Shown here: positions 1 to 64,000 of the stretch, piece after piece
Numbering within the stretch: position 1 is the stretch's first letter
How the letters are laid out: each line of letters opens with the position of its first letter
Translations under genes and position numbers: made by a program
The notes under the pieces: generated by a model
Told to the model about the DNA's origin: nothing
The model's input: the letters and a program-made list of their open reading frames with translations, nothing else
Database searches by the model: none
DNA from: an uncultured Candidatus Saccharibacteria bacterium
GTDB taxonomy: Bacteria > Patescibacteriota > Minisyncoccia > Phycocordibacterales > CAZPGN01
Assembly (NCBI GenBank): GCA_964586635.1
Contig: CAZPGN010000001.1
Span: 72,932 to 136,931 of the forward strand
Direction: 5' to 3'
Length of the DNA: 64,000 nucleotides

Positions 1-431
1 TCGACGGCTATGCCCGTTACTTCACCATCTGCATGCGTAATGACCACATTTGCCGATTTGCGCCCAACACCCGGCAATCTGGTCAATTTTCCCATCGTGA
101 GCGGGACCTCGCCGCCATATTCGGAATTGAGTATCTTAGCCGTCTCGATGATGTGTCTTGCTTTCGTGCGATAAAAATTGACCTGTCGTATCTCTTCAGC
201 AAATAGCGACGGCTTGGTGCGTGCATAGTCATCGATAGTGCGATATTTTTTAAATAGCTTCTCTGTAACCTCATTAACTTTCTTGTCGGTCGTCTGGGCA
301 GAAAGCATGACGGCAAATAACAGTTCATGGTTATTAGAGTAATGGAGCGCGCTGTCCGGCACGGGAAAGAGTTTTTTTAGTCGCCTTAAAATCGCTCCAG
401 CTTTTTTCTTTTTCTCTTCCAAGTTAGCCAT
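1..431 (-). CDS. nth: endonuclease III (HhH-GPD base-excision glycosylase), partial; C-terminus lies beyond window start
   Basis: Minus-strand reading from ATG at 431..429 gives [60 protein letters not shown]...[40 protein letters not shown]. The [14 protein letters not shown] and [12 protein letters not shown] motifs match E. coli Nth (ELLIAVLLSAQATD, LPGVGRKTANVV). It is not in the ORF track because it exits the window. Confidence 0.8.
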   Translation of the reverse strand, partial: [143 protein letters not shown]

Positions 432-514
432 ATTGAGAACGTGCGATACTGTTTATTATATCATGTTGAAGCCTTCTATAGTTCTGTTATGCTATATATA
501 CAGAGGCATATAAT

Positions 515-973
515 ATGGCACTCCACGATTCAATACAAGAAGAGGTACGGCGCGCGATGAAAGCGGGCGACAAAGTGCGTTTGTCCGTTGTGCGCGGCAT
601 CGTCAGCGCACTTACCAATGAATTGGTATCGAAAAGACGCAAACCGAACGAAACTCTTGCGGACGATGAGGTACTGGCAGTAATCTCTCGCCTCGCACGC
701 GAACGGAAAGATTCTATACAACAATTTCGTTCTGGCAACCGAGAAGACCTAGCCGCAGACGAGGAAGCCGAACTCGTCATATTAAGAGAGTACATCCCCG
801 CCGAGATGAACGAGAGCGAGATCCGCACTGCGGTTACCTCAAAAAAGGCCGAGCTTGGCATTACCGACAAAGCAAAACTTGGTATGCTCCTTGGCGCCAT
901 CATGAAGGATTTGAGAGGGAGAGCCGATGGGGCGCTAGTCAAAAAAATCGCAGAGGAATCGTTCGGACAATGA
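515..973 (+). CDS. GatB/YqeY domain-containing protein
   Basis: 152-aa ORF with SD-like AGAGG upstream. Its composition and length match the YqeY/GatB C-terminal-domain family (…LVILREYIPAEMNESEIRTAV…KLGMLLGAIMKDLRGRADGALV). Confidence 0.7.
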   Translation: MALHDSIQEEVRRAMKAGDKVRLSVVRGIVSALTNELVSKRRKPNETLADDEVLAVISRLARERKDSIQQFRSGNREDLAADEEAELVILREYIPAEMNESEIRTAVTSKKAELGITDKAKLGMLLGAIMKDLRGRADGALVKKIAEESFGQ

Positions 974-1170
974 TAGAGAAAATCAAAGGAAAATACACCG
1001 TCATGTCCGAACACACCGGACGCGTGTTCGGCCGTTATGCCACTCTCACTGAAGCGAAGAAACGATTGCGGCAGATAGAATTTTTTAAGCACCGAAAAAA
1101 ACGTCCCCTATGGGGAGCAAATGGAGCGCTCCATGGAGTCCGCCAAGATCGCCGAGGGTCGCCATCTTGA
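970..1170 (+). CDS. small hypothetical protein (66 aa), start overlaps upstream stop (ATGA)
   Basis: ATGA start/stop overlap with the GatB/YqeY ORF suggests coupling. The last 85 nt overlap the convergent ROK kinase gene, which lowers confidence. Confidence 0.3.
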   Translation: MIEKIKGKYTVMSEHTGRVFGRYATLTEAKKRLRQIEFFKHRKKRPLWGANGALHGVRQDRRGSPS

Positions 1171-1942
1171 TGACAGGCAGTTCCGGGAAAATAGTCAATC
1201 TTCCACGAAGATACTCGGTAGTTTTATCTATCGGAATACCGTGTTCGCCAACAACCATTGAGCCGCCGAGCACGACCACATCTGGAGACCAATGTACGAT
1301 TGTGTTGGCAAGACCGATGGCGAGATGTTTCGCTTCATCGTCCCAGACATGTGGATCAGTAACTTCGGTCGCGCTCTTGCCGGTTCTGCGATACAGCGCT
1401 CGGCCGCCGAGGTATGATTCAAGCTCTCCTCCACCTCCGCACGATGGACAAAGGCCCCCGCTTGCATCAATGATCTGGTGTCCGATCTCAAATCCATAGC
1501 GATTACGATCTATCTTTCCGTCAACTATCCGCGCGCCGCCGACTCCCGTCCCAACCGATACATACGCAATAATACTAAATCCCTTTCCTGCGCCGACAAG
1601 TGCCTCTCCAAGAGCGCTCATGGCAACATCATTCTCAAGCAGAACAGAAGCTCCGAGTCGATGTTCCAATTCTTTTTTGAGCGGCATTCGGATCCAACCC
1701 GGAATGTTCGGCGCATTGACGAGCATCGTCTTTCCGGGATCAAACGGGCCTGCAACGCCACCTGCGGCAGACTGGATCGGTTCGCCTCCAGATAGTTTGT
1801 GAGCGGCATCGGCCAGTATTTCCATACCAACATTGAAATCATCCACAGGTGTGGGAAAAACAAATGGCTCCGAGAAAATCCCGTCATTGTGAACTCCCGC
1901 AATTCGCATTTTCGTGCCGCCGATATCAAAGATAATATGCAT
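1085..1942 (-). CDS. ROK family glucokinase / sugar kinase
   Basis: N-terminus MHIIFDIGGTKMRIAGV (ROK ATP-binding DxGxT motif). It also has an ExGH-like region and a CPSCGGGGELE zinc motif typical of ROK kinases. Confidence 0.75.
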   Translation of the reverse strand: MHIIFDIGGTKMRIAGVHNDGIFSEPFVFPTPVDDFNVGMEILADAAHKLSGGEPIQSAAGGVAGPFDPGKTMLVNAPNIPGWIRMPLKKELEHRLGASVLLENDVAMSALGEALVGAGKGFSIIAYVSVGTGVGGARIVDGKIDRNRYGFEIGHQIIDASGGLCPSCGGGGELESYLGGRALYRRTGKSATEVTDPHVWDDEAKHLAIGLANTIVHWSPDVVVLGGSMVVGEHGIPIDKTTEYLRGRLTIFPELPVIKMATLGDLGGLHGALHLLPIGDVFFGA

Positions 1943-1947
1943 ATTCG

Positions 1948-2922
1948 TTACGCGATCATTTTCTTAAAGTCCTCAACCATAGGAACCTGCTCTGGCTCGA
2001 CACCGTACAAAAGGGCAGTCTCGAGAGCCGCCCAATCCGCGACGAGCAAGGACTTGAAGATGCGTTCATAGATCGTGTCCCCGATGATTGGCACGACTGT
2101 TACTGCGAGCTTCCGCGCTTCGTACAATTGTTTCGTGACCTCCATTCGCTTTTTTATTCGCGGATGATCTGTCGAATCGGCAAGAAGAATGAAATGGAAC
2201 TTCTCCGACAACGGCTCCGTACTCGCGGCGCGATCAAAGCCTGTCATTTCATTGTGATTCAGCTCGGGAAATACATTGTAAAAAGCTGGTATCTTTCCGG
2301 TCTCGTTGAATTTTATTTTCCAATTGTACGCAATTGCCTCATTGTCTACAGATGCGCAGATACATGGAATTTTTCCTTCCATTGCGCGAGCGATCGCTCT
2401 CCCCGTTTCTCGGGCAGATTTTTGGTCCAATGTTTCCGTAAGCGATTCAGTCCCCAGTAAAACATCGTCAAGATCGAGTAGTTTCGCCAGAGCCCGCAGA
2501 TTAAAACCGAGCGCCGACCGCGGCTGAATTCCAGTGTCAGGCAGAGCCACGAAGGGCAAATGCTTTTTCTTCGCAATATCAATAATGCGGCCGCCAACTG
2601 CTATCACGGCAGAGGGAAGCCGTGCCTCAAGCGCTTCTTCTAGCGCGTCTGTGACTTCCTCCGTGTTGCCCGAATATGAATTGGCGATACAAAACCGTCC
2701 CTCTGCGCGTGCGCGCGGACCAATGCCATACGAGCTACGAACGATCAAATCAAGATCCGGCCGCGCTTGCTTCAGAATATCCGCGGCAAGATGAGAACCG
2801 CCCATGCCGACAATTAAGAATCTGTTGACGCCATGCGGAAGAGTATCAATGTTCTCTATACATGGTTCCCAGGCGAACTGTTTTTGGAAATTCTCTAAAG
2901 CAGACTCCATGCCGCCTTTCAT
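1948..2922 (-). CDS. bifunctional phosphoglucose/phosphomannose isomerase (SIS domain, archaeal-type PGI/PMI)
   Basis: 324 aa. LIVGMGGSHLAADIL is a SIS phosphosugar-binding motif. The single-SIS architecture and size match the PGI/PMI family. Confidence 0.65.
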   Translation of the reverse strand: MKGGMESALENFQKQFAWEPCIENIDTLPHGVNRFLIVGMGGSHLAADILKQARPDLDLIVRSSYGIGPRARAEGRFCIANSYSGNTEEVTDALEEALEARLPSAVIAVGGRIIDIAKKKHLPFVALPDTGIQPRSALGFNLRALAKLLDLDDVLLGTESLTETLDQKSARETGRAIARAMEGKIPCICASVDNEAIAYNWKIKFNETGKIPAFYNVFPELNHNEMTGFDRAASTEPLSEKFHFILLADSTDHPRIKKRMEVTKQLYEARKLAVTVVPIIGDTIYERIFKSLLVADWAALETALLYGVEPEQVPMVEDFKKMIA

Positions 2923-3028
2923 AGTACATACAGTATACCTCTTCCGAAAACAAAAACCACCCGACTGTATGATCTAATGTACTTTTGCACTCCGCTAGTA
3001 ATTGTTCGTAGTGCAGCAGATATATAAA

Positions 3029-3051
3029 ATGAAGGCTCCTGACCCCTTCAC
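3029..3051 (-). repeat. REP-like hairpin repeat copy (ATGAAGGCTCCTGACCCCTTCAc); overlaps the gnd stop codon and acts as a terminator-like hairpin plus T-run on the minus strand
   Basis: Stem GAAGG/CCTTC with 9-nt loop CTCCTGACC. The minus-strand reading GAAGGGGTCAGGAGCCTTCATTTT is followed by a T run. An identical 23-mer occurs at four more sites in the window. Confidence 0.8.
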
Positions 3052-3944
3052 CCCTGGATACTGTGCCCTCCGAACATATTCCGCAAGGCCGAAATCACCC
3101 TACCAGTGAAGCTGGGTCTCTCCGCAGATCGAAGGCGGAAATTGAAAGATTCTTCGATAACGGGAACAGGGACGCCAAGCTCCCTCGCTGTCTCAACTGT
3201 CCACTGACCCTCTCCAGTGTGAGCGACGGAGCCGGAAACACCCTCAAGTTCAACTCCGAATGATCGAAATGCGTCACCAAGCCAGCCAATGAGGCGGGAT
3301 TCAACTATGCTCCCGTGGTTGTAGACGCTCGCAACAGTGTTGAGGTCTACGCTGAAGGGTGCCCTCTTCAGAACTTCCATTCCCTCGGCAATCGCTTGCA
3401 TCATCCCATATTCGATACCGTTGTGAACCATCTTCACGAAATGCCCCGCACCCGATGGCCCCATATACCCATATCCATTTGGAAGCGCGAGGTCACGGAA
3501 CAAGTTCTCATGTCGCTCGAATACCTCGTGTGCGCCTCCAATCATCATGCATGCTCCATTCCTCGCCGCCAACACGCCGCCAGAGACACCGATATCAAGA
3601 TACTCCACCCCCTTGTCCGCCGCGTCTTTCGCGCGACGCATAGAATCCTTGAAGAAGGAGTTACCGCCGTCGATGACCATATCGCCGCCCTGAAGGAGGG
3701 GTAAGAGTTCAGAAAAAACACTACCAACGGCGGCATTTGGCACCATAACCCACACAAGACGAGGAGCGGCCAAGGAAGCGACGAGGTCGACGATATTAGC
3801 CGTGCCTTTTATGCCGACTACATTCGCAACAGCTTTCACCGATTCCGTATTCTTGTCTGTTGCCACAACTTCGTATCCCTTTTCCTGCAAACGAAGCACC
3901 ATGTTGTGTCCCATTTTCCCTAGTCCGATATAGCCGATCTGCAT
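3048..3944 (-). CDS. gnd: 6-phosphogluconate dehydrogenase (decarboxylating), short NAD(P)-binding form
   Basis: N-terminus MQIGYIGLGKMGHNMVLRL is a Rossmann GxGxxG motif. 298 aa, typical of the short Gnd/YqeC-like 6PGDH family. Confidence 0.8.
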   Translation of the reverse strand: MQIGYIGLGKMGHNMVLRLQEKGYEVVATDKNTESVKAVANVVGIKGTANIVDLVASLAAPRLVWVMVPNAAVGSVFSELLPLLQGGDMVIDGGNSFFKDSMRRAKDAADKGVEYLDIGVSGGVLAARNGACMMIGGAHEVFERHENLFRDLALPNGYGYMGPSGAGHFVKMVHNGIEYGMMQAIAEGMEVLKRAPFSVDLNTVASVYNHGSIVESRLIGWLGDAFRSFGVELEGVSGSVAHTGEGQWTVETARELGVPVPVIEESFNFRLRSAERPSFTGRVISALRNMFGGHSIQG

Positions 3945-4003
3945 TGTGTTCTCCTTTCAATTATCTAATAACCTCGTCAATTCAATCATGCGTCCAAAAA
4001 AAA

Positions 4004-5446
4004 TCAAGCCGCATGGTTTTGGCACGACAACCCTTGACTGCCGACTCGATAGGACTCGAGGGGGTGCGACCGCCACGCATCCAGTATGGGTGTTATGAAT
4101 TCCCATTCGGCAAGTATTTCCTCGGTGCTGGCGAAAAGTGTTTGGTCTCCTCTTATGCAGTCATAGAGCACTCGTTCATATGCATCCGGCGGCTCCGAGA
4201 ACTTTCCTCCGTGAACATTATACGAAAACGAGAGCGTCTTCGGCTCCAACTCAAGGTCAAAGCCGGGAACCTTTGCCCAAAATCGCACGCTAATGCCTTC
4301 GTCTGGTTGGATACGGAAAGCAAGCACATTACGATGATGATGTTCTGCGCCCATTGTGTTCGGACACAAACACGATTGCGTTTCTTTGAAGTGTATCGAT
4401 ATTTCTACCTTGTCTTCCGCAAGTTTTTTTCCTGAATGGAGGTAGAATGGCACGCCTTTCCATCGCGGGGAATCAATGTGCGCCATCAAACAGAAATATG
4501 TCTCGGTTTGCGAATCGGCCGCAACATTCGCCTCGGTGCGATAACCTTCGTACTGCCCGCGGCGCATATGCATCGCGCCGCCATTGCCGCTTACTCGCCG
4601 CAGCTTCTTAAATACTGCGGCGCGCGCGAACCGGATGGCATCTGCTGTAACAGCTCCAGGGTGTTCCATCGCGACAAGCGCAAGCATCTGAAGCAAGTGG
4701 TTCTGCCCTATATCGCGGAGCGCGCCCACGCCGTCATAAAGCGCACCGCGCGCGCCAACCCCTCCAGCTTCATGGAGTGATATCTCCACGCGCTCGATAT
4801 GGTCATTATTCCACATCGGCTCAAAAAGCGAGTTCGAGAATCTGAACATGAGGACATTCTGAAGCGCTTCCTTGGCAAGATAGTGGTCAATGCGAAAGAT
4901 CTGCTCTTCGCGAAATAGCGCACCGAGCTTCGCATCAAGCGAACGCGCAGTTTCCAAATCCTTCCCGAATGGTTTTTCAACCAGCACGCGCGTCCAGACA
5001 CCCTCCCCGCCACACAAATTCGAAATGCTCGACGATGCGATATTCTCGAAAATCTTCGAGTAGTGTTCGGGTGGAACCGCGAGATAGATAAGCTTGTTCG
5101 CACACAGTCCGAGATTGGAATCAAGAGCACTCAAATGCTCCTTTAACAGTGTATAATCAGAAACTTTGTCGAAAAGACCTGACTGATATGAAACCCTCTG
5201 CAGGAATTCATCGATGAGCGCGTCCGGGTGAACCCGCGTATTCTTCTCGATCGCTGTGCGTAAAAAATCTCTGAACGCGTCGTCGGTGAAGGATCTGCGT
5301 GCAAATCCCACGACGCGAAAAACATCGGGTAAATATCCTTTGGCGAAGAGATCGAGCAGTGCAGGGATTAACTTCTTTTGCGAGAGGTCTCCCGTCGCGC
5401 CGAGAATAATTATTGTAGTTGGTATATTGAAAGATGGATGGGCCAT
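4004..5446 (-). CDS. zwf: glucose-6-phosphate 1-dehydrogenase
   Basis: IILGATGDLSQKKLIPAL is the NADP-binding GxxGDLA motif. RIDHYLAKE matches the G6PD active-site motif RIDHYLGKE. 480 aa. Confidence 0.85.
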   Translation of the reverse strand: MAHPSFNIPTTIIILGATGDLSQKKLIPALLDLFAKGYLPDVFRVVGFARRSFTDDAFRDFLRTAIEKNTRVHPDALIDEFLQRVSYQSGLFDKVSDYTLLKEHLSALDSNLGLCANKLIYLAVPPEHYSKIFENIASSSISNLCGGEGVWTRVLVEKPFGKDLETARSLDAKLGALFREEQIFRIDHYLAKEALQNVLMFRFSNSLFEPMWNNDHIERVEISLHEAGGVGARGALYDGVGALRDIGQNHLLQMLALVAMEHPGAVTADAIRFARAAVFKKLRRVSGNGGAMHMRRGQYEGYRTEANVAADSQTETYFCLMAHIDSPRWKGVPFYLHSGKKLAEDKVEISIHFKETQSCLCPNTMGAEHHHRNVLAFRIQPDEGISVRFWAKVPGFDLELEPKTLSFSYNVHGGKFSEPPDAYERVLYDCIRGDQTLFASTEEILAEWEFITPILDAWRSHPLESYRVGSQGLSCQNHAA

Positions 5447-5456
5447 GCCGCCAATT

Positions 5457-7463
5457 CTATCGACGCCGAACAGGATTGCAATCGTCGCAAATACCTATCT
5501 CTCGAATCCGATCGAGATACCCGAGCACTGTCAATACAAACTCGGCATGACTCCATGCGAGAGGGGTCGCAGACGCAGGAGACCCGTCGCCCGCATGGAC
5601 CTGCTCCGGAAAAACCCCAGACGGAAGAGCCCTATCGCAGACCCATGAGAGCAATTCCCGCACCTTTTTGAAATCGCGTTCCTTCGATGCAATGCGCGCA
5701 TAATATTGGGCAAGCCAGAGAGAAGTAATGATCCATGGATTACCTGGGACACTCCCACTGCGGCAAGCATCATCCACGCAGTAATACCGGTCGCCCGCGT
5801 ACCGCGCAATGCCCCCAACACCGCGAACACTTAGACTTCCTTCAGCATTTTGCATTGCCCGCCTCACGCGCGGGTCCTCCGGTGGCAAAACTTCAAATCG
5901 CACAATGCTTGCAATACTGCTTAGGTCAAGCGTCTGGTCTGGAATCAGGTTCCCTGCCTTATTCCACTTAACCATCTTGTAGAAATTACCTGTTTTTTCG
6001 TCATAAAGATACCGCAATAACGCTCGCCGCATCTCTTCTGCAGTATGCAGATAATTCTGTTTGCTCAATTCCTTCCCAAGCAGTGCGGCAAACTTCGCCG
6101 CGGCTATAAGCGCCCCGTAGACACAAGCGGCGGTGTAAGTATGAATGCCGAACTTCTCTTCCCAGAGGTCATAGCTTTGCTTTGGGAGACCGGTGTAGGG
6201 GTCACGATAACCCATTAGAAAATTGGCTATTTTCTTAATGAACGGATTATAGAGCCGTTCGACAAACTCGAGATCTTTTGTCAGCTCATAGTGCTTCCAC
6301 AGCGCCACAAGCACGATCGCAGTCTCATCTTCTTGTATCGGGAGAGACACCTTGCCATCCTGAAGCCACGGGTGCCATGAACTACCGAGCGATTTATCCG
6401 GACGATATTTATGCATAAAGTAACCGCCATCGGTCAAAGTTTCGGCCGCAAATTCGAAGTAGCGTCGCGCGACCGTGTTATCGCCTGCGGCATCAAGCGC
6501 CATCGCTGATATCGCCGCGTCCCGTGGCCACACATATGCATATGTGTCCTTCCCCCCTCCTTGGAACATGCTTGAGTCAGTCGATGCGATAATTCCACCA
6601 CCGTTATCGGCGTGCGCGCGAACAATGAGCATTGATTTTTTGAAAAGCGTATATACGCGATCTTCGAGCCCGTAGAGGCGGAATGGGTATCGATTAACCC
6701 ACGCTCGCCAAAAGTTGCCCGTGGTTTCCCGAAGATGTTCGGGTGTTTTTTCGAGCACATACGCATCCAATGCGCAGACATCTCTGGTGGATTTGGCTGC
6801 GATAATCCAATAATGCGCGTGCGCAGTCTTCTTCGCGGCAATGTTGAGGTGCACCGCTATTACAGAATCGGTCGGGCCATGTTCAACTAAATTGCGCGAG
6901 AGTATCCCATCCTCCGCGTCCCGAAAACTTCCTTCTTTCCCTTCTATGCCAAATACACCAGTTGTAAAATCATTGAAGCAGGCAACATCGGAAATTGCAT
7001 TCACCAGGAAAACTCGTTTGCCATTGTAATGGATGATCGCATGCACAAGCGGATCATAGTAAACTGTGTCGCCGCGATGTGATTCATATATCTCGAATTC
7101 TTGCCCAAAAAACAAGCGAACATGCCTATCCCGTCCGCTATGGTCAACGACTTCTACTGAACGCAGAAAAATATTCTCTTCATTGTAAACCGTGTCGCGG
7201 AATAGAAGAGATAGGCCGAATCCCGAATGAAATGCGCTAATGAGGCTTGCTAGAGCGTCAGGGGCGCTCTCGACGGAGATCTCCCATGACCCATCACCCA
7301 TCCACGAAAAGTTGCCTTCAACCCAAACCCCGACACGGTGAGGCAAATGACCTCCAACATGATTTTCGAGACCGACGAACGGAAAATAGAAATCTCGAAC
7401 GAGTCCTCGCGAATCGAGACCGACTGCAATATGACCATTTCCGAGAACAATGGAGCGCGGCAT
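5457..7463 (-). CDS. glycoside hydrolase family 15 (glucoamylase / glucodextranase-like)
   Basis: 668 aa. It has an N-terminal beta-sandwich region plus a C-terminal (alpha/alpha)6 barrel-like region with WPRD/WEE-type motifs (YAYVWPRDAAI, DLWEEKFGIHTYT) typical of GH15. Confidence 0.65.
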   Translation of the reverse strand: MPRSIVLGNGHIAVGLDSRGLVRDFYFPFVGLENHVGGHLPHRVGVWVEGNFSWMGDGSWEISVESAPDALASLISAFHSGFGLSLLFRDTVYNEENIFLRSVEVVDHSGRDRHVRLFFGQEFEIYESHRGDTVYYDPLVHAIIHYNGKRVFLVNAISDVACFNDFTTGVFGIEGKEGSFRDAEDGILSRNLVEHGPTDSVIAVHLNIAAKKTAHAHYWIIAAKSTRDVCALDAYVLEKTPEHLRETTGNFWRAWVNRYPFRLYGLEDRVYTLFKKSMLIVRAHADNGGGIIASTDSSMFQGGGKDTYAYVWPRDAAISAMALDAAGDNTVARRYFEFAAETLTDGGYFMHKYRPDKSLGSSWHPWLQDGKVSLPIQEDETAIVLVALWKHYELTKDLEFVERLYNPFIKKIANFLMGYRDPYTGLPKQSYDLWEEKFGIHTYTAACVYGALIAAAKFAALLGKELSKQNYLHTAEEMRRALLRYLYDEKTGNFYKMVKWNKAGNLIPDQTLDLSSIASIVRFEVLPPEDPRVRRAMQNAEGSLSVRGVGGIARYAGDRYYCVDDACRSGSVPGNPWIITSLWLAQYYARIASKERDFKKVRELLSWVCDRALPSGVFPEQVHAGDGSPASATPLAWSHAEFVLTVLGYLDRIREIGICDDCNPVRRR

Positions 7464-7493
7464 GGGATCGGCGCGGCGGTTGCGCCACTTTCG

Positions 7494-7889
7494 TTATGCG
7501 TAAGTTAGTAGTTCATCGATTATCGATACGGCATCTTCCCGGTGCATAGCGCCTGCAAGAGCAAAAGCGCCGCCGAGATCATCTAATACATCGCGCACCC
7601 AATTCGCAAAATCATTGCGACCGCTTGTATGATGCAGATACTGTTCGTCACTCATTCTCTGCATGGCATCACGCAAATCGATAAGCGTACACACCACCGG
7701 GCCGTTGTTCACCCAAAAGCAATGCACTCCGTGAGCGACTGTCCTCGCGGCATTCGGACCCGCACTTAACATCGCAGACACAGTCTCATTCTCTTTCTTT
7801 TTTTGGCGCGGTTTTGGCGGGGTGCGCAATTTTGCCGCCTTCTTCTTGACGGCAGTTTTTGTTGACGCAGACAATGTTTTTCGAACCAT
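7494..7889 (-). CDS. hypothetical protein with a lysine-rich, histone-tail-like N-terminus
   Basis: 131-aa ORF. The N-terminal 45 residues are K/A/P-rich (KKKAAKLRTPPKPRQKKK) and the C-terminal domain is globular. No family recognised. Confidence 0.4.
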   Translation of the reverse strand: MVRKTLSASTKTAVKKKAAKLRTPPKPRQKKKENETVSAMLSAGPNAARTVAHGVHCFWVNNGPVVCTLIDLRDAMQRMSDEQYLHHTSGRNDFANWVRDVLDDLGGAFALAGAMHREDAVSIIDELLTYA

Positions 7890-7925
7890 AAGTATCTCGA
7901 ACTTGATTAACTACTAATCTGACTT

Positions 7926-9176
7926 TTAGTATACCACGACAGGCGCGCTCTTGGGCACTGACATATCCCGATATTTCCCCAAGCGAATGCGCATATCATG
8001 CAGAACATTCATATATGCGATGTATGCCTCGTAGGGCGAGTCGTAGGGGTTAAAGTATTTGTGCACATCTCCATCATTCCACCACTTGGTGCACATGTAG
8101 TAGAAGTGGTCTGATGTTTGCAAGCGACGCCAGTCCGAAAGCAACCCGGCATCGCGCGATGCTCTGATGGGCGCCTCGAGTTCATACACCTGCTTCAACG
8201 CATCCTGTTGAAGTTCATTTGAACGCCATGCAGACAAGTCCCGTTCGATATCGGCCCATGATATATACTGCGGAACATCGAGCTCAGCCTCGGCCTGAAT
8301 CGTGCGCGCCACTTCCGTGGGAGTAGCGAACGAAAGACGCGGATTTCGACGCAATACTTCCGGAAGCGCGCGCATGAACTCGAAAATGCCAGTGTCTGCC
8401 CACTGATGTTCGCCAAATGTCTCGTAGTCCATAAACAGATTGATGGTCTTTGCGCCACTCGAAGCAGCCGCTCCTATCCACTCTCCGTAGCGCTCCGCTC
8501 GAAGCGGGTATTCCGACCAGTCGCGGGACGAAAATCTAAACGCAATGTCGTCAGAGAGACGATAATTCTTCAAGAGCAATGCTATCGTCTTTGCGCCGCG
8601 AGGGCGGTAAACAAAATTGGGGCTACGCCAGCCGAGGATGTGGTCAGCCCCTTCCGCAAGTATGGCGGAATACCCAAGCGATTCAGCCACATGTGCAAGT
8701 TCATTGTTGTATATCAGCTCCGTATTTCTAAATGCAGTGGGAATCACGCCAAATAATCGCCTAACCGCCTCGCGGTGCAATCGAACTTGCTCGATGAACT
8801 CTTCCCTAGAATATAGAAACGAGAGGGAATGATGATATGTCTCATCGAGTATCTCCACGCGGCCAGTACGAACTAATGCTCGAAACGACTCGAGCACTTC
8901 TTTTGAGAGTTCTTCGACTTGCTCAAGAAATACTCCCGAGAACGAAAAGCTTATCTTGAATTCCGGGTGTCGCTCGAGAAGTTCGAGGAGTACTCTGTTC
9001 GCGGGAAGGTAGCATTTCTCGGCCACCTTTTTCAAAATGCGTACATTGTTTAGATTCGTCTCCGAATCGTCGTCAAAATATGAACCGCCGCCGCCAATAT
9101 CAAACACTCGAAATCTACGGATGCGATATGGCTGGTGCACTTCGAAGTAAAAACAGATTGATGTGCTCGGCTTCAT
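7926..9176 (-). CDS. glycoside hydrolase family 57 protein (alpha-glucan branching / amylase-like)
   Basis: CFYFEVHQPYR is a GH57 N-terminal signature. The ORF is trimmed to the internal Met (MKPSTSICFYF) that abuts the stop of the upstream glycosyltransferase. Confidence 0.65.
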   Translation of the reverse strand: MKPSTSICFYFEVHQPYRIRRFRVFDIGGGGSYFDDDSETNLNNVRILKKVAEKCYLPANRVLLELLERHPEFKISFSFSGVFLEQVEELSKEVLESFRALVRTGRVEILDETYHHSLSFLYSREEFIEQVRLHREAVRRLFGVIPTAFRNTELIYNNELAHVAESLGYSAILAEGADHILGWRSPNFVYRPRGAKTIALLLKNYRLSDDIAFRFSSRDWSEYPLRAERYGEWIGAAASSGAKTINLFMDYETFGEHQWADTGIFEFMRALPEVLRRNPRLSFATPTEVARTIQAEAELDVPQYISWADIERDLSAWRSNELQQDALKQVYELEAPIRASRDAGLLSDWRRLQTSDHFYYMCTKWWNDGDVHKYFNPYDSPYEAYIAYMNVLHDMRIRLGKYRDMSVPKSAPVVVY

Positions 9177-9178
9177 TG

Positions 9179-10447
9179 TCAGATACTTATTTCTCGGATG
9201 TAATCGAGAATCGACCGATATACGGAATATACTTTCTCGGCCGCCCTCTCCCATGTATTTTTGCGAGCTTCGTTTTTGCCGCGAACTCGAAGTGTCGCGG
9301 TAAGCGCCGGGCTTCGCAGTACCCCGATGATTTTGTTGACCATTTCATCCGTATCCCAGAAATCAACCTTGAGCGCGTGACGAACCGCCTCCGAGACTCC
9401 AGATTGCTTTGAAATGAGAACCGGTGTGCCCTCCGCCATTGCTTCAAGCGGCGCAATGCCAAATGGTTCGGACACGCTCGGCATGATATAGAGGTCTGCG
9501 GCGCGATAGAGAGCTGTCCTCTCATTCCCACGCACGAAACCGGCAAAGATTACCCTATCCGATATACCCGCGCGAGCGGCCTGCAGGATCATTTGCCGCT
9601 CCATATCCCCAGAACCTGCGAGGATAAAATATACATTCGGCTCGATCGCGAGTACGCCCTGCGCCGCCTTGAGAAAATAATCCGGGCCTTTTTGGAGCGT
9701 TATGCGTCCGAGAAAGAGCACTAGTTTTGCGCCGCTTCGCTTTAGAGCAGAGAGATCGAGCGGCAATGGCTCGGATTTGGCGCTCGTCTCTACTGCGTCA
9801 AGACGCGCTGACCGGCGCTTTTGACGCGGTGGTGGTTTGCTCTCTTCGACGGTTACACCATTGTGCACCACTGCTATTTTTTCAGGCGGTATGCCGTATC
9901 GGCGCACGATCGTGTCTTTCGTATAATTACTGACAGCAATGATGCGATCAGCGCGCTCCATGCCTTCGCGTTCTATATCGTATACGGTTTGGTTCACGCC
10001 CGCGCCGCCAGTGCGGTCGAATTCAGTTGCGTGCACATGAACGACAAGCGGCTTTCCCGTTGCCTCCCTCGCCGCCATACCCGCTCCGAACGATAACCAG
10101 TCGTGCGCATGTATAATGTCGAAATGAAGCTCGCTGGCCATCTGTCCAGCCCACAGCGCATATCGGCGCACTTCCTCGAGCAAGCCAAATGCCGCACGCT
10201 CGCCATCGGGGCTTGCGTATGCCGAAGCATCAGGCCATTTCAGTCCACCCAAAGAAGCGGCATCCTCGGCAAAAACTATTTTTGCATTGGGAGAGGACGG
10301 TGCCAATGACACGCGCCGAGGAAGAACGAATGTGAAGAAAACATCCTGGTCGCGAAATCCGCGCAGAAGACCTTCGCATGCGGTACCCAAACCGCCGCTA
10401 TTGTGGGGCGGCAGTTCCCAGCCAAACATAAGTACATGCATTTTCGC
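9179..10447 (-). CDS. glycosyltransferase, glycogen/starch synthase-like (GT4/GT5 fold)
   Basis: MAKMHVLMFGWELPPHNSGGLGTACEGL is a glycogen-synthase-type N-terminus (KxGGL motif). The C-terminal region has a GT-B EX7E-like segment. Confidence 0.65.
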   Translation of the reverse strand, partial: AKMHVLMFGWELPPHNSGGLGTACEGLLRGFRDQDVFFTFVLPRRVSLAPSSPNAKIVFAEDAASLGGLKWPDASAYASPDGERAAFGLLEEVRRYALWAGQMASELHFDIIHAHDWLSFGAGMAAREATGKPLVVHVHATEFDRTGGAGVNQTVYDIEREGMERADRIIAVSNYTKDTIVRRYGIPPEKIAVVHNGVTVEESKPPPRQKRRSARLDAVETSAKSEPLPLDLSALKRSGAKLVLFLGRITLQKGPDYFLKAAQGVLAIEPNVYFILAGSGDMERQMILQAARAGISDRVIFAGFVRGNERTALYRAADLYIMPSVSEPFGIAPLEAMAEGTPVLISKQSGVSEAVRHALKVDFWDTDEMVNKIIGVLRSPALTATLRVRGKNEARKNTWERAAEKVYSVYRSILDYIREISI

Positions 10448-10562
10448 CATAACACAGCACAACAACCTCGGCGATCACACGACACGCGAGACTAGCATAC
10501 AGAGTAACAAATTTGGATGCTTAACGCTGTTCAGGCTGTGGATAGCCCAGCTTGCATTTGTA

Positions 10563-11531
10563 TTATTTTTCGGGTACCCAATGTAATTGACACAGATTCC
10601 CGTGCGTTTTGTGGAAATTGTATGCGGATGTCGCCGCGACCGCACCCATTGCCGCGCCAGTAATGTCCTGCTTGAATGACCCAAATAGGTTGACTATGTC
10701 TCCCGCGGCAAATACTCCTTCGACATTTGTACGCATCATGGAATCAGTTGCGATATATCCATGATCATCGAGGGCCACTCCGAGCGAGACCGCAAGCTCG
10801 ACATGCGGAATCGCTCCGATTTCTACAAAAATCCCGTCTACTATAAGATCGGTCGAGCCCTTGTATTTCTTCGATAGGACTATCCTTTCTAATTTTTTTT
10901 CTCCGATAAGTTCGGCTATGGTTGTATCGAAAATAACTTCAACCTTATCTCCGAGCGATTTCATTTGCTCGAGATTGATCGGTTCGGCATTCAACTCACT
11001 CTTGTTTAGTGTTATGAGATAAATCTTCTCTGCATATTCTGCCGCAAGATTGAGACCTTTTACAGATGCGTCTCCCCCGCCAACGATCGCGATGGTCTTT
11101 CCTCCATAGAGCGGACCGTCGCAAGTAATGCAGAAATGGACGCCACGGCCTGTCAGCTCGGTTTCATTAGGTAGATTGAGATGGCGGCGCTCCGTACCGA
11201 TGCCAAACATTACCGTGCCGCCGAAATAACGTTTGTCTTTTACTGTAAGCGCAAAACAACCTCCGCCCTGCGAGATGGCAGTAACTCGACCGTCAAGAAA
11301 TAATGCCCCAAGCTCTTTCGCCTGGTCGCGCATTATCTTCATAAGCTCATAACCATCGACATGTGGAGCGCCGGGATAATTATGAATAGTGCCTGCCGTT
11401 GCCGTCTCGCCGCCAAACTTTTCTCCAATAACAAGCACGCGCATTTTATATCTGCCAGCATATAGCGCCGCGGACAGCCCAGCTACCCCCGAACCAATGC
11501 AAATGAGATCGTAGCGGTCATCCATACTCAA
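10563..11531 (-). CDS. trxB: thioredoxin-disulfide reductase
   Basis: GSGVAGLSAALYAGRY is an FAD GxGxxG/A motif. The redox-active CxxC is present (HFCITCDGPLYGG). A second nucleotide-binding motif IVGGGDASV is present. 322 aa. Confidence 0.85.
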   Translation of the reverse strand: MSMDDRYDLICIGSGVAGLSAALYAGRYKMRVLVIGEKFGGETATAGTIHNYPGAPHVDGYELMKIMRDQAKELGALFLDGRVTAISQGGGCFALTVKDKRYFGGTVMFGIGTERRHLNLPNETELTGRGVHFCITCDGPLYGGKTIAIVGGGDASVKGLNLAAEYAEKIYLITLNKSELNAEPINLEQMKSLGDKVEVIFDTTIAELIGEKKLERIVLSKKYKGSTDLIVDGIFVEIGAIPHVELAVSLGVALDDHGYIATDSMMRTNVEGVFAAGDIVNLFGSFKQDITGAAMGAVAATSAYNFHKTHGNLCQLHWVPEK

Positions 11532-11534
11532 GGG

Positions 11535-11777
11535 CTATACGTTAAGGTCAAGCAGGCCGGCAAGCTTATCCTTGTCGTAGCCGATAACCACTTCATTATC
11601 GATTTCGATGACAGGCACTCCCATTTGTCCTGTTTTTTCGATCATCGAATTACGCGCGGCTTCGTCTGTTGTCACATCGTGCTCTTCATACCGCACATTG
11701 TGTTCCTGAAAAAACTCTTTGGCCATTTTGCAGTACATGCATGTCGGCGTCGTGTAAATATGCACTTTCTTTTCCAT
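11535..11777 (-). CDS. glutaredoxin-like protein (NrdH/Grx family, CxxC)
   Basis: 80 aa. VHIYTTPTCMYCKMAKEFF is a Grx/NrdH CxxC motif. GVPVIEID is a conserved Grx motif. Confidence 0.7.
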   Translation of the reverse strand: MEKKVHIYTTPTCMYCKMAKEFFQEHNVRYEEHDVTTDEAARNSMIEKTGQMGVPVIEIDNEVVIGYDKDKLAGLLDLNV

Positions 11778-11813
11778 ACGCGAAAAAACATTACTTCATA
11801 ATACAATAATCGT

Positions 11814-11823
11814 AGTATACCAC
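11814..11823 (-). promoter_or_regulatory. candidate extended -10 promoter (TGgTATACT on the minus strand) for the nrdH-like/trxB operon
   Basis: The reverse complement of 11814..11823 reads GTGGTATACT, about 37 nt upstream of the ATG at 11777. Confidence 0.3.
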
Positions 11824-11990
11824 ATCGAAAAAAGAAATCCTCGCGTTCGCCTGGATATAAATTAGCCTGCAAACTTTTGTTCGGTTAGCATGCGAATTCA
11901 CCCACAACGTAACTGCTCACAACTCTCTGCAACGTCGCTTAAGGATCGGCAAGCACCTTCGTTGCCTCCATCTGTGGGTTCGCTATACGA

Positions 11991-12803
11991 TTACAATGGG
12001 CTTTTGATCTTCTTCAATCTTGGATTGGTCACTTGTGTATATACTTGTGTGGTTCGTATGTTGCTATGCCCGAGCAACTCTTGTACATAGCGTACATCAG
12101 TGCCATTTTCTAGTAAGTGTGTAGCAAACGAATGACGCAACGAATGAAAGGTTGCCAATTTGCTAACTTTCGCACTTGTTAAACTTTTACGAAACATTTT
12201 TTGCAGAGATGTTGTCGTAAGCTTGCCACCTCGATTAGAGGCAAAAACAAAATCACTCATATTTTTGCCTGCGATTATATTTCGCAAATCGTTTTGTAAT
12301 TTTTCTGGCAACACACTAATCCTGTCTTTCTTGCCTTTTGCTCCCTTGATGTGCACAACAAGCTCATTGATGTCCAAATCTGCTACTTTTAGTTCTACAA
12401 CCTCGCTGACTCTCATGCCACAAGCATAACCAAGCGAAATCATCAGTTTATATTTTGAATTATCAGTTACTTCAATAATTTTCCCAATTTCCGCCCGCGA
12501 TAACACGACGGGCAACTTTTTGTTTCTCTTCGCAAATTTTAGGTCAATCTTCTGCGGGTCTTTTAAGACTTCAGCATATAAATATTTCACGGCATTGAGC
12601 GCCAGATTGATGGTTTGCGGGGATTGTTTTCGTTTGTGTTTGTCTAGCAGAAAGTCCTCAACCGCTTTTTGCTTATCTTTAATTCCTTTTTCTTTAGAAA
12701 AACTGATATACTCTCTTATATAGAGTAAGTATGCTTTACGAGTCTTTGTGGAGTAATTTCTAAGTTTTAAAATTCTTTCAGTTTTGTCTAAAATATTTTC
12801 CAT
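11991..12803 (-). CDS. site-specific tyrosine recombinase (phage integrase / XerC/D family)
   Basis: The C-terminal catalytic region HSLRHSFATHLLENGTDVRYVQELLGHSNIRTTQVYTQV has the R...HxxR...Y signature with the catalytic Tyr. The N-terminal SAM-like core-binding domain is present. The start is trimmed to MENILDK. Confidence 0.8.
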   Translation of the reverse strand: MENILDKTERILKLRNYSTKTRKAYLLYIREYISFSKEKGIKDKQKAVEDFLLDKHKRKQSPQTINLALNAVKYLYAEVLKDPQKIDLKFAKRNKKLPVVLSRAEIGKIIEVTDNSKYKLMISLGYACGMRVSEVVELKVADLDINELVVHIKGAKGKKDRISVLPEKLQNDLRNIIAGKNMSDFVFASNRGGKLTTTSLQKMFRKSLTSAKVSKLATFHSLRHSFATHLLENGTDVRYVQELLGHSNIRTTQVYTQVTNPRLKKIKSPL

Positions 12804-12925
12804 AATCAAATAGTAGCAAAGTTTGCATAACAAACAAGATATTGCTACAATATGATCACATAGTTCGTATAAAAACCAGTTGTACGAAATTGAAAAATTT
12901 TTTTAACTATTAATAAATTATTTTT

Positions 12926-13261
12926 ATGTCTCAAGTCACCATCAAACAAGCTCAACAAATAGTCGATGACTGGATTAAAAGTATTGGTGTCCGCTATTTT
13001 TCTGAAATGACCCAGCTGGCTCAATTAACGGAGGAAGTGGGCGAAGTCGCACGAATAGTCTCAAGAACTTATGGCGATCAAAGTTTTAAAAAGACGGATG
13101 ACAAAAATTTGTCTGATGAATTGGCGGATGTATTATTCGTGCTAATCTGTCTTGCTAATCAAACAGGCGTTGACTTAACCGAGGCATTTCAGAAAAATAT
13201 GGATAAAAAAACGAACAGAGATAAAGACCGACATAAAAATAATTTAAAATTAAAGAAGTAA
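12926..13261 (+). CDS. MazG-like nucleoside triphosphate pyrophosphohydrolase
   Basis: 111 aa. EEVGEVARIV…DELADVLFVLICLAN is the MazG/NTP-PPase EExxE…D motif. Confidence 0.65.
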   Translation: MSQVTIKQAQQIVDDWIKSIGVRYFSEMTQLAQLTEEVGEVARIVSRTYGDQSFKKTDDKNLSDELADVLFVLICLANQTGVDLTEAFQKNMDKKTNRDKDRHKNNLKLKK

Positions 13262-13461
13262 AAATTTTTCAACATCGCACAACACGGCATATCTGGTTTC
13301 GCTACGCTACACCCAAATTGCTACGCAACTTCAGATATGTCGAAACGTTATACGCCATAATAAAAAGCCTCTATTGATTTTTTATAATAATTTTGGCAAT
13401 TTATTAGGTGAGGTCGAGATAACTTCAACAATTCAACATTAATTATCTAACATAAAAAATT

Positions 13462-13938
13462 ATGCCTAAAAAACCAGAAACATTTGGAGGATTTTCTCCT
13501 GAACCAGGGAGCAAAGATGAAGAAACAAGACAAGTTGAAAGTCTTGAGGAATGGCAAAAATATTGCGAAGAAATGTCAGAGGCGCGCGGAGAACCAAAAG
13601 AAGAAGATTGGGATAGAATAATGCAAGACGAAATGGAGTCAGAAGCGAGAGACGTAGAGGTTTATATTAGAAGAGCAAGATTAGCAGGAGACACGCGTAC
13701 TATTAGAGAAATAATAGATGATAAGGATGAGTTGGAAATTAAATTAAATGCATATACGGAACAAAGAAAAAAAGATGGTACCTATACTAATCCTTGGAAT
13801 ATACTCGTAGATTTTATGAAAGAGAATGTTTCTTCGTATGCTGCTTATCTCCAAAAGAGACAAGAAGAGGACGCTGAAGCCGATCCGTGGAATATCTATC
13901 TCGAATGGAAAGTTGGAAAGGACTTGAAAGATAAATAA
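13462..13938 (+). CDS. hypothetical highly acidic protein (Glu/Asp-rich)
   Basis: 158 aa, strongly acidic (EEWQKYCEEMSEARGEPKEEDWDRIMQDEMESEARD…). No recognisable family. Confidence 0.45.
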   Translation: MPKKPETFGGFSPEPGSKDEETRQVESLEEWQKYCEEMSEARGEPKEEDWDRIMQDEMESEARDVEVYIRRARLAGDTRTIREIIDDKDELEIKLNAYTEQRKKDGTYTNPWNILVDFMKENVSSYAAYLQKRQEEDAEADPWNIYLEWKVGKDLKDK

Positions 13939-14139
13939 ATTGCCAAAATTCTTAAACGAATAAGGAAAGCGGCTTTTTATTACAGCGTATAACAATGAAT
14001 ATGCGGTTCATGAAATTGCGCTTCTTGATTTTTCATGGAGGCGCAATTTCTTTCACCCATATTTGCCTCCGCTTCGCTACAGCAAACATCGCATATTCAT
14101 GAACGTTAGGCGAAATTTCATTTTTTACATCTATCACAT

Positions 14140-14844
14140 ATGCCCGAAAATTTTGAACCTACAATAGAACAAACTAAGCCATATTGGCAAAGAATGCGAG
14201 AGTTAGAAGCTCAACTTTTTCCTGAATTTAGGGATGAGCATTTTTGTATTGATTCACCAGAGACAAACAATTTTTATTTCGCCCCGAATGTACATTTCAA
14301 AAAAGATTTGGTAACAGAAGCAGATGTCGAAAATTTTAGAAAAGATCCAAAGCGACAAATGTTAAGCGTCGGGTCTGGTCCTGCATATTTAGAAAGACTG
14401 TTGGTACATTTAGGTGTAAACAAAGACAACATCATCCTTGCAGATAAAGAGCCGAGGGATTTGCCGACCGACTTCAAAACTAAAATTTTCGACATGTTTG
14501 GAGAATGGCCTGAATTCGAAGATGATCAAAAATTTGATCTAATAATATTTCCAGAAAATCCGTCAATCAATGTTCACTATGACTACGGCGAGGAGCGAAT
14601 TCAGGCGTTCACCTCACTCTTTGCAAAAGCATTGCAGCACTTGAAGCCAGAGGGCGAAATAAAAATTACTGGTAATCCAAACAGTGAAGAGATAACGGAA
14701 AAAGTTGAGCATGAGCTAAGGAAAGCAGGTTATGATGTTACGGTTCAAAATTTTTCCAACAAAGGAAAGGAATCATTAATTGTAGTAAAAAATGAAACAT
14801 CGCCTAACAGCGTGTATGAGGTTCAAGAAAAAGTGCGTAAATAA
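14140..14844 (+). CDS. putative class I SAM-dependent methyltransferase-like protein
   Basis: Motif I-like LSVGSGPAYLERLL, post-I acidic IILADKEP and motif II-like FDLIIFPEN are arranged in Rossmann-MTase order. Confidence 0.4.
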   Translation: MPENFEPTIEQTKPYWQRMRELEAQLFPEFRDEHFCIDSPETNNFYFAPNVHFKKDLVTEADVENFRKDPKRQMLSVGSGPAYLERLLVHLGVNKDNIILADKEPRDLPTDFKTKIFDMFGEWPEFEDDQKFDLIIFPENPSINVHYDYGEERIQAFTSLFAKALQHLKPEGEIKITGNPNSEEITEKVEHELRKAGYDVTVQNFSNKGKESLIVVKNETSPNSVYEVQEKVRK

Positions 14845-15066
14845 TTTTCAAAGGTTGCATTTTTTCTTTCACCCAAATTGCGCTGACGATAATCAGAGTT
14901 TAGTGATACAATGAAAGTATTGAGATAAGCAATGTTTAATCTAAATAACACGGCGCAACTTCGCATCATGCGGAAACGTTATGCGCCATAATAAAAAGCC
15001 GCTCATAAATTTGACTTATTTTTCCTTTAGGATATAATAGAATCGTTACAATTCACTTCAAACTAT

Positions 15067-15285
15067 ATGCGCAAAATTGACTTAAAAAATGTGGTGTGGA
15101 AAGAAGGAAAATATTATGTTTCCTGGAACCTAAACACGGCGATTTCTAGTTTTGGCGACACCAAAAAAGAAGCCCTTTTGGCGCTCCAAGAAGCATTAGA
15201 ATTATATTTTGAGGACATCCCAATTTCCAAAATAAACAAAGTGGAACGACCCGACTTGGTCCCATTTGTTTTTCAGCATGCCTAG
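15067..15285 (+). CDS. hicB: HicB-family antitoxin (UPF0150-like)
   Basis: 72 aa. It is immediately upstream of, and overlaps, a HicA-like toxin. The WKEGKYYVSWNLN…GDTKKEALLALQEALELYFE pattern matches the HicB N-terminal domain. Confidence 0.55.
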   Translation: MRKIDLKNVVWKEGKYYVSWNLNTAISSFGDTKKEALLALQEALELYFEDIPISKINKVERPDLVPFVFQHA

Positions 15286-15499
15286 ACCTATTCCCCTGAA
15301 ACAGGTAATCCGAGTCCTTAGAGATAAGGGCTTCTTTTTTGTGTCGCAGAAAGGTTCACACGCAAAGTTTCGTAAACCAGGAAGTCCAACTCGTACTGTA
15401 ATTGTAAAAATGGCAAAGAAAGAAGTACCGTACGGAACCTTTCAGTCGATTTTGCTTCAATCAGAATTAAAAGAAAGTGATTTTCGAGAGGAAAAATAA
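15278..15499 (+). CDS. hicA: HicA-family mRNA interferase toxin
   Basis: MPRPIPLKQVIRVLRDKGFFFVSQKGSHAKFRKPGSPTRTVIVKMAKKEVPYGTFQSIL matches the HicA/YcfA fold (KGSHxxF…P.H). The ATG overlaps the hicB stop (ATGCCTAG). Confidence 0.7.
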   Translation: MPRPIPLKQVIRVLRDKGFFFVSQKGSHAKFRKPGSPTRTVIVKMAKKEVPYGTFQSILLQSELKESDFREEK

Positions 15500-15534
15500 G
15501 TCAAACTTCAGATATGCGGATACGTTGTGTCGGG

Positions 15535-15557
15535 TCAAAGGTGTCAGGAACCTTTGA
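15535..15557. repeat. degenerate REP-like hairpin (TCAAAGGTGTCAGGAACCTTTGA) near the right end of the island
   Basis: Stem TCAAAGG/CCTTTGA. The loop TGTCAGGAA resembles the loop GGTCAGGAG of the canonical repeat. Confidence 0.3.
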
Positions 15558-15893
15558 CCAATAATGTTTAGTTCGTAATGCAATCAATAGTATAGCACTT
15601 AAGAAAAAAGAAAGCCTCGCGGATGCGAGGCGATCGATGAATCTCGGCGCATAAAACTGAAACCAAGGAGGTGAAACTAGTCTGCAGCGATTGAAGCGCC
15701 GAGAACTAAATGAACTAATTCGAGATTTTAATGCGAGGGCAATTAGCTTTCGGAAAACTGATTCTCACTGTAAAACTCTGCCCTCGCACTAGTAGTTTAG
15801 CATGGGATATCGAGCAGTCAATTACATTGCAATGTGAACAATAATGCGTAGAATGAAATCGGTACTGAACATTCAACCACGCGAGGAGGATGT

Positions 15894-16229
15894 ATGCAGT
15901 ATGAGAGATGGCTCTTCGTGGTGATTGCGCTCGCAGGGTATGTTCTCACGACGGACCCCGCGCATGGTTTTCAGCCAATTCCGCCTTACAGGACAACGGT
16001 GCAAAGTGCTGCGCCTCCCATGATGCGCGCAATCGCCGAGACCATTCCAGAGCGGTGCCGCTCACCTCGACCCGGGCGCGGTGAGGGCTATTTCATGTTC
16101 ATCCGCGTTGCTCCACATTGTGCGTGCGGACATGAACTCACGCTTCGAAACCCATTCAGGATGCGCCTGAATGTGCACTGCTTCGTTCACAAATTCCCTG
16201 AACCAATGACGGACTGCATTCGCCATTGA
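15894..16229 (+). CDS. hypothetical protein (signal-anchor-like N-terminus)
   Basis: 111-aa ORF preceded by AGGAGGATG. Hydrophobic N-terminus MQYERWLFVVIALAGYVLT. Confidence 0.35.
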   Translation: MQYERWLFVVIALAGYVLTTDPAHGFQPIPPYRTTVQSAAPPMMRAIAETIPERCRSPRPGRGEGYFMFIRVAPHCACGHELTLRNPFRMRLNVHCFVHKFPEPMTDCIRH

Positions 16230-16276
16230 AGATATGCCCCGCCTGCGCTCCACGCACGCGGGGCATCACATTTTTG

Positions 16277-16960
16277 CTATAGCGCCTGAAAGTCCGCGTC
16301 GGTTCCAGTCAAGCCGTTCGCCTTTGACCGTTTGCGAATTACAAACTCTTCATATTTTTCTGAAGCGGCGCGAAGCTTATGAAAACTCTTCTTTAATTCT
16401 TCGAGCACGGCGCTACTGCGCAAGGCGGCGGCGGGATGATATATCGGCATTATAATTCGCTCGCCCAACCAAAATGTTCTTCCTTGATCAGTTGATATGC
16501 GCGCATTCGGGAGGAAGTAATTCATCGCGAATCTACCGAGCGGGGCTATGATTTTTGGATCGATGATATCTATTTGTCGGGAGAGGTACGGCTTATAGGC
16601 TTCGATCTCCGCAGGAAATGGGTCGCGATTCTCCGGAGGCCGCCGTTTTACAATGTTCGTAATGTAGACATCTTCCCGTTTCCAGCCAATCGTAGCTATC
16701 ATCGCATCGAGTAGTTTGCCAGCGCGACCCACAAAAGGTCTGCGCAAACGGTCTTCATTCGACCCGGGGGCCTCCCCAACGAACATCACTTTGCAGTCAG
16801 AATTACCTTCGCCAAAGACCAAGTTTGCGGATCCGCGAAGCGGGAGGAGATCGTTGCGCTCGATTTCATCACAGAGAATTTCTAGCTCAGTCTGCTTATC
16901 CATATGTCGCACATTGTACTCCACACCGTGGGTTGTGGAAAACTTTGTATTTCTAAACAA
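16277..16960 (-). CDS. uracil-DNA glycosylase, family 4 (SPO1 DNA polymerase-related type)
   Basis: FVGEAPGSNEDRLRRPFVGRAGKLLD is the family 4 UDG motif A (GEAPG…F.G.AG.LL). The true start may be the internal Met (MDKQTELE). Confidence 0.75.
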   Translation of the reverse strand: MFRNTKFSTTHGVEYNVRHMDKQTELEILCDEIERNDLLPLRGSANLVFGEGNSDCKVMFVGEAPGSNEDRLRRPFVGRAGKLLDAMIATIGWKREDVYITNIVKRRPPENRDPFPAEIEAYKPYLSRQIDIIDPKIIAPLGRFAMNYFLPNARISTDQGRTFWLGERIIMPIYHPAAALRSSAVLEELKKSFHKLRAASEKYEEFVIRKRSKANGLTGTDADFQAL

Positions 16961-17306
16961 CCATCAAAGCTATACTGTACACGGCATTGTCCAAACACAG
17001 GAGGTGGTCTTTGTACAGAAAGTATGCACGGATGCATCGCCATGTTTCGCGAGAGGAAATCGAGTGCGCGCGCGACCGCCGCGAACTCAACGAGGTGGTA
17101 CGAAATGCAGAGGCGCGTGGCTGTATCAAATGCCTACGCCAATTGCACTATGTGCACACGCATCGAGATCGCTCATCGCATTGAAGCCCGCCCACTCGTG
17201 GACGGGCTTCTGTGCATATGGGGTACCCGTTGTCAGCATACTCGCAAACCATGCGGCGGCAAACGCGATAAGCTCTTTATTCGGTCTTTGAAGCAGTATC
17301 GTGTTC

Positions 17307-17726
17307 TCAAAGCCAGAGCGCCAGAAGCCCGCCAATGAGTGGAAATGTTACGAGGTAATAGCTTGTATTGATAGCGTAGAGTTTGATTGGGCGACCCTCC
17401 CATGTAACCATACCCATGAGCACCGGCGCATTGAAACCGAGCCATACTAGAAACCCAACCCATGCGCCCGAAGCGAACATGAGAGCATCGCTCACAATCA
17501 CAAAATATGCCATTACGAACGATGTCGCGATAGCACCAACAAGTCCGGAGACATACATCTTCCACATACCCTGCTTCGTCTGTTCCGTACGCTCCTCGGT
17601 CAGTCCCGCCAATCGCATCCACGCTATTCCGAATACTTTTGGAGAATACCAGACCATGCCAACAACCATCATAACGATGGCGGTTCCAAGCACCGCCCAA
17701 AAATTAATGTCACTGAAAAGAATCAT
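17307..17726 (-). CDS. integral membrane protein (DUF1761-like, 4 TM)
   Basis: 139 aa with four hydrophobic segments (AVLGTAIVMMVVGMVWY, LVGAIATSFVMAYFVIV, GAWVGFLVWLGF, YLVTFPLIGGLLALWL). Confidence 0.45.
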   Translation of the reverse strand: MILFSDINFWAVLGTAIVMMVVGMVWYSPKVFGIAWMRLAGLTEERTEQTKQGMWKMYVSGLVGAIATSFVMAYFVIVSDALMFASGAWVGFLVWLGFNAPVLMGMVTWEGRPIKLYAINTSYYLVTFPLIGGLLALWL

Positions 17727-17821
17727 AGGTGATAATCATTAATATACACACCCTGGCTCGACAAGCCTTCTGTGAAAGTATACCCCCAAATGCGTATAAT
17801 CTGTAATTGCATTCGCGTTCG

Positions 17822-18205
17822 TCATGAACTGTTCGTGCGCGAATCAATCTCGGCATGATCAAGACCAAAATGGTGCGCAACTTCATGCCATATCGTGTCG
17901 GCGATGACTTCGCGAATTCTATCTAGATTGCCGTTGCCAGCCGCTTCGATAGGCAATCGGTACAGCGTGATAGTATCTGGAAGAGTCATGCCCACACCGT
18001 AATATTCACCTCGCGCGGTTTGCGGAATGCCCTGATAAAGACCGAGAAGCGCTTCGTCTTCCATGATGCCTTCACTCATGCGTATTGCCTCGCTTGGCTC
18101 ATCCTCGATCACGAATGCGACATTACGAATCTTTTTTCGAAATGGTTCAGGGACTGGCGATAATCCAATCTCCGCAACCATTTGCTCAAATAATTCTTTC
18201 GTCAT
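17822..18205 (-). CDS. zincin-like metallopeptidase family protein (HExxH)
   Basis: HEVAHHFGLDH is an HExxH zinc-binding motif. Size and motif match the small cytosolic zincin_1/DUF1025 family. Confidence 0.5.
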   Translation of the reverse strand: MTKELFEQMVAEIGLSPVPEPFRKKIRNVAFVIEDEPSEAIRMSEGIMEDEALLGLYQGIPQTARGEYYGVGMTLPDTITLYRLPIEAAGNGNLDRIREVIADTIWHEVAHHFGLDHAEIDSRTNSS

Positions 18206-18235
18206 TATCTGCGTGGAATATCGTACTTTTCGTAT

Positions 18236-18562
18236 TTATCCAAACACCAAAACCTTTTCCGAACTCTCAACCATTTTGAGTAAATCGGACATTGTGGAAA
18301 TGGGGCATACTTTGCTTTCGCTCTTGCCTCGCACCTTTAGACAACTTTCACATGCGTAGATTTTACCTTTTAGCTCTTTGAACATTGCCACTTTTGCCGA
18401 AATATCGAAATCCTTGCTGTCCTGGATAGAGTCGAGTTCCGACCCCTCGCTCATCAAAAATACTTCAACCGCATGAGCGGCTTTAAGAGAGGTGATTCCG
18501 AAGCGAAATGCATTCCAAACATGTTCGGGATTATTTGATTGCAAAATGATACCGATCTTCAT
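18236..18562 (-). CDS. DsrE/DsrF-like family protein
   Basis: 108 aa. MKIGIILQSNNPEHVWNAFRFG…KIYACESC matches the DsrE/DsrF-like (YchN fold) pattern with conserved Cys. Confidence 0.55.
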   Translation of the reverse strand: MKIGIILQSNNPEHVWNAFRFGITSLKAAHAVEVFLMSEGSELDSIQDSKDFDISAKVAMFKELKGKIYACESCLKVRGKSESKVCPISTMSDLLKMVESSEKVLVFG

Positions 18563-18586
18563 AAGAATACCCTAACAAATTCATTG

Positions 18587-18657
18587 CTGCCGGGCTAGGA
18601 ATCGAACCTAGATTAAGGGCTCCAAAGACCCCTGTCCTACCGTTAGACGACCCGGCA
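18587..18657 (-). tRNA. tRNA-Gln (anticodon TTG)
   Basis: Hand-folded cloverleaf on the minus strand: TGCCGGG/CCCGGCA acceptor (U1-A72 as in bacterial tRNA-Gln), D arm GTCT…GGAC, anticodon loop CTTTGGA, T arm CTAGG-TTCGATT-CCTAG, discriminator G. Confidence 0.8.
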
Positions 18658-18694
18658 ATTCATATGGGATAGTATAACAAAATCCAGATACTTG

Positions 18695-19732
18695 CTACTG
18701 CAATTGGGTTTCTGGGTGGTCAATAAGGAGAAGCTCGAGAGGAAGTTCGGGTATCGATGCGTAGGTGACGCGCTCCCGTGCCATAATGAGATCGCGCAGG
18801 AGGTCAGATGGTTTAAAAATCTTTTTTGTCGCAACGCTCGCCTCTATTATATCAAGATCGGCCCTCTCTGAATCACCCGATATCCGTGCGAATGCCGATG
18901 GAGAATACTTACGCAACATCCATGCTCGTAATGAACGCATAACTATCTCGAGAAAGGCTTGCATATCGGCATTTTGTTTTGATGCGCTGGCTACTGCCTC
19001 AATTCCCTGTTCGATGTTGCCAGTAATGAGAGCGATGAGATAACGGAGCGCGAGCTCCTTGCTCGGAGCTCCCGCAAGATGCTCGACATCCGCGAGCGAG
19101 ATATTCGAGCCATCTACCGCATGCAGAACTTTTTGCAAAGCGCCATGCGCGTCTCGGAATGACCCGCCAGCGAGTAGCGCGATCGCCGTGGACGCATCAT
19201 CAGAAATCGAATATCCCTCCGACCTTGCCGTTGCAGTAATGACTTTTACCAGAATACTTTCGGTGGGACGCGCGAAATCAATTCGCTGACAGCGAGATAC
19301 TACGGTCTCGGGCACTTTGTGGATTTCAGTTGTCGCCAATACAAATATGACATGCAGGGGAGGTTCTTCGAGCACTTTTAGGAGACCGTTAAATGCGCTC
19401 TTTGAGAACATATGCACTTCATCGAAGATGTACACTTTGTACGGCGACTTGAAGGGCGCCGTCGCGACCCACTCTTTCATCTCGCGCACATCCTCGATGC
19501 CAGTGTTCGTCGCCGCGTCGAGCTCATAAAGATCCCCTGCATTCGTTCCAAGCTCGGCGGCAAAAATCCGCGCGAGACTCGTCTTCCCTGTTCCGCGAGG
19601 ACCGACAAAAAGATATGCATGCGCGACTCCGTTCTTAAGCGCGCCTTTTAGTATGGAGATAGCCGCATCCTGCCCAACGAGTTGGTCGAACGAGGATGGG
19701 CGGTATTTGCGATACAGAGAAAACTGCTGCAT
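18695..19732 (-). CDS. dnaX: DNA polymerase III subunit gamma/tau (short, gamma-only length)
   Basis: HAYLFVGPRGTGKTSLARIFA is a Walker A motif. IFDEVHMFS is a Walker B/DExx motif. TTEIHKVPETVVSRCQRIDF is the SRC sensor motif. 345 aa. Confidence 0.8.
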   Translation of the reverse strand: MQQFSLYRKYRPSSFDQLVGQDAAISILKGALKNGVAHAYLFVGPRGTGKTSLARIFAAELGTNAGDLYELDAATNTGIEDVREMKEWVATAPFKSPYKVYIFDEVHMFSKSAFNGLLKVLEEPPLHVIFVLATTEIHKVPETVVSRCQRIDFARPTESILVKVITATARSEGYSISDDASTAIALLAGGSFRDAHGALQKVLHAVDGSNISLADVEHLAGAPSKELALRYLIALITGNIEQGIEAVASASKQNADMQAFLEIVMRSLRAWMLRKYSPSAFARISGDSERADLDIIEASVATKKIFKPSDLLRDLIMARERVTYASIPELPLELLLIDHPETQLQ

Positions 19733-19743
19733 AGAGTGGTTGG

Positions 19744-21621
19744 TTACAGAATATTGGGCGATTCAATTCCAAGCAGGTAAAGACCCCTCTCAAGGACTAT
19801 CCTTACTGCATGAGTTATGACAAGACGATGGGGCGCGGCGAGGCCGCCATCCGCAAGCACGGGATAGCGCGCGTAATTGCTCTGATAATCGCGGGCAAGC
19901 TCAAATACGAAATTACCTATGATGCCAGGGTTATCAGTCCGCTCGGCCTTCAGCACGAGGTCTGGGAACTGAAGGAGCTTTTTGACAAGAGCGCGCTCAT
20001 CATTCTCAAGCGAGAGAGTCTCGATCGAACGCGCCGTTTCGACCTTCTTGCCATACTTTCGAATGATGCCACGCGCGCGAGCAAGGGCATACATCACATA
20101 CGCTCCGCCTGATTCCTCAAACTCTCCGAGCATCGCGTTTGTATCAGGATCCAGATCTACTGCATGGACCCTGTCCTTTCTAAGGTCGTTAAATATGATA
20201 GAGCCGCGCGCGAGCATGTCCGCATTTGCCTCAATTTCTTCACGCGATAGTTGCGCCGCGGCGGCGTACGCACGCGAGGCGTATTTTTTTGCAAAATGCT
20301 CACGTGCCGCCTCAAGCAAGGAGAATACATCTCCCGCGCCGCCGCGGCTCGAAAGCTTGGCGCCTGTTGCGGCATCCACATACAATCCGAGCGCAACATG
20401 AACAAGCGAACGTTCTGTACCATCAACAATACCGATCTCTCGTGCGGCACGGAACAGTTGCCTGAAATATGCCGACTGTTCCTCGCCGACTACATATGCG
20501 ATTTTTCGCGGATTAAATGCTGAGATGCGATATTGGATCGCAGCCAAATCTCGAGTCGCATACACCGATGCGCCATCACTGCGCCTTACAACAAGATACT
20601 CATCGTCTTCGAGCGGCACGACGGCTGCGCCGTCATGGTTCACTACTGTTCCTGCCGCAAGCCCTTTTTCAACAATACTCTGCCCACGGGCTGGAAAAAA
20701 GCTCTCTCCTATCGTGTGGTCAAAGCTGATGCCAAAGCGAGCGTAAAATGAATCAAACTCTGATCTGCTCCATCCGACCATCTCTTGCCAACGCCGCACG
20801 GTTTCGGGATCTCCAGATTCAAGTGCTCGAAAACGCGCATCCGCACGCGCCTTGAATTCATCCCATGCCAAACCGCCATCTTTTTCAAGCAGACGATAAC
20901 GGAGGTATATTTGATAGAGCTCTTCATTCTTGTCCTCCAAACGAGATGGTTCGGCGTGCCATCGATCCCACCCCTCTAGAACGAAACCGAATCCTCCCCA
21001 ATCATTTATATGATTTATGCGCTGAACCGTATATCCCGCGGCTTCATATATGCGCGACAATGACTCCCCAACGATGGTTGAACGAATGTGCCCCGCGTGA
21101 AGATGTTTGGCAACATTTGGACTCGAGTATTCGCAAACAGCGGTCTGGTCCGCAAAAATATCCGCGTCTCCGTATCGTTCTATCCCGTCGGCATCCTTCG
21201 TTTCCTGTACAGTTGCAAGCGATGAAAAAAGTCCGACGTCCGTAAATGACACATTGATGTACATTCCAGACGGGGCAATGTGCCCGATATGCGGATTTTC
21301 CAGAGCGAGTTGCGCAAAAAGTACAAGGAGTTTTGGAACAACTTCTTCTGCGTACAGCGCCGCCCCCTTCACTTTCAGCAATCCTGGTAGACGGATAGAG
21401 ATGTCGGCCCCGAATTTTTCTGTATCTATGAACGAGAACAGTATCTCCTCTCCTTCATAGATAGAACCCATTAAACACTTTTTTATTTGCAACTCGATAC
21501 TGGGGAGAAAGTATGCCGCGTGCGGCACATAGCCCCTGCTGGCACGCTTCTCAATAACACGCGCTGAAACTCGCTTGATTTCGAGTTCACGGGCTCTATT
21601 AAACTCTGCTAGAGCATTCAT
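19744..21621 (-). CDS. argS: arginine--tRNA ligase
   Basis: SPNVAKHLHAGHIRSTIVGESLSRI is a class I HIGH-like motif. The C-terminal DALR anticodon-binding region is present. 625 aa. Confidence 0.85.
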   Translation of the reverse strand: MNALAEFNRARELEIKRVSARVIEKRASRGYVPHAAYFLPSIELQIKKCLMGSIYEGEEILFSFIDTEKFGADISIRLPGLLKVKGAALYAEEVVPKLLVLFAQLALENPHIGHIAPSGMYINVSFTDVGLFSSLATVQETKDADGIERYGDADIFADQTAVCEYSSPNVAKHLHAGHIRSTIVGESLSRIYEAAGYTVQRINHINDWGGFGFVLEGWDRWHAEPSRLEDKNEELYQIYLRYRLLEKDGGLAWDEFKARADARFRALESGDPETVRRWQEMVGWSRSEFDSFYARFGISFDHTIGESFFPARGQSIVEKGLAAGTVVNHDGAAVVPLEDDEYLVVRRSDGASVYATRDLAAIQYRISAFNPRKIAYVVGEEQSAYFRQLFRAAREIGIVDGTERSLVHVALGLYVDAATGAKLSSRGGAGDVFSLLEAAREHFAKKYASRAYAAAAQLSREEIEANADMLARGSIIFNDLRKDRVHAVDLDPDTNAMLGEFEESGGAYVMYALARARGIIRKYGKKVETARSIETLSLENDERALVKKLLQFPDLVLKAERTDNPGIIGNFVFELARDYQSNYARYPVLADGGLAAPHRLVITHAVRIVLERGLYLLGIESPNIL

Positions 21622-21763
21622 ATTGGGAGTATAGTTAGACCATTGTAGCGCATATTCATGAGTTATCCCAAGTCGGTGATTGCCCTACGCATTAATCCCA
21701 TGATATATACTAAACAGATGTACACTGGATGCATGAGTTAGCTCGATACGAAAAAAGGAGGAC

Positions 21764-21947
21764 TATGTGGACTGTGTTCAGAAGACGAAGGCCGCTCCAT
21801 ATCGGAACGGCGTTTAGTTACTTTAGACGGAAGCCTCGACAAGACACTCAAGGCACCATAGAACAGAAGGCGCCCCAAACAGAACAGGAACACAACGCCT
21901 CGGCACAATCGGCACAAGCTGAAGATGCACAGAAGAGAGATTCATGA
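21764..21947 (+). CDS. small hypothetical protein (61 aa; basic N-terminus, acidic C-terminus)
   Basis: Strong SD AAAAGGAGG 6 nt upstream of the ATG at 21764. Low-complexity composition, so it could be spurious. Confidence 0.25.
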
Positions 21948-21990
21948 TTTTTCTCGGTGTTCGAATAGGCCCACACGGGCCTATTTGCTA

Positions 21991-23010
21991 TCATGCGCCA
22001 TTCCCATCGTCCAAAGCAGACAAAAAATTCTCGATTACACCGAGAGCCTTTGTTCCCGTTTGCGTATCCATGAGTTCGGCGCGAAGTTTGTGAGCGCCGT
22101 CAAAACCCGCCACGTATGCTTTGAAATGCTTTTTCATAACGCTGAAACTTTTCGGCGGCCAACCCCGCTCATGCACCAACCATGATTCATGATCATACAA
22201 CAATTCATAAAGACGAATATGTTCCGCTAGCACACGGAGCTTTTCCGCAGTGTTCGGATTGCGCTCCGAGAACAACCACGGATTTCCAAAAACAGCCCGT
22301 CCGAGCATAACGCCATCGACTCCATAGACCAGGGATTTCTCGCGTGCATCATCGAGGTCTCGAACATCCCCATTGCCAATTATAAGCGTGCCAGTACCTG
22401 CCGCGAGTCGCGCCGCTTTCCCAATCTCATCCCAATGCGCCGGAACTTTCGACATCTCCCTCGCCGTTCTGCCGTGAACCGTGATAGCCGCAGGTTTAGC
22501 CTTCAGCAGTGACGAAATCCACGATTCCGTAACGATCGCATCCAGACCAATGCGGGTTTTTACGGACACTGGGAAATCCGAACGAACAGACTCCCCGCCC
22601 TGCTTTGCGGCCGCGATAATTTCAAGCGCTCGACCAGTGTCGTTTATAAGAGCGGCACATGAACCCTGTTTAAGCACGGAGCGTTCTGGACAACCCATGT
22701 TTATATCAATACCGTCGAATCCTAATTCTCCGGCAAGAACCGCCGCGCGTTCAAAATTAGTTGGATCAATACCAAAAACCTGCGCCAGAATCGGATGTTC
22801 GACTTCAGAGTATTCGAATTCTCGGAGAAGCTTTTTTTTGGCCTTGCTTTGAAGTCCCTCAACAGAAACAAACTCTGTAAAAAACACATCAGGTTTTCCA
22901 CATTTCGCTATGATGCGTCGAAAGGCCGCGTCTGTAACATCGTACATGGGCGCAAGCGCAAAAAATGGCCGCGGCAATTTATTCCAAAAGCTGGGGTTGG
23001 TAGTTTTCAT
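21991..23010 (-). CDS. tRNA-dihydrouridine synthase
   Basis: LAPMYDVTDAAFR…FDGIDINMGCP…VSVKTRIG are Dus family motifs (TIM barrel, catalytic Cys in NMGCP). Confidence 0.8.
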   Translation of the reverse strand: MKTTNPSFWNKLPRPFFALAPMYDVTDAAFRRIIAKCGKPDVFFTEFVSVEGLQSKAKKKLLREFEYSEVEHPILAQVFGIDPTNFERAAVLAGELGFDGIDINMGCPERSVLKQGSCAALINDTGRALEIIAAAKQGGESVRSDFPVSVKTRIGLDAIVTESWISSLLKAKPAAITVHGRTAREMSKVPAHWDEIGKAARLAAGTGTLIIGNGDVRDLDDAREKSLVYGVDGVMLGRAVFGNPWLFSERNPNTAEKLRVLAEHIRLYELLYDHESWLVHERGWPPKSFSVMKKHFKAYVAGFDGAHKLRAELMDTQTGTKALGVIENFLSALDDGNGA

Positions 23011-24874
23011 TCGTGCGCGTTAGCCGCGGGTTAACCCGCACTATAGTATCCTTCTTCAGCAGAACTTCGAGCGCCATTCCTGTTTTTGTTTCCTCTGAAA
23101 AATCCTGGTCGAAAATGAAATTTCCGAGCGAGTACGCGATTACGCCGCCATTATACTCTTCGATGGGCTGAATAACATGTGGGTGATGGCCGATGACGAT
23201 ACGCGCGCCCGCATCAATCGCGGCATGGGCAAGCTCTCGCTGGCGCCGAGTGGGTTCCTGCTCGTACTCATCACCAAAATGGATAGATACAACGAGAGTA
23301 TCGCTCTCGTTTGCAGCGGCCGTGATGATAGAGGAATAGTCGGGGTCGCTCGCGGTAAGCATATATGATGAATCTATGTCTTCCGAGAGCCATGCGGGAC
23401 CAAGATCGGAGAATGCAAGAAAGGCGACTCTCGTTCCGCCTCGTTCGATTATGCGCGGTCGTTTGGCCTCTAGTCGTGAAGTCCCGCCTCCCGCCGACTC
23501 AATGCCTGCCGCCTTTAGACGGACAAGAGTGTCTTCGAAGGCGCCACGACCCCAATCACCGGAATGATTGTTTGCGACGCTCACCACATCGAAGCCTGCG
23601 CCAGAGAGCGCATCCATGGCCTTTGGGTCCATTCGGAATGAGTACGCACCACCAAGATCATACCCCCTGTTGGAGAGGGGTCCTTCTAAATTAGCGAAGG
23701 CAATATCGGCACGGCCAAGATACTCGGAACTCGAAAAAATCGTTCTGTAGTCGCCTCCCGCAGAGTCGATCCGCGCGCGCACGCCGCGATCCATCATAAT
23801 GTCACCGACGAATACGAGAGAGAGCGGCGATGAATCATCGTCACCGCCCCGTCCTGAAGTTCCGTCAAGCAGAGTGCGCGCCACGCTTGAGCGTCTAGCA
23901 TATTCTCCCATAGTTACAGAATCAACAAGCGCGGCAATATCACGATTGCGTGTGCTACTTCCGAGCACGGCTACCATAATGGTGCGAGTATCTAAATTGC
24001 CAAATGGCACCGAGAAGAATGCGACACCAGTCTGTGCCGCTTCCGGAATGAAGCCGGTTTTACCGCCAACATAAAACGGGTCGGCATTTTTTATAAAGTA
24101 TCCACTGTGCATCCAACGATGATAGCGATTGCGAAGTGTGCTTGGGACGACCGAATCATTCGTATTGGTAATTTTTAGAATGTCCTGTTCCGACGCGTAT
24201 AAATACCGTCCGAACAAAAAGAGGTCGAATGCTGTCGAGCGGTTTCCGACAGAAAGTCCGCTTGGGTCCTCAAACACAGTATCATGAAGCAGGTGTGTGC
24301 GGGCGAATGTATTGAGTTGCGCGATGAAATCATCGCGCCCAGCACTCTCCGCGAGCATTTCTGCGGCGTCGTTGCTTGATTCGAGTAGGAGCGGGTAGGC
24401 AAGCTCTCGGGGAGTCAATTCCTCCCCGACAACCAAGTTGCCTGTCGTGCCATATGCCGACAAGGCTTTTTTGCTTGCGGGTATTGGGATGTCGCGAGGG
24501 AGAAGGGCCTGCGAAACAACCTGCGTGAAGAGTTTGGACACTGAAGCGATGGGCAACTGTTCCTTCTCGGCATGTGCGAGCAATATCTCGCCCGAATCCA
24601 GGTCGCCAACAATATATGCTTCGGCGGAGACTAGGGGCGTCTCGTGCGAGGCAACCACGAAGAGCGTCTTTTGGCGCCAGCGCTCTGACATTTCTATAGC
24701 AATCCTATCCCCAACAGCACTCGCCCGTTCCCAGAGCAGCTGCCTGCCCTCCGAGAACCGAACGATGCCATGTGCCGCAGCCCGCGGGACTTCTACAACA
24801 ATTACCGACACCGTAAAACCGATCACCACTACTATCGCGATCCATACGAATGTGTGTAATGCATTGCGGATCAT
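22979..24874 (-). CDS. fusion protein: N-terminal D-alanyl-D-alanine carboxypeptidase (peptidase S11, PBP5-like) plus C-terminal CapA/PGA_cap metallophosphatase domain
   Basis: TM anchor, then the S11 motifs SxxK (IASVSKLF), SxN (LLESSNDAA) and KTG (GGKTGF). The C-terminal half (VFVGDIMMDRGV…FANLEGPLS…GHHPHV) matches the CapA capsule-synthesis phosphoesterase family. Confidence 0.65.
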   Translation of the reverse strand: MIRNALHTFVWIAIVVVIGFTVSVIVVEVPRAAAHGIVRFSEGRQLLWERASAVGDRIAIEMSERWRQKTLFVVASHETPLVSAEAYIVGDLDSGEILLAHAEKEQLPIASVSKLFTQVVSQALLPRDIPIPASKKALSAYGTTGNLVVGEELTPRELAYPLLLESSNDAAEMLAESAGRDDFIAQLNTFARTHLLHDTVFEDPSGLSVGNRSTAFDLFLFGRYLYASEQDILKITNTNDSVVPSTLRNRYHRWMHSGYFIKNADPFYVGGKTGFIPEAAQTGVAFFSVPFGNLDTRTIMVAVLGSSTRNRDIAALVDSVTMGEYARRSSVARTLLDGTSGRGGDDDSSPLSLVFVGDIMMDRGVRARIDSAGGDYRTIFSSSEYLGRADIAFANLEGPLSNRGYDLGGAYSFRMDPKAMDALSGAGFDVVSVANNHSGDWGRGAFEDTLVRLKAAGIESAGGGTSRLEAKRPRIIERGGTRVAFLAFSDLGPAWLSEDIDSSYMLTASDPDYSSIITAAANESDTLVVSIHFGDEYEQEPTRRQRELAHAAIDAGARIVIGHHPHVIQPIEEYNGGVIAYSLGNFIFDQDFSEETKTGMALEVLLKKDTIVRVNPRLTRTNENYQPQLLE

Positions 24875-25659
24875 TGTCGTGGTATGAAAGTATAATATAC
24901 CTTGTCTCCGAAGCGAATATCGATGTTCGAAAGCCGCAGCGAAGGATCTTGTCGCTTCGCGATAAATTCCGGCGCGGTGATGGCAAGCGTAAGATTTTCA
25001 AGCGCTCGCGGCGCATCATCGTCAATATTCAACATTACGCTTGAACTATCGGCCAATCCGACTCGATAGTCCCCATCACCGACATTTTCAAACACGGTTA
25101 TTCCGTGTCCGAGTACTTGCGGAATGCGCGCCAGATACTCCTCTGCACGACGAAAAAGAGTATCGGCTAATACCGTCATTCCACGAGCCTCGCCCTCGAC
25201 ACCTCCTGTCCACTTGATATATGCCGCACTGCCAGAGAAATAGGGCGCGGCGCGAAAGAGATACCCCGTATCACTCATGTAAAAGCATTCGTGCGAAGCA
25301 TTATCGTGGCACCAAAGATATCTCGGCTTGCGTTCAGTTATGGCAATTTCAAGGACTTGAGACCTCGCGATAAGCGTCGCCGTCGCTATCTCGGGATACT
25401 GTTCTATCAGAAGGTTCGAGATTTGTCTGCGCGGGTACGCGAAGACATTATTGCGCGGGATGATAAACGCATAGGTTCCCGAGATCTCTCTGGAGGAGAG
25501 TTCGACAATCGCCTCGCTATCGATAGTTTCGACCCCTGTTACGATCACCGAGTCGATAGTCAACATATCGATTCTGCTAGCAAGCGCGACTAGCGAGAGC
25601 ATGGCGACAAAGACCGCAAAGATACCGCCCACCCTCCACAGTCGCCGCCTGCGACCCAT
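24871..25659 (-). CDS. FtsQ/DivIB-like cell division protein (POTRA domain)
   Basis: Basic N-terminus, one TM (IFAVFVAMLSLVALA), then a POTRA-like region (IDSVIVTGVETIDSEAIVE). It lies between a dacB-like gene and serS. The start is trimmed to an internal Met to avoid overlap with serS. Confidence 0.45.
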   Translation of the reverse strand: MGRRRRLWRVGGIFAVFVAMLSLVALASRIDMLTIDSVIVTGVETIDSEAIVELSSREISGTYAFIIPRNNVFAYPRRQISNLLIEQYPEIATATLIARSQVLEIAITERKPRYLWCHDNASHECFYMSDTGYLFRAAPYFSGSAAYIKWTGGVEGEARGMTVLADTLFRRAEEYLARIPQVLGHGITVFENVGDGDYRVGLADSSSVMLNIDDDAPRALENLTLAITAPEFIAKRQDPSLRLSNIDIRFGDKVYYTFIPRQ

Positions 25660-25711
25660 AACCCGCGAGCGCAACAACAAATCGCGCTGACTAGTTTTCC
25701 GACGGACATTG

Positions 25712-26992
25712 TTACTGGCTCGTTCCACCACGGACAATCTTGTCTTTCCCAAAATATTGCGCAAGTTTCGGAGGGATGCGGATCGACCCGTCAGGTTCCT
25801 GCAAATTTTCTACGAGTGAGACGAGAAGCCGAGGCGTTGCAAGAGCTGTGTTATTAAGCGAGTGCACGAACCGCAAACTCCCATCATCATCGCGATAGCG
25901 GATATTAAAACGGCGCGTTTGAAAGTCGTGAAAATAGGAATCTGAATGTGTCTCGCGATATGTCGCTTCTGACGGCACCCACGCCTCAACATCATACTTC
26001 TTCACCTGCCCGAGTCCAAGATCGCCGCCACAGTTGACAACAACTCGATAAGGCAACTCTAACCCCTGCATGAGTTTCTCCGCGTTCTCGAGTAATTTCT
26101 CATGCCACTCCACGCTATCTCGATGGTTCGCTTCGACGAGAACGACTTGCTCAACCTTGAAAAATTCGTGCACTCGCATCAGGCCATGTGTATCCTTGCC
26201 ATGGCTTCCCGCTTCGCGGCGGAAACAAGGAGAGAAGGCGGCGATCCTTAGTGGCAGTTTCTCTTTCAGAATTACTTCGTCCATGAAGTATCCCATAGCG
26301 CCAACCTCTCCCGTTCCCGCAAAATATGTTCCGTCTTGGGTCATGTACAGGTCGTCCTTGCCCTGCGGAAGGTAGCCAGTTCCAAGAAGAGGTTCTTTAC
26401 GGACATGGGACGGCACTAGCATCGGAGTAAATCCTTCTCCGATAAGCAGATCAAGAGCATAACGCCAGAGAGCCAAAGAGAGAAGAATGCCGTCATTTTT
26501 CAAAAAATAGCCTCTGAATCCGGCCACCTTAACGCCGCGTTCAAAATCGACCATATCGAGTTCGGTCATCAATGAAACATGGTCTTTCGCGAGGAAATCG
26601 AACTTGCGCGGTTCTCCCCATGTGTGGAGCTCTTTGTTTTCAGCATCATACTGCCCCTCGGGGACAGAAATGTCCGGGATATTTGGCACAGCGAGCATCA
26701 GCTTTTGCCACTTCTGCACTATGCCCCGAAGTGCTTCTTCTTTTTTCTGCAGTTCTTCCTTGAGCTCCTTCATAAGGGAGATGTGGTGAGCACGCTCCGA
26801 AGGATCAGCAGTACTTGCTATCTGCTGGCTCGCCTCGTTCTGTTTCGCCCGCATCTCTTCGACCTCTGTCATGAGAGCGCGCCGATTGTCATCTTCCCCG
26901 ATCAAGATATCCACATCAAACGCGATATGTTTCTTCCGCGCCGCCTCCCTCACCAAATCTTTATTCTCTCGAATGAATTTAATATCCAGCAT
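25712..26992 (-). CDS. serS: serine--tRNA ligase
   Basis: MLDIKFIRENKDLV is the SerRS N-terminal coiled-coil start. Class II motifs are present (FRREAGSHGKDTHGLMRVHEF; GDLGL…K). The start is trimmed to MLDIKF. Confidence 0.85.
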   Translation of the reverse strand: MLDIKFIRENKDLVREAARKKHIAFDVDILIGEDDNRRALMTEVEEMRAKQNEASQQIASTADPSERAHHISLMKELKEELQKKEEALRGIVQKWQKLMLAVPNIPDISVPEGQYDAENKELHTWGEPRKFDFLAKDHVSLMTELDMVDFERGVKVAGFRGYFLKNDGILLSLALWRYALDLLIGEGFTPMLVPSHVRKEPLLGTGYLPQGKDDLYMTQDGTYFAGTGEVGAMGYFMDEVILKEKLPLRIAAFSPCFRREAGSHGKDTHGLMRVHEFFKVEQVVLVEANHRDSVEWHEKLLENAEKLMQGLELPYRVVVNCGGDLGLGQVKKYDVEAWVPSEATYRETHSDSYFHDFQTRRFNIRYRDDDGSLRFVHSLNNTALATPRLLVSLVENLQEPDGSIRIPPKLAQYFGKDKIVRGGTSQ

Positions 26993-27047
26993 AGTTCGAA
27001 GTATACGACTCAATGGTATCAGAAATGTTAGAATATCTGAAATAGTT

Positions 27048-27911
27048 ATGCGAACCATAGAAAAAGAGAATATCCCTACATCACTTCAAGAAATACCAGA
27101 GCCGCCGACGCGGCTGTATATTGAAGGCGAACTTCCGAACGCCGAACATTTCATCTATCTTGCGGTCGTCGGTTCGCGCCGCTATTCGAACTATGGCAGG
27201 GAGGCATGCGAACACTTGATTGCAGGACTTTCCGGCTCGCCCATCGTCATCGTTTCGGGTCTCGCACATGGTATTGACGCTCTCGCGCACCGTGCCGCGC
27301 TTTCAGCGAAATTGCCGACTGTCGCATTCCCCGGTTCTGGCCTCGACCGTCGCTCTCTCTATCCAAGAAGCAACATCGGACTTGCGGACGAAATACTCGC
27401 GGCGGGCGGCGCCTTGGTTTCCGAATTCGAGCCCATGACTCGCGGCGCACTGCATACATTTCCGAGACGCAACCGCCTCATGGCAGGAATCTCTCGCGCT
27501 GTGCTTGTTGTTGAAGCCGGGGAACGCTCTGGAACGCTTATCACTGCGCGGCTCGCGATTGAATACAATCGGGACCTATTCACGGTTCCCGGCTCAATTT
27601 TTTCGGAACACTCCATCGGCGCGCACCGCCTTCTACGCCATGGAGCCGTACCCATAACAACAAGCGCCGATCTTTTGCTTGAGCTCGGCATCGAGAACAA
27701 GCGAAATGCCTCACCATTAGTCGACGGTCTCACCATTAATGAATGCCGGGTTCTCGAAGCGCTCCATGAACCACTCGAACGAGATGCGCTATTGCGAACT
27801 CTTCCTATGCCAATCGCGGAAGCGAATGCCTTACTCATGACAATGGAGATACGTGGTCTCATATCCGAATCTGTAGGTCGCTTCCGCAAAACGAACAACG
27901 CCATACAATGA
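27048..27911 (+). CDS. dprA: DNA processing protein DprA (Smf family)
   Basis: LAVVGSRRYSNYGREACEHLIAGL…IVSGLAHGIDALAHRAAL…GGALVSEF is the DprA Rossmann-like domain. The start is trimmed to MRTIEKEN, downstream of the serS overlap. Confidence 0.8.
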   Translation: MRTIEKENIPTSLQEIPEPPTRLYIEGELPNAEHFIYLAVVGSRRYSNYGREACEHLIAGLSGSPIVIVSGLAHGIDALAHRAALSAKLPTVAFPGSGLDRRSLYPRSNIGLADEILAAGGALVSEFEPMTRGALHTFPRRNRLMAGISRAVLVVEAGERSGTLITARLAIEYNRDLFTVPGSIFSEHSIGAHRLLRHGAVPITTSADLLLELGIENKRNASPLVDGLTINECRVLEALHEPLERDALLRTLPMPIAEANALLMTMEIRGLISESVGRFRKTNNAIQ

Positions 27912-27967
27912 AGGCGAACGCGGTAACACTTGCGCATGTCCGCAATGTGTAGTAGTAGTGTAAAGAT

Positions 27968-30142
27968 ATGTCTACGCTAGTATTGGTAGAATCGCCCGCA
28001 AAGGCAAAAACTATCTCAAAATATCTGGGGACAGGCTTTACGGTAAAGGCGACCGTGGGTCACATTCGCGACTTGCCCAAGAGCAACAAAAAAGCTATCG
28101 ATATCGAGGGCGGCTTTGTGCCTCACTACGAAATCGTTAAGGGAAAGGAAAAGATAGTGGACGAAATACGACGACTCGCCAAGAAGGCCGATTCCGTCTT
28201 GCTTGCGACTGACCCAGACCGCGAGGGAGAAGCCATTGCGTGGCATGTCGCCGAGGCGGCAGAACTCAATCACCCAAAGCGAGTAGTCTTCCACGAAATC
28301 ACCAAGACTGCCGTACAAGATGCGGTTGCGCATCCGCGAGAGGTTGACCAAAACCTTCGCAAGGCGCAGGAAGCACGGCGAGTGCTGGATCGCCTTGTTG
28401 GTTATGACCTTTCTGGACTTATCTGGAAGAAGCTACGCTACGGTCTTTCAGCAGGGCGCGTTCAATCTCCCGCGCTCCGAATAGTCGTCGAGCGCGAACG
28501 CGAAATACAGGCGTTTGTCCCAGAAGACTTCTGGGTGATAACAGGAGCCTTTGCGACCGTAAACGGCTCGAAAATGCTTCTTATCTGTTCGGAAGAACCA
28601 AGAACACAGGCGGAAACCGATCGCATTCTCGAACAAGCCCGCGCGAGCGAATGGAAAATATCGGAAGTCAAGGAGACAAAAACACAGCGCAACCCGAATC
28701 CACCATTCACTACTTCAACACTCCAGCAGAGCGCCTCCTCGCGACTTGGATACTCACCTTCCCGAACAATGAAACTCGCCCAAGGCCTTTATGAGAAGGG
28801 CCTTATCACTTATATGCGCACCGATTCGACAACACTATCGAAGGAGGCCATTGCGCACATGGGTTCGTACATAATGAAAACATTTGGCACGAGCTATGCC
28901 GATGCAAAGAATTTTCAAACCAAAAGCAAAGTCGCTCAAGAAGCGCACGAAGCTATTAGGCCAACTTCTGCAACCGTTACAAGCGGCGGCGCAAATCCCG
29001 ATGAGCAAAAATTGTATGGGCTCATCTGGCGGCGCGCGCTCGCCAGCCAAATGAAACCCGCAGATATACTTAGAACAAAAATATCCGCGTCTGTGGTAGG
29101 TAATTCAATTCCCTCATTTGCGGTTACTGGCTCTAGAACGCTCTTTGACGGATGGCTCGCGCTGGACAAAGCCGCGGCAGGAGATGATTTGGAATTGCCA
29201 GCCGTTTCTGCTGGAGACCATATCGAACTCCGCGAGATTTGGGAGGAACACAAGCAAACGGAACCTCCCAAACGGTATACGGAGGCGGGTCTCATTAAGG
29301 AGCTTGAAAAGCGCGGGATCGGCCGCCCCAGCACATATGCCGCCATAATGCATACGCTCGGCGAGCGCAAGTATGTTGAAAAGGAAGGACGCTCCCTGAA
29401 GCCAACCGAGACCGGGGAGGCGGTGAGCGCGTTCCTTGAAAATCATTTCGCGACTATCATTAGCGATTCATTCACAGCAGAGATGGAGGAAGAACTTGAT
29501 GATGTGGCGAATGGCACGCTTAGCTACGCGAATCTCCTTTCCGAATTTTATGGTCCGTTTATGAAGCAGGTAGCTTCAAAAGCAGATATTCCGAGAATTA
29601 ATGATTTCGGCGATGCGCCAAAGGAGTTCACTTGCCCCATATGCACGGGTGCAATGAAATACAAACTTGGACGGAATGGAATGTTTATGAGCTGTGCGCG
29701 ATTCCCTGACTGTAGCGGCGCGCGAACGAGAACTGGAGAGATAATGAAAGCTCCCGAGGAGACGGGTGAGGATTGCCCAGAGTGTCTAGAAGGAAAGCTT
29801 GTTCTGCGAGCGGGGCGTTTTGGCACGTTTATTGCCTGCAGTCGCTATCCAAAATGCAAATATGTAAAACAAGATGAAGCGGAGGCCGCTAAGAAGGACA
29901 CGGGAATACAGTGCCCAGTCTGCAAGGAAGGAACTATGGTAGAACGCGCGGGGCGCTTTGGCATTTTCTATAGCTGTTCCCGCTACCCAACATGCTCCAA
30001 CGCGATTAAAGCAAGGCCGACCGGGGATTTGTGTCAACTCTGCGGCTCCCTTATGATGGAGGGGACAAAAACCATCCCTACACGCTGTTCAAACAAGACA
30101 TGCGAGAACCACAACCCGCACAAGAAATTACGAGCCTCTTGA
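27968..30142 (+). CDS. topA: DNA topoisomerase I
   Basis: TLVLVESPAKAKTISKYLG is the TOPRIM N-terminus. GYDLSGLIWKKL, the active-site Tyr region (ITYMRTDST) and four C-terminal C4 zinc-ribbon repeats (CPICTG…C, CPEC…C, CPVC…C, CQLC…C) are present. Confidence 0.9.
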   Translation: MSTLVLVESPAKAKTISKYLGTGFTVKATVGHIRDLPKSNKKAIDIEGGFVPHYEIVKGKEKIVDEIRRLAKKADSVLLATDPDREGEAIAWHVAEAAELNHPKRVVFHEITKTAVQDAVAHPREVDQNLRKAQEARRVLDRLVGYDLSGLIWKKLRYGLSAGRVQSPALRIVVEREREIQAFVPEDFWVITGAFATVNGSKMLLICSEEPRTQAETDRILEQARASEWKISEVKETKTQRNPNPPFTTSTLQQSASSRLGYSPSRTMKLAQGLYEKGLITYMRTDSTTLSKEAIAHMGSYIMKTFGTSYADAKNFQTKSKVAQEAHEAIRPTSATVTSGGANPDEQKLYGLIWRRALASQMKPADILRTKISASVVGNSIPSFAVTGSRTLFDGWLALDKAAAGDDLELPAVSAGDHIELREIWEEHKQTEPPKRYTEAGLIKELEKRGIGRPSTYAAIMHTLGERKYVEKEGRSLKPTETGEAVSAFLENHFATIISDSFTAEMEEELDDVANGTLSYANLLSEFYGPFMKQVASKADIPRINDFGDAPKEFTCPICTGAMKYKLGRNGMFMSCARFPDCSGARTRTGEIMKAPEETGEDCPECLEGKLVLRAGRFGTFIACSRYPKCKYVKQDEAEAAKKDTGIQCPVCKEGTMVERAGRFGIFYSCSRYPTCSNAIKARPTGDLCQLCGSLMMEGTKTIPTRCSNKTCENHNPHKKLRAS

Positions 30143-31536
30143 AAGGCGCAACCGATGATGATAAAAGGCGCATAGTTGCGGCATATGAATTTGCTGAAGT
30201 GGCGCACGCGAATCAAAAACGGCTTTCCGGTGAACCATATATAGTTCACGCAATAGAGACCGCAAAAATCCTGGCGGAACTCGGCATGGATGCGGAGACT
30301 GTTACAGCCGGTCTTCTGCATGACTCACTCGAGGATACCAGCATTTCAAAAAAAGAGCTCGAACAAGCATTCGGGTCGAGCATTCTCTTTCTCGTGGAGA
30401 GTGTAACAAAACTCGGCACACTCAAATACAAAGGCGCTGATAGACATATCGAAAGCTTGCGAAAGCTCTTCTTGGCTATGGCTCAAGACATTCGGGTCGT
30501 TATCATAAAACTTGCCGATCGGCTCCATAATATCCGCACCCTACAGTATGTCCTCGCGGAGAAACGCCAGCGGATAGCGCTTGAGACATTGGAAATATTC
30601 GCCCCGATTGCGAATCGCCTCGGGATGGGCCGACTACAGGCCGAGCTCGAGGATTGTTCATTCCCCTATGCATACCCCAATGAATTCTCCCGAGTAAAGG
30701 AAATTCTTTCTCGCGAGAGCAATATGACCGAAAGGGGTTTGCAACTCGTGTATGAAAAACTCCGATCCGCTCTCGAAAACCATGGCATTGCGAAGGCCGC
30801 AGTCGCATACCGCGTTAAGCACACATACAGTCTGTATAAAAAATTGATGCGCAAGGATTGGGATTTAACCAAAGTGCACGACATCCGAGCTGTGCGCATT
30901 ATCGTCCCGACTCTCGAGGATTGTTATCGAGCTCTCGGCGTTGTGCACGGACTCTGGCAACCGCTCCCAGGCCGCGTTAAGGACTACATTGCGACTCCCA
31001 AACCAAATGGCTACCGCTCCATTCATACCAGCGTATTCACAGGAGACGGTGGAATCGCGGAAATACAGATACGCACGGAAGGCATGCATCAAGAAGCGGA
31101 ATATGGTATTGCATCTCATATCGCGTACGATATCGCAGATAAGCCGAGAAGCGGAGGAAGGTTAAACAAGAAATTGACCTGGGTGCAACAGCTAATCGAC
31201 TGGCAGAAGCAAATTTCAGAATCTAATGAATTTCTCGAAAATCTCAAGGTTGACTTTTTTCAGTACCGCGTGTTCACATTCACACCTAAGGGAGATGTAA
31301 TTGAACTGCCAGAAAACTCAAGTCCCATCGATTTCGCATACGCAATCCATTCCGAGATCGGAGATCACATTGCTGGAGCGAAGGTCAATGGCAAGCTCGT
31401 CTCACTTGACACCGAACTAAAGAATGGTGACATCATCGAAATAGTTACGAGTAAGAAAAGCCGCCCAAGTCAAAAGTGGCTTTCGCATGCTCGCACATCG
31501 GGAGCGCGCAAGCGGATACGCAACCTTATCGGCTAA
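30100..31536 (+). CDS. rel: bifunctional (p)ppGpp synthetase/hydrolase Rel/SpoT (HD + synthetase + TGS; no ACT region)
   Basis: HANQKRLSGEPYIVHAIETAKILAEL…LLHDSLEDT is the HD domain. RVKEILSRE…HDIRAVRIIV…YRSIHTSV is the synthetase domain. The C-terminal TGS is GDVIELPENSSPIDFAYAIHSEIG. The start may instead be the TTG at 30139 overlapping the topA stop. Confidence 0.8.
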   Translation: MREPQPAQEITSLLKGATDDDKRRIVAAYEFAEVAHANQKRLSGEPYIVHAIETAKILAELGMDAETVTAGLLHDSLEDTSISKKELEQAFGSSILFLVESVTKLGTLKYKGADRHIESLRKLFLAMAQDIRVVIIKLADRLHNIRTLQYVLAEKRQRIALETLEIFAPIANRLGMGRLQAELEDCSFPYAYPNEFSRVKEILSRESNMTERGLQLVYEKLRSALENHGIAKAAVAYRVKHTYSLYKKLMRKDWDLTKVHDIRAVRIIVPTLEDCYRALGVVHGLWQPLPGRVKDYIATPKPNGYRSIHTSVFTGDGGIAEIQIRTEGMHQEAEYGIASHIAYDIADKPRSGGRLNKKLTWVQQLIDWQKQISESNEFLENLKVDFFQYRVFTFTPKGDVIELPENSSPIDFAYAIHSEIGDHIAGAKVNGKLVSLDTELKNGDIIEIVTSKKSRPSQKWLSHARTSGARKRIRNLIG

Positions 31537-32552
31537 ATGGTAAAACTGCTCACGGAGTACATCCCATCATCTTCTTTTTCGGAGGGAGGCGCTGGCTCGG
31601 CGGGATCTTCAGCAAGCACTTCTCCAGATGTTTCCATCTCGGAGAGGACTGGAGCAGGACTCTCGCCGCTCGCGAGATCTGAGAAATCTGGCACTTCGTG
31701 GTCTATCTCGAGTTTCTTAACCATTCGCTCCAACAATTCCTGTAGATCGTGATTCGAAAAGAAATCGATATGAATTCGTCCGCCGCCTTCCTTCATATTT
31801 CGAACATCTATCTGAACCCGAGTGCCCAGGCATTCGGTGAGCTTCTCTTCCATCTCGGCAACCTCGGGTTTGATACTCGCGATACGCGAACGAACACGAT
31901 GGTATGCGATGCGCCGCGACAAATCTTCAGACTCGCGCACATTCATACCCTTCGCCATAATTTCCTTGAAGAAAGTGATTTGCTCCTGCGGCTGGTCGGA
32001 GAGCATAAGAAGCGGACGGGTATGGCCTTCCCGTATCTTGTTCTCACGAAGCGCACAAAGTATCACATCCGGAAGACCGAGAATTCGGATCGAATTTGAG
32101 ACATACTCGCGGCTCATGCCGATCTTTTTTGCTATCTCCGTATGCTTGAATCTGAACTCGTCGACGAGTCGCTTGAAGGCCAACGCGCGATCAATGGGAC
32201 TCAAATCTTCTCGTTGAAGGTTTTCGATAATTGCGAGCTCCAACTTCATCTTGTCGCTCTGGTCTCCGATTCGTATGAGCACAGGCACCTGCTTGATACC
32301 TGCGATCTTGGATGCTCGCAGGCGGCGCTCACCGGCAATAAGCTCATAGGCTACTGCAATTCCTCCGTCATCCTTTTCGCTCTCCATGCGAGTGACGACG
32401 AGCGGCTGAAGAATGCCATACTGGCGAATCGAATCGGCAAGGTCGCGCAATCGCGCTTCATCGAAGTCGCGCCGAGGCTGATAAGGATTAGGGGTTATCT
32501 TTTCAACCTCAACCCAGTAAATCGAGTTGTCGAGTGTTGCGTTCGGTTCCAT
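31533..32552 (-). CDS. parB: ParB/Spo0J-like partition protein (ParB N-terminal nuclease-like domain + HTH)
   Basis: IYWVEVEKITPNPYQPRRDFDEARLRDLADSIRQYGILQPLVVTR is the ParB box. GERRLRASKIAG is a ParB arginine patch. No parA is adjacent. Confidence 0.75.
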   Translation of the reverse strand: MEPNATLDNSIYWVEVEKITPNPYQPRRDFDEARLRDLADSIRQYGILQPLVVTRMESEKDDGGIAVAYELIAGERRLRASKIAGIKQVPVLIRIGDQSDKMKLELAIIENLQREDLSPIDRALAFKRLVDEFRFKHTEIAKKIGMSREYVSNSIRILGLPDVILCALRENKIREGHTRPLLMLSDQPQEQITFFKEIMAKGMNVRESEDLSRRIAYHRVRSRIASIKPEVAEMEEKLTECLGTRVQIDVRNMKEGGGRIHIDFFSNHDLQELLERMVKKLEIDHEVPDFSDLASGESPAPVLSEMETSGEVLAEDPAEPAPPSEKEDDGMYSVSSFTI

Positions 32553-32711
32553 TCGATTAGTATAGCACGCAACATCAGCAATGCATCCCCTTTTTCGTAG
32601 CTCACCTGTGGATACTTGACACATTTGTCAACATGGACTGTAATTGGGTTTAGTTACTGTCAAACCTTATTTTGATTTCTCTTTTCTCAATGCTATATTG
32701 CACACTGCAAA

Positions 32712-32796
<85 letters not shown>

Positions 32797-32847
32797 TTGA
32801 TAAATGATCTTGTTTTGTTATTGATACAAAGCATTTGGGGAAATATT

Positions 32848-33774
32848 ATGAAAGCCCCTACGCCAAAAATTCTTGTTATCGTCGGGCCAACTTGCTCGGG
32901 AAAAAGTGCGCTCGCGGTTGAGCTCGCTCTCCGCTTGCACGGCGAAGTGGTTTCGGTTGATTCTCGACAGGTGTATCGGGGACTCGATATTGGCACAGGA
33001 AAAGTAACTGCGGAAGAAATGCGCGGAGTCCCGCACCACCTCCTCAATGTAGCCGACCCGCACACGCGATTCACTGTCCAGAATTTTCAAATGCTTGCCT
33101 ATCGCGCGATAGACGAGATTCTTTCTCGCGGTAAATTGCCAATAGTTGCCGGCGGCGCCGGTTTTTACATCCAATCGATTACGGACGGCCTTGTCCTGCC
33201 AAGCGTACCTCCAAATCCCTTACTGCGCGGTGAACTTGAGACACAAGGTACGGAAGAATTGTGGCGAACGCTTCGGCGCGAAGATGCCGAACGGTCAGAA
33301 ACAATAGATAGGCGCAATCGCCGTCGGCTCATTCGTGCCATAGAGATCGCATATGCTATAGGAAAGGTGTCGGCACTTAAAAAGCAGCCACACTACTCCC
33401 CTATTATTATCGGACTTGAGATACCACAAAAAGAACTCTTTCTCAAAATTCACGCTCGCCTTATCGAGAGAATTAATGCGGGGATGATACATGAAGCTGA
33501 ATTGCTCCGTTCTGAAGGTCTCTCATATGAGCGCATGGATTCACTCGGATTAGAATACCGATATCTTGCAATGTTATTAAAAAAAGAAATCTCGCATGAC
33601 GAGTTTATGCAAAAACTCGAGATCGAGATCCAACAGTATGCTAAGCGCCAGATGACATGGTTTAAGAAAGATGTGCGAATTCAGTGGTTTTCCCCACACG
33701 ATGTCAATCGCATCTTTGATTATGCAAAAAATAAACTGTCGGAAAATGGGTCGGCTATTGTTAGCAGGGGCTAA
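32848..33774 (+). CDS. miaA: tRNA dimethylallyltransferase
   Basis: ILVIVGPTCSGKSALAVELA is the P-loop. VSVDSRQVYRGLDIGTGK is the MiaA signature. The 3-prime end overlaps the antisense tRNA-Trp by about 10 nt. Confidence 0.85.
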   Translation: MKAPTPKILVIVGPTCSGKSALAVELALRLHGEVVSVDSRQVYRGLDIGTGKVTAEEMRGVPHHLLNVADPHTRFTVQNFQMLAYRAIDEILSRGKLPIVAGGAGFYIQSITDGLVLPSVPPNPLLRGELETQGTEELWRTLRREDAERSETIDRRNRRRLIRAIEIAYAIGKVSALKKQPHYSPIIIGLEIPQKELFLKIHARLIERINAGMIHEAELLRSEGLSYERMDSLGLEYRYLAMLLKKEISHDEFMQKLEIEIQQYAKRQMTWFKKDVRIQWFSPHDVNRIFDYAKNKLSENGSAIVSRG

Positions 33775-33835
33775 GAGAATCGAACTCCTGACTAGGGTTT
33801 TGGAGACCCTTGTTTTACCACTAAACTAAGCCCCC
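33765..33835 (-). tRNA. tRNA-Trp (anticodon CCA)
   Basis: On the minus strand: GGGGGCT…AGCCCCT acceptor (G1-U72), D arm GTTT-AGTGGTA-AAAC, anticodon arm AGGGT-CTCCAAA-ACCCT, T arm AGGAG-TTCGATT-CTCTT, discriminator G. Resembles E. coli tRNA-Trp. Confidence 0.8.
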
Positions 33836-33838
33836 GAA

Positions 33839-33997
33839 CTACTTCTTGAGCTCTTTATGTTTTGTGCGCGCCTTGCACCATTTGCAGTATTTGATGAGCT
33901 CAATCTTGCGCTCCACGCGCTTCTTGTTCTTGCGGCTCCAATAATTGATGCGCTTGCACTTGCCGCATTGCAATTTTATCAGAAAGTCCTGTGACAT
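33839..33997 (-). CDS. rpmG: 50S ribosomal protein L33
   Basis: MSQDFLIKLQCGKCKRINYWSRKNKKRVERKIELIKYCKWCKARTKHKELKK has the L33 C4 zinc-ribbon pattern (CxxC…CxxC) and 52-aa length. Confidence 0.8.
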   Translation of the reverse strand: MSQDFLIKLQCGKCKRINYWSRKNKKRVERKIELIKYCKWCKARTKHKELKK

Positions 33998-34029
33998 ACG
34001 AAGCACTATAGAGAAACACGCCCTAAAAA

Positions 34030-34812
34030 TCAAGCCTGTGGCACGGTGGCGCTAGGGATGCTCTGCGGTTCGGAAACGGTTCGACCAATTCCATTTTTCT
34101 GCGCTAGTAATTTATAGATATACGCGCTGGCGAGCATTGTAGTCGGAATCGTTATAAAAAGTCCGACTATAAAAGCTAGGGCGCCCAGAATATTCAAAAT
34201 GGCCGCGACAATCATTAGTCTAACGAGAAGCCAGACATGCCCTTCGGTCGCATTCCATGACTTCCTAACGGCAGACAGACCCCAATCACCGGTGTCTACA
34301 AAAATATATGCGGGCATAAATCCAAGGCGGAGTTCTATATACACCCCCGCTATAACAATTGCGGCCTCAACGACAATGAACAAGGCCACATTTCCAGTAA
34401 AGAGCACGGTTAATGAAATGAGGAACGCTACGGCGACAATCAATTGCGCGGGAAGACTTGCAAGCAAAACTGTCCATAAATATTTTGGCACAAGGCGCCA
34501 ATGCCGAACAAGGTCGGATAGACGTGCGTCCGCTCCGTACGCAAACGAAACAGAAATATGAGTCAGGCCGACGCTTACGAGAAATGTAATGAAAGTTGCA
34601 ATGAGCACAAGAAGTAGAGAAATGAAATTCGTTATGATGGTTTCGGGATAATTCACAAAATACGACCCAAGTGGGACCGAAAGGAGCCGGGGCGCATAAT
34701 AAAGAAACCCTGATAGAAGCGCGACCTTCACGAAAAACCACAAATTTTTCATCGTGGTATCGTAACCAAACCTGATTGCACTTGAAACCTGTAATGATTC
34801 GTTCGTATTCAT
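34030..34812 (-). CDS. DUF975-like polytopic membrane protein
   Basis: 260 aa with about 6 TM segments. Its architecture resembles the DUF975/YciC-like family. The family assignment is tentative. Confidence 0.4.
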   Translation of the reverse strand: MNTNESLQVSSAIRFGYDTTMKNLWFFVKVALLSGFLYYAPRLLSVPLGSYFVNYPETIITNFISLLLVLIATFITFLVSVGLTHISVSFAYGADARLSDLVRHWRLVPKYLWTVLLASLPAQLIVAVAFLISLTVLFTGNVALFIVVEAAIVIAGVYIELRLGFMPAYIFVDTGDWGLSAVRKSWNATEGHVWLLVRLMIVAAILNILGALAFIVGLFITIPTTMLASAYIYKLLAQKNGIGRTVSEPQSIPSATVPQA

Positions 34813-34869
34813 ATATGCATATTATCATTTATGTGCCAATCTGCACATGCAACCGCATTGGCATAGAAA

Positions 34870-34892
34870 ATGAAGGCTCCTGACCCCTTCAT
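34870..34892 (-). repeat. REP-like hairpin repeat copy (ATGAAGGCTCCTGACCCCTTCAT)
   Basis: Identical 23-mer. The minus-strand reading GAAGGGGTCAGGAGCCTTCATTTTCT is followed by a T run and lies downstream of tRNA-Tyr on the minus strand. Confidence 0.8.
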
Positions 34893-34987
34893 CGGGATTC
34901 TCTCCTTACAGGAGCAGTACCCCGATTGGTTTTTTTTCTTCGTCTACGGACTCGAAAAAATACTCAATCGGGCTTCGAATCCCTCAC

Positions 34988-35006
34988 GGAGTGCCCCCGG
35001 CACTCC
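34988..35006. other. perfect 8-bp stem / 3-nt loop hairpin (GGAGTGCC-CCC-GGCACTCC) inside an unassigned 140-nt region between tRNA-Tyr and the REP copy
   Basis: Direct reading. The adjacent near-palindrome GGGCTTCGAATCCC (34968..34981) is T-arm-like but does not complete a cloverleaf. Confidence 0.5.
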
Positions 35007-35035
35007 TCCTACGCAAAACGCCATTCTGTCGTTTA

Positions 35036-35119
35036 TGCGTAGGGAGGGATTCGAACCCCCGAAGCCGCTAGGGCGACTGGTCTACAGCCAGTTGCGATTG
35101 ACCACTCCGCCACCTACGC
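35036..35119 (-). tRNA. tRNA-Tyr (anticodon GTA), type II long variable arm
   Basis: On the minus strand: acceptor GCGTAGG/CCTACGC, anticodon arm ACTGG-CTGTAGA-CCAGT, variable hairpin CGCCCTAGCGGC, T arm GGGGG-TTCGAAT-CCCTC, discriminator A. No CCA encoded. Confidence 0.85.
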
Positions 35120-35162
35120 ATGCAGGGAGCAGTATAACATCGATTTGCAGTTCAAATCAAAA

Positions 35163-37829
35163 TTAAGAACGGGAGGATGCCACCTGATGAGATACTGTCC
35201 GCCGCGATGATTTCGGTGATACTGCGATGGCAAGGTCATTGTCTTTTACTTCAACGAGGATATTCGCCTGTTCCGGCGCTGTTTTTGCGACGAGCATCTC
35301 GGCAAGCGGGTTCAGGATGCGACTCTGGATAAGACGACGAATCGGCCGCGCGCCGTATTGCGCCGAGTAGCCCTCGCGGGCGATCCATTCGAGGGCGGAC
35401 GGCATCACCGTGAGCGAAATTTCTTTTGTGCGCAATCGCTTCGCGACTTCCGCGATCTGTATCTCAACGATCGTCTTGATGATATCTCGGCCGAGCATAT
35501 TGAAAACGACTATCTCGTCGAGGCGGTTCAAAAATTCTGGTCGGAAATGGTTCTTCAGACTGTCGGTTATCTTTTCGCGTATCGCATCTTGCGTGTCATC
35601 ACTGCCCGAATCGAACCCGATTTTTTGCATTTTATTGAAGTGTTCGGAGCCGATGTTTGAAGTGAGTATAATGACGGCATTCTTAAAATTGACAACTCGA
35701 CCCTTTGAATCTGTCAATCGCCCGTTATCAAGCACTTGCAGAAGAATGTTGAACACTTCAGGATGCGCCTTCTCTATTTCGTCAAAAAGAATAATGGAGT
35801 AGGGGCGATGACGCACCGATTCGGTCAACGAACCACTCTCGTCGTATCCCACATAACCAGGAGGAGAACCGATGAGTTTCGAAATGGCATGCCGCTCCAT
35901 ATATTCCGACATATCTACGCGGATAATTGCTTTTTCGTCGTTGAACATGAATTCGGCGAGCGCGCGGGCAAGTTCTGTTTTGCCTACGCCAGTGGGGCCC
36001 AAGAACATAAACGAGCCGATTGGACGATCCGGATCTGAAATGCCCGCGCGTGAACGCTTCACAGCGTCCGATATCTTCTTGATAGCCTCATCTTGTCCAA
36101 CTACCCTCGAACGGAGCGTGTCCTCCATGCGCGATAGCTTTTGCGATTCTTCCTCGATCATTCGCGCGACCGGTATACGAGTCCAACGCGAAACAACCCC
36201 AGCAATGTCCTCTTCGGAAACTTCCTCACGAAGCACTTGTCGAGAGCGTTGGAGTTTACGCAGGCGATCTTGCACGCCCGTAAGCTCGCGTTCTTTTTCA
36301 GGAATCTTTCCGTAGCGGATTTCCGCGGCGCGCGAAAGGTCAGCATGCATTTCGGCATTCTCGGCATCAAGGCGCAACTCTTCAAGAGATTGTTTTAGCG
36401 CGCGCATATCGACAATGCTGTCGCGCTCATTTTTCCATTTAAGTTCCAGCTCGCGGGTTTTTTCGCGAAGTTCCGCAACCTCTTTTTCTATCGCTTTGAG
36501 GCGCGTACTAGCACGGCGCGATTTTGTTTCGTTCTTTAGGGCCTCCTTTTCTATCTCGAGACGGCGAATCTGACGATCGGTATTTTCAAGGAGCGCAGGC
36601 TTGTTCTCAAGCTGAAGCCGGAGTGCAGAGGCCGCCTCATCCACAAGATCTATCGCCTTATCTGGAAGAAAACGATCCGTAATATAGCGACTTGCGAGTG
36701 CGACCGCTGATACGATGGCGTCGTCAGTGATGCGAACACCGTGATGCAATTCGTATTTTTCTTTGAGACCTCGCAGAATGGCGACGGCATCATCTGTAGA
36801 AGGCTCGCCGATATACACCGGCTGAAATCGGCGCGTGAGCGCGGGGTCTCGCTCGATATATTTCTGATATTCCTTGAGTGTGGTCGCGCCGATAACGCGG
36901 AGTTCGCCCCGTGCGAGTGCCGGTTTCAACATATTCGATGCGTCTATAGAGCCTTCAGCGGCGCCCGCCCCAACGAGCGTGTGCGCCTCATCGATGAAAA
37001 GAATGATCGTGCCTGCCGCGCGTTCTATCTCTTTGAGTACATTTTTCAGTCGCTCTTCGAATTCTCCGCGGTATTTTGTGCCAGCAACAAGGAGGCCAAG
37101 ATCAAGCGACACGATTTCTTTGCCGCGAAGAGATTCAGGTGCATCACCCTTCGCTATGGCATTCGCCAGGCCCTCCGCTACGGCGGTCTTCCCAGTACCC
37201 GCTTCACCGATGAGTATCGGATTGTTTTTCGTGCGCCGCGAAAGTATCTGCATGATACGGCGTATCTCTTCATCTCGACCGATGACAGGATCGAGTTTGT
37301 CGGCCGCCGCAAGATGAGTCAAATTGCGACCATACTTCTCAAGCGCACGGAATTTTTTGGTTGTAGTAGTTTCAGTAATGTTGCCACTCTTTATCTCCTG
37401 CAGAACTCGGACGACATTGTCACGCGTGATACGAAAACGAGTCAAGAAATCGCGAGCAGGACTCGGCACTTCGACAAGCGCAACGAACAGGTGCTCCGTT
37501 GATACGAAATCGTCCTTGAAGGCGGCTGCAACTTTTGCGGAAGCATCGAGTACGCGAACAAGTTCTGGGGTCAAATATATCTGATATGATGGAGAAATAA
37601 TCGAACCTCCATCGGGACTCTCTACGCTCTCCGCCAAGTGATCGAGCAAGAGCGGAGTATCGATCTCAAGCTTGTCGAGTATCGACATGATGATACTCTC
37701 CTCCTGCAAAAGGAGCGCGAGTAGCAGGTGTACGGGGCTTACCTGATTCTGTCCTCGCTCAATAATGAGCTCGTGCGCCTTGCGTATCGCTTCCCGCGCT
37801 TTTGAAGTGAAGTTACTAAATGGCATCAT
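35163..37829 (-). CDS. clpB: ATP-dependent chaperone ClpB
   Basis: 888 aa. Two AAA+ modules: [15 protein letters not shown] (Walker A of NBD1) and [17 protein letters not shown] (Walker A of NBD2). A long coiled-coil M-domain lies between them. An N-terminal Clp_N repeat is present. Confidence 0.9.
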
Positions 37830-37901
37830 AGATTTTTACAACTTCATTGTCCCTTCATTGTACAAAGTCCTAGAAGCATTGTCAATACCGCCCATGCCGC
37901 G

Positions 37902-38819
37902 TCATGGCTTCTTTGAGGGTGCCTGTCGAGGACTCTCCAGGCTAGCGAGCGCCGCCGCAATGTCTTCCCGAGCGATGACACTCGACTTTCCACCAAACAT
38001 TCCAACAAGTCTTCCCGCGGTGGACACGACCGGCGCGCCAACAGAGCCTACCGATGCTGCAAAATTCGTTTTAATCACCGGCGACGACGAAGCGGCGCCT
38101 GTTTTGAGCCCGGATATAAAGCCTATTGAGACGGTCCCGAGGTCGCCATCATATCCCATCGTGATAATAGTCTGCCCGAGCGTACTGACGGATGACCCCA
38201 GAGAAACCGGGGTAAAGGTGCGTTTACTACGCGGTTCGGATGAGACGGAGAGTACAATGATTCCACGAATGGCATCGATTGCGCGAAGTTCTGCTGGAAG
38301 GGTCGTACCATCGAGAAGAGTAATCGAAATGGATTTAGATTCTCTGATAGCTCCAACATTCGCCGTCACAATGGTCCCATCCTCGCTCACAAAAAAACCG
38401 ACTCCGTCGAACGCAGCAGACGCAATCGGCCTCACAATGGTTCCGATACCAGCAAGCGAGTCCGTATTCTGTAAGGGCGATGTGGTCCCAGCTTGAGGTC
38501 CTATTGACTGTCCGCTTGTTGCAATATGGGACATTGGGGATTCGACTGCCGCATTGATGCGCACAATTGCGGGCGCGAGCGCCTGCACTGCCTCGACGAT
38601 CCGCGCCTCGGCAGGTATCTCCGTGAGAGTATTCACAACCTTTGTCTCTCCCGCAACTACTGTCTCGATCGTTCGTTCGACTACGCGATTAATCGTTTGT
38701 GTAATATCCTTCGGTGCCTGGTCGAGCAAGGCTACGGTAACGATACCCGTAGCAATTGATGTGACGAAACTACAAAAGAGCGCGAGGAGTATTAGTTGCT
38801 GTTTCGAGAGATTCTCCAT
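37902..38819 (-). CDS. membrane-anchored hypothetical protein with trypsin-like (S1) fold features, possibly catalytically degenerate
   Basis: N-terminal TM (LILLALFCSFVTSIATGIVTVALL), then a Gly/Ser/Val-rich beta-rich region. GSVGAPVV occupies the position of the GDSGGP motif, so the catalytic Ser is not clearly conserved. Confidence 0.35.
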   Translation of the reverse strand: MENLSKQQLILLALFCSFVTSIATGIVTVALLDQAPKDITQTINRVVERTIETVVAGETKVVNTLTEIPAEARIVEAVQALAPAIVRINAAVESPMSHIATSGQSIGPQAGTTSPLQNTDSLAGIGTIVRPIASAAFDGVGFFVSEDGTIVTANVGAIRESKSISITLLDGTTLPAELRAIDAIRGIIVLSVSSEPRSKRTFTPVSLGSSVSTLGQTIITMGYDGDLGTVSIGFISGLKTGAASSSPVIKTNFAASVGSVGAPVVSTAGRLVGMFGGKSSVIAREDIAAALASLESPRQAPSKKP

Positions 38820-38865
38820 GTCATAATAATATCATGATGGCATGCAAAGAGCGCAAATGACCGTG

Positions 38866-40020
38866 TTAATTATCCGATTGTGCGCGCAATTTCTCTATGA
38901 TCCGAGGCAAAATAGCAATAACCTCATCAATGTCTTGTTCTGTCGAGTGAACTCCGAGCGTAAAACGAACAGCGCTTGTGGTATATGTTTTGTCCTTACC
39001 AAGCGCTCTGACGGCATAGGAGCCGCCTTCAGCGCCACTTTCACAGGCGCCGCCGGAAGAACTAGAAATCCCCATCATATCAAGCTCTATTACAGCCTGC
39101 TCGTTCAATGTTCTTTGCAACGAGAAATTCACATTATTCGCGAGACGCTCTGTTGCCGAGCCATTTAGTTCCGCGTCTGGCACATGGTCAAGTATTCCGG
39201 CTATCAAGCGATCGCGCAATAAGGTAAGTCGCTTCCGCTCATCGTCTCGGCGTGTTTGAACAAGCTGAAGTGCATAGGCAAATCCTACGATTCCTGGCAC
39301 ATTTTCCGTACCGCTTCGCATACCTCGCTCCTGTCCCCCGCCGTAGACAAGCGGAGAAAGCAACACTCCTTTTTTCATATAGAGCGCGCCCACTCCTTTC
39401 GGCCCATATACTTTTGCGCTGTTTATCGTCATGAGATCAACTCCAAGCGCCTGTGGCATGATCGAGAGCGTCGTCGGTGATTGGCATGCATCCGTATGGA
39501 AATAGGGGTAGGCTGAATTACCGCGATGCTCCCTTATGACTCGAGATATATTCGCAAGCGGCTGTATTGTTCCGATTTCGTTATGCGAGTGTATTAGCGA
39601 CACGAGAACCGTGTCCTCCCGAAGCGCCGCGCGAACCGCATCGGGAGAAATTTCCCCCGCCTGGTTCGGAGAAAGTTTTGTTACCGCAAACCCGCGTTTT
39701 TCAAGCAACGGTAGCGTGTTCGTTATTGAGGGATGCTCAAATGCTGACACAATGATATGCCCCTGCTTGGGTAAGCCCTGCATCACAATATTATTCGCCT
39801 CCGTCGCGCTGGCAGTAAAAATAATTTCGGAGGATGTGCATCCCAGCACACGAGCGACCTCGACATGCGCGTACTCCACGCCCTCACGAGCCGCTAGTCC
39901 ATCCGAGTGTATAGAGTGCGGATTCGCGGCTCGCTCGATCCAATAGGGCGCCATAGCTTCAAGCACGCGAGGATCAACGGGCGTCGCCGCCGCATAGTCC
40001 ATATAGATTCGTTTACGCAT
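38866..40020 (-). CDS. cysteine desulfurase (class V aminotransferase, IscS/NifS family)
   Basis: MDYAAATPVDPRVLEAM; the PLP-lysine region SAKVYGPKGVGALY (SxHK-like); the C-terminal GGACESG active-site Cys loop. Confidence 0.8.
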   Translation of the reverse strand: MRKRIYMDYAAATPVDPRVLEAMAPYWIERAANPHSIHSDGLAAREGVEYAHVEVARVLGCTSSEIIFTASATEANNIVMQGLPKQGHIIVSAFEHPSITNTLPLLEKRGFAVTKLSPNQAGEISPDAVRAALREDTVLVSLIHSHNEIGTIQPLANISRVIREHRGNSAYPYFHTDACQSPTTLSIMPQALGVDLMTINSAKVYGPKGVGALYMKKGVLLSPLVYGGGQERGMRSGTENVPGIVGFAYALQLVQTRRDDERKRLTLLRDRLIAGILDHVPDAELNGSATERLANNVNFSLQRTLNEQAVIELDMMGISSSSGGACESGAEGGSYAVRALGKDKTYTTSAVRFTLGVHSTEQDIDEVIAILPRIIEKLRAQSDN

Positions 40021-40087
40021 ACAATATCGTCAGTGTACCGCGAGAATTTATTTTTGCCAAAATGATAAATTTACTGTATAGTGCTGT

Positions 40088-41590
40088 TTGCGTTTCCCTA
40101 TGAAAACCGTAAGCTCCAGAAACAGAATAGCGCGCCCACCCATTGTTGTTGTCGTCGGTCATATCGACCACGGCAAATCAAGCTTGCTTGATTATATTCG
40201 TAAAACGAATGTTGTCGCAGGAGAAACGGGCGGTATCACGCAACATATTTCGGCATACGAGGCAATGCACAATGGCAGAAAAATTACGTTCCTCGACACG
40301 CCCGGTCACGAAGCTTTTGCTGAAATGCGACTTCGTGGGGCGCACGCGGCAGATATCGCGATCCTTGTGATTGGGGCAGATGATGGCGTAGAGGTTCAGA
40401 CCACGGAGGCCCTCCGCGCGATACAGGAGGCGGGAATTCCTTATGTTGTGGCTATTAATAAGATGGACCTGCCAACCGCCGAACCCGAGCGAGTAAAACA
40501 ACAACTCGCAGAGCAAGGCGTGTTCCTCGAAGGATACGGTGGTACCATCTCAAACACCGCCATTTCTGCGAAAACAGGCGCGGGCGTCTCTGAACTCCTT
40601 GATCTTGTTCTTCTTGCAACCGACATAGAGGATTTGACAGCCGAAGCATCCACTCCCGCAGGTGGCCATGTCATAGAATCCCACATGGACCCCAAACGCG
40701 GCGCAACCGCAACACTCATAATAACGAACGGCATAATAACGAAAAAAGGTTTTGTGGTGGCGGGTGACGCGTATGCGCCGATCAGAATACTGGAGGATTT
40801 CAAGCATGCGCCGATTACTTCGGCAACTGTTTCCGCACCGATCGTGATAGCGGGATTCAACCATGTTCCACCAGTCGGTACGACCTGGAGCATCGTCACT
40901 GACAAAAAGGAAGCGGAGCGTCTGTCGAAAGTGCGCGCGGCTGTTGCGGCACATGATAAGACCCAACCGGAGACAGAGATAGTCATCCCTATTCTCGTTA
41001 AAGCGGACACGCGAGGAACACTCGAGGCGGTCCTCGGCGAACTGCGCCGCGCCGCAACCGAAAAAGCGCGCTTCGAGGTCATTGCGAGCGGAGTCGGGGC
41101 TATAACGGAAAATGATATTAACACAATCGCAGCCGGAAAGGACCCGCTTGTAGTCGGCTTTAGCGTAAAGGTCGAGCAGGGAGCTCAGGATATCTCGACT
41201 CGACTCGGGATAACGCCCGTCTCTTTCTCCCTCATTTACGAATTGACGAAATATGTCCGTTCGGAAATAGAGCGAAGGTCGCCGAAAATCTCCACAGAAA
41301 TAGTACTCGGCAAAGGACGGATATTGAAAACATTTGACCGCTCAAAGGAAAAACAGATCGTCGGAGGAACTGTGCTCTCTGGCGCGATATTGCAAAACAA
41401 AACCGTCAAAATCATCCGCAATGGCGGAGAAATCGGCGGCGGTTCAATTTCAGAACTGCAACAGTCAAGGGTTAAGGTTGATCGAGTTGAAGAAGGCAGT
41501 CAATTTGGGGCTCAAATCTCATCTCGCATAACTATCGCCGCGGGAGATATCATAGAAGCGATAGACGTTGTTGCGGCAGGGCATGAGTAG
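40088..41590 (+). CDS. infB: translation initiation factor IF-2 (short form lacking N-terminal extension)
   Basis: VVVGHIDHGKSSLLD (G1), DTPGHEAF (G3) and NKMD (G4) motifs. C-terminal beta-barrel domains. 500 aa. Confidence 0.85.
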   Translation: MRFPMKTVSSRNRIARPPIVVVVGHIDHGKSSLLDYIRKTNVVAGETGGITQHISAYEAMHNGRKITFLDTPGHEAFAEMRLRGAHAADIAILVIGADDGVEVQTTEALRAIQEAGIPYVVAINKMDLPTAEPERVKQQLAEQGVFLEGYGGTISNTAISAKTGAGVSELLDLVLLATDIEDLTAEASTPAGGHVIESHMDPKRGATATLIITNGIITKKGFVVAGDAYAPIRILEDFKHAPITSATVSAPIVIAGFNHVPPVGTTWSIVTDKKEAERLSKVRAAVAAHDKTQPETEIVIPILVKADTRGTLEAVLGELRRAATEKARFEVIASGVGAITENDINTIAAGKDPLVVGFSVKVEQGAQDISTRLGITPVSFSLIYELTKYVRSEIERRSPKISTEIVLGKGRILKTFDRSKEKQIVGGTVLSGAILQNKTVKIIRNGGEIGGGSISELQQSRVKVDRVEEGSQFGAQISSRITIAAGDIIEAIDVVAAGHE

Positions 41591-41927
41591 GCACCGGCAA
41601 CATCGTCTCGTTGAGATACTAAAGCGCACTGCGGCGGAATACATTCGCGATGTCTCATCAAGCGAATCGCTCATAACGATAACCGATGCCTTATTGAGCA
41701 AGGACGGAAAAGTGATTACCTTGCTCATAAATGTCATTCCCGAGGACAAGGAATATTCAGCGCTTGTATTTATGAATCGCAAACGACATGAGCTGTTTAA
41801 ACATCTAAAGCAACACAGTAATCTCGCGTTCATTCCAAAAATCATTTTCGAGGTCAACGAGGGAGAGAAACGCCGCAGACGCATTGATGAACTTATCGCA
41901 AGAGATAAAGGCGTGCAGAAATCATAA
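41568..41927 (+). CDS. rbfA: ribosome-binding factor A
   Basis: RQHRLVEILKRTAAEYI…SLITITDALLSKDGKVITLLINV is the RbfA KH-like pattern. It lies immediately downstream of infB, as in the canonical operon. Confidence 0.75.
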   Translation: MLRQGMSRHRQHRLVEILKRTAAEYIRDVSSSESLITITDALLSKDGKVITLLINVIPEDKEYSALVFMNRKRHELFKHLKQHSNLAFIPKIIFEVNEGEKRRRRIDELIARDKGVQKS

Positions 41928-41952
41928 AAGCTCTGGAATACTGGCCGCCGTT

Positions 41953-41961
41953 TGATATAAT
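41953..41961 (+). promoter_or_regulatory. extended -10 promoter element (TGaTATAAT) upstream of tRNA-Cys
   Basis: TTTGATATAAT at 41951..41961. tRNA-Cys begins at 41973, about 12 nt downstream. Confidence 0.35.
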
Positions 41962-41972
41962 CTGTATATATT

Positions 41973-42044
41973 GACCACGTGGCGAAGTGGTAACGCAGCG
42001 GTCTGCAAAACCGCAACGCGCGGGTTCGATTCCCGCCGTGGTCT
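41973..42044 (+). tRNA. tRNA-Cys (anticodon GCA)
   Basis: Acceptor GACCACG/CGTGGTC, discriminator U (typical Cys identity element). Anticodon arm GCGGT-CTGCAAA-ACCGC. T arm GCGGG-TTCGATT-CCCGC. Confidence 0.85.
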
Positions 42045-42338
42045 TAAGGCGGGAATCGAAGCCGACCCGAGAAAGCTAAACTGCTTTAGGTTTCTCGGGC
42101 GGCAGGCTCCGAAGGAGACTGTCTCGATGCGCCAAGAGGCGCCAGAGACAGTCGGGTGAGGAGGATTCCCGCCGTGGTCTTAAGGCGGGAATCGAAGCCG
42201 ACCCGAGAAAGCTAAACTGCTTTAGGTTTCTCGGGCGGCAGGCTCCGAAGGAGACTGTCTCGATGCGCCAAGAGGCGCCAGAGACAGTCGGGTGAGGAGG
42301 ATTCCCGCCGTGGTCTTAAGGCGGGAATCGAAGCCGAC
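42045..42338 (+). repeat. tandem direct repeat: 136-nt unit x2 plus a 22-nt third partial copy, beginning right after the tRNA-Cys discriminator; each unit ends with a 17-nt copy of the tRNA-Cys 3-prime end (GATTCCCGCCGTGGTCT)
   Basis: Units 42045..42180 and 42181..42316 are identical by eye; partial copy 42317..42338. Each unit has a 10-bp closing stem (GGCGGGAATC…GATTCCCGCC) and long internal hairpins (GCCGACCCGAGAAA…TTTCTCGGGCGGC; GACTGTCTCGATGCGCC…GGCGCCAGAGACAGTC). Confidence 0.9.
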
Positions 42339-42357
42339 TAGTGATTGTATATATTTT

Positions 42358-42439
42358 GCCCGGGTGGTGTAATTGGTAGCCACGATCGACTTAAGATCGG
42401 TTGCCGTAAGGCATGTGGGTTCGAGTCCCACCCCGGGCA
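42358..42439 (+). tRNA. tRNA-Leu (anticodon TAA), type II
   Basis: Acceptor GCCCGGG/CCCGGGC, anticodon arm ATCGA-CTTAAGA-TCGGT, variable hairpin TGCCGTAAGGCA, T arm GTGGG-TTCGAGT-CCCAC, discriminator A. Confidence 0.8.
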
Positions 42440-42450
42440 TTTTTGATGGG

Positions 42451-42473
42451 ATGAAGGGGTCAGGAGCCTTCAT
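42451..42473 (+). repeat. REP-like hairpin repeat copy (ATGAAGGGGTCAGGAGCCTTCAT) followed by TTTTG; terminator-like, after the tRNA-Leu(TAA)
   Basis: Plus-orientation copy of the 23-mer; …CCTTCATTTTGTC. Confidence 0.8.
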
Positions 42474-42628
42474 TTTGTCTGCCTATCGCGGTTGGAATAA
42501 ATGAAATAATCAGGGCACTTGTCAAGTACCTGAAGTTTGCTGATGAAAAGAAGCAGCCTTTTACGAAATACTTCGGATGCTATGAAAGTTTGAGAGACGA
42601 TGATTCGTGTGTTATTTTGTATTGACAT

Positions 42629-42701
42629 CCCCCTATAGCTCAATTGGTAGAGCAACGGACTCTTAATCCGCAGGTTGTAGGTTCGATTCCTACTGGGGGG
42701 A
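42629..42701 (+). tRNA. tRNA-Lys (anticodon CTT)
   Basis: D arm GCTC-AATTGGTA-GAGC, anticodon arm ACGGA-CTCTTAA-TCCGC (A27/C43 mismatch), T arm GTAGG-TTCGATT-CCTAC. Acceptor CCCCCTA/TGGGGGG with an unusual C1-G72. Discriminator A. Confidence 0.7.
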
Positions 42702-42716
42702 CACTTTATTAGTGGA

Positions 42717-42745
42717 TTGTCAATCTCGTCTGCGACATATATACT
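42717..42745 (+). promoter_or_regulatory. sigma70-like promoter for tRNA-Leu(TAG): -35 TTGTCA, 17-nt spacer, -10 TATACT
   Basis: TTGTCA at 42717..42722, TATACT at 42740..42745. tRNA start is at 42759. Confidence 0.4.
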
Positions 42746-42758
42746 GAAGCAAGTGTGC

Positions 42759-42843
42759 GGGCGAGTGGCGAAATTGGCAGACGCGCCAGCCTTAGGAGCT
42801 GGTGGAGAAATCCGTGGGAGTTCAACTCTCCCCTCGCCCACCA
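42759..42843 (+). tRNA. tRNA-Leu (anticodon TAG), type II, CCA encoded
   Basis: Acceptor GGGCGAG/CTCGCCC, D arm GCG…CGC, anticodon arm CCAGC-CTTAGGA-GCTGG, variable hairpin TGGAGAAATCCG, T arm GGGAG-TTCAACT-CTCCC, discriminator A, CCA. Confidence 0.85.
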
Positions 42844-42867
42844 AACCAAAGTTGGATGACTCATATC

Positions 42868-42905
42868 CAAAAAGCCCCGCCGCCGAAGGGCGCGGGGCTT
42901 TTTGG
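42868..42905. terminator. bidirectional Rho-independent terminator (GC hairpin flanked by an A-run and a T-run) between the tRNA cluster (+) and the giant surface-protein gene (-)
   Basis: CCAAAAAGCCCCGCCGCCGAAGGGCGCGGGGCTTTTTGGTTTTG: stem GCCCCGC(c)GCC / GGC GCGGGGC with loop GAAG. A and T tracts lie on both sides. Confidence 0.7.
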
Positions 42906-42919
42906 TTTTGCACAAGGCT

Positions 42920-45900
42920 CTATTGACCGAGTCTCACCTGCACCTGCTTTTGCAGATTCTCGATAAGTTTCTGGAGATCCTTCACTTGCTTCTCTAGTTC
43001 TGCCTCTGTAGATACGGACGAAGCTGTGGGTGCTCCAAGTTCTCCAAGTTTGGCGCGGGTCATGGGACCCACGAAGCCGTAGCCAGGATCGCTCGGCTTG
43101 GCTAGGTTGTATTTCTCTTGGAACTTACCGATGGCTTTCTGTGTAAGTGTTCCGAGGAACTCCGTCTCGCTGCCGGGTGATCCTGGACCAGTGTTTGCGA
43201 TCTTCGTGTCGGGATCGTTGTTCAAGAGCTGTTGGAGGCGCTTGACATCTTCGCCGCGGGTGCCGATGTCAAGCGAACGGGTGAAGGCCGCAGAGACCGA
43301 TGCCGGAGTTGCTGGTACTGCCGGGGAAACTCCGACAGAGGATACCTCCTGGAGCTTGGCGCGGGTCTTAGGACCGAGAACGCCGAAGCCAGTGGTTTCC
43401 TCGCTACCAGAAGAGATGATGCCGTGCTTCTTCTGGAATTTTTGGAGTGCTAATTTCGTGAGCAGGCCGAAGAAGTCCGTTTCGTTGTCGGGTGACCCCG
43501 GACCAGTATCCGATATTTTCGTATCGGGATCGCTGTTTAGAATCTGCTGGAGGCGCTTGACATCATCGCTTCTTGATCCCGTTTTAAGCACGCGGGTGAA
43601 GACTGGGGAAACCGATATTGCGGTAATGGAAGGGGTTGCAGGAGGGTTCGGTAGGGTTGCCGCAGATACAGATGCGCCCTGCGATGCGGATGCTGGAGCG
43701 GAAATTGCGGGAGTCTTCGACAGAACATGGTCGGAAACAGAACCGCCAAGGTATGACGGCGCCGAACCCCCGCCGCCGCCGCCCCCTCCGCCGCCAAGCA
43801 CATTGACTTTCGCGGAAACGGCACTCGAGGCCGCCGATTCTACAGAACCGCTCTCCTTTGAGGCCGACACTTTGTAGTAGTATGTGGTGCCGTTAGTTAC
43901 CGCTGTATCCGTATAGTTCGTAACATTGCCTGGGACATTCAGAAGCGGGAACGAGCCCGTATCGCTCGTATCGCGATATATGAAGTATCCGGTCGAGTCG
44001 TCAGATGAATTCCACGAGAGTGTAATGGTATTACTGCCCGGATTCCCTGCGGTCGCGGTCAAGTTCGCGGGCGCGGCGGGAGCGTCCGAGTTCGTCGCAG
44101 ACGAGAGCGCATAGAGCGAGAAGTGCGACCCTATCGAAGTAAATGCGACCGTTGAGACATTCGAAAGATTAGATGCCGGAGACGTAATGACATTTCCGCT
44201 CGAATCTTTGTAGGTCAAAACCGTCGAGAGTGATTCCCATTCTTTTTTGTCTTCGCTGTATGATACGACCTTCAATTTGTCTACTTCTGCCGAGGTATCC
44301 ACGTCGGAGAGCGCAAGTTCGGCTTTCGTATAAGTAAGCTCAATACTCGCTTTCTTGCCAGTCTGAAGATTTTTGACTTGAGAACTGCCAGAATATGCGT
44401 TAATGTCCTTCGCCTTTGAGGCCACTATGTTCACACTCACAGTGTTCGGGAAGTTGCTGGTTTCCTTGACGGTAAGATACGAGTTGCTGCCGGCCGAACC
44501 TAGTGTATTGGCATCTAGATCAACCTTGACCTTCGTTGCCGTATCGGAGATGCTTCCAGCGCTCGTGTCGGTAAATGTATTCGAGGTCATGAGGGTACTG
44601 GAAATCGAAGCCGTCGTTGTGAGCGCAACAGTTATAGACGAGGCAGAATTGGCGCCGATGGATATTGGGTTTGCCGCGGCCGCCGCTTCGACATATCCCT
44701 CCGCCGCCGCGAATACGCGCCATGTGCCTTCGCCAACGCTCAAGCGATAGGTGCCGTCAGTATCGGTCTTGGTCACAGCCTGACCGCCGCCGACGCGGAC
44801 AGCGCGCACGAAGGCATTGGCCGACAGAGAACCGCCCGCCGTTACCGTGCCGGAGATCGAGCGGGATGCGCTGGTCAGCACGAAATTTCTAGTGGTATTG
44901 CCTGAAATGGTTATCGAGGTCGGCGTGTCAATATAGCCCGGTTTAGAAACGATAACCTTGTAGGTTCCGTCGACAAGCGAGAGCCGATACGCTCCGGAGG
45001 TAGTCGCTTGCGTACCCGCGAATACGCCATTCGACTCGTTGACGAACGAAATCCATGCATCTGTAAGCTCGTTCCCTGATGTCGCTGCGGTATGATAGAC
45101 GGTGCCGGATACGACACTCAAGTTCGCACTGGCAGTATTAACCACGATTTTTATCGTTTCAGCGCCATTCACTTGCAAAACGCCGGAAAGTACCAGTGTA
45201 TTCGTACCATCATCGCTCGCCACAGAAATGTTCGACGACGGAACACCCTGAATGAAAGCTCGAATCGTAGTTGAGGCGCCATTCGCTATCTGAAGCGATG
45301 TCGAAGACGCGCTCGTTATTTCAACATGGTTCCCAAGCTGTGTACTCGTATCGAAGAGATCAATGAACGCCTTGGGAACTTCGAGCAGATTTCCGTTCGA
45401 GTCTTTTATGTTTATTGTGATAGTCCGCCTTGGCGCAACGCGGATGTTCTGCGTAGTGGAAGCTGTCAAGTCTATCGCGCCGATCGCCGCGCCGCTATTG
45501 CCAAGCGCGGCGATGCGCCCGTAACCTGGCTTGAATATGTCCGCGATCGAATATCCGGAACCAGAACGAACGCGCACCGAATATGCCCCATCGGAGCCAG
45601 AAACGGCCTCATTCGTGCCTGATGACCCGGAAACGCGAATGATGGCTCCCTCTATGCCCTCACCGGCAGTGAACGCGGCGTCGGAATTGCTGTCTTCGTA
45701 GATGTTTCCAGAAAGAATACTGAAGTTAAGCGTGGAGGCGGGTGCAAAATCAATGTTCTCCTGATTCGCCCCCGCGACAGTAACAGTCTGTTCAGTCATT
45801 TGCCCGAATCCTGGAATGAATACATTTACTTTCCATGCGCCGCTGTCAACATAAAGCGTGTATGTTCCGGCCGAAGAATCTGTGAATGAGTCTGCATGAC

Positions 45901-48900
45901 CAGGCCCATCTGTGCGGTAGGCAAACACAGGAGCGTTGCCGACCGCATTCGTGCCGTCCGTTACCCGGCCCGTAATGGTGTATCCAGGTTTTGTCATTTT
46001 AAGCACGAACGGATTTGCGCCGCTTACGCCAGTGGATGCCGAAGTTGAGCCGTCAATGAAGGCATTGCCGGACGAGTCTATGACAACGGAGACCTCACGC
46101 GACTGTCCGACTCCCGGAGCGAACGCACCGACATTGTACGAACCGGAAACAACGCGAATAGAAAATGTGCCATCGATTGCCGTTTGTCCGTGACTACCCA
46201 ACCCAAGGGAGGGCGAGTATGCGTACACGCCCGCATCGGAGACGGTGTTGCCGCTTCCGTCCTTAAGAATGCCTGTTATCGTCTTGTCCGCCACAGAAAT
46301 GGCAAATGTGTATTCTGTAACACGAGACCCGCCAACCGTTGCAATGCATGCAGTCGGACATCCCTTCACTTCGACCTCGATCGGTTTCGGCATTGACCAG
46401 GTGGTGCTAGGCGGCCCAGACATAAAGCCAGTATCGCCCTTCGGCATTGCCGGACCGAAACCGATACCCCAGAACCCGTTCACTTGCGGGAGCGGCATTG
46501 TAGTAACTTTTGTTGCGGAAAGAGCGGCTGTTCCTGGAGTAATCGTGCGCACCACGAATTCACCTGGGCCCCCCGCAAATACATCGAGCTGTTCAGTCGC
46601 TGTGAAAGTATTTAAGGCGGCTGTCATCTTGATATCTATGTTTACAGCAGATGAAGTCGCCGTAAGCGCGAAGTCTCTCGTGATAACGCTTGTCGAGGTT
46701 GCGAGCACCGGCGTCGGGTTGGGTTTGCCGAAGAAACCTGTGGTGGTGCCGGTAGGACTCACTATGGCATTAGTCGACAGCATGTATTCACCACCGCCAC
46801 CAAAGTTGTTCGACAAGAACTCGGTATTGATAGGAATATCGGTAAATTGGTACACGCCGCTCGCGTCAGTTGTACCGATTACTTGACCGATTTGAGGTGA
46901 AAACAGATTTATGTCAACACCTTGGAGGTTCGCGCCATTCCCAGATACTCTCCCACGAATGGTTGTCGTCGCTCCAGAAGAACCTATCCGTCCGTTTATA
47001 TAGATCGGGTTTGCGCTAAAGGTCTCAAGGAGTACTCCAGATGCGTTGCGTGATTTAATGTCTATCGAATAACCAGGGCTGTCGAATCCTTTCGGAATGG
47101 ATGGATTTTTTAGATCTACAACGCCGAACCGTAGGAAATCGTGCGCATCGCCCGATTCGCTGCGCGTCGCGGCATTAAGTGTGAGGGTTACGGTCTTCGC
47201 CGCAGCGTCGCGCGCGATAGCCGCGATGCCAACAGTCCCGGTGCCAGGCCCGTTGATGTCCTTATTTTGCTCATTCAGATATGGGTTGCGGGCTGATGAT
47301 GTCGCCGCACAGCAGATACCGAAATCTGCCGCGGAGGGGAAGGTGAGGACTATGGTGCCGTTTGCGGGTATTTGCCTTGAGATTGGAAGCTCGAAGATAT
47401 AGGTAGTCGAGGCGGAAACGAAATTGGACAAAGTTTGAATGTTCACCGGAGGAACGAAACCGATGCCGGAAGCGGAGAAATCTTTGTGCTCACCGAAGAC
47501 GCTTCCAGAAAAGGTGCCAGGCCCAAGAAGACCGCCACCCGAAGAAGAAAAGCCTGCGACAGTTCCAGTAAAGGTGCCCTCGGTCGTCATCGCATTACCG
47601 CTCATATCCTTGATATTGTTCGCGGTAACTGTGAAGGAAGTGCCGGCTGGAAGCTTTACGCCAGAGATTTGCGCAGTGCGCGTAGTCGAGTCATAGGTGA
47701 CAGAGTGCCCTGCCAGCGCGGAAAGCGTAATGCCTGAACCCGCAGTAACAGAGTAATTCGCAAGCGTCTTCGCATCACCCGAATTGACAGCCTCATTAAA
47801 GGAAATCGCTATGGAGAAATCGTTCGCGTTGGCAAAGAGAATTGAGGGCGGCTGTGTATCGGAATTCGTAGCTTCGACCGTCCAGTCCCGCGTTACCGTC
47901 CCCGCAAGAGGCGTCCCTGAAGTGTTCTTCAGTCCTCCCGCGCCTCCGACGAGCGTCAAACGCAACTGGGAGTTCGAAGGAAGCACATTGTTCGGAACAA
48001 AGTGGCCCTCTTGCGTAACGGGATTGTAATAGACAGTCCCTGGAATATTGGCGCCGCCAACGATGCTCATACTTACCGAGCCGGAGGTTGCCGTTGTCGG
48101 ATCTATTGTGTCATCAAAGACGAAGAGAAAATCATTCATGTTCGCCGCAATTGGTGCGCTTGCACTCGGTAGAACGGATTGCAGAATCGGCGCCGACGAA
48201 TCGGTAGAGCCCGAGGTCGTGAATTTCGAGATATATGCCGTTTGTGCGGCGACGCCGTTTGTATTCCGTACGCCGACCCCGACAGTGAGCGTATAAGTGC
48301 GATTCGCTCCGAGGGATGCAGGCATCATCGTAAGAAGATTCTTGCCGGTCGAAGTGCTCATAACGAAATTGGATAGTACCACCGCCGCGCCAAGGTCATT
48401 CACGAGCGTGATATTCGCGTTCGTGAGCGTGCTGACATTCATATTTGCCTGACTGAATTCTACTGACAACACGGAGAGATTCGTCGGCACATTCTGCGCA
48501 CTGTTGAATGGACTGGCGCCAAGCACCTGCGGGGGCACGAGATTCGTGGAGGTCTGGGTACTTCCGCCGGTCGTAAAGGTGATGGAATACGGCTGGCTTC
48601 CTGCCGTGAATCGGTTCTGGTCGAGTGGATTGCCGGAGATGTCGCGGATGGTGCTAGTGGCAATAAATGCGTAAATCGTACTGGGCGCAAGATTTGCAGA
48701 AAGGATGCATTTTGCCGATGGCTCAAATGCGCTCGGAAACGGATTATACTGTACGCTCCCGCAGAGGTTCGGGTTGGTCAGACTGCTTGCGTTGCGGAGA
48801 GTGACTGTCGTTGTTGCGGTGGCAGAGATAATAGTTCCGGTCGCGATCGTTTTGTTGAAATTGAACCCGATGTACTGCATATCGATTGGTACATTCGTGT

Positions 48901-50128
48901 TCTGGTCGGACGGGAACGACGCCGAAACCATCGGACTTTCGATGTCGAGAAAGCCGCCGCCGAAGGAGAACTCTTTTGGACTCATGCTGTTTTGCGGATA
49001 GACGCCGGCACTCGTTTGCAGAACAAAGTCGGCGCTATTGTCGCCAGTGTCGCCGCTATTGCCGCGAGTGCTTTCAAAACCTCCTTGACTCATAGAGGCG
49101 GCCGAGGCAGTCGAGGTAGATTTGCGCTCGTAACTATTGTCTACGGCGAGATCGGCGAGACGGGTACCTTCTGCGTTCCCCGCCGGCTGTGCCCCCCATG
49201 CGACTCGGTCAATAGATGTCGTCGTCGCGGACGATGTGGCAATACCAAGCGCGCCGTTTGCAATAAGCGTATTGCCGGATAGCGTCGAATACGCGGCGTC
49301 AAGAGCTGTTCCGGAAGAGGTGTAGTTGGTTTGTGAGCCTATAAGGAAAAAGCCATGCTTAGGTATTACGGTGCGGTAGTAGGTAAGAGTTTTCGAGCTC
49401 GCGATTCCGTCCGCATCATAGAGATGAGGGACCAATCCAGAACCCTGCAGATTAAACGCAAACTCGGAAGGGTTGTACAGCTCAAAGAATTCATCGCCCG
49501 CATTACCAGTCGCCCCGAGTCGAAACTCGCTTATCTTAATAGGCACGGTTTGCTCGAGAAGGATAGCGCGACTGCCAGTGAACTGCGTACCAATGGAACC
49601 TCCCGAAGTTGTAATCCAATTTGGCGATGTGGTTGCGTAAAATTGGTGGCCGTTCGTGAGACCAGCCGTAGATGTCGCGAGCGCGACTACAAAAAATTCC
49701 GTGGAGATAGACCCGACCGCGCCGTTGCCCGTGTCGACCGTAATAGTCTGCTCGGTGCTTGTTGCGGGGTCTATGACCATGTTGGCCGCGGTATTAAGAA
49801 GCGTGTCGGAATCGGGTTGGAAACCGAGATTCGCACCGGATTCTCTATAAAGCTGAAGTTTCCAGATCTCGCCATTCGTCAGTTTTGCGACATTCATCTG
49901 CGGAGTCGAAGTCGCCCGAATGGAAACTTTGACATTGGTGAGCGTGGCGCTTCCCGACGATTGAAGAAGACGAAACTGCAAGAGCGGTATGTACGCGCCG
50001 CCTCCAGCTCGCTGATTTTCAAAAAGAACATCGATGGGCGGAGCATTTTCGATAATGGCCGCTCTGGCAACACCCGGCACTGTAGATGCGACTGCGAATA
50101 AGACAAGAGCGATTGCTCGTAACCTCAT
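42920..50128 (-). CDS. giant secreted cell-surface protein (2402 aa): signal peptide, long array of beta-sandwich (Ig-like / CarboxypepD_reg-like) repeats, poly-Gly linker, two C-terminal peptidoglycan-binding (PG_binding_1-like) domains and a terminal coiled coil
   Basis: N-terminus MRLRAIALVLFAVASTVPGVARA. Recurrent SGTVT…G…TDGTYRL-type repeats. A GGGGGGGGGG run. Two copies of LKTGSRSDDVKRLQQ(I/L)LN.DPDTKI…TGPGSP…TDF(F/L)G.LT..A(L/I).KFQ.K. The C-terminus is EKQVKDLQKLIENLQKQVQ. Confidence 0.85.
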   Translation of the reverse strand: MRLRAIALVLFAVASTVPGVARAAIIENAPPIDVLFENQRAGGGAYIPLLQFRLLQSSGSATLTNVKVSIRATSTPQMNVAKLTNGEIWKLQLYRESGANLGFQPDSDTLLNTAANMVIDPATSTEQTITVDTGNGAVGSISTEFFVVALATSTAGLTNGHQFYATTSPNWITTSGGSIGTQFTGSRAILLEQTVPIKISEFRLGATGNAGDEFFELYNPSEFAFNLQGSGLVPHLYDADGIASSKTLTYYRTVIPKHGFFLIGSQTNYTSSGTALDAAYSTLSGNTLIANGALGIATSSATTTSIDRVAWGAQPAGNAEGTRLADLAVDNSYERKSTSTASAASMSQGGFESTRGNSGDTGDNSADFVLQTSAGVYPQNSMSPKEFSFGGGFLDIESPMVSASFPSDQNTNVPIDMQYIGFNFNKTIATGTIISATATTTVTLRNASSLTNPNLCGSVQYNPFPSAFEPSAKCILSANLAPSTIYAFIATSTIRDISGNPLDQNRFTAGSQPYSITFTTGGSTQTSTNLVPPQVLGASPFNSAQNVPTNLSVLSVEFSQANMNVSTLTNANITLVNDLGAAVVLSNFVMSTSTGKNLLTMMPASLGANRTYTLTVGVGVRNTNGVAAQTAYISKFTTSGSTDSSAPILQSVLPSASAPIAANMNDFLFVFDDTIDPTTATSGSVSMSIVGGANIPGTVYYNPVTQEGHFVPNNVLPSNSQLRLTLVGGAGGLKNTSGTPLAGTVTRDWTVEATNSDTQPPSILFANANDFSIAISFNEAVNSGDAKTLANYSVTAGSGITLSALAGHSVTYDSTTRTAQISGVKLPAGTSFTVTANNIKDMSGNAMTTEGTFTGTVAGFSSSGGGLLGPGTFSGSVFGEHKDFSASGIGFVPPVNIQTLSNFVSASTTYIFELPISRQIPANGTIVLTFPSAADFGICCAATSSARNPYLNEQNKDINGPGTGTVGIAAIARDAAAKTVTLTLNAATRSESGDAHDFLRFGVVDLKNPSIPKGFDSPGYSIDIKSRNASGVLLETFSANPIYINGRIGSSGATTTIRGRVSGNGANLQGVDINLFSPQIGQVIGTTDASGVYQFTDIPINTEFLSNNFGGGGEYMLSTNAIVSPTGTTTGFFGKPNPTPVLATSTSVITRDFALTATSSAVNIDIKMTAALNTFTATEQLDVFAGGPGEFVVRTITPGTAALSATKVTTMPLPQVNGFWGIGFGPAMPKGDTGFMSGPPSTTWSMPKPIEVEVKGCPTACIATVGGSRVTEYTFAISVADKTITGILKDGSGNTVSDAGVYAYSPSLGLGSHGQTAIDGTFSIRVVSGSYNVGAFAPGVGQSREVSVVIDSSGNAFIDGSTSASTGVSGANPFVLKMTKPGYTITGRVTDGTNAVGNAPVFAYRTDGPGHADSFTDSSAGTYTLYVDSGAWKVNVFIPGFGQMTEQTVTVAGANQENIDFAPASTLNFSILSGNIYEDSNSDAAFTAGEGIEGAIIRVSGSSGTNEAVSGSDGAYSVRVRSGSGYSIADIFKPGYGRIAALGNSGAAIGAIDLTASTTQNIRVAPRRTITINIKDSNGNLLEVPKAFIDLFDTSTQLGNHVEITSASSTSLQIANGASTTIRAFIQGVPSSNISVASDDGTNTLVLSGVLQVNGAETIKIVVNTASANLSVVSGTVYHTAATSGNELTDAWISFVNESNGVFAGTQATTSGAYRLSLVDGTYKVIVSKPGYIDTPTSITISGNTTRNFVLTSASRSISGTVTAGGSLSANAFVRAVRVGGGQAVTKTDTDGTYRLSVGEGTWRVFAAAEGYVEAAAAANPISIGANSASSITVALTTTASISSTLMTSNTFTDTSAGSISDTATKVKVDLDANTLGSAGSNSYLTVKETSNFPNTVSVNIVASKAKDINAYSGSSQVKNLQTGKKASIELTYTKAELALSDVDTSAEVDKLKVVSYSEDKKEWESLSTVLTYKDSSGNVITSPASNLSNVSTVAFTSIGSHFSLYALSSATNSDAPAAPANLTATAGNPGSNTITLSWNSSDDSTGYFIYRDTSDTGSFPLLNVPGNVTNYTDTAVTNGTTYYYKVSASKESGSVESAASSAVSAKVNVLGGGGGGGGGGSAPSYLGGSVSDHVLSKTPAISAPASASQGASVSAATLPNPPATPSITAISVSPVFTRVLKTGSRSDDVKRLQQILNSDPDTKISDTGPGSPDNETDFFGLLTKLALQKFQKKHGIISSGSEETTGFGVLGPKTRAKLQEVSSVGVSPAVPATPASVSAAFTRSLDIGTRGEDVKRLQQLLNNDPDTKIANTGPGSPGSETEFLGTLTQKAIGKFQEKYNLAKPSDPGYGFVGPMTRAKLGELGAPTASSVSTEAELEKQVKDLQKLIENLQKQVQVRLGQ

Positions 50129-50282
50129 GGTATGTAAATGAAAATTGATAATGTTTAATCAGAACGAAAAATGGCAAGGATTGCTGTCCTTGCCAAGTAT
50201 TATATTTTCTTTTCGCCGGAAGCAACAGAAGGTTATCCCCGTTCAAGAAAAACGTCGGCTATATATAAATAGGTTAAAATGA

Positions 50283-50324
50283 AAAAGCCTGTGAGAGCGG
50301 CAAGTGATGCCGCTCCCACAGGCT
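50283..50324 (-). terminator. Rho-independent terminator downstream of the pilin-like/SPFH operon (minus strand)
   Basis: The minus-strand reading GCCTGTGGGAGCGGCAtcactTGCCGCTCTCACAGGCTTTTTCATTTT gives a roughly 15-bp stem followed by a T run. Confidence 0.6.
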
Positions 50325-50900
50325 TCAGTTTAGAACAATTTTTATTCTTGCGACTCCAGTCCATAACTTGGGCAAGAGTCGCGTTCTCACCTCCTTTATG
50401 AAATTCCCATAATCATCTGGGTCGGGTTCGTATTTTTCCGACCCCTTATTGATTTGGGTAAGCTCTCCGCAGAGAGCGTCGTCAAGGTCGAGCATTCCCG
50501 ACTCAAACTGGTGAGGGTCGAGAATGTATCTTCCCTTCTCCTCGGTCGGCAGAAGTACGCCGACCGAGAATGTTCCCCTCCAGGCCCTCTCGCCGAAATG
50601 GTCCACGGCTCGTGAAAGACGAGCCTTGAACCCGACAGTCCTGTGCGGCGGCAGAGTGTCCTCTATGATGAGGACACTCTGCCGACGCCATACTCGAACT
50701 GGGATCTCCCCCGTTGGGGCGTCCTCCTCCGAGGGGGAGCCGTGATACCACTGCCCGCGGAGGAAGCCTCGACGCGACCACGACGCAACCGACGATTGTT
50801 CGTCGACTGCTCCGAGAAATAGATGCAGACAGAGTGTCATGGAGAACAGCACCCCCGCTCCTGTCAAGACCTTCTTCCAGACTCCTCTGAACTGCATCAC
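50325..50900 (-). CDS. hypothetical secreted/membrane-anchored protein (191 aa)
   Basis: N-terminal hydrophobic segment VLTGAGVLFSMTLCLHLFLGAV. Last gene of the operon before the terminator. No family recognised. Confidence 0.4.
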   Translation of the reverse strand: MMQFRGVWKKVLTGAGVLFSMTLCLHLFLGAVDEQSSVASWSRRGFLRGQWYHGSPSEEDAPTGEIPVRVWRRQSVLIIEDTLPPHRTVGFKARLSRAVDHFGERAWRGTFSVGVLLPTEEKGRYILDPHQFESGMLDLDDALCGELTQINKGSEKYEPDPDDYGNFIKEVRTRLLPKLWTGVARIKIVLN

Positions 50901-51976
50901 TTACTCCTTTTGTTGAGAATCTTCCCAAGAAGTTCGGCAATCGGCCCGGCATTTTCGATCGAGAATGCCGTGCGCGAAGTGTTCTTATCTCGCGAAGCCA
51001 TGACCATGTTCGCGGCCGTGGCTTTGTCGACTCCTGTCTCCAGCATTATGCGCCGTATATTGCGCGTCATGCTCTCGACATCAACATCTTGAGCCTCGGC
51101 GATCGCCCTCGCCTGACCCTGCTGTTCGAGAGCTTTCTTCGTATCCGTGGTGAAGTCAAAATCCTTCACCAGGACATCAAGGATACCGATACCTAGGCGC
51201 TCCTCGATGTCTGAATGGAGTTTATCCCTCCAATACATGAAGTGCCTCAACAGGTCGCAGTAGTATACTGCGTAGAACTCGTAGAGACCGAGTTTCTGCT
51301 GGCAATGTGCATCCCAAGCCGAAATTATTGCGAGACGATTATCATTCATCACGCCGCCAACTGCTTCTTCTGGGTAATACCCCAGAGACAAACGGCAGGC
51401 GAGACGGAGCGCCACCACTTTTGTTGACTTGAGCGCCTCCTCGACGCTCATTGTCGAGAGCATCTCGAATGCGCAAGCCTTCGCGTGGCGCTCTAGCCAA
51501 TCGACGTGCTCGTTTGTCTTTACGAGAAAATACCGACCGACATCGGTTATCTCGTAATTTATTACGACATCGGCTACGACATCTAGACGATTTCCGGCAT
51601 CCATTACTATTTCAACAGGTATTTTTTCCGTTCTTGCCCGAACATCTATTGGGCCACTGTTCCCAGATATAATCTCGTGGAAAGGCGTGGGTAGAACATT
51701 GAGTCCTGCTGTGAGCACAAATCCGGCGACAGGTTTTCCGAAGAGAAAAACCTGCGCTCCGTGGTATTCAGGCACGAACTTTATACATGCCAGACACCAC
51801 GACACGAGAAATGCCGCCAGCGTGAGAACGAAAGCGAACCATGCCACGCTTGTCCATTGTATTGGATGTATTGGACTTACAATGAACTGAATGCTCACCC
51901 TCGCCACGAACAAAGAGACGCACACCAGAACTATGGAGTAGAAACTACTCCATCGACTCCAATTCAGATTTTTCAC
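50897..51976 (-). CDS. SPFH/band 7 (stomatin/prohibitin-like) domain membrane protein
   Basis: N-terminal TM helices, then FLFGKPVAGFVLTAGLNVLPTPFHEI…IDVRARTEKIPVEIVMDAGNRLDVVADVVINYEITDVGRYF. This matches the SPFH pattern of stomatins (…PGLNFI.PF.D…D.P.Q…T.DN..V.VD.V.Y..V.D). Coiled-coil C-terminus. Confidence 0.5.
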   Translation of the reverse strand: MKNLNWSRWSSFYSIVLVCVSLFVARVSIQFIVSPIHPIQWTSVAWFAFVLTLAAFLVSWCLACIKFVPEYHGAQVFLFGKPVAGFVLTAGLNVLPTPFHEIISGNSGPIDVRARTEKIPVEIVMDAGNRLDVVADVVINYEITDVGRYFLVKTNEHVDWLERHAKACAFEMLSTMSVEEALKSTKVVALRLACRLSLGYYPEEAVGGVMNDNRLAIISAWDAHCQQKLGLYEFYAVYYCDLLRHFMYWRDKLHSDIEERLGIGILDVLVKDFDFTTDTKKALEQQGQARAIAEAQDVDVESMTRNIRRIMLETGVDKATAANMVMASRDKNTSRTAFSIENAGPIAELLGKILNKRSK

Positions 51977-52142
51977 GAAGAAACCCTCTCTTTAGTCAGT
52001 AGATTTCAAAGGTCAATTTGATGTGCTTTATATCATAATATGATTGTGTCGTCAACTAGCTAGGTGTGGTATTAGTCCAACAACGAAACAGCCCGCGAAA
52101 ACCTTTGGTTTTCGCGGGCTGATCGATTCCGAATTCGGCACA

Positions 52143-52400
52143 TCAGAAACTACGCACTGTCGATATAATGAGATTCACAATGCCAAATGCAGAAACCATG
52201 ATCGCCATGCCGAGAACTCCCCATACCATGTGCTGTTTCCCCTTTGTCAATCTACTTTCATCTCCCGCGGCGCTTACAAACTCAAACACTCCCCAAAGGA
52301 AGAATATGAGGGCTAGGCCAAACAAGAGACGGATCAGCGGATTAATAATCGCGTCATTAATCTTGCCGATTACAGGAAGGGCTTGAGCAGAGCGATACAT
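52143..52400 (-). CDS. small 2-TM pilin-like protein (paralog 5; lacks the N-terminal signal region)
   Basis: Shares the family core I.P..xLA.I.F.WG…A.GD…WGV…S..G.VN with the four upstream paralogs. Architecture resembles TrbC/VirB2-type pilins. Confidence 0.4.
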   Translation of the reverse strand: MYRSAQALPVIGKINDAIINPLIRLLFGLALIFFLWGVFEFVSAAGDESRLTKGKQHMVWGVLGMAIMVSAFGIVNLIISTVRSF

Positions 52401-52417
52401 ACCATGTGTATATATGC

Positions 52418-52891
52418 TTAACGAAAGATACCTCCTATTTGCTCAAGGATATTGCCGATATTCCCGCCTGTGCCGCCCGCACCCTGGCCAGGAGCGGCCT
52501 GAACTCCGGGAGATTGCACTGCTGGGCCTTGGAATACACCTCCTCCCGCCGTAACGCCAAACGATCTGCCGACAAGCAATACAAGGCTGTAAACTGATAC
52601 GAGCACAAAGAGGGCAACGAGGCCCCAGGTCATTATCTCGCGCCCTTCAGCTCTATTGCTAGAGTCTTTTGCCGAGCTAATGTACTCAACGAGCCCCCAC
52701 ATGAAGTAAATCACCGCGATCGTAATAACGATAGGGATGATTATATTGAGGATGCTCTGCACCTGCACAAGTATCGTCTGAACAGTGCTCTGATCACGAG
52801 TCGCAGTTTGGGCAAAAACAAGCACGGGAGCAAAATACATGCCAATTGCCGCCAAAACGCGCGCATATACGCTGGTAATATAATTATGCAT
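52418..52891 (-). CDS. small secreted 2-TM pilin-like protein (paralog 4) with Gly/Gln-rich C-terminal tail
   Basis: Signal-like N-terminus, core IIIPIVITIAVIYFMWGLVEYISSAKDSSNRAEGREIMTWGLVALFVLVSVYSLV, then a low-complexity GGGVFQGPAVQSPGVQAAPGQGAGGTGG tail. The start is trimmed to MHNYIT. Confidence 0.45.
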   Translation of the reverse strand: MHNYITSVYARVLAAIGMYFAPVLVFAQTATRDQSTVQTILVQVQSILNIIIPIVITIAVIYFMWGLVEYISSAKDSSNRAEGREIMTWGLVALFVLVSVYSLVLLVGRSFGVTAGGGVFQGPAVQSPGVQAAPGQGAGGTGGNIGNILEQIGGIFR

Positions 52892-53002
52892 AATTATATG
52901 TTGTTGACTGTGGTATGTTACTTTTTTCGACCAAAAATATAACTGGCGACATACCGCGCCATCCCGTGCGCGCCGCTTCGGCATGCACGGGATGGCGCGC
53001 TA

Positions 53003-53467
53003 CTAGAAGCCAAAAAGTCCTCGCAGGGCTTCGCCAAAAAGCTGTTGGGATGATCTGATGGGCGAAGTCTGGCTTCCTCTAGAACTGGGTTGAGTAGCGG
53101 AGAAGCTACCCGATGAACTCCCGGCAAATCGCAGTTGCGGCACATTAGGCTGGGTATTCTCAAGATCGAGTGTCCGAGCAACAACATTAACGAGACCATA
53201 GACCGATGTCATTACAAAAAGCGCTATCACTCCCCAAATCATTATTTGTCTCCCCTCCTGCTTCGCATCTCCCGCGCCCTTTATGTATTGGGCAACTCCC
53301 CACATGAAATATATAAGCGCGAGCGCGATAATGACCGGAATGATACCGTTCAGCATCGAAAGCACTTTATCAATAAGTGTCCCGAGCGTCTGACCTTGCG
53401 CAAATGCGGTCCCAGACGGCAAAAGCGCGACAGATAGAAAAGCTATGACTTTATCTATTTTTTTCAT
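53003..53467 (-). CDS. small secreted 2-TM pilin-like protein (paralog 3) with Ser-rich C-terminal tail
   Basis: Signal peptide MKKIDKVIAFLSVALLPSGTAFAQG. Core GIIPVIIALALIYFMWGVAQYIKGAGDAKQEGRQIMIWGVIALFVMTSVYGLVNVV. Confidence 0.5.
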   Translation of the reverse strand: MKKIDKVIAFLSVALLPSGTAFAQGQTLGTLIDKVLSMLNGIIPVIIALALIYFMWGVAQYIKGAGDAKQEGRQIMIWGVIALFVMTSVYGLVNVVARTLDLENTQPNVPQLRFAGSSSGSFSATQPSSRGSQTSPIRSSQQLFGEALRGLFGF

Positions 53468-53468
53468 A

Positions 53469-53882
53469 TCAATTTAGGAGTCCTATTGTACTTTGAACGA
53501 CCCCAGCAATAATGTCAGCTCCGACTAAGATACCGATTCCGATGACCGTCCACAGAAGCGTCGCCTTCGCAGTCTCAAGCTGTTTCTCGTCGCCGCGTGC
53601 TGTGACAAAAAGGAACCCCGCGTACACAATAAAGAGAATGGCGACGGGAATAGCAAGCTGAACGAGCGCGTCAAGTATTTTTGCAATTAGCTGGTTGAGT
53701 GTGCTTACCTCCCCAAGCGGATTCGTGAGACCACCTCTTGTACCGCCAGAACTTGGTTGGAACACGCCCGTTCCTTGCGCTCTTGCGACACTCACCGAGA
53801 CAAGGTGAGCGCCTAGCACAAGCATAGCGCATATCGTGCGCGCCCCGTATCTCATTTTCTTAATTGTGTGGATAAATCGCAT
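53469..53882 (-). CDS. small secreted 2-TM pilin-like protein (paralog 2)
   Basis: Signal peptide, then LAIPVAILFIVYAGFLFVTARGDEKQLETAKATLLWTVIGIGILVGADIIAGVV. Same architecture as the neighbours. Confidence 0.5.
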   Translation of the reverse strand: MRFIHTIKKMRYGARTICAMLVLGAHLVSVSVARAQGTGVFQPSSGGTRGGLTNPLGEVSTLNQLIAKILDALVQLAIPVAILFIVYAGFLFVTARGDEKQLETAKATLLWTVIGIGILVGADIIAGVVQSTIGLLN

Positions 53883-53883
53883 A

Positions 53884-54285
53884 TTAGATTTCTACGCTAC
53901 CGCCAGTAAGGGCAAATAGGATAAACCGCACGATAATGTATGCCGCGGCCGCAAGCGCGATGCCGATCACCGTGTTCTTCATTATGTCTTTTGCGTCGCT
54001 TCGCTGACTTTCGTTCCCCGCAGAAGTTATAAAGAGAACTCCAGCGACACCAAACGAAAGCGTTCCGACCACTACGGCGAATGTCACAAAGAATTGCAAC
54101 ACGCGATCTGCAAGGCCTCCCTTTCTGATAAGGTCGTTGAAGGTACAGTTGTACACGCACGGCACTATTGGCTGTTCGCTCTGTGCATACGCGACTGGCG
54201 CGAGCGCCGCGGTTCCTCCGAGAACGGAAAGAACGGCAAACGTGACGAGACACAATATAGCTATTTTTTGTCCGGCTGTGCGCAT
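53884..54285 (-). CDS. small secreted 2-TM pilin-like protein (paralog 1)
   Basis: Signal peptide MRTAGQKIAILCLVTFAVLSVLGGTAALAPVAYAQ. Two hydrophobic helices separated by a short polar loop (TSAGNESQRSDAKD), as in TrbC/VirB2 pilins. Confidence 0.5.
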   Translation of the reverse strand: MRTAGQKIAILCLVTFAVLSVLGGTAALAPVAYAQSEQPIVPCVYNCTFNDLIRKGGLADRVLQFFVTFAVVVGTLSFGVAGVLFITSAGNESQRSDAKDIMKNTVIGIALAAAAYIIVRFILFALTGGSVEI

Positions 54286-54288
54286 AAG

Positions 54289-55602
54289 TTAAAATGGTGT
54301 TTGAAATAATTGCCCGAGCTGTTCCCTGGCGCGATTTATCGCTTCTAGCTCCCGAAGCCTGCCGCCGACTACGGCATCTATCATACCCGCGAACACCTGC
54401 CGCGAAGCAATCGGGAATGGATCGAGCCACCCTCTCGCGATGAGCCCTGAACGGCTGACCACATCAAGGAATGGGTCGGTGTTGCCTTGCGCAAGGGCAT
54501 CGCGGCGTGCAGATGCCAAGCGGAGGCCGTTTGCGGCAAGTTGCGAATTATTGCCCGATGCAAGCGCGCTGATAATTGAAAAAGCGGCGGCCGGGTTTTG
54601 CGACGCCCTGGTGAGCGCCAGTGCATAGACAGCGCCAAGTGTCGTTGTGCGCCTCTCTCGAATTTGCGGAACAATTGCGGCATCAAAATTGAGGTGCGGA
54701 TTGATCGCTCGAATAAGGGACTCGGAGCTCGCATAATCGAGATACAGCGCGACCTGATTTCCGGCAAATGCTTCCATCGCAGAGGCAAATCCTCGATTCC
54801 AGGTATAGAGACGGCTGTCAATGTTGCTGAACTGGGTATAGAACCGGAGTGCCGCATCTGCAGGAAGCAAAGGACTATCGTCAGGAGACAAACCAAATGC
54901 GAGATGCACGAGCTTGGTGGCAGTTCTTGCGACAATTTGATCCCCCGATTGCACTAGCAGAAGCGCGAGAATATCTGGAGCATTGGGAATGTTGAACGCA
55001 TCACCAAGCGCGATCGCGCTCTGGGTTATGATACCGCGATCGCCGCGCTTGGTAAGGCGGGGCGTATTCGCAACAACTTCCTCCCAGTGTTGGGGCGCCT
55101 TGGCAATGCCTGCGCTTGCAAACATATCTCGATTCCAATAGAGCACAACGGGGTCTATTAACCAGGGCAAACCGAGTACTCCCTCTGGCGCAAGAAACAG
55201 TTCTCCAGCCTCCGCAAATGTGTCTCGGAACGACCGCTCCGGCAAATTTTCATATGGAATAGGGACGATCTTATCTGCATGCCTTATAATGAGCGAATTT
55301 GGAAGAATGACGATATCGGGCCCGCGGCCGCTCGCGAGCGCGGCGACAAGCTCTTGGTCGAAGGTTATTGGATTTCGCTCGGAATAGCTAACGCGGAGAC
55401 CTCGGAACGCGCGCGCCGCCTCGGCCACAGCTTCTCCAACTCCCGCCTCGGGCAATGTCCCCCAAATGACCACGGAGCCAGAAAGTTCGGAAGAACCCCC
55501 ATTGCCGCCAAGCGAAGTCGCTGAAAACAAAACGAGTGCCACGACAGAGAGGAACATAAACACCCCAAGGACAACGAGCTGGAATGTAGTTAGATTCTTC
55601 AT
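54289..55602 (-). CDS. membrane-anchored extracellular solute-binding-protein-like protein (ABC SBP family 1-like)
   Basis: N-terminal TM, then GSVVIWGTLPEAGVGEAVAEAARAF…GPDIVILPNS. This resembles the SBP_bac_1 N-lobe (…TLTVW…F…PDVV). No permease or ATPase genes are adjacent. Confidence 0.45.
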   Translation of the reverse strand: MKNLTTFQLVVLGVFMFLSVVALVLFSATSLGGNGGSSELSGSVVIWGTLPEAGVGEAVAEAARAFRGLRVSYSERNPITFDQELVAALASGRGPDIVILPNSLIIRHADKIVPIPYENLPERSFRDTFAEAGELFLAPEGVLGLPWLIDPVVLYWNRDMFASAGIAKAPQHWEEVVANTPRLTKRGDRGIITQSAIALGDAFNIPNAPDILALLLVQSGDQIVARTATKLVHLAFGLSPDDSPLLPADAALRFYTQFSNIDSRLYTWNRGFASAMEAFAGNQVALYLDYASSESLIRAINPHLNFDAAIVPQIRERRTTTLGAVYALALTRASQNPAAAFSIISALASGNNSQLAANGLRLASARRDALAQGNTDPFLDVVSRSGLIARGWLDPFPIASRQVFAGMIDAVVGGRLRELEAINRAREQLGQLFQTPF

Positions 55603-55611
55603 GTCAGCGGA

Positions 55612-56142
55612 TTACTGTTTCTTGAAAAAAACGCCCCAATGGTGCTCTCCCGCATCGAATGCGCGCTCATCAGAAAATCCCGCATCTATAAACATCCTCG
55701 CCGCTTTCTCTCGACTAACAATGTTCTCGGGGCGCGGCCCTAAACCGCCAAAAGAATCGCTCCAGTCAATGACTGCCGCGCTCCCGCCTGACCGCAGTAC
55801 GCGGTATGTTTCGCGCGCGACCGCCGCGCCGTCTTCTGCCTGGAAGAGAATATTTGATACGAGAACGAAGTCCATCGATCCATCGCCAAGACCCGAACCG
55901 TGCGGCGTGTCGAGGTCGCCCGGCAGAACTTCTATCGTTGTTAACCGCTCGGCCTTGGCCTCTGAGTATAAGCGCGACAGCAAGTCTTTCTGGACATCGA
56001 CGGCATACACGCGACCAGTATCTCCAACTCGCTTTGCCATCTCGAGCGCATACGCGCCGCTTCCCGCGCCGAGATCGGCGACCTTCATGCCTTCACGGAG
56101 TCCAAACCTGGCAACATTTCGTACTGGGTCGGCAAACGCCAT
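55612..56142 (-). CDS. class I SAM-dependent methyltransferase
   Basis: VADLGAGSGAYALEMA is motif I. RVYAVDV is the acidic post-I motif. MDFVLVSNIL is motif II. Confidence 0.65.
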   Translation of the reverse strand: MAFADPVRNVARFGLREGMKVADLGAGSGAYALEMAKRVGDTGRVYAVDVQKDLLSRLYSEAKAERLTTIEVLPGDLDTPHGSGLGDGSMDFVLVSNILFQAEDGAAVARETYRVLRSGGSAAVIDWSDSFGGLGPRPENIVSREKAARMFIDAGFSDERAFDAGEHHWGVFFKKQ

Positions 56143-56234
56143 ACATCATAAGTGTACCACGCATCGCATACTGCCTCACTCCAGTTATCTACAGTCTCCA
56201 CAAGTAGCGCAACTTCAAAACGCAAATCCAATCA

Positions 56235-58691
56235 CTAGAGGAGCGTGAGAGATGCGATGGTGTCTTTTTCACGCAATTTCATAATACGCACTCCTTGTGT
56301 TTGGCGCCCAAGAACAGGGACCTCTGCCATCCCAGTACGTATAACTTGACCATTTTTAGAGATTGCTACAAACTCCGAGACCGTGTCAGTAACAACACGA
56401 GCGACCATTATCTTACCGGTCTTTGATGTAACATTTGCCGTCTTAATGCCGCTTCCGGCTCTCTTTTGTACCTTATACTCGGGTAGCGCAGTTCGTTTGC
56501 CGTAACCGTTCTCACTCATAATCATAAATGTTGCCGCGACATAATCCGCGGTAATAACCTCCGCCCCAACAACCGAATCTCCTTTTTTTAAGGTTATTGC
56601 CCGAACGCCGCCCGCCGCACGCCCCATCTCGCGAACATCCGATTCCTTAAAGCGGATAGACTGGCCATTTGCCGTGGCAAGGATAACAGTATCGCCCTTT
56701 TCCGCAAAGAATGCCGAAAGAAGCTGGTCGCCATCATCAAGACGGATAGCCGCCAGACCGTTGCGGCGCACATCCCGAAAGTTTGCCGCCGAAACTTTTT
56801 TTATAACACCCATGCGCGTCACCATCACCAGCGAGAGGTCTTTCTGTCGCGTAACTTTTGGCATGGGGAGAACGGATGTCACTCGATCGTCACTCGTAAG
56901 CGACAGGAAATTCATTATGGATTTTCCACGGGTCGCACGCCTTCCCTCGGGCAAGTCATACATTTTTATTTGGTAGGCGCGGCCGCTATCCGTAAAGAAG
57001 AGAAGGTCGTCGTGCGTATTTGCCGTCAGGAAAATCGTTATGAAATCCTCCTCTTTAATATCAAGGTCGACCACACCTATGCCGCCTCGGCGTTGTGCTC
57101 GATATTCTGATGGGTCAGTGCGCTTCACATAACCGCCAGCCGTGAGAACGAGCACATTCTCCGCTTCAGGAACAAGATCTTCTTCGGTAATTTCCTTCAC
57201 GCCCTGTCTCACAATGCGTGTGCGGCGATCATCACCATATCGTTCCGCGATCTCCTTAAACTCTGTCTTTATAACAGCAAGAATCTTTTCGGGATGCGCA
57301 AGAAGGTCTTTCAAATACACAATGAGCTTGCGAACCTCTTCGAGTTCATCCTCTATTTTCTTGCGCTCGAGTCCCGCGAGTTTCTGCAAGCGCATATCAA
57401 GAATTGCAGTTGCCTGCCGATCCGAGAGAGCAAACTTCTTCATGAGGTTCGCATGGGCGGTCGGAGTATCACTCGACCCCTTGATGGTCTTGATGACTTC
57501 ATCGATATGGTCAAGCGCTTTCTTCAAACCAGAAAGAATGTGTTCGCGATCCTCTGCTTTCGAAAGATCATACTTCGTCCGCCGCGTAACAACTACGCGG
57601 CGGTATTTCAAAAATTCTTCCAGCACGCCACCCAGAGAGAGCGTCCGTGGAATGCCGTCAACGAGAGTTACCATGTTGTAATTAAAGGTCGTTTCGAGCG
57701 GCGAATGCTTGTAAAGGTAATTGAGCACCTTTTGAGGATTGACTCCCTGCTTCAGCTCTATCACGACGCGCGTTTCTTTCGTGGATTCGTCGCGAATATC
57801 GCGCACGCCTTCCAGCTTCTTTTCTCGAACTTGGTCAGCGATACCTGTTATCATTTCAGCCTTGTTCACCTGATACGGAAGAGAGTTGATGATGATATGA
57901 AAACTTCCTGCCTTTTCTTCGACTATCTCTGCCTCGCCCCGCACTACCACGCCCCCTCTGCCGGTCGCATACGCGTGATGAATATCAGTTCGGTTGTATG
58001 CAATGCCGCCCGTCGGAAAGTCGGGGCCTTTTACATACTTCAGCAAGTCTTCTGTCGTTGCGTCTGGATTGTCGATACGATACACAAGCGCATCAATAAG
58101 TTCGCGCAGATTGTGCGGCGGTATCTTCGATGCCATGCCGACAGCGATACCAACAGTGCCGTTTAGAAGAAGGTTCGGGACTGCGGACGGAAGCACCGTA
58201 GGCTCATTGCGGGTCGCATCATAATTCGGCGCAAAATCAACAGTACCTTTTTCAATATCGCGCAGAAGCTCGCTTGAGAGCCGCGACATACGCGCCTCCG
58301 TATACCTCATAGCGGCGGCCGAGTCGCCATCGACACTGCCAAAATTGCCCTGGCCTTCTACCAATGGGTAGCGCATATAAAAATCCTGCGCCATCTTAAC
58401 CATCGCGTCATAAACTGATGTATCGCCGTGCGGGTGGTACTTTCCGAGCACATCGCCGACAACTGCCGCAGATTTGCGGAACTTCGCCTGGTGCGTCAGA
58501 CCGAGTTCGTGCATGGAATATAAAATACGGCGATGCACGGGTTTTAACCCATCTCGGACATCAGGAAGCGCCCTCGAGACAATAACGCTCATCGCGTAAT
58601 CTAGGTATGACTCGCGCATTTCCGGAACGATATTGGTCGAAATGATGCGTTCTGTCGTTGACTTCTGTTGTTTTTTTGGGTCGTCTGCCAT
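56235..58691 (-). CDS. gyrA: DNA gyrase subunit A
   Basis: [29 protein letters not shown] is the GyrA N-terminus. The active-site Tyr region is [10 protein letters not shown]. The C-terminal beta-pinwheel repeats include a GyrA-box-like QRRGGIG. 818 aa. Confidence 0.9.
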
Positions 58692-58694
58692 AGT

Positions 58695-58913
58695 TTACGG
58701 CTTAATAAAATCCAATACGGCGCCAAGAATCATTGAAATTTGCTTGCTGATTGTCGCAGAAGGATTTGCGTCGATGGTGGAAGAAAATGGGTTAAAAATA
58801 ATCCATGAAATGGAAATCGATGCGACGATGATCAGCGAAACACCCCAAGCTATATTCCTTCTCTCTTTTTCCGGCAAGCGCCGCAAGCGCGCAATCCTAT
58901 CCACGATCGTCAT
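58695..58913 (-). CDS. small hypothetical membrane protein (72 aa)
   Basis: One TM (IAWGVSLIIVASISISWIIF). Stop-start is adjacent to gyrA. Confidence 0.3.
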   Translation of the reverse strand: MTIVDRIARLRRLPEKERRNIAWGVSLIIVASISISWIIFNPFSSTIDANPSATISKQISMILGAVLDFIKP

Positions 58914-58932
58914 AAATAATATCTATGAGTCT

Positions 58933-59562
58933 CTATTGCGGCTTAAGTACTGATATAATTCCCGTCCCGCTTCCGACATCTTTCTTTTTAATCGTCAATT
59001 TTTCAACCGTCTCGCTCTCGACAACTCCCTCCGCCTTCAGGAATTTCTTAAGGGCATCCTCGTTTCCGTCGTAGAGCGGCACTATGTATGTCGGTTCAAG
59101 CATTGTCGCGACCTTGTGCGCATCGGCGGGCGGCAGGGCGTCGGGTCCAGCGATCAGAATAAAGACAACATCGACTTGACCAATCTGCTCTCTGACGGCG
59201 GCGGTAATCTCGTCTTTCGAGCGCAGAAACCCGAGATGACAAAGCGAAATATCATCGAGACGCGCCACGAACACAGTGTTAGTCTGCGCGCCAGCGGCAT
59301 CGCCAACAACCGTGGGAATGCCTTTCACAAACACGCCGCTTACCTCGTACTCTCCCGGCCCGTCTATAACGAACGGCGCTCGATCGCCGTAGGTCGCATT
59401 TTCGACCCCATTTGCGTCAGGGTGGTCCATCGACACAAAAACGATATCAGCGCCAAACTTGCTTGGTTTTGCGTCCGAATTCCTAGAAATCGGATTAAAT
59501 GCGAGCACAAAATCTCCCTGGGCAACCTTAACTGTGGCTCGCTTATGATAGCTTAGGACCAT
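58933..59562 (-). CDS. metallo-beta-lactamase-fold hydrolase (UPF0173-like)
   Basis: DIVFVSMDHPDANGV is an HxHxDH-like metal motif region. 209 aa. Confidence 0.55.
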   Translation of the reverse strand: MVLSYHKRATVKVAQGDFVLAFNPISRNSDAKPSKFGADIVFVSMDHPDANGVENATYGDRAPFVIDGPGEYEVSGVFVKGIPTVVGDAAGAQTNTVFVARLDDISLCHLGFLRSKDEITAAVREQIGQVDVVFILIAGPDALPPADAHKVATMLEPTYIVPLYDGNEDALKKFLKAEGVVESETVEKLTIKKKDVGSGTGIISVLKPQ

Positions 59563-59660
59563 ATGTACATTATAGCATATTTCACCTACTTATGCACGGG
59601 CAACGGGGTTAGGTTGACCATCGGCCTGTTGCGCGCCATACTGCGGTTGGACAGAAAGGA

Positions 59661-60521
59661 GTGTTACAAATGCTGGATAGGATGGTTCCCATAGGCGAGC
59701 CGACAAAAAACTCCCTTATTGAAAGGAGAAGCAGGGAGGCTGAAGGATGTTCGGGGGTGGGGTGCGGACAATGCCTTGGCAGAAACGCCTTGAGCATCGG
59801 GCTTGGTTTTGTGAGCGCCGCAAGCTCTTTCGCGACGAATACCTTCGGTTTGTTTGGCGCTTCGGGTGGTTTCGCCATGACAATGACAACCTGCATCGCC
59901 GCCGTAGGCGTTGGAGCAATTGTCTTTCTCCTGATGCCGCACGGTCTTGCCCATTTCGTTGTTGCTCGGTGGCGCGCGCGCAGAACCCTTTCGGGGAAAG
60001 CTCATGTGTTCCTGGTTGAGGCGGTTGACTTCATGTCAAGCCAGTTCGATGAACGCATCGCGCGACTTACGAGTGCCGGCAACCAAAGACTGCTTCAGGT
60101 TCAACACCTGCTTAAGCAAGCCGCATTGGTCAGGAACAGAGTTTCGACTGACGAGGCGATATCGCCAGAACAATCTTCACTCACCGAAGAAGCCCTAAGA
60201 CAAGTCGAGCTTCTCGGCTTATACGAGAAAGCATGTCAATCATTCCTCAACCGGATAGCAGAGAAACAGACTGCCTTCCATAACCGCATGAAAGACATTC
60301 GCGCTCGACTTAATTGTATCGCCGCGTTTGACGAATTACCGCTCCCCATAGAGCGAGATACCGTTCAATATGTGGCATTGCTCGAATATGAAATGCACGA
60401 ATTGCTCGAGAGCGGCAACTCTGCGATTGCTGAAATTGCAGAGACGGCTCTTCCGGAGCCGCAATCCAGAATCGAGCAAAAGGAGCTAGAATCTCGTGGC
60501 CTCTTGGGGGCTGCAAAATGA
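59661..60521 (+). CDS. hypothetical membrane protein with a C-terminal coiled-coil region
   Basis: Good SD (AAAGGAG, 9 nt upstream). Two hydrophobic segments, then a helical Q/E/L-rich C-terminus. No family recognised. Confidence 0.45.
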   Translation: MLQMLDRMVPIGEPTKNSLIERRSREAEGCSGVGCGQCLGRNALSIGLGFVSAASSFATNTFGLFGASGGFAMTMTTCIAAVGVGAIVFLLMPHGLAHFVVARWRARRTLSGKAHVFLVEAVDFMSSQFDERIARLTSAGNQRLLQVQHLLKQAALVRNRVSTDEAISPEQSSLTEEALRQVELLGLYEKACQSFLNRIAEKQTAFHNRMKDIRARLNCIAAFDELPLPIERDTVQYVALLEYEMHELLESGNSAIAEIAETALPEPQSRIEQKELESRGLLGAAK

Positions 60522-60583
60522 ATCCAAACTGGTCTTTCCCGCAATCCCTGACATAACCACTTGCCAGGGATTCTTCCTTTGGG

Positions 60584-60791
60584 ATGAAGGGGTCAGGAGC
60601 CTTCATAATACCGCCTCGCGCAAAACATTTTCAAAAGCAAGATAATCAGCGTCAGTTTGGAAAATTGGTAGTCGTGCGTTAGCGCGATTGATGATATGGT
60701 AAACGACGTCTCCGACATCGGTGCGTGGTGGGCGTGGCATACTGTTCAGTGTAGCACAAAATGGATATGAAGGCTCCTGACCCCTTCATTC
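60584..60791. mobile_element. REPIN-like element: two copies of the 23-bp REP hairpin in inverted orientation (60584..60606 and 60769..60791) enclosing a truncated RAYT/IS200-like transposase remnant
   Basis: ATGAAGGGGTCAGGAGCCTTCAT at 60584 and its exact reverse complement at 60769. The 162-bp interior encodes the N-terminal 45 aa of a Y1 (HUH) transposase. Confidence 0.55.
60603..60740 (-). pseudogene. truncated REP-associated tyrosine transposase (RAYT) / IS200-IS605 TnpA-like N-terminal fragment (45 aa; HUH motif and catalytic Tyr missing)
   Basis: Hand translation of the minus strand gives MPRPPRTDVGDVVYHIINRANARLPIFQTDADYLAFENVLREAVL*. This matches the conserved N-terminus of COG1943/Y1_Tnp proteins (MPR.AR…HH...RG..R..IF.DD.DY..FL). 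The stop lies inside the flanking REP hairpin. Confidence 0.5.
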
Positions 60792-60852
60792 CTAGCTTGC
60801 ACAGATATGTCTTTTCGCGTATATTTGAGCGGCATTATCAATATAATCATTA

Positions 60853-62004
60853 TTGGTTAACGGTATGAATACAGATACCATAACCTCCACCGCCCTCGCC
60901 TCGGAAACAACTGGCACACGGCCAGATCGACAGAAAGGCGTAGAAAAAAATGAGCGGATGGAGCAAATTTTAAAAGACGCGCCGCTCCCGCCAGCGCCGG
61001 GCGATCTTGCGGTCGGCAGAGTGATAGGTCACGACAAACTTACTCTCTATATAAATCTCGAACCCTTTGGGACCGGAATCATTTTTGGACGGGAGTATCT
61101 CGGCACCCGCGATCTCATAAAGAAAATAAAAATTGGCGATGAAATAACTGCAAAAGTAATCGAGGGCGAAAATGAAAATGGCTACGTCGAACTCTCCTTA
61201 AAGGAGGCCCGTCAGGCTGTCATTTGGAAGGATGCAGAACAAGCAATCAAGGAAAAGCGCATACTCGAACTCTCTATTAAAGATGCCAACAAGGGCGGGC
61301 TCCTCATCGAGTGGCAAGGCATTCTCGGATTCTTACCCGCATCTCAACTTTCTTCAGACCATTACCCTCGTGTGGCGGACGGCGACAAGGATAAGATAAT
61401 GGAGGAACTTAAAAAACTCATCGGCAAGACAATTTCAGTATCAATTATCACCGCAGACCCAAAAGAAGAAAAAATAATTTTTTCTGAAAAGGCCGGCAAT
61501 GAACAAGACAAGCATGAGATCATCGCGAAATACAACCTGGGAGATGTTTTGAGCGGTACCGTCACGGGCGTCGTGGATTTTGGAGTTTTCTTGAAGCTTG
61601 AGGAAGGTCTCGAGGGGCTTGTCCATATCTCGGAAATCGACTGGTCGCTCGTTGATGATCCCAAGACGCGCTTTAAGGTTGGCGATTCTGTGCAGGTAAA
61701 GGTCATCGAAATTAAGGACAGCAAAATCTCTCTCTCCATTAAAGCCCTAAAGGAAAATCCTTGGAAAAAGGCGGCTGAACGATACAACAAGGGCGCGGAA
61801 GTGAGCGGCGTTGTCATCAAGTACAACAGACACGGCGCCCTCGTCTCGATCGAAGAAGGTATAGCGGGATTAGTGCATGTATCCGAATTCGCCTCTCCCG
61901 AGGAACTCCGGCAGACGCTTGAACTCGGAAAAACCTATCGCTTCACCATCAATCTGTTCGACCCAAAAGAACAGCGCATGACATTGTCATATATTACGCA
62001 ATAA
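60853..62004 (+). CDS. rpsA: 30S ribosomal protein S1 (four S1 domains)
   Basis: Repeated S1 OB-fold motifs (GDLAVGRVIG…, GGLLIEWQGILGFLPASQL, GDVLSGTVTGVVDFGVFLKLEEGLEGLVHISEI, GAEVSGVVIKYNRHGALVSIEEGIAGLVHVSEF). Confidence 0.85.
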   Translation: MVNGMNTDTITSTALASETTGTRPDRQKGVEKNERMEQILKDAPLPPAPGDLAVGRVIGHDKLTLYINLEPFGTGIIFGREYLGTRDLIKKIKIGDEITAKVIEGENENGYVELSLKEARQAVIWKDAEQAIKEKRILELSIKDANKGGLLIEWQGILGFLPASQLSSDHYPRVADGDKDKIMEELKKLIGKTISVSIITADPKEEKIIFSEKAGNEQDKHEIIAKYNLGDVLSGTVTGVVDFGVFLKLEEGLEGLVHISEIDWSLVDDPKTRFKVGDSVQVKVIEIKDSKISLSIKALKENPWKKAAERYNKGAEVSGVVIKYNRHGALVSIEEGIAGLVHVSEFASPEELRQTLELGKTYRFTINLFDPKEQRMTLSYITQ

Positions 62005-62607
62005 TTACTCGCATTTGTTGAATCGATTCATTGCCACCGATAATCCCTCCTCAATAATAGTATCGATAGCTTCGGCGGTTCGCCGCAGAATGACGGGAAG
62101 CTTGGCCGCTTCTCGCGCGGAAAATCGCCCAAGCACGAACTGCTCCACGGCATCTTTTCCGAGTGGCTTATGAGCTACTCCCTGGTCGTCGGTCGGCGCG
62201 AGACCGATGCGGATACGACAAAATGCATTCGTTGCGAGCGCGTCAATGATGGATTGCACGCCACGATGTCCTGCCGAACCTCTATCGAACGAAATTTTAA
62301 TCGAACCGAACGGCACATCGATATCATCGTGGCACACGACAAGCGCCCTGCCATCAAAGTCGCCGGACACAATGCGCCGCACAGCGTCGCCCGACAAATT
62401 CATAGAGGTTTGAGGAAGCACAAGCATAACGGACAGTCCATGCATGGCGCCTTCCGAAATTTGCGCCGCGCGACGAGGGTCAATATGCCAGTCCGAAAAC
62501 TCCGGCCGCGCGGCGCGATACGACTCGAGCGCCATGCGGCCGACATTATGGCGCGTCTTTGCATATTGCTCGTCAGGATTTCCGAGGCCGACAATGGTGT
62601 ATATCAC
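62005..62607 (-). CDS. pth: peptidyl-tRNA hydrolase
   Basis: MIYTIVGLGNPDEQYAKTRHNVGRM is the Pth N-terminal signature (GLGNPG..Y..TRHN.G). DDIDVPFGSIKISFDRGSAGHRG is also present. Confidence 0.85.
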   Translation of the reverse strand: MIYTIVGLGNPDEQYAKTRHNVGRMALESYRAARPEFSDWHIDPRRAAQISEGAMHGLSVMLVLPQTSMNLSGDAVRRIVSGDFDGRALVVCHDDIDVPFGSIKISFDRGSAGHRGVQSIIDALATNAFCRIRIGLAPTDDQGVAHKPLGKDAVEQFVLGRFSAREAAKLPVILRRTAEAIDTIIEEGLSVAMNRFNKCE

Positions 62608-62711
62608 ATATATAGCGTACAGGCAGACAACTCTGCGTGCAACAAAAACTCTATTTTGTACAAAGGCAAAGCGATGTAGTACAATTGCGTGGTGGAAACG
62701 GAAAAAAATAC

Positions 62712-63320
62712 ATGACCGAAACGCAAGATCACCATCATGACGACGATGAAAGTGGTGGTTCTTTTGTGATCGAGATCGTAAAGTTTGCTATCATTGCCTT
62801 GCTTGTGATTTACCCCGTCCGTGCCTATGTCGCCCAACCGTACATCGTACTCGGCGAATCGATGGAGCCTACCTTTCACGAACGGGAGTATCTCATCGTA
62901 GACAGACTCTCGTATCGCTTCGATGAACCAGAACGCGGAGCAGTCATCATATTCAACTTTCCCTTAAGCGAAAAGAGTCCTCCTGAACGCTTTATCAAGC
63001 GCATCATAGGGCTTCCGGGAGAAACTATCGAGTTTAAGAATGGTAAGCTGTTTATCACTACTTCGGGCGGAGGACGCTTCCAATTCGTCGAATCATACCT
63101 CGAATTCACCACCTCCGGCGATTCCATGGCACGGAAACTGGGACCGAACGAGTATTTTGTTGCGGGTGATAATCGTCCCGAAAGCTCTGACTCGCGCATC
63201 TGGGGTCCCATAACCCGCGACGATATTGTGGGGAGAGTCTACCTGCGCCTATTTCCATTCGGACGAGTAGGATATCTTCCAGGCGACCTGCGAACAAACC
63301 AAAGCAGAACTGCAAACTAA
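62712..63320 (+). CDS. lepB: signal peptidase I
   Basis: TM anchor, then VLGESMEPTF (catalytic Ser box), RIIGLPGETIEF, and GDNRPESSDSRIWGPI (box E with GDNR…S.DSR). Confidence 0.8.
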   Translation: MTETQDHHHDDDESGGSFVIEIVKFAIIALLVIYPVRAYVAQPYIVLGESMEPTFHEREYLIVDRLSYRFDEPERGAVIIFNFPLSEKSPPERFIKRIIGLPGETIEFKNGKLFITTSGGGRFQFVESYLEFTTSGDSMARKLGPNEYFVAGDNRPESSDSRIWGPITRDDIVGRVYLRLFPFGRVGYLPGDLRTNQSRTAN

Positions 63321-63360
63321 CAACAATAATCCATGTCGGAGAAAAAATCGATGAAACAAG

Positions 63361-64000
63361 ATAAGCTCCCACGCCGCCCCACGGGCACACGAGACCTTGT
63401 TGGCGAACATTACCTGCTCGTACAAGGTTTTTTTGAGAAAGCCGCAGAAATAGCTCTGTATTATGATTTTTCTCCGATCGAAACTCCAACCCTCGAGGAA
63501 TCAGCAATATTCATGACCGGACTCGGCGAAGATACCGACATAGTTAGCAAGGAAATGTATACCCTCAAGACGAAGGGCGGAAGTCAACTTGCCATGCGGC
63601 CAGAGGGCACCGCAGGCGTCATGCGCGCATATATCGAGAATGGCATGCAAAGTCTTCCCCAGCCGGTAAAGCTCTACTACGCGGGTTCTTTTTTTAGACA
63701 CGAACGCCCTCAGCGCGGCAGGTGGCGAGAGTTCAAACAGTTCGGCATTGAAGTGCTCGGTGCGCCGAAGAGCATCGCCGATGCTATGGTCGTTATGATT
63801 CTCATGAAAATTCTTGAGGAGGCAGGTTGTTCCCGTCTCTCGGTACAACTCAACTCAATCGGCGACCGCGATTGCCGCACCAATTATCGCCGCGCGCTTG
63901 TCGCATATTATCGAAAACACATAAGCGATCTATGCGAAGACTGCAAGGAGCGTCTTAAAACAAACCCTCTTCGCTTGCTCGATTGCAAGAATGAGAAGTG
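63361..64000 (+). CDS. hisS: histidine--tRNA ligase, partial (continues beyond window end)
   Basis: Frame from the ATG at 63361: MKQDKLPRRPTGTRDLVGEHY…MRPEGTAGVMRAY…YYAGSFFRHERPQRGRWREFKQFGIEVLG. Class II motifs 1 and 2 of HisRS. Confidence 0.8.

What the first reader, a model, noticed from the sequence alone, without database searches (positions are those of the whole stretch)
11827..15621. AT-rich recombinase island flanked by 19-bp direct repeats, inserted upstream of the nrdH-like/trxB promoter
There is a sharp drop in GC across about 3.8 kb. A phage-integrase-family tyrosine recombinase sits at the left edge. The cargo is typical of mobile DNA: a MazG-like protein, a very acidic protein, a methyltransferase-like protein and a HicAB toxin-antitoxin pair. 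The island is bounded by GAAAAAAGAAATCCTCGCG at 11827 and GAAAAAAGAAAGCCTCGCG at 15603.

The right repeat overlaps a GCCTCGC…GCGAGGC hairpin. The left repeat lies just upstream of an extended -10 element for the redox operon. This is consistent with a small integrative element and its attL and attR sites.
Basis: partly seen in the sequence, partly recalled or inferred. Interest (0 to 1): 0.65.

Follow-up and report, generated by a model that had tools for sequence, protein, structure and literature searches.

The report
Minimal integron in a CPR bacterium
The AT-rich island is a small integron (a gene-capture platform with a recombinase, a docking site and four gene cassettes) of a type I could not find described; relatives are widespread in ultra-small CPR bacteria, and its recombinase lacks the protein insertion that the literature treats as essential for integron function.

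Summary
In detail: GC drops from 51% to 36%, a tyrosine recombinase sits at the left edge, and the 19-mer repeat is present. The repeat is actually a 56-nt, ~81% identical module.

The island is not generic cargo. It is an integron-type platform:
- a 270-aa IntI-like recombinase (11991-12803, minus strand);
- an attI region with crossover at G|TT (12879|12880);
- four co-oriented cassettes (MazG; an acidic orphan; a weak methyltransferase-like ORF; hicBA);
- three structured attC-like sites and one truncated site.

In about 30 CPR genomes, DNA homology covers the recombinase gene plus attI and stops at that GTT. Beyond it lie different cassettes. A covariance model finds 46 sites in CPR loci, and 45 of them lie upstream of and antisense to the recombinase. 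Stems covary. Each cassette's R'' box pairs with its own start.

The enzyme's best matches are IntI (TIGR02249; VchIntIA, 2A3V). It lacks the IntI-specific insertion and scores below the family cutoff.

The 56-nt repeat duplicates a host module: the terminator tail of a putative sRNA plus the nrdH promoter. It probably marks where the whole platform was inserted. No empty site was found.

In 8 of 32 relatives a convergent tRNA gene abuts the recombinase.

Verdict: new variant of a known kind, high interest.

The parts
11790..11845 (.). Left copy of the 56-nt repeat module (19-mer core 11827-11845). On the minus strand it reads: half terminator stem, T-run, extended -10 TGgTATACT (11822-11814), then the start of the nrdH leader.
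11846..11990 (.). 145-nt segment between the left repeat and the recombinase stop. It is 48% GC, has no homolog in related platforms and no recombination site. Origin unknown.
11991..12803 (-). IntI-like tyrosine recombinase, 270 aa. Catalytic R131, K156/158, H220, R223, H246 and Y255 are present. The IntI-specific insertion is absent.
12804..12879 (+). attI region, conserved across CPR relatives up to the crossover G(12879)|TT. It contains a conserved outward promoter-like element, TTTGCA-18-TGcTACAAT (12822-12851).
12880..13347 (+). Cassette 1: MazG-like ORF 12926-13261. attC1 is 13277-13353 (GCACAAC...GTTATAC). The cassette start pairs with its own R'' flank at 21 of 24 positions.
   Evidence: (I7)
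13348..14105 (+). Cassette 2: acidic orphan ORF 13462-13938. attC2 is 13987-14111 (GTATAAC...GTTAGGC). Own-start pairing 21 of 24.
   Evidence: (I4)
14106..14978 (+). Cassette 3: weakly methyltransferase-like ORF 14140-14844. attC3 is 14802-14984 (GCCTAAC...GTTATGC), long and probably composite, and overlaps the ORF's 3' end. Own-start pairing 22 of 24.
   Evidence: (I6)
14979..15009 (+). 31-nt remnant resembling the start of cassette 2 (repeat family D2). Inferred to be left over from a deleted cassette.
   Evidence: D2, I5; inference
15010..15530 (+). hicBA toxin-antitoxin cassette with its own promoter, TTGACT-16-TATAAT (15011-15038). hicB-like ORF 15067-15285; hicA 15278-15499. It is flanked by a 29-nt inverted repeat (15007-15035 / 15480-15508). 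The terminal site is truncated: GTCAAAC at 15500-15506, then only the L'-R' half, ending GTTGTGT at 15524-15530.
   Evidence: (I2, D7)
15533..15559 (+). Strong hairpin (terminator-like on the plus strand) closing the array.
15566..15621 (.). Right copy of the 56-nt repeat module (19-mer core 15603-15621). It includes TGcTATACT (15597-15589, minus strand) and the T-tail and half-stem of the terminator.
15605..15821 (-). Host side of the right junction: a putative ~170-nt structured small RNA. Promoter-like site at 15821-15794; fold -67.6 kcal/mol, z=-5.8; terminator at 15631-15614. No Rfam family matches.

Best explanation
The island is a small chromosomal integron-type gene-cassette platform in a Candidatus Vogelbacteria (CPR/Patescibacteria) genome.

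Components:
- A 270-aa IntI-like tyrosine recombinase on the minus strand.
- Divergent from it, an attI docking site that also carries an outward promoter.
- Then four co-oriented cassettes. Each ends in an attC-like site, which is an imperfect palindrome RYxYAAC...GTTRxxY.

Proposed mechanism, by analogy with canonical integrons:
1. The site folds as single-stranded DNA. The bottom strand folds better.
2. The fold has an R stem, an asymmetric unpaired spacer, an 11-bp L stem and a branched tip carrying a conserved CCCAAATT/AACTTC motif.
3. The recombinase cuts between G and TT, excises cassettes as circles (attC x attC) and inserts them at attI (attI x attC).
4. The attI promoter expresses the proximal cassettes.
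5. The distal hicBA cassette has its own promoter and a truncated site, so it is fixed and may stabilise the array.

The enzyme differs from canonical IntI in lacking the insertion (I2 helix region) that contacts extrahelical bases. Most of these sites have fully paired L stems.

The whole platform was inserted into the intergenic module between a putative small-RNA terminator and the nrdH-trxB promoter. This probably happened by a single crossover of a circular DNA carrying a look-alike of that module, and it left the 56-nt direct repeat.

Shown here: the anatomy, the conservation break at G|TT, the structural covariation, the own-cassette pairing rule, the position and strand bias of the sites, and the absence of the insertion.

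Inferred: catalysis, single-strand substrates, promoter use and the mode of platform insertion.
For: 1. Recombinase identity. The best NCBIfam hit is TIGR02249 integron integrase (220 bits), ahead of XerA (201), XerD (178) and XerC (176). The best solved structure is VchIntIA 2A3V (E=9e-46), ahead of XerA (8.5e-38). The catalytic residues are intact.

2. Conservation break. blastn against about 30 CPR loci shows homology from the stop codon (11990-11998) to 12881-12891, which is at the GTTGTAC at 12879. It then stops. The attI alignment shows ~85 conserved nt ending at an invariant AAC|T.

3. Sites defined by sequence anchors only. 27 of 44 have >=9/10 Watson-Crick pairs in the anchored stem, against 0.7% for mismatched partners.

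4. Covariance model over 1.08 Mb. There are 56 hits. Of the 46 in CPR loci, 45 lie upstream of and antisense to the recombinase. All 18 loci with >=1 kb of upstream sequence have at least one site. The window has hits only at 13277-13353, 13987-14111 and 14802-14984.

5. Stem statistics. The L stem is 92.6% paired, with 10 of 11 pairs showing compensatory changes. Sliding the partners drops pairing to 30-40%.

6. Own-cassette rule. The R'' flank pairs with the cassette's own start at a mean of 13.0 of 24 positions, against 9.6 for the next cassette (p=0.002). The variable R-box positions are perfect in 12 of 28 own pairings against 2 of 28 for the neighbour (p=3e-4). In the window the values are 21, 21 and 22 of 24.

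7. Strand asymmetry. The bottom strand is more stable in 50 of 56 sites (p=1e-8).

8. Cassette layout and cargo. Intervals mostly hold one sense-strand ORF. Cargo is diverse and not shared between arrays.

9. Foreign composition. GC3 is 0.27-0.44 in the island genes, against 0.48-0.56 in host genes.

10. Assembly behaviour. Assemblies break at attI or inside arrays in the window's own population, and in about a third of relatives the contig ends just upstream of the recombinase.

11. Repeat module. It occurs only at the two junctions in the 64 kb.
Against: - The IntI-specific additional domain is absent. The literature describes it as necessary for integron recombination (PMC9668308 citing Messier & Roy 2001; PMC8138268).
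- The protein scores below the curated TIGR02249 cutoff (220 < 265).
- No recombination product was observed: no circular cassette junction, no alternative first cassette and no shared cassette between arrays.
- The distal part of this array is degenerate. attC3 is composite and the last site is truncated.
- The seed sites for the model were chosen by pairing. This is mitigated by the anchor-only test and by about 30 new sites.
- The insertion scenario for the 56-nt repeat has no empty-site support.
- The AT-rich block and the conserved unit end 145 nt inside the left repeat.
Confidence: 0.8

Rival explanations
1. First reader's model taken alone. The recombinase is an ordinary island integrase, the 19-mers are its attL/attR core sites, and the internal genes are unorganised cargo. 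The inner repeats are incidental.
For: The direct repeat is real and non-random, and it brackets the AT-rich DNA. The right copy is the 3' end of a putative sRNA gene. In 8 of 32 relatives a tRNA 3' end abuts the recombinase gene (P~2e-11), as in classical genomic islands.
Against: The internal sites are a conserved, covarying family tied to this recombinase in 18 of 18 testable relatives. Homology among relatives breaks at G|TT in attI. The repeat itself has no GTT/AAC core. The conserved unit ends at the stop codon, not at the repeat. There are no analogous flanking repeats in relatives. The recombinase is IntI/Xer-like without an arm-binding domain.
Confidence: 0.08
2. The recombinase is the CPR housekeeping Xer (the 'Cand' subgroup of Smyshlyaev et al. 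2021). It would act at a dif-like site next to its gene, and the modules would be Xer-exploiting elements (IMEX or pdif-module-like) stacked there.
For: Published classification treats candidate-phyla recombinases as Xer-related (PMC8138268). The protein has the simple Xer architecture and scores well against XerA, XerD and XerC. The modules are bounded by inverted repeats. GC partly tracks the host (r=0.62).
Against: It scores below all Xer cutoffs and higher against IntI. Distant stem halves (50-150 nt apart) covary, and that makes sense for folded DNA but not for duplex dif sites. The crossover motif is the integron G|TT, with the own-cassette rule. Composition is foreign in this host. Identity of 80-88% across CPR classes ignores taxonomy. 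Genomic contexts vary.
Confidence: 0.06
3. It is an integron-type platform, but a fossil in this genome. It would have been acquired once and be no longer active, with the array decaying.
For: attC3 is long and composite. A 31-nt cassette remnant precedes hicBA. The terminal site lacks its R''-L'' half. All contigs from the sampled population show the same cassette order.
Against: The recombinase ORF and catalytic residues are intact. Two attC sites score among the best of the family (76 and 62 bits). attI and its promoter are conserved. Independent assemblies break at attI (12863) and within the array, as expected if variants coexist.
Confidence: 0.2

Closest known systems
Sedentary chromosomal integrons of Proteobacteria (e.g. 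the Vibrio cholerae superintegron with VchIntIA, PDB 2A3V)
   Same: A divergent intI next to attI. Co-oriented cassettes that are mostly promoterless and single-ORF. attC sites with RYYYAAC/GTTRRRY boxes, conserved fold, variable sequence and high within-lineage similarity. Crossover at G|TT. Toxin-antitoxin cassettes with their own promoter. A better-folding bottom strand.
   Different: The recombinase is ~50 aa shorter and lacks the IntI-specific insertion (I2 region); Trp157 of IntI4 aligns to a Lys here. Most L stems are fully paired rather than carrying two extrahelical bases. The R stem extends to ~24 bp in the circular form. The tip is a branched structure with a conserved CCCAAATT/AACTTC motif. 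Arrays are short (1-8 or more sites). The hosts are CPR bacteria.
Archaeal integrons (Ghaly et al. 2022, PMC9668308)
   Same: Integrons outside classical bacterial phyla, found in MAGs, with attC folding conserved.
   Different: Archaeal IntIs are reported to retain the additional domain, which that paper treats as defining. The enzyme here does not have it.
'Cand' subgroup of Xer-related simple tyrosine recombinases (Smyshlyaev et al. 2021, PMC8138268) and Xer-dependent modules (IMEX, Acinetobacter pdif modules; the latter from my own knowledge)
   Same: A simple two-domain recombinase from candidate phyla. Modules are bounded by inverted sites and often carry toxin-antitoxin genes.
   Different: The sites are long covarying hairpins with integron core motifs, not 28-bp duplex dif sites. 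The enzyme is closer to IntI than to Xer by profile and by solved-structure sequence comparison. Whether the published 'Cand' subgroup is this same family was not tested.
tRNA/sRNA-targeting genomic islands
   Same: An AT-rich insert with a tyrosine recombinase, flanked by a direct repeat that includes the 3' end of an RNA gene. In relatives, a tRNA 3' end abuts the recombinase.
   Different: In the window the RNA gene is at the end far from the recombinase. The repeat is 81% rather than near 100% identical. No orphan tRNA fragments were seen in relatives. The recombinase has no arm-binding domain.

Membership tests
Integron (platform) | Tyrosine recombinase of the IntI lineage adjacent to the array | tested here: met
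   The best profile hit is TIGR02249 (220 bits), above XerA/XerD/XerC. The best solved relative is VchIntIA. It is adjacent to and divergent from the array.
Integron (platform) | IntI-specific additional domain near patch III (I2 helix) | tested here: not met
   phmmer aligns query 9-204 to IntI4 10-210 and query 195-270 to IntI4 242-317, so about 31-40 IntI4 residues have no counterpart. The TIGR02249 match is split, with the first stretch covering model positions 1-178 of 315. Nearly all close homologs are 270-281 aa.
Integron (platform) | attI next to intI; conservation ends at the G|TT crossover, followed by variable cassettes | tested here: met
   Homology with about 30 loci ends at 12881-12891. 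The alignment shows an invariant AAC|T boundary.
Integron (platform) | attC sites: R''(RYYYAAC)...R'(GTTRRRY) imperfect palindromes with conserved structure and variable sequence | tested here: met
   Anchor-only test: 27 of 44 sites against 0.7% in the control. Model hits. L stem 92.6% paired with 10 of 11 pairs compensatory. Position 3 of R'' is often A rather than Y.
Integron (platform) | Cassette 5' end derives from its own attC (circular intermediate, cut at G|TT) | tested here: met
   Own start versus neighbour start: 13.0 against 9.6 of 24 (p=0.002). The R box is perfect in 12 of 28 against 2 of 28 (p=3e-4).
Integron (platform) | Extrahelical bases on the L'' arm that set strand choice | tested here: inconclusive
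   Most sites have a fully paired L stem. About a fifth show a one-base gap at one pair (alignment). The bottom strand is nevertheless more stable in 50 of 56 sites.
Integron (platform) | Pc promoter driving cassettes | tested here: inconclusive
   A consensus-type TTTGCA-18-TGcTACAAT at 12822-12851 lies in the conserved attI block. No expression data.
Integron (platform) | Recombinase-catalysed cassette excision and insertion | not testable with these tools
   Needs a recombination assay or read-level junctions.
NCBIfam TIGR02249 integron integrase | Score at or above the curated cutoff (265 bits) | tested here: not met
   220 bits.
Xer recombinases (XerA/XerC/XerD) | Score at or above the curated cutoffs | tested here: not met
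   XerA 201 < 220; XerD 177.5 < 329.6; XerC 175.7 < 335.
Xer recombinases (XerA/XerC/XerD) | Acts at a 28-bp duplex dif site; housekeeping, syntenic, host-like composition | tested here: inconclusive
   Composition is foreign here. Contexts vary. GC partly tracks the host across relatives. No dif site was searched for, and only 64 kb of the genome was available.
RNA-gene-targeting integrative island | Direct repeats (attL/attR) that include the 3' end of an RNA gene | tested here: met
   The 56-nt repeat's right copy is the terminator tail of a putative sRNA.
RNA-gene-targeting integrative island | Empty site in relatives or in the population | tested here: inconclusive
   None found. All contigs belong to the same population and show the same arrangement. 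The nearest TrxB relatives are 49-63% identical, without synteny.
HicAB toxin-antitoxin | HicA toxin domain with an overlapping upstream antitoxin gene | tested here: met
   PF07927 E=8e-14. The 72-aa upstream ORF overlaps by 8 nt but has only a sub-threshold DUF7387 hit.

The most novel reading that the evidence does not exclude
A large clade of minimal IntI-like recombinases, centred on CPR/Patescibacteria but with ~40%-identical members in Atribacteria and Spirochaetes, runs genuine gene-cassette arrays without the IntI 'additional domain'. It uses a distinct branched attC. This clade is either the ancestral Xer-to-IntI intermediate or a streamlined derivative. In addition, the whole platform is itself mobile and inserts next to the 3' ends of tRNA or sRNA genes, making it an 'integrative integron'. 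CPR bacteria would then share a cassette pool that domain-dependent IntI detection (required to call complete integrons) would not link to a recombinase.
Probability: 0.5. Interest if true: 0.9.

Novelty: new variant of a known kind. Interest (0 to 1): 0.8.

Why it matters
Integrons are defined operationally by an IntI carrying a specific insertion. That insertion is considered essential, and it is reported as a defining feature in integron surveys. From my own knowledge, IntegronFinder's IntI call depends on it, but I could not run that tool.

If a 270-aa enzyme without the insertion runs cassette arrays, three things follow:
1. The structural requirement for folded-attC recombination needs revisiting, and a simpler enzyme becomes available for mechanistic and synthetic-biology work.
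2. The evolutionary path from Xer to IntI becomes testable with a living intermediate.
3. CPR bacteria have tiny genomes and an episymbiotic lifestyle, which makes their gene flow an open question. They would gain a dedicated, widespread gene-capture system. More than 7,700 homologs scored E<=1e-20, and the best 120 listed are 80-100% identical, from many CPR lineages.

Current annotation names these proteins generic recombinases or XerD, so the arrays are currently unlinked to a recombinase.

Tried and rejected
- Empty site. Exact-protein look-ups for the recombinase, NrdH, UDG and HicA returned only the same population, with the same arrangement. A metagenome scan with TrxB gave relatives at 49-63% identity without synteny.
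- Flanking repeats in relatives. Exact and blastn-short comparisons found hits only in L012, L018 and L035. The first two are the conserved 3' parts (T arm, and in L018 the acceptor end) of different tRNA genes. L035 is a palindromic terminator plus a tRNA-like end, arranged as an inverted rather than a direct repeat.
- 'Platform as a giant cassette' (a site downstream of the recombinase). There is no conserved element or model hit there. Only L015 and L018 share a hairpin-rich stretch.
- Is the 145-nt segment a decayed copy of the sRNA? There is no similarity.
- G|TT at the edge of the left 19-mer as a crossover point. Rejected, because the right copy's perfect hairpin implies that GCCTCGC...GCGAGGC is one native unit.
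- Third near-match of the 19-mer at 40039. It has 3 mismatches and lies in an unrelated gene-upstream region.
- Cassette mobility through the acidic orphan. Its single homolog (67% identity, L116) shares only the ORF and has no site.
- Rfam. No family covers the island or the putative sRNA.
- Viral contigs. None carries a close relative of the recombinase.
- Literature. Nine searches and six papers yielded no description of CPR integrons or of an insertion-less IntI. The library is open-access only.

Full report
**Observation**

The 19-mers are at the stated coordinates, 18/19 identical. None of 100 shuffles of the window matches them as often. The similarity is longer than reported: 11790-11845 versus 15566-15621, about 56 nt at ~81% identity. 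It ends sharply at ...CGCG. The part outside the 19-mer is significant on its own (0/300 shuffles).

GC is 36.4% over 11991-15530, against 51.0% elsewhere in the window. The gene calls hold, with two caveats. The 'methyltransferase' is only a sub-threshold hit, and the HicB partner is inferred mainly from position. The AT-rich block begins at the recombinase stop codon. The 145 nt between it and the left repeat are 48% GC.

**Anatomy**

Repeat analysis shows that the cargo is organised. Each ORF is bracketed by a 24-29-nt inverted repeat that starts GTTRRRC and ends GYYYAAC (I7, I4, I6, I2). Between ORFs lie 77-183-nt imperfect palindromes.

Reading these as integron sites gives the following map:
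- attI crossover at G12879|TT.
- Cassette 1 (MazG), 12880-13347, with attC1 at 13277-13353.
- Cassette 2 (acidic orphan), 13348-14105, with attC2 at 13987-14111.
- Cassette 3, 14106-14978, with a long attC3 at 14802-14984 that overlaps the ORF end.
- A 31-nt cassette-start remnant.
- A hicBA cassette with its own strong promoter (TTGACT-16-TATAAT) and a truncated terminal site (GTCAAAC, then only the L'-R' half, ending at 15530).

The recombinase (11991-12803, minus strand) is divergent from the array.

**Comparative evidence**

The host is a Candidatus Vogelbacteria MAG, GCA_016177055.1. More than 7,700 homologs of the recombinase scored E<=1e-20. The best 120 are 80-100% identical and almost all 270-281 aa. 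They come from Vogelbacteria, Spechtbacterales, Paceibacterota, Moraniibacteria, Gracilibacteria, Kerfeldbacteria and others. A scan of species-representative genomes returned 80 loci.

*Homology break.* blastn of the island against these loci shows homology from the stop codon to 12881-12891 in most loci. That is at the GTTGTAC I had taken as the attI crossover. There is nothing beyond it. A 16-sequence alignment shows ~85 conserved nt ending at an invariant AAC|T.

*Site structure without circularity.* My first site scan required stem pairing, so it was circular. I therefore redefined sites by sequence anchors only (YAACA...CCCAWAT...ACWTY...GTTR). 27 of 44 sites have >=9/10 Watson-Crick pairs in the anchored 10-mers, against 0.7% for mismatched partners. 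All sites in the CPR loci are upstream of and antisense to the recombinase.

*Covariance model.* A model built on 26 sites found 56 hits in 1.08 Mb. Of the 46 in CPR loci, 45 are on the array side. All 18 loci with >=1 kb of upstream sequence have at least one. Arrays reach 8 sites (L016) and 6 sites (L035, L039). In the window there are only the three sites inside the island.

*Pair statistics.* On the 56-site alignment the L stem is 92.6% paired, with compensatory changes at 10 of 11 pairs. Pairing falls to 30-40% when partners are slid. The bottom strand folds better in 50 of 56 sites (p=1e-8).

*Own-cassette rule.* This is the sharpest test. If cassettes are circles cut at G|TT, a cassette's R'' box and its flank should pair with that cassette's own start, not with the next one. 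Observed pairing is 13.0 against 9.6 of 24 positions (p=0.002). The variable R-box positions are perfect in 12 of 28 own pairings, against 2 of 28 for the neighbour (p=3e-4). In the window the values are 21, 21 and 22 of 24.

*Cargo.* Cassette intervals in relatives mostly hold one sense-strand ORF. Cargo is diverse and not shared between arrays: NUDIX, GmrSD, Bro-N, serine hydrolase, methyltransferase, MBL-fold, isochorismatase and peptide deformylase.

*Assembly breaks.* About a third of the relatives' contigs end 70-400 nt upstream of the recombinase. The window's own sister assemblies break at 12863, 13002, 14073 and 14833. This is expected for variable or repeated arrays.

**The enzyme**

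The best NCBIfam model is TIGR02249 integron integrase, at 220 bits against a cutoff of 265. XerA_Arch scores 201, XerD 178 and XerC 176, all below their cutoffs. The best solved relative is VchIntIA (2A3V, E=9e-46). The alignment jumps from IntI4 residue 210 to 242, while the query segments overlap. The IntI-specific insertion is therefore absent, and Trp157 of IntI4 aligns to a Lys. Catalytic R131, K156/158, H220, R223, H246 and Y255 are present.

Ghaly et al. 2022 (PMC9668308) treat the insertion as a defining feature of IntI. Smyshlyaev et al. 2021 (PMC8138268) call it essential for integron function. They place candidate-phyla recombinases in a Xer-related 'Cand' subgroup.

**Is it a housekeeping Xer?**

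Evidence against:
- GC3 is foreign here (0.37 against 0.48-0.56 in host genes).
- Similarity ranking ignores taxonomy: Saccharibacteria 84% and Gracilibacteria 83%, against same-class Harrisonbacteria at 82% and 71%.
- Genomic contexts vary.
- The covarying long-range stems and the G|TT own-cassette rule are integron properties, not dif properties.

Evidence partly for: the gene's GC tracks host GC across relatives (r=0.62), which suggests long residence in some lineages. A dual role cannot be excluded from 64 kb of sequence.

**The repeat and how the platform got here**

The right copy is the T-tail and half-stem of a minus-strand terminator (15631-15614). That terminator closes a putative ~170-nt structured RNA: promoter-like site at 15821-15794, fold -67.6 kcal/mol, z=-5.8, no Rfam hit. 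The right copy also includes a TGcTATACT promoter and the start of a leader.

The left copy carries TGgTATACT driving the nrdH-like/trxB operon. TGnTATACT is the host's strong promoter type and also precedes tRNA genes. The T-run-plus-promoter module occurs only at these two places in the 64 kb.

The simplest reading is that one ancestral module (sRNA terminator, then nrdH promoter) was duplicated when a circular DNA carrying a look-alike integrated by a single crossover. This is an inference. I found no empty site and no analogous repeats in 15 relatives. The conserved unit ends 145 nt inside the left repeat. The repeat has no G|TT core of the kind this recombinase evidently uses.

Independent support for platform-level mobility comes from the relatives. 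In 8 of 32 CPR loci a convergent tRNA gene lies 8-250 nt beyond the recombinase stop. The eight are seven different tRNA species, six of them Ser or Leu. The expected number is 0.2 (P~2e-11). No shared junction motif was found. The geometry also differs from the window, where the RNA gene faces the distal end of the array.

**Mechanism**

Shown:
- platform anatomy;
- conservation break at attI;
- structure-conserved sites tied to the recombinase;
- crossover position implied by the own-cassette rule;
- strand asymmetry;
- absence of the IntI insertion.

Inferred from established integron biology:
- the enzyme binds duplex attI and folded bottom-strand attC;
- it exchanges one strand at G|TT, and replication resolves the junction;
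- the attI promoter expresses proximal cassettes;
- hicBA stabilises the array.

Speculative: the fully paired L stem, the ~24-bp extended R stem and the branched CCCAAATT/AACTTC tip substitute for the recognition of extrahelical bases that the missing insertion normally provides.

**Novelty and caveats**

Nine full-text searches and six papers gave no description of integrons in CPR bacteria or of cassette arrays run by an insertion-less IntI. The library is open-access only, so prior description elsewhere cannot be excluded. Source annotations call these proteins 'tyrosine-type recombinase/integrase', 'integrase' or 'XerD'.

Similar enzymes at ~40% identity, with similar sites arranged co-directionally, occur in an Atribacteria and a Spirochaetes MAG. 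The Atribacteria enzyme also best matches IntI4 and lacks about 40 residues around the insertion.

No recombination product was observed. The distal array here is partly degenerate. I could not run IntegronFinder.

I rate this a new variant of a known kind, with confidence 0.8 that it is an integron-type platform and about 0.4 that the 56-nt repeat is the scar of its insertion.

Noticed in passing
window 15605-15821 (minus strand): Putative unannotated structured small RNA of ~170 nt between the UDG gene and the island. Promoter-like TTGACT-16-TAAACT with an upstream TG; three hairpins; MFE -67.6 kcal/mol (z=-5.8, 0/200 shuffles); intrinsic terminator. No Rfam family at E<=1.
   Followed up: partly
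L011, L012, L013, L015, L018, L020, L033, L035 (just downstream of the recombinase match): A convergent tRNA gene lies 8-250 nt beyond the recombinase stop in 8 of 32 CPR loci. They are seven different tRNAs, mostly Ser or Leu. Expected 0.2, P~2e-11. No shared junction motif. This suggests that whole platforms insert next to RNA-gene 3' ends.
   Followed up: partly
L069:10019-10795 with sites at 12130-12209, 12865-12952, 20206-20288; L048:10001-10780 with sites at 12731-12891, 16047-16197: Recombinases ~40% identical in an Atribacteria and a Spirochaetes MAG have model-positive sites downstream on the same strand (co-oriented arrangement). The Atribacteria enzyme also best matches IntI4 and lacks about 40 residues around the insertion. 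The L048 enzyme was not tested for this. Insertion-less IntI-like enzymes may therefore extend beyond CPR.
   Followed up: partly
window 12863, 13002, 13385, 14073, 14833, 11799 (contig ends of L001-L008, L113): Independent assemblies of the same population, including the deposited MAG (contigs JACOVY010000015 and JACOVY010000014), break at attI, inside the array and at the left repeat. The MazG cassette is missing from the deposited MAG.
   Followed up: partly
window 15007-15035 / 15480-15508: A 29-nt inverted repeat (83% complementary) flanks hicBA. Its outer ends read aTTTGAC and GTCAAAC. The left arm overlaps the cassette's own -35 box.
   Followed up: partly
L035:4269-4330 and 10995-11056: A perfect 27-nt palindromic terminator plus a tRNA-like ...CCACCA end occurs on both sides of the platform in inverted arrangement. 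One copy follows tRNA-Ala.
   Followed up: partly
L015:1238-1321 and L018:8930-9014: A shared hairpin-rich element (83% identical) lies between the recombinase stop and a tRNA-Ser gene in two otherwise different genomes.
   Followed up: no
window 7936, 11822, 15597, 18679, 32567, 35139 (minus strand): TGnTATACT extended -10 elements recur. Two of them lie just upstream of tRNA-Gln and tRNA-Tyr. This is probably the host's strong promoter type.
   Followed up: no
window 41973-42843: Cluster of four tRNA genes (Cys, Leu, Lys, Leu) within 900 nt. Ordinary.
   Followed up: no
L018, L026, L034, L044, L046 (record titles): Close relatives of the recombinase (50-83% identity; L046 only 42%) sit in MAGs labelled Actinomycetota, Deltaproteobacteria or Gammaproteobacteria. 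This may reflect mis-binning of CPR contigs or transfer beyond CPR.
   Followed up: no

What the first reader, a model, noticed from the sequence alone, without database searches (positions are those of the whole stretch)
12834..15560. Integron-like layout: divergent recombinase followed by four cargo genes, each followed by about 200 bp with a shared imperfect-palindrome motif ending in GTT-RYR-Y
Every gene in the island is followed by a long spacer that contains a related 30-35-nt element:
- GCAACTTCAGATATGTCGAAACGTTATACGCC (13323..13363)
- GCAAACATCGCATATTCATGAACGTTAGGCG (14080..14110)
- GCAACTTCGCATCATGCGGAAACGTTATGCGCC (14946..14981)
- CAAACTTCAGATATGCGGATACGTTGTGTCG (15506..15533)

Two spacers also share CACCCAAATTGC, and two share AACGTTATRCGCCATAATAAAAAGCC. 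The element at 14104..14110 has an exact GTTAGGC (the attC R-prime consensus GTTRRRY) and pairs with an upstream GTTCATGAA/TTCATGAAC inverted repeat.

The recombinase is transcribed away from the array, as intI is from attI. It is only about 270 aa, so it lacks the IntI-specific insertion. If this is a cassette system, it is not a classical integron.
Basis: partly seen in the sequence, partly recalled or inferred. Interest (0 to 1): 0.7.

Follow-up and report, generated by a model that had tools for sequence, protein, structure and literature searches.

The report
Integron-like cassette array with short integrase
A small imported island in an ultra-small (CPR/Patescibacteria) bacterium is built like an integron, with a recombinase, a docking site and four swappable gene cassettes that each end in a folded recombination site, but its recombinase lacks the extra domain that defines every known integron integrase, and the same system recurs across many CPR lineages.

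Summary
A 27-nt motif matches three times in 64 kb (0.06 expected). A profile finds all four copies, only in this island.

It is a gene-cassette system of the integron type. A divergent tyrosine recombinase (270 aa) sits next to a conserved attI-like site, followed by four same-strand cassettes. Two end in complete attC-like sites. The third site is chimeric and the last is a half-site.

Evidence from 16 related CPR loci:
- The variable bases of each site's left box pair with the start of its own cassette (73/76), not with the adjacent next cassette (34/76, chance level). This places the crossover at AAC|GTT.
- Both stems covary strongly.
- The window's third cassette is the first cassette in two other integrase platforms. 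Homology starts exactly at the G of GTT.
- Two otherwise identical strains diverge within six bases after the GTT.

The recombinase is closest to IntI (NCBIfam, PDB, plasmid IntI1). It lacks the roughly 45-aa IntI-specific domain and scores below the IntI cut-off, and the sites lack bulged bases in the L stem. It is therefore not a classical integron.

I found no report of integrons in CPR bacteria. Verdict: new variant of a known kind, high interest. All evidence is computational.

The parts
11991..12803 (-). IntI-like tyrosine recombinase, 270 aa. It starts at the ATG at 12803; the mechanical ORF extends to a TTG at 12833. It has no IntI-specific additional domain.
   Evidence: Pfam PF00589 plus PF13495. 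The top NCBIfam hit is TIGR02249 integron integrase at 219.7 bits (cut-off 265), matched in two stretches. The best PDB hit is VchIntIA 2a3v in two stretches that skip residues ~211-241 of IntI. IntI1 needs 936 nt to cover 267 query residues, and the alignment shows the gap. A 100% identical 270-aa protein is P0001.
12804..12881 (+). attI-like docking region. It holds two direct boxes, AGTTTGCATAAC (12820-12831) and AGTTCGTATAAAAACCA (12862-12878), and the crossover GTT at 12879-12881.
   Evidence: About 75 bp are conserved upstream of the integrase in 26 of 28 CPR loci. Conservation stops at ...ATAAAAACCA|GTT, after which each locus has a different cassette.
12823..12851 (+). Pc-like outward promoter candidate: TTGCAT, 17 nt ending in TGC, then TACAAT. 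It reads into the array.
   Evidence: Promoter scan. The same element lies at a fixed 28 nt from the crossover in 16 related loci, and variation keeps TAnnnT. Function is inferred, not shown.
12879..13346 (+). Cassette 1: MazG-family pyrophosphohydrolase gene (12926-13261) plus attC-like site 1.
   Evidence: Pfam MazG 6.9e-17. The cassette start GTTGTACGAAATTGAAAAATTTTT is complementary to 13260-13283 (I7).
13277..13353 (+). attC-like site 1 (77 nt): R'' GCACAAC, A, L'' 13285-13296, loop with CACCCAAATTGC, L' 13331-13342, AAAC, crossover G at 13347.
   Evidence: L''/L' match 10 of 12. DNA fold z -4.3 for the bottom strand and -3.1 for the top.
13347..14104 (+). Cassette 2: 158-aa protein with no family match (13462-13938) plus attC-like site 2.
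   Evidence: No Pfam or NCBIfam hit. The 5' flank 13347-13405 is complementary to the 3' flank 13934-13993 (I5 and I9).
13987..14111 (+). attC-like site 2 (125 nt): R'' GTATAAC, L'' 13994-14005, hairpin P2, CACCCATATTTGC, hairpin P3, L' about 14090-14100, GAAC, crossover G at 14105.
   Evidence: L''/L' match 11 of 12. DNA fold z -7.8 for the bottom strand and -6.0 for the top.
14105..14977 (+). Cassette 3: 234-aa methyltransferase-like protein (14140-14844) plus a chimeric, probably defunct, site 3 (14802-14984).
   Evidence: Weak PF05175 hit. The start is complementary to 14785-14808, which ends in GCCTAAC (I6). The same cassette occurs in L081-L087 with homology starting at 14105. The L087 copy has an intact site, while in the window 14884-14977 is unrelated and L' does not pair with L''.
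14978..15523 (+). Cassette 4: hicB-like antitoxin (15067-15285) and HicA toxin (15278-15499), with its own promoter (15011-15038). It ends in a right half-site only (15498-15530, crossover G at 15524).
   Evidence: Pfam HicA 9.6e-14 and DUF7387. TTGACT-16-TATAAT matches 11 of 12. The arm 15490-15505 pairs with 15010-15025 (I2). No L'' or R'' partner was found.
15533..15559 (+). Terminator-like hairpin that closes the array.
   Evidence: 10-bp stem GGTCAAAGGT/ACCTTTGACC.
11790..11846 (.). Left copy of a ~57-bp imperfect direct repeat that brackets the whole AT-rich island.
   Evidence: 77% identical to 15558-15621. The island is 35-39% GC against about 50% in the flanks.
15558..15621 (.). Right copy of the island-flanking direct repeat.
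   Evidence: It overlaps a minus-strand terminator at 15631-15614.

Best explanation
This is a site-specific gene-cassette capture system of the integron type. It sits on a horizontally acquired AT-rich island in a Candidatus Vogelbacteria (CPR) genome.

The 270-aa tyrosine recombinase is transcribed away from the array. Between it and the first cassette lies a conserved attI-like site with a promoter-like element that reads into the cassettes. Each cassette is a discrete unit. It begins at GTT-RYRY-(C)GAAAT and ends in a 77-183-nt attC-like site. The site's layout is: R'' box (RYRYAAC), one A, an 11-12-bp L stem, a three-way junction made of two variable hairpins separated by single-stranded CCCAWAT, the other half of the L stem, four unpaired bases (NNAC), and then the crossover.

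Shown: strand exchange happens at AAC|GTT, so the bases to the right of the crossover belong to the next cassette. Cassettes have moved between arrays and array positions in nature.

Inferred: the recombinase next door is the enzyme. The site acts in a folded, single-stranded or extruded DNA form, probably the bottom strand. Recognition does not use extrahelical bases or the I2 helix, because both the bulged bases and the protein domain that reads them are absent.

In this window only sites 1 and 2 are intact. Site 3 is chimeric and site 4 is a half-site, so the distal part of the array is probably frozen.
For: Association of sites with the recombinase:
- The element profile hits only the island in the window.
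- In 16 CPR loci that carry an integrase homolog it gives 43 hits, all on the strand opposite the integrase. 42 of the 43 lie upstream of the integrase start, up to 7 per locus.

attI:
- About 75 bp next to the integrase are conserved, and conservation ends at the GTT.

Crossover:
- Across 19 sites, the four variable R-box bases pair with the cassette's own start in 73 of 76 cells. They pair with the adjacent next cassette's start in 34 of 76, which equals the random figure of 48%.

Structure:
- 84% of cells are paired against 64% in shuffles (0 of 500). 21 of 30 pairs show compensatory change. Slid controls give 27-42%.
- The P3 hairpin forms 6.4 of 8 pairs against 3.5 in mismatched-site controls.
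- L''/L' reached at least 10 of 12 at 27 of 49 sites, where about 1.4 would be expected by chance. In every case it lay directly after an AAC.
- G-T pairs are no commoner than A-C (14 versus 10). This fits DNA pairing better than RNA pairing.
- The bottom strand is more stable than the top in 18 of 19 sites (p = 1.5e-4). The circularised form is more stable than the array form in 19 of 19.

Mobility:
- Cassette 3 of the window is the first cassette in L087 and in L081-83, and an internal cassette in L084. Nucleotide homology begins at window base 14105, the G of GTT.
- L081/L083 and L082 are 100% identical through integrase and cassette 1 up to AAACGTTAG, then unrelated.
- No window cassette protein recurs in the 80 genome loci.

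Recombinase affinity:
- IntI is the top family, the top structure and the dominant plasmid hit.

Horizontal spread:
- The integrase is 83-89% identical across CPR phyla. A housekeeping TrxR from the same genome finds 77% and then 67% or less.
Against: - There is no experiment. Everything rests on MAG and metagenome sequence.
- The recombinase lacks the IntI additional domain, which the literature treats as necessary for integron recombination and for single-strand attC recognition (PMC9668308 citing Messier and Roy 2001; PMC7790495 abstract). It scores below the TIGR02249 cut-off.
- The sites were selected for L pairing, which inflates the paired percentage of the L helix. The own-versus-next R-box test is free of that selection.
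- The strand bias comes from nearest-neighbour energies only.
- Assemblies of this same strain show one cassette order.
- Two of the four sites in the window are degenerate.
- Half of the related platforms sit next to tRNA genes, so the recombinase may also, or instead, serve island integration.
Confidence: 0.85

Rival explanations
1. This is a Xer/dif-type module system. The repeats would be double-stranded core sites, like the pdif modules of Acinetobacter plasmids, recombined as ordinary duplex DNA by a Xer-like enzyme. The hairpin potential would be incidental.
For: The recombinase has Xer length and architecture with no I2 helix. It scores 201 bits on archaeal XerA and 177 on XerD. AACGTT at the crossover is palindromic. 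According to PMC7790495, I2 was the innovation that allowed single-strand recombination.
Against: All Xer models score below their cut-offs and below the IntI model. The sites are 77-183 nt, not 28-30 bp. The sequence to the left of the crossover is unrelated between attI and the cassette sites. Stem sequences vary freely while staying complementary, and two internal hairpins covary, which duplex recognition does not require. All sites share one orientation, unlike the alternating pdif sites.
Confidence: 0.08
2. This is an ordinary integrative island whose integrase acts only at the island ends. The repeated elements would be RNA-level structures on the cargo genes, such as 3'-UTR stabilisers or terminators, or a family of small repeats.
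For: A ~57-bp imperfect direct repeat brackets the island. tRNA genes adjoin the integrase in 8 of 17 loci. The elements lie in 3' UTRs on the sense strand, and they contain a conserved single-stranded motif, which is unusual for attC.
Against: Homology breakpoints between arrays fall at or within six bases of the GTT. The own-versus-next complementarity has no RNA rationale that also explains those breakpoints. The attI region is conserved up to the GTT. There is no excess of G-T wobble pairs. Rfam gives no match. None of the sites is followed by a T-run, and the scan found terminator-like sites only elsewhere.
Confidence: 0.03
3. This is a classical integron whose integrase gene is a decayed or truncated copy, so the missing domain is an artefact of this genome.
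For: The distal sites of this array are degenerate.
Against: The 270-aa form is intact, with R, K, HxxR, H and Y motifs present. It is conserved at 80-89% identity in the 120 best homologs listed, out of 7,712 with E <= 1e-20, nearly all 266-281 aa. All relatives aligned lack the insertion.
Confidence: 0.02

Closest known systems
Classical bacterial integrons (class 1; Vibrio sedentary chromosomal integrons; VchIntIA/attC)
   Same: The integrase is divergent and sits next to attI. Crossover is at a GTT. The attI simple site has the same geometry: a 7-bp box, a 6-7-bp spacer, then GTTRxxY. Cassettes are 470-870 bp, on one strand, with unrelated cargo. Each ends in an imperfect palindrome with RYYYAAC-like and GTTRRRY-like boxes plus an inner L stem and a variable terminal structure. 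The first bases of a cassette complement its own inverse core. A toxin-antitoxin cassette carries its own promoter. The integrase is closest to IntI by sequence.
   Different: There is no IntI additional domain or I2 helix. W157 of VchIntIA is a lysine here (alignment; the role of W157 is from my own knowledge of the 2A3V structure). The R' consensus is GTT-R-Y/K-R-Y rather than GTTRRRY. The R stem extends to 12-60 bp, with a conserved 2x2 mismatch. The R-L spacer is an asymmetric 1x4 loop. The L stem has no bulged bases. The interior is a three-way junction with conserved single-stranded CCCAWAT. The platform is about 85% conserved across phylum-level CPR lineages and often lies next to tRNA genes.
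Archaeal integrons (Ghaly et al. 2022, PMC9668308)
   Same: These also extend integrons beyond well-studied bacteria, were found in MAGs, and consist of cassette arrays next to a tyrosine recombinase.
   Different: The archaeal IntIs are reported to keep the IntI-specific additional domain, and their attCs fit the bacterial attC model. Here the domain is absent.
Xer/dif and pdif modules
   Same: The recombinase has Xer size and domain layout (PF13495/PF02899 plus PF00589).
   Different: There are multiple long structured sites in a single orientation next to the recombinase gene, with strong hairpin covariation. Xer models score below the IntI model and below their own cut-offs.
tRNA-targeting integrative islands
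   Same: The island is AT-rich and bounded by direct repeats. Related platforms abut the 3' side of tRNA genes.
   Different: The cargo has an internal modular cassette structure with its own recombination sites. Many different tRNA species are neighbours of nearly identical integrases. No tRNA-derived attL/attR repeat was found.

Membership tests
Integron | An integrase that is a tyrosine recombinase carrying the IntI-specific additional domain (patch III / I2 alpha-helix). | tested here: not met
   VchIntIA aligns in two stretches that skip about 30 residues. IntI1 has about 45 extra residues at that place. The catalytic R-K-HxxR-H-Y motifs are present.
Integron | The integrase scores above the curated cut-off of the integron-integrase family model. 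| tested here: not met
   TIGR02249 gives 219.7 bits against a cut-off of 265. PRK15417 gives 137 against 435. TIGR02249 is still the best-scoring family.
Integron | An attI site next to the integrase gene start, where cassettes are inserted at a GTT. | tested here: met
   A conserved block of about 75 bp ends at ...AAAAACCA|GTT in 26 of 28 loci, and a different cassette follows in each. The same cassette is joined to two different attI regions at that exact base.
Integron | Cassettes end in sites with inverse-core (RYYYAAC) and core (GTTRRRY) boxes. The crossover is in the core, so a cassette's first bases complement its own inverse core. | tested here: met
   Pairing with the own start is 73 of 76. 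Pairing with the next start is 34 of 76, against 48% at random. The consensus is GTT-R-Y/K-R-Y, slightly off GTTRRRY.
Integron | The attC fold: R box, unpaired central spacer, L box with extrahelical bases, and a variable terminal structure. | tested here: inconclusive
   R and L stems and a variable interior are present and covary. The spacer is a 1x4 loop, and the 11-bp L stem is continuous with no bulged bases.
Integron | A score with the attC covariance model of IntegronFinder. | not testable with these tools
   The model is not available here. Rfam gave no match in this region.
Integron | A Pc promoter in or next to intI that reads into the array. | tested here: inconclusive
   TTGCAT-17(TGn)-TACAAT lies at 12823-12851 and is conserved at a fixed distance in 16 loci. 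There are no expression data.
Integron | Cassettes are mobile: the same cassette appears in different arrays or positions, and arrays differ between strains. | tested here: met
   Cassette 3 is first in L081-83 and L087 and internal in L084. L081 and L082 diverge after GTTAG.
Integron | Recombination of the folded bottom strand of attC. | not testable with these tools
   The only evidence is an energy bias: the bottom strand is more stable in 18 of 19 sites.
Xer/dif chromosome-dimer resolution | One 28-30-bp dif site per replicon, and a recombinase that meets the XerC, XerD or XerA model. | tested here: not met
   There are four sites of 77-183 nt in 2.7 kb. XerD scores 177 against 330, XerC 175 against 335, and XerA 201 against 220.
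pdif modules | Modules bounded by oppositely oriented XerC/D and XerD/C sites, with the recombinase encoded elsewhere. | tested here: not met
   All sites share one orientation, and the recombinase is adjacent.
tRNA-targeting integrative island | An integrase next to a tRNA gene, with a direct repeat of the tRNA 3' end at the far end of the island. | tested here: inconclusive
   The window has no adjacent tRNA but does have a 57-bp flanking repeat. 8 of 17 related loci have a tRNA beside the integrase. No tRNA-end repeats were found.

The most novel reading that the evidence does not exclude
A distinct integron lineage without the I2 helix is widespread and horizontally mobile across the Candidate Phyla Radiation. 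It may have patch-less relatives in Spirochaetes, Bacillota, Atribacteria and Bacteroidota. It would recombine folded three-way-junction DNA sites without the extrahelical-base and I2-helix recognition thought to be essential for integron function. That makes it either a surviving pre-I2 'proto-integron' state or an independent solution to structure-specific recombination. It would also be a main route of gene gain in these reduced genomes.
Probability: 0.45. Interest if true: 0.9.

Novelty: new variant of a known kind. Interest (0 to 1): 0.8.

Why it matters
Integron integrases are defined by an extra domain. That domain is regarded as necessary for activity, and as the innovation that allowed recombination of folded single-stranded attC sites (PMC9668308, PMC7790495). 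Here a natural system has the full integron logic: attI, a crossover at GTT, structured cassette sites, and cassettes that demonstrably moved. Yet it has neither that domain nor the bulged bases the domain reads. This makes the question of how integrons arose from Xer-like recombinases directly testable. One can ask whether this enzyme recombines hairpins, and how.

It also matters for CPR/Patescibacteria biology. These organisms have tiny genomes and few known mobile elements. A 2021 review's list of phyla with integrons does not include them (PMC8618304). IntegronFinder-type screens require the IntI domain (my own knowledge of how that tool works), so they would miss these platforms. The integrase is about 85% identical across phylum-level lineages, and its cassettes carry nucleotide-metabolism, toxin-antitoxin and unknown genes. 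That points to a shared cassette pool across the radiation.

Tried and rejected
- **Rfam.** A scan of 11-17 kb at E <= 1 gave no match.
- **First complementarity test.** An ungapped 16-mer own-versus-next test gave a mixed result: 28 own-better, 9 next-better, 8 ties. The profile had missed intermediate sites and ORF-less cassettes. It was replaced by the anchored R-box test.
- **G-T versus A-C mismatch asymmetry as a strand indicator.** No signal: 14 versus 10.
- **GTT after L'' pairing with AAC of AACTTC.** This competes with the better-supported P3 hairpin and is left ambiguous.
- **Viral contigs.** No relative of the integrase was found.
- **Cassette 2 protein in metagenome contigs.** No relative was found.
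- **Empty-site test for the island.** The closest housekeeping relative is only 77% identical and sits on a 2-kb contig, so no syntenic genome without the island was available.
- **tRNA-derived attL/attR repeats around related platforms.** None was found. The matches were other tRNA genes.
- **Cassette order variation in the same strain.** Four assemblies show the same order, and contigs simply break inside the array.
- **Not attempted.** I did not build a covariance model of the whole site, because the variable hairpins are too length-variable for the alignment tool. I did not predict the integrase structure, because the sequence alignments already settle the domain question.


Full report
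**Setting.** The window is a 50% GC genome stretch. A 3.8-kb AT-rich island (35-39% GC) lies at about 11.85-15.62 kb. The integrase is identical to a protein from a Candidatus Vogelbacteria MAG, so the host is a CPR/Patescibacteria bacterium. The island holds a tyrosine recombinase on the minus strand (11991-12803) and five plus-strand ORFs: MazG, a 158-aa unknown, a weakly methyltransferase-like 234-aa protein, a HicB-like antitoxin and HicA.

**The observation.** The repeated element is real and specific.
- A degenerate 27-nt pattern derived from it matches three times, against 0.06 expected and 0 of 100 shuffles.
- A profile of the element finds all four copies and nothing else in 64 kb.

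The element is only the right third of a longer site. Repeat analysis showed that the first ~24 nt of each cassette, starting at GTTGTAC 12879, GTTATAC 13347 and GTTAGGC 14105, are complementary to a segment just after that same cassette's gene. Those segments end in GCACAAC, GTATAAC and GCCTAAC (I7, I5, I6). This is what an integron crossover at G|TT predicts, because the bases to the right of the crossover belong to the next cassette.

**Related loci.** The recombinase has 7,712 homologs with E <= 1e-20, and the best 120 listed are 80-88% identical. They carry labels from many CPR lineages: Spechtbacterales, Paceibacterota, Moraniibacteriota, Gracilibacteria and Kerfeldbacteria. A scan of one genome per species returned 80 loci, about 37 of them CPR-type. 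Many contigs end 80-400 bp upstream of the integrase start, which is where the array would be.

The half-site profile gave 43 hits in 16 CPR loci. All 43 were on the strand opposite the integrase, and 42 lay upstream of its start, as in the window. One locus had 7.

The ~75 bp between the integrase start and the first GTT are conserved in 26 of 28 loci. This block holds two direct boxes of the form AGTTYGNATAA, the second extended to ...AAAAACCA. Conservation stops at the GTT, after which every locus differs. The block has the geometry of an attI simple site. It also contains TTG[CT]AT-17(TGn)-TAnnnT at a fixed 28 nt from the crossover in 16 loci, reading into the array. This is a Pc-like promoter by inference only.

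**Site anatomy.** I searched for the complement of the 12 nt that lie 5-16 nt left of each crossover. A match of at least 10 of 12 turned up at 27 of 49 sites, where about 1.4 would be expected by chance. In every case it began one or two bases after an AAC.

The site runs as follows:
- (C)ATCG-RYRY-AAC (R'')
- a single A
- L'' (12 nt)
- hairpin P2
- (TC)A-CCCAWAT, present in 23 of 27 sites
- hairpin P3
- C[TA]T
- L' (12 nt)
- NNAC
- the crossover, then GTT-RYRY-(C)GAAAT of the next cassette

Sites are 77-172 nt long in the related loci.

I built 19 'circularised' constructs from the site's left part, its right part and the cassette's own start.
- 84% of cells pair, against 64% in shuffles (0 of 500).
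- 21 of 30 pairs show compensatory changes.
- Slid controls give 27-42%.

The L-stem figure is inflated, because sites were chosen for L pairing. The R-stem figure is not.

P3 pairs at 6.4 of 8 positions, against 3.5 for arms taken from different sites.

The L stem is continuous, with no bulged bases. The asymmetries are a 1x4 internal loop between R and L, a conserved 2x2 mismatch in the extended R stem, and the junction linker.

**The crossover test.** Across the 19 sites, the four variable R-box bases form Watson-Crick pairs with the start of the same cassette in 73 of 76 cells. With the physically adjacent start of the next cassette they pair in 34 of 76. The figure is 48% for starts drawn from other arrays. 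Cassettes are therefore discrete units bounded at AAC|GTT.

**Mobility.** The window's cassette 3 protein has homologs of 83-91% identity.
- In L087 and in L081-83 that cassette is the first one, directly next to an integrase.
- In L084 it sits inside a long same-strand array of nucleotide-metabolism genes that has at least five further sites.
- Nucleotide homology to L087 and L081-83 starts at window base 14105, the G of GTTAGGCG. The upstream sequence is site 2 in the window but attI in the others.
- L081/L083 and L082 come from different samples. They are 100% identical through the integrase and cassette 1 up to AAACGTTAG and unrelated afterwards.
- None of the window's cassette proteins recurs in the 80 genome loci.

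**State of this array.** Sites 1 and 2 are complete and fold well. As circularised single-stranded DNA their z-scores run from -3.1 to -7.8. Site 3 shares its left half with the intact L087 site, but its right half (14884-14977) is unrelated and its L' does not pair. Site 4 is only a right half-site. The hicBA cassette keeps a strong promoter of its own. Four assemblies of the same strain show the same order.

**The recombinase.**
- Its best NCBIfam model is integron integrase TIGR02249: 219.7 bits against a cut-off of 265, in two stretches. Next come archaeal XerA (201), XerD (177) and XerC (175), all below their cut-offs.
- Its best solved structure is VchIntIA, aligned in two pieces that skip the IntI-specific region.
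- Against 72,556 plasmids, the listed rows (40 sampled evenly down the 5,000-record ranking) are dominated by IntI1, which needs 936 nt to cover 267 query residues.
- A MAFFT alignment shows the two-part IntI1 insertion missing from all 18 CPR and related sequences. Identity is 35% to IntI1, 28% to XerD and 25% to XerC.
- A crude NJ tree puts the patch-less clade with IntI1 and XerC/D outside it. That tree has one IntI and midpoint rooting, so it is indicative only.

**Folded DNA or duplex?** Free variation of stem sequence with kept complementarity, in four separate helices, argues for a folded form. G-T pairs are no commoner than A-C and are rare in the pair table, which fits DNA better than RNA. 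With DNA parameters the bottom strand is more stable than the top in 18 of 19 sites (mean -31.8 against -27.6 kcal/mol, p = 1.5e-4). The own-start form is more stable than the array form in 19 of 19. These results suggest bottom-strand use but do not prove it.

The absence of bulged bases matches the absence of the protein domain that reads them in VchIntIA. That role of the domain is established knowledge of the 2A3V structure, not something tested here.

**How the platform spreads.** The integrase is 83-89% identical across phylum-level CPR lineages. A housekeeping thioredoxin reductase of this genome finds 77% and then 67% or less. The platform is therefore transferred horizontally. In the window it is bracketed by a 57-bp imperfect direct repeat. 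In 8 of 17 related loci a tRNA gene lies 8-250 bp beyond the integrase stop. No mechanism could be established.

**Literature.** Seven full-text searches found no description of integrons or attC arrays in CPR/Patescibacteria. A 2021 review lists 14 phyla with integrons, without them (PMC8618304). The archaeal integron paper restates that the additional domain defines IntI and is needed for recombination (PMC9668308). The library does not cover subscription journals, so prior description cannot be excluded.

**Verdict.** The system works like an integron and is probably homologous to integrons. It fails two defining membership tests, the IntI domain and the family cut-off, and its sites form a distinct family. 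I rate it a new variant of a known kind, with high interest.

Noticed in passing
window 11790-11846 and 15558-15621: A ~57-bp imperfect direct repeat (77% identity) brackets the whole AT-rich island, meaning the integrase plus the array. The right copy overlaps a minus-strand terminator. This suggests the entire platform inserted as a unit upstream of the glutaredoxin gene.
   Followed up: partly
L003, L004, L005, L007, L010, L012, L025, L027 (just beyond the integrase stop): In 8 of 17 CPR loci a tRNA gene (Ser, Leu, Val or Ala) on the opposite strand lies 8-250 bp past the integrase stop. That is far more often than tRNA density predicts. No tRNA-derived attL/attR repeat was found.
   Followed up: partly
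L027 8844-9056 versus 2269-2481: A 214-bp inverted repeat (92% identity) brackets the integrase and its six-cassette array, next to a tRNA-Ala gene.
   Followed up: no
L040, L043, L052, L061, L079: Patch-less recombinases 38-45% identical to the window's occur in Spirochaetes, Bacillota, Atribacteria and Bacteroidales MAGs. They have one or two sites with the same R''-N-L''...L'-NNAC|GTT geometry. These sites lie on the same strand as the recombinase and 2-6 kb downstream of it. Some of these proteins carry an extra N-terminal domain.
   Followed up: no
L005, L010, L015, L016, L026 (first 100-220 bp after attI): These loci have ORF-less cassettes. The cassette start is followed almost at once by its own complement and a site, with no gene in between.
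   Followed up: no
window 12901-13273; L095-L174: The MazG cassette gene has more than 546 homologs (69-81% aa identity in the 80 kept) in metagenome contigs; the eight checked have 28-39% GC. None of the 80 kept has an attC-like site or an integrase within 4 kb. Nucleotide homology covers the gene only, not the cassette arms. The gene therefore looks recruited from ordinary chromosomal genes of low-GC relatives.
   Followed up: partly
L084 1671-6857: This array's cassettes encode nucleotide-metabolism functions: an HD-domain protein, AdoMet decarboxylase-like, 2-thiouracil desulfurase, radical SAM and dCMP deaminase. They sit next to thyA, folA and tmk.
   Followed up: no
L091 (GenBank JACOVY010000015), L092-L094, and many of L001-L036: Contigs of the same strain and of many other MAGs end inside or just before the array. 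The public MAG contig stops 60 bp upstream of the integrase. These arrays are therefore systematically under-assembled and would be missed in MAG surveys.
   Followed up: partly
window 13310-13316, 14054-14060, 14868-14874 and 23 of 27 related sites: A single-stranded CCCAWAT motif is conserved between the two internal hairpins of the site. It has no counterpart in classical attC sites, and its function is unknown.
   Followed up: partly
window 11975-11990 (minus strand, just after the integrase stop); L002, L005, L015: A short conserved motif, TATAGCGAACCC, followed by a hairpin lies directly downstream of the integrase stop in several loci. It may be a terminator or part of the platform's end.
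   Followed up: no

Follow-up and report, generated by a model that had tools for sequence, protein, structure and literature searches.

The locus described here raises the question of what a run of perfect 136-nt repeats, fused to the 3′ end of a tRNA-Cys gene, represents: a gene for a small structured RNA, a by-product of DNA repair, the trace of inserted mobile DNA or an error of sequence assembly. It lies in a stretch of 64,000 nucleotides, analysed as a whole and referred to below as the window. The locus is chromosomal, with the gene order clpB, trypsin-like protease, class-V aminotransferase, short IF-2, rbfA, tRNA-Cys, array, tRNA-Leu(UAA), tRNA-Lys, tRNA-Leu(UAG) and a gene for a 2402-aa surface protein. 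Its proteins bear the label Candidatus Vogelbacteria (a CPR/Patescibacteria lineage). The closest IF-2 among 5.8 billion proteins was just 55% identical, and a search for RbfA homologues returned the query protein itself as its sole match.

Anatomy, folding and copy number of the array

Tandem Repeats Finder placed the array at 42028..42338, with a period of 136 nt, 2.3 copies, 100% matches and zero indels, and a second repeat search concurred. This bears out the perfect tandem repeat that had been predicted behind tRNA-Cys. The region is built as follows.

41953..41972, + strand: promoter-like sequence 5′ of tRNA-Cys, read by eye (extended −10 TGATATAAT at 41953-41961, motif TGTATATATT at 41963-41972)
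41973..42044, + strand: tRNA-Cys(GCA); its last 17 nt (42028-42044, from T-loop G57 to discriminator U73) are the direct copy designated dir0
42045..42180, + strand: unit 1 (136 nt), composed of TAA, inverted copy GGCGGGAATCGAA (42048-42060), hairpin H1, AGG, hairpin H2 and direct copy (42164-42180)
42061-42103, + strand: H1 of unit 1 (43 nt, loop CTGC)
42107-42163, + strand: H2 of unit 1 (57 nt, with a 6x6 internal loop rich in purines)
42181..42316, + strand: unit 2, identical to unit 1 (inverted copy 42184-42196, H1 42197-42239, H2 42243-42299, direct copy 42300-42316)
42317..42338, + strand: truncated third unit (TAA, inverted copy 42320-42332, initial 6 nt of H1)
42346..42476, + strand: downstream boundary (TGTATATATT at 42346-42355, tRNA-Leu(UAA) at 42357-42440, terminator-like hairpin GATGAAGGGGTCAGGAGCCTTCATTTT at 42447-42476)

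Both ARAGORN and the Rfam tRNA model (69.2 bits) recognised the tRNA-Cys gene, in which CCA is not encoded. The repeat starts at G57, within the T-loop, and each unit ends, as originally predicted, in a copy of the tRNA-Cys 3′ end, the 17-mer GATTCCCGCCGTGGTCT, present at 42028-42044 (in the tRNA gene itself), 42164-42180 and 42300-42316. The layout that had been proposed for the unit was correct as regards its 10-bp stem, but the inverted segment is in fact 13 nt long and the repeated block (X) measures 39 nt rather than 17, since the array closes with a 22-nt truncated third unit. The inverted segment of unit 1, GGCGGGAATCGAA, is the exact reverse complement (13/13) of the T-loop and T-stem 3′ strand of tRNA-Cys, and the junction forms a 13-10-13 palindrome.

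In the predicted fold of the unit, a 10-bp closing stem (GGCGGGAATC paired with GATTCCCGCC) encloses H1 and H2 in a Y shape with a three-way junction. Its minimum free energy of −81.3 kcal/mol (z = −8.1) was equalled by none of 200 shuffles, in agreement with the closed, two-hairpin structure that had been expected. The opposite strand is almost equally stable (−76.1 kcal/mol), because all pairs of the unit are of the Watson-Crick type. Scanning of the window against Rfam 15 yielded tRNA models only, even at E ≤ 10 around the array, and no further copy of the 136-nt unit was found elsewhere in the 64 kb. The unit is non-coding, as had been stated; a 13-codon ORF that recurs in each unit (GTG at 42174, preceded by GGAGG) was rejected, since it is not conserved among the other elements described below.

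The array is probably transcribed together with tRNA-Cys, because the putative extended −10 sequence stands before the tRNA gene, no terminator precedes the array, and tRNA-Leu has its own copy of TGTATATATT immediately 5′ of it. The segment 41953..41972 is a candidate promoter by its sequence; a consensus promoter scan did not flag it.

A second assembly, L001 (GCA_016177055.1, JACOVY010000016.1), shows 100% identity with the window across 19.2 kb but lacks exactly one unit: its array has 1.3 copies, as against 2.3 in the window, unit 2 being the one that is absent. The array locus was detected in runs SRR121133xx/SRR121134xx, and in five runs the Logan unitigs reach the repeat at most, with one that breaks off precisely at position 42057, a k=31 branch point. 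There are thus 1.3 copies or more, a number that short-read assemblies do not fix. The organism and its exact unit have no close relatives (cf. the 55% identity of the closest IF-2).

Since the units are perfectly identical and L001 has 1.3 copies, the amplification is partly open to an explanation by assembly. According to this explanation the genome reads X-Y-X, and the second full copy arose when an assembler traversed the repeat cycle twice. We regard this as possible, if somewhat unlikely. The unitig ends would suit it, as would the length of the unit, which is near that of a short read; however, assemblers collapse true tandems no less often than they expand them, and tandem or decayed arrays also occur in other members of the family (L172-Tyr, L170-Leu) and in Escherichia coli. 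Moreover, such an artefact would touch the second copy only. The X-Y-X core stands regardless, as does the family to which it belongs.

A family of elements behind different tRNA genes

The family was searched for by means of the inverted arm. For each of 54 tRNA genes (from the window and nine related syntenic CPR loci), the reverse complement (12 nt) of the gene's own T-loop and T-stem 3′ strand was looked for within 350 nt on each side. Perfect 12/12 inverted copies were found downstream of 11 of the 54 tRNAs and one-mismatch copies behind three more, whereas the 350 nt upstream contained no perfect copy in any of the 54 cases; chance would produce about 0.001 perfect matches. Eight of the eleven perfect copies lie 49-72 nt downstream, mostly right behind a terminator-like hairpin, and the other three at 4, 21 and 242 nt. 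The host tRNAs are Cys, Tyr, Trp, Lys, Leu(UAA) and Leu(UAG), with Gly in a degenerate form, and seven T-loops are tracked by the inverted copies (AATCGAA, AATTGAA, ATTTGAA, ACTCGAA, ATTCGAA, AGTCGAA and CTTGAA...).

Behind the inverted copy there are, as a rule, two hairpins and then the tRNA 3′ end once more as a direct copy; the inverted and direct copies pair to give a Y-shaped fold. Both arms have regular limits, in that T54 is always the last position of the inverted copy and position 57 or 58 the first of the direct one. The acceptor strand is also part of the inverted copy in complete members. In L156-Lys (acceptor and T-arm copies continuous, no hairpin 0) and in L170-Leu this copy is contiguous and 18-19 nt long, while in Cys, Tyr and Trp elements it is interrupted by a hairpin with the loop CYGC (hairpin 0). 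The combination of acceptor-strand copy and hairpin 0 was observed in the tRNA-Tyr element of the window, L157, L170-Cys, L172-Trp and L172-Tyr E1. The tRNA-Cys unit of the window has neither; its H1 has the same CTGC loop.

The tRNA-Tyr element is the second member of the family in the window, and is composed of the following parts.

34894..35120, − strand: family member behind tRNA-Tyr (35035-35120)
35008-35014, − strand: 5′ acceptor-strand copy GCGTAGG
34988-35006, − strand: hairpin 0
34974-34985, − strand: perfect inverted copy of T-loop and T-stem 3′ strand, GAGGGATTCGAA
34920-34973 and 34902-34914, − strand: H1 and H2, respectively
34894-34900, − strand: truncated direct copy GAATCCC
34867-34893, − strand: terminator hairpin after the element

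Two units stand behind tRNA-Tyr in L172, and partial repeats were found behind tRNA-Leu in L170. The relative L173 contains no element of the family, which is thus lineage-specific. An alignment of the whole family (MAFFT and RNAalifold) recovered only 3 pairs, and membership is accordingly judged by modular criteria. The tRNA-Cys unit has a 13/13 inverted copy, a 17/17 direct copy, a 10-bp closing helix (P1), H1 and H2.

The order IF-2, rbfA, tRNA-Cys, gap and tRNA-Leu(UAA) is kept in ten other loci, with a gap of 60-701 nt, and a scan of GTDB by IF-2 found the tRNA synteny retained in just 2 of 21 loci. In L169 the tRNA-Cys gene is turned round and lies on the opposite strand. In L155, L157, L170 and L172, tRNA-Cys is followed at the syntenic site of the window by an inverted copy, H1 and H2, together with a junction motif (A)G.CCG. 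The inverted T-loop/T-stem copies at the tRNA-Cys genes of these relatives match the tRNA of their own genome (CGGGAATTGAA, GGGAATCGAA or GAGAATCGAA). The direct copy of the tRNA-Cys 3′ end is more variable: it matches the local tRNA at 18/18 positions in L155 and at 16/17 in L157 (where a 20-nt palindrome is inserted in the copy), is degenerate in L172, and was not seen in L170. Partial versions of the element persist in L169, with a 17/18 direct copy free of inverted copy and hairpins, and in L156. The strain variants of L155 (L159-L168) are uninformative in this respect, because their element is identical and all their divergence lies outside it.

The same tRNA cluster also contains other additions. 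Genes for HNH endonucleases lie within the Cys-Leu gap of L007, L028 and L158, and a LAGLIDADG gene within that of L008. In L007 a 5′ fragment of tRNA-Leu is duplicated near the site, and L157 has a 48-nt duplication comprising the promoter and the 5′ end of tRNA-Cys.

Structural conservation and the origin of the elements

All complete members fold as P1 enclosing H1 and H2, and each of the eight elements tested was more stable on the tRNA strand than on the opposite one, by 1.0 to 11.9 kcal/mol. The Leu-linked elements of L170 and L172 differ by 11 substitutions in 116 positions. Six of these substitutions make up three fully compensatory pair changes, one converts C-G to U-G, four are unpaired, and none breaks a pair. 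A subfamily shares junction motifs (GAA(A)G.CGG(A), GAG..GGGGTCG and TCGTGACC), and several members are followed by a T-run terminator of their own, on the tRNA strand; in many there is also a terminator between the tRNA and the element. The folds, strand preference, substitutions, motifs and the members' own T-run terminators favour a functional RNA encoded on the tRNA strand. For the tRNA-Cys unit of the window the argument is one of family membership, as this unit has no informative relatives, and the structural selection is seen in other members rather than in this unit, which is entirely Watson-Crick paired.

Alternatively, the elements might be DNA by-products without an RNA function. 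The repair of breaks at tRNA genes attacked by homing endonucleases, through fold-back priming at the terminator hairpin or template switching, would leave scars that quasi-palindrome correction would keep matched to the tRNA. The HNH and LAGLIDADG genes in the Cys-Leu spacer of four relatives and the partial tRNA duplications in L007 and L157 are compatible with such events, and tandem amplification driven by SegB has been documented at phage tRNA loci (PMC13096335). However, H1 and H2 are not tRNA-derived, and it is their architecture that is conserved, not their sequence. The exclusively Watson-Crick pairing of the window's tRNA-Cys unit would fit such an origin, as would the inverted copies of L156-Lys and L007-Lys, which lie within a long quasi-palindrome centred on the terminator loop, but the three compensatory changes and the one to G-U, with zero disruption, would not. 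The preference for the tRNA strand in all eight elements, the conserved motifs (GAA(A)G.CGG, GGGGTCG and TCGTGACC) and the fixed boundaries at T54 and position 57 or 58 also speak against a mere by-product, and we consider this origin improbable.

Direct repeats that run from the T-loop to the 3′ end of a tRNA are the classical mark of integrase insertion into tRNA genes, and serial site-specific integration was the leading reading of the original prediction. It would involve a 136-bp non-autonomous element with the tRNA-Cys 3′ end as att core, inserted at least twice by an integrase supplied from elsewhere, so that the units would be scars bounded by attL and attR; a precise empty site would read tRNA-Cys directly followed by TAGTGATTG... 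The direct repeats flanking the unit agree with this scheme, but the 5′ flank of the direct copy is unlike the T-stem 5′ strand, contrary to what is expected of attR. The 13-10-13 junction palindrome recalls the core site of a recombinase; it is nevertheless not a fixed core site, because the inverted copy lies 30-57 nt beyond the tRNA end in L155, L157 and L170. As predicted, a single recombinase was found at some distance from the array (predicted, about 30 kb; found, about 29 kb), with the annotation of ORFs covering 9000..20000 and 35163..50128. This 280-aa tyrosine recombinase (11991..12833) is Xer-sized and adjoins an unrelated low-GC island, while the unit itself is non-coding and has no second site in the window. 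Relatives have a hotspot of mobile DNA in their Cys-Leu spacer, but the arms behind Tyr, Trp, Lys, Leu and Gly tRNAs match each local tRNA, and since they differ with each adjacent tRNA there is no att core borne by the element. In short, serial integration accounts for the direct repeat, but not for the inverted copy (which no att duplication explains), the arms specific to at least six tRNA species, the missing integrase or the compensatory changes, which point to selection on folding; it is therefore very unlikely.

The elements share with the islands formed by P4-type integrases (16-20-bp tRNA 3′ repeats) a direct repeat of 17-18 nt starting in the T-loop. They differ from them in that integrase and cargo are absent, the “island” amounts to 119 nt, an additional inverted copy is present and the arms follow the adjacent tRNA. 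Like REP, REPIN and MITE sequences, they are small, highly structured and intergenic, have terminal inverted repeats and often stand beside terminators. In contrast to these, their terminal repeats come from the local tRNA and not from a family consensus, the tRNA-Cys unit is not dispersed, and neither RAYT nor transposase genes were found in the two annotated stretches.

Several further candidates were tried and rejected. Remnants of IS200/IS605 PATEs or of an IS110 bridge RNA, casposon target-site duplications, retrons and DGRs were discarded, since cognate genes are missing nearby and none of them would account for a 17-39-nt tRNA repeat accompanied by an inverted copy. A T-loop intron or a permuted tRNA is ruled out by the complete upstream tRNA and by L157, where it is the downstream copy that is interrupted. 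A 5S-like Y-shaped RNA found no Rfam match. Group I introns are described in tRNA genes of Patescibacteria, at anticodon-loop position 35/36, and match Rfam intron models (PMC13011429); the tRNA-Cys gene considered here is uninterrupted, which rules them out. Scans of viral contigs with three sub-sequences of the unit gave no match for two of them and five chance matches without extension for the third, and a BLAST search of phages with the array region returned tRNA matches only. In metagenomes the palindrome GATTCCCGCC-N8-14-GGCGGGAATC had at least 120 matches, which represent generic GC-rich hairpins, because none overlaps a tRNA or contains the unit body.

Comparison with RtT and a proposed route to tRNA-linked RNAs

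The closest parallel is provided by the tyrT-tyrV locus of E. coli K-12, in which a repeat with a period of 178 bp (3.1 copies, 95% identical) starts in the T-loop of tRNA-Tyr, and each unit closes with the last 19 nt of that tRNA. These 3′ repeats (178-bp unit, 3.14 copies) were reportedly described by Egan and Landy in 1978 and by Boesl and Kersten in 1991. In E. coli, rtT RNA is released from the tyrT transcript. To our knowledge, the repeats and the RNA have been seen as a curiosity since 1978, without a clear function, and RtT is known solely for tRNA-Tyr. A study of the mobilome observed a signal over rttR that was raised under stress, its mode of action being unknown (bioRxiv 10.1101/2024.07.17.603846). 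In the closing helix of the RF00391 consensus (GgGaaGGAU/AUCCuuCcC) the 3′ part of the tRNA is present twice, once inverted and once direct, with the tail ccaCCACCA, and the annotated 3′ end of rttR in K-12 lies at the CCA copy.

Both systems are tandem, adjoin a tRNA gene directly at its 3′ end, lie on its strand and begin their repeat in the T-loop. In both, every unit reproduces the tRNA 3′ terminus at its close, the T-stem 3′ and acceptor region is present within the unit as an inverted copy that pairs with the direct one to close the fold, the acceptor 3′ strand is left as a tail, and the copy number is fractional. What they share is therefore a design rather than any homology that can be demonstrated: the RF00391 covariance model matched neither the window (gathering score of 45 bits; E ≤ 10 on 41900-42500) nor four CPR loci with family members (L155, L156, L157 and L170; E ≤ 1). 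Several differences were also noted. The CPR copies stop at the discriminator, as expected for genes without CCA, whereas RtT takes in CCA; the CPR family stands behind at least six tRNA species with arms matched to each; its complete members add a 5′ acceptor-strand copy and hairpin 0; the units of the window are 100% identical, compared with 95% in E. coli; and no Tpr-like ORF is conserved in the CPR elements.

The original prediction was right in that Rfam finds nothing but tRNAs at the array; yet it overlooked the RtT/tyrT precedent when it assigned the unit to no known family of non-coding RNA. We found no description of such tRNA-trailing elements of Patescibacteria in the literature that was searched. 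They constitute a previously undescribed CPR element family and a new variant of the RtT-type tRNA-linked repeat, with the same anatomy and without detectable homology.

The interpretation that we favour, though with some reserve, is that the array is a tandemly amplified member of a family of structured-RNA modules which trail tRNA genes in Paceibacteria-type CPR bacteria and which we infer to be expressed and processed. A tandemly amplified, tRNA-linked small RNA gene had been named as the second reading of the locus, and it is this one that is supported by the conserved Y-shaped fold, the compensatory changes, the uniform strand preference and the RtT-like anatomy. Each module begins with the neighbouring tRNA's T-loop and T-stem 3′ strand (often its acceptor strand too) in reverse complement, continues with two hairpins and closes with a direct repeat of the 3′ end of that tRNA, which runs from T-loop position 57 to the discriminator. 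Pairing of the two copies produces the Y-shaped fold, with the tRNA's own 3′ terminus as its tail.

If tRNA-Cys and the array share a transcript, the tRNA 3′-maturation machinery may cut at the tRNA-like 3′ ends of the two units (42180 and 42316) in the same way as at 42044, which would release 136-nt RNAs comparable to rtT RNA. Recognition of these ends by an RNase Z-type enzyme is less certain for the tRNA-Cys unit, because it lacks the 5′ acceptor-strand copy and hairpin 0, and co-transcription of many other members would need read-through, since a terminator separates them from the tRNA. Shifts in copy number might come from the 39-nt repeats, through unequal recombination between them or slippage in replication.

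The t-elements of plant mitochondria, MALAT1/mascRNA and the tRNA-like modules of MHV68 are tRNA-like processing signals at the ends of RNAs. The CPR elements resemble them in having a helix that mimics acceptor and T-stem, with a discriminator-type 3′ tail, at a place where RNase P or RNase Z must make an end. They differ in that those modules have a general tRNA shape, are not copies of a neighbouring tRNA and contain no segment directed against the T-loop, and in that processing of the CPR elements is a prediction. Since a processing signal need not be equal to the local tRNA, something beyond processing must keep the arms matched. The match may be maintained by selection for pairing, by template-switch conversion or by both, or it may follow from the way in which the elements arise.

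A bolder reading, which we advance as a speculation of low probability, is that these modules are a widespread class of small RNAs in Paceibacteria-type CPR bacteria, each built from the 3′ half of the preceding tRNA gene and kept complementary to it, and that the inverted arm is a functional anti-tRNA segment. If so, the arm could form pairs with the precursor, a 3′ tRNA fragment or a tRNA damaged at its 3′ end, and might act as a switch of folding or processing, a sponge for fragments or a template for repair, with the direct copy as its self-masking partner. RtT of E. coli would then be an isolated relative of the same principle.

The elements are also relevant to genome annotation, as short-read assemblies break at the tRNA loci where they occur, and the partial tRNA copies that they contain may be mistaken for att sites. 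The occurrence of an RtT-like design in a distant, genome-reduced phylum, behind many tRNAs and with signs of compensatory evolution, suggests a general and overlooked route to RNAs borne by tRNA genes, and the CPR elements provide many natural variants with which the role of such RNAs might be worked out.

A second element and a recurrent hairpin in the window

The window contains a second member of the family of tRNA-trailing Y-elements, located downstream of tRNA-Tyr. This element carries a copy of the 5' acceptor strand of this tRNA, hairpin 0 (the extra hairpin which precedes the inverted T-arm copy in complete members), the inverted copy itself (12 nt of T-loop and T-stem, perfectly matched), then two further hairpins and, in truncated form, the direct copy. 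It is followed by one of five near-identical occurrences, in both orientations, of a 23-27-nt hairpin, (G)ATGAAGGGGTCAGGAGCCTTCAT; another follows tRNA-Leu(UAA), and at both of these sites there is a T-run after the hairpin on the tRNA strand. The five-copy sequence looks like a common terminator or a REP-like module.

34894-35014, minus strand: second family element, downstream of tRNA-Tyr (35035-35120)
3026-3054: (G)ATGAAGGGGTCAGGAGCCTTCAT hairpin
34867-34893: (G)ATGAAGGGGTCAGGAGCCTTCAT hairpin, after the tRNA-Tyr element
42447-42476: (G)ATGAAGGGGTCAGGAGCCTTCAT hairpin, after tRNA-Leu(UAA)
60581-60607: (G)ATGAAGGGGTCAGGAGCCTTCAT hairpin
60766-60792: (G)ATGAAGGGGTCAGGAGCCTTCAT hairpin

Each 136-nt unit of the tRNA-Cys array contains GGAGG, followed 10 nt on by GTG and a 13-codon ORF (MVLRRESKPTRES), which recalls the Tpr peptide within E. 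coli RtT, the tRNA-linked repeat RNA. The ORF is probably coincidental, because it is buried inside helices and other family members do not conserve it.

42159-42215: GGAGG, GTG and 13-codon ORF
42295-42351: the same, in the next unit

The window also holds a low-GC island (35-39%, compared with about 50%), bordered by a gene for a Xer-like tyrosine recombinase and containing a MazG-like gene together with small ORFs that gave no Pfam match. This island is probably an integrated element in its own right.

11991-16000: low-GC island
11991-12833, minus strand: Xer-like tyrosine recombinase, 280 aa

Partial tRNA duplications and insertions in related genomes

Two partial tRNA duplications were observed at the Cys-Leu locus of related genomes. 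In L007, a 25-nt 5' fragment of a different tRNA-Leu allele (2566-2590) lies upstream of an HNH gene, and in L157 a 48-nt segment comprising the tRNA-Cys promoter and the first 18 nt of tRNA-Cys is duplicated 118 nt upstream (4849-4897 vs 4967-5015). In L169, tRNA-Lys 5' fragments (TCCGCCCATAGCTGTTTTGG...) are repeated upstream of the intact tRNA-Lys (4240-4520), where the assembly also has a gap, represented by a run of N; this is a further tRNA-linked repeat that breaks assembly.

Two related genomes carry insertions of one and the same 20-nt perfect palindrome, CTGCCTGCCGGCAGGCAG, which may be a tiny mobile element.

L157, about 5231-5250: CTGCCTGCCGGCAGGCAG within the direct copy of the tRNA-Cys 3' end
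L158, minus strand, downstream of tRNA-Leu(UAG): CTGCCTGCCGGCAGGCAG within the Leu(UAG)-linked element

Strain variants from Hainich groundwater (L159-L163) are identical through tRNA-Leu(UAA) and diverge completely from position 3948, the end of this tRNA gene. Past tRNA-Leu(UAA), the related locus L155 carries small ORFs, one of which is a recombinase zinc-ribbon fragment. These observations point to integration of an island at the 3' end of tRNA-Leu.

Occupants of the tRNA-Cys/tRNA-Leu spacer

In L154 the 170-nt Cys-Leu spacer (4536-4705) folds into a long and stable structure (-67 kcal/mol, z = -4.5) but lacks tRNA-derived arms; it may represent a different RNA or a diverged family member. 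In other relatives this spacer contains endonuclease genes: three lineages have HNH genes that are homologous to one another, and one has a LAGLIDADG gene.

L007, 2623-3099: HNH endonuclease gene
L028, 8018-8512: HNH endonuclease gene
L158, 4972-5448: HNH endonuclease gene
L008, 5978-6640: LAGLIDADG gene

The tRNA-Cys/tRNA-Leu spacer is a site at which homing-endonuclease genes alternate with the structured element.
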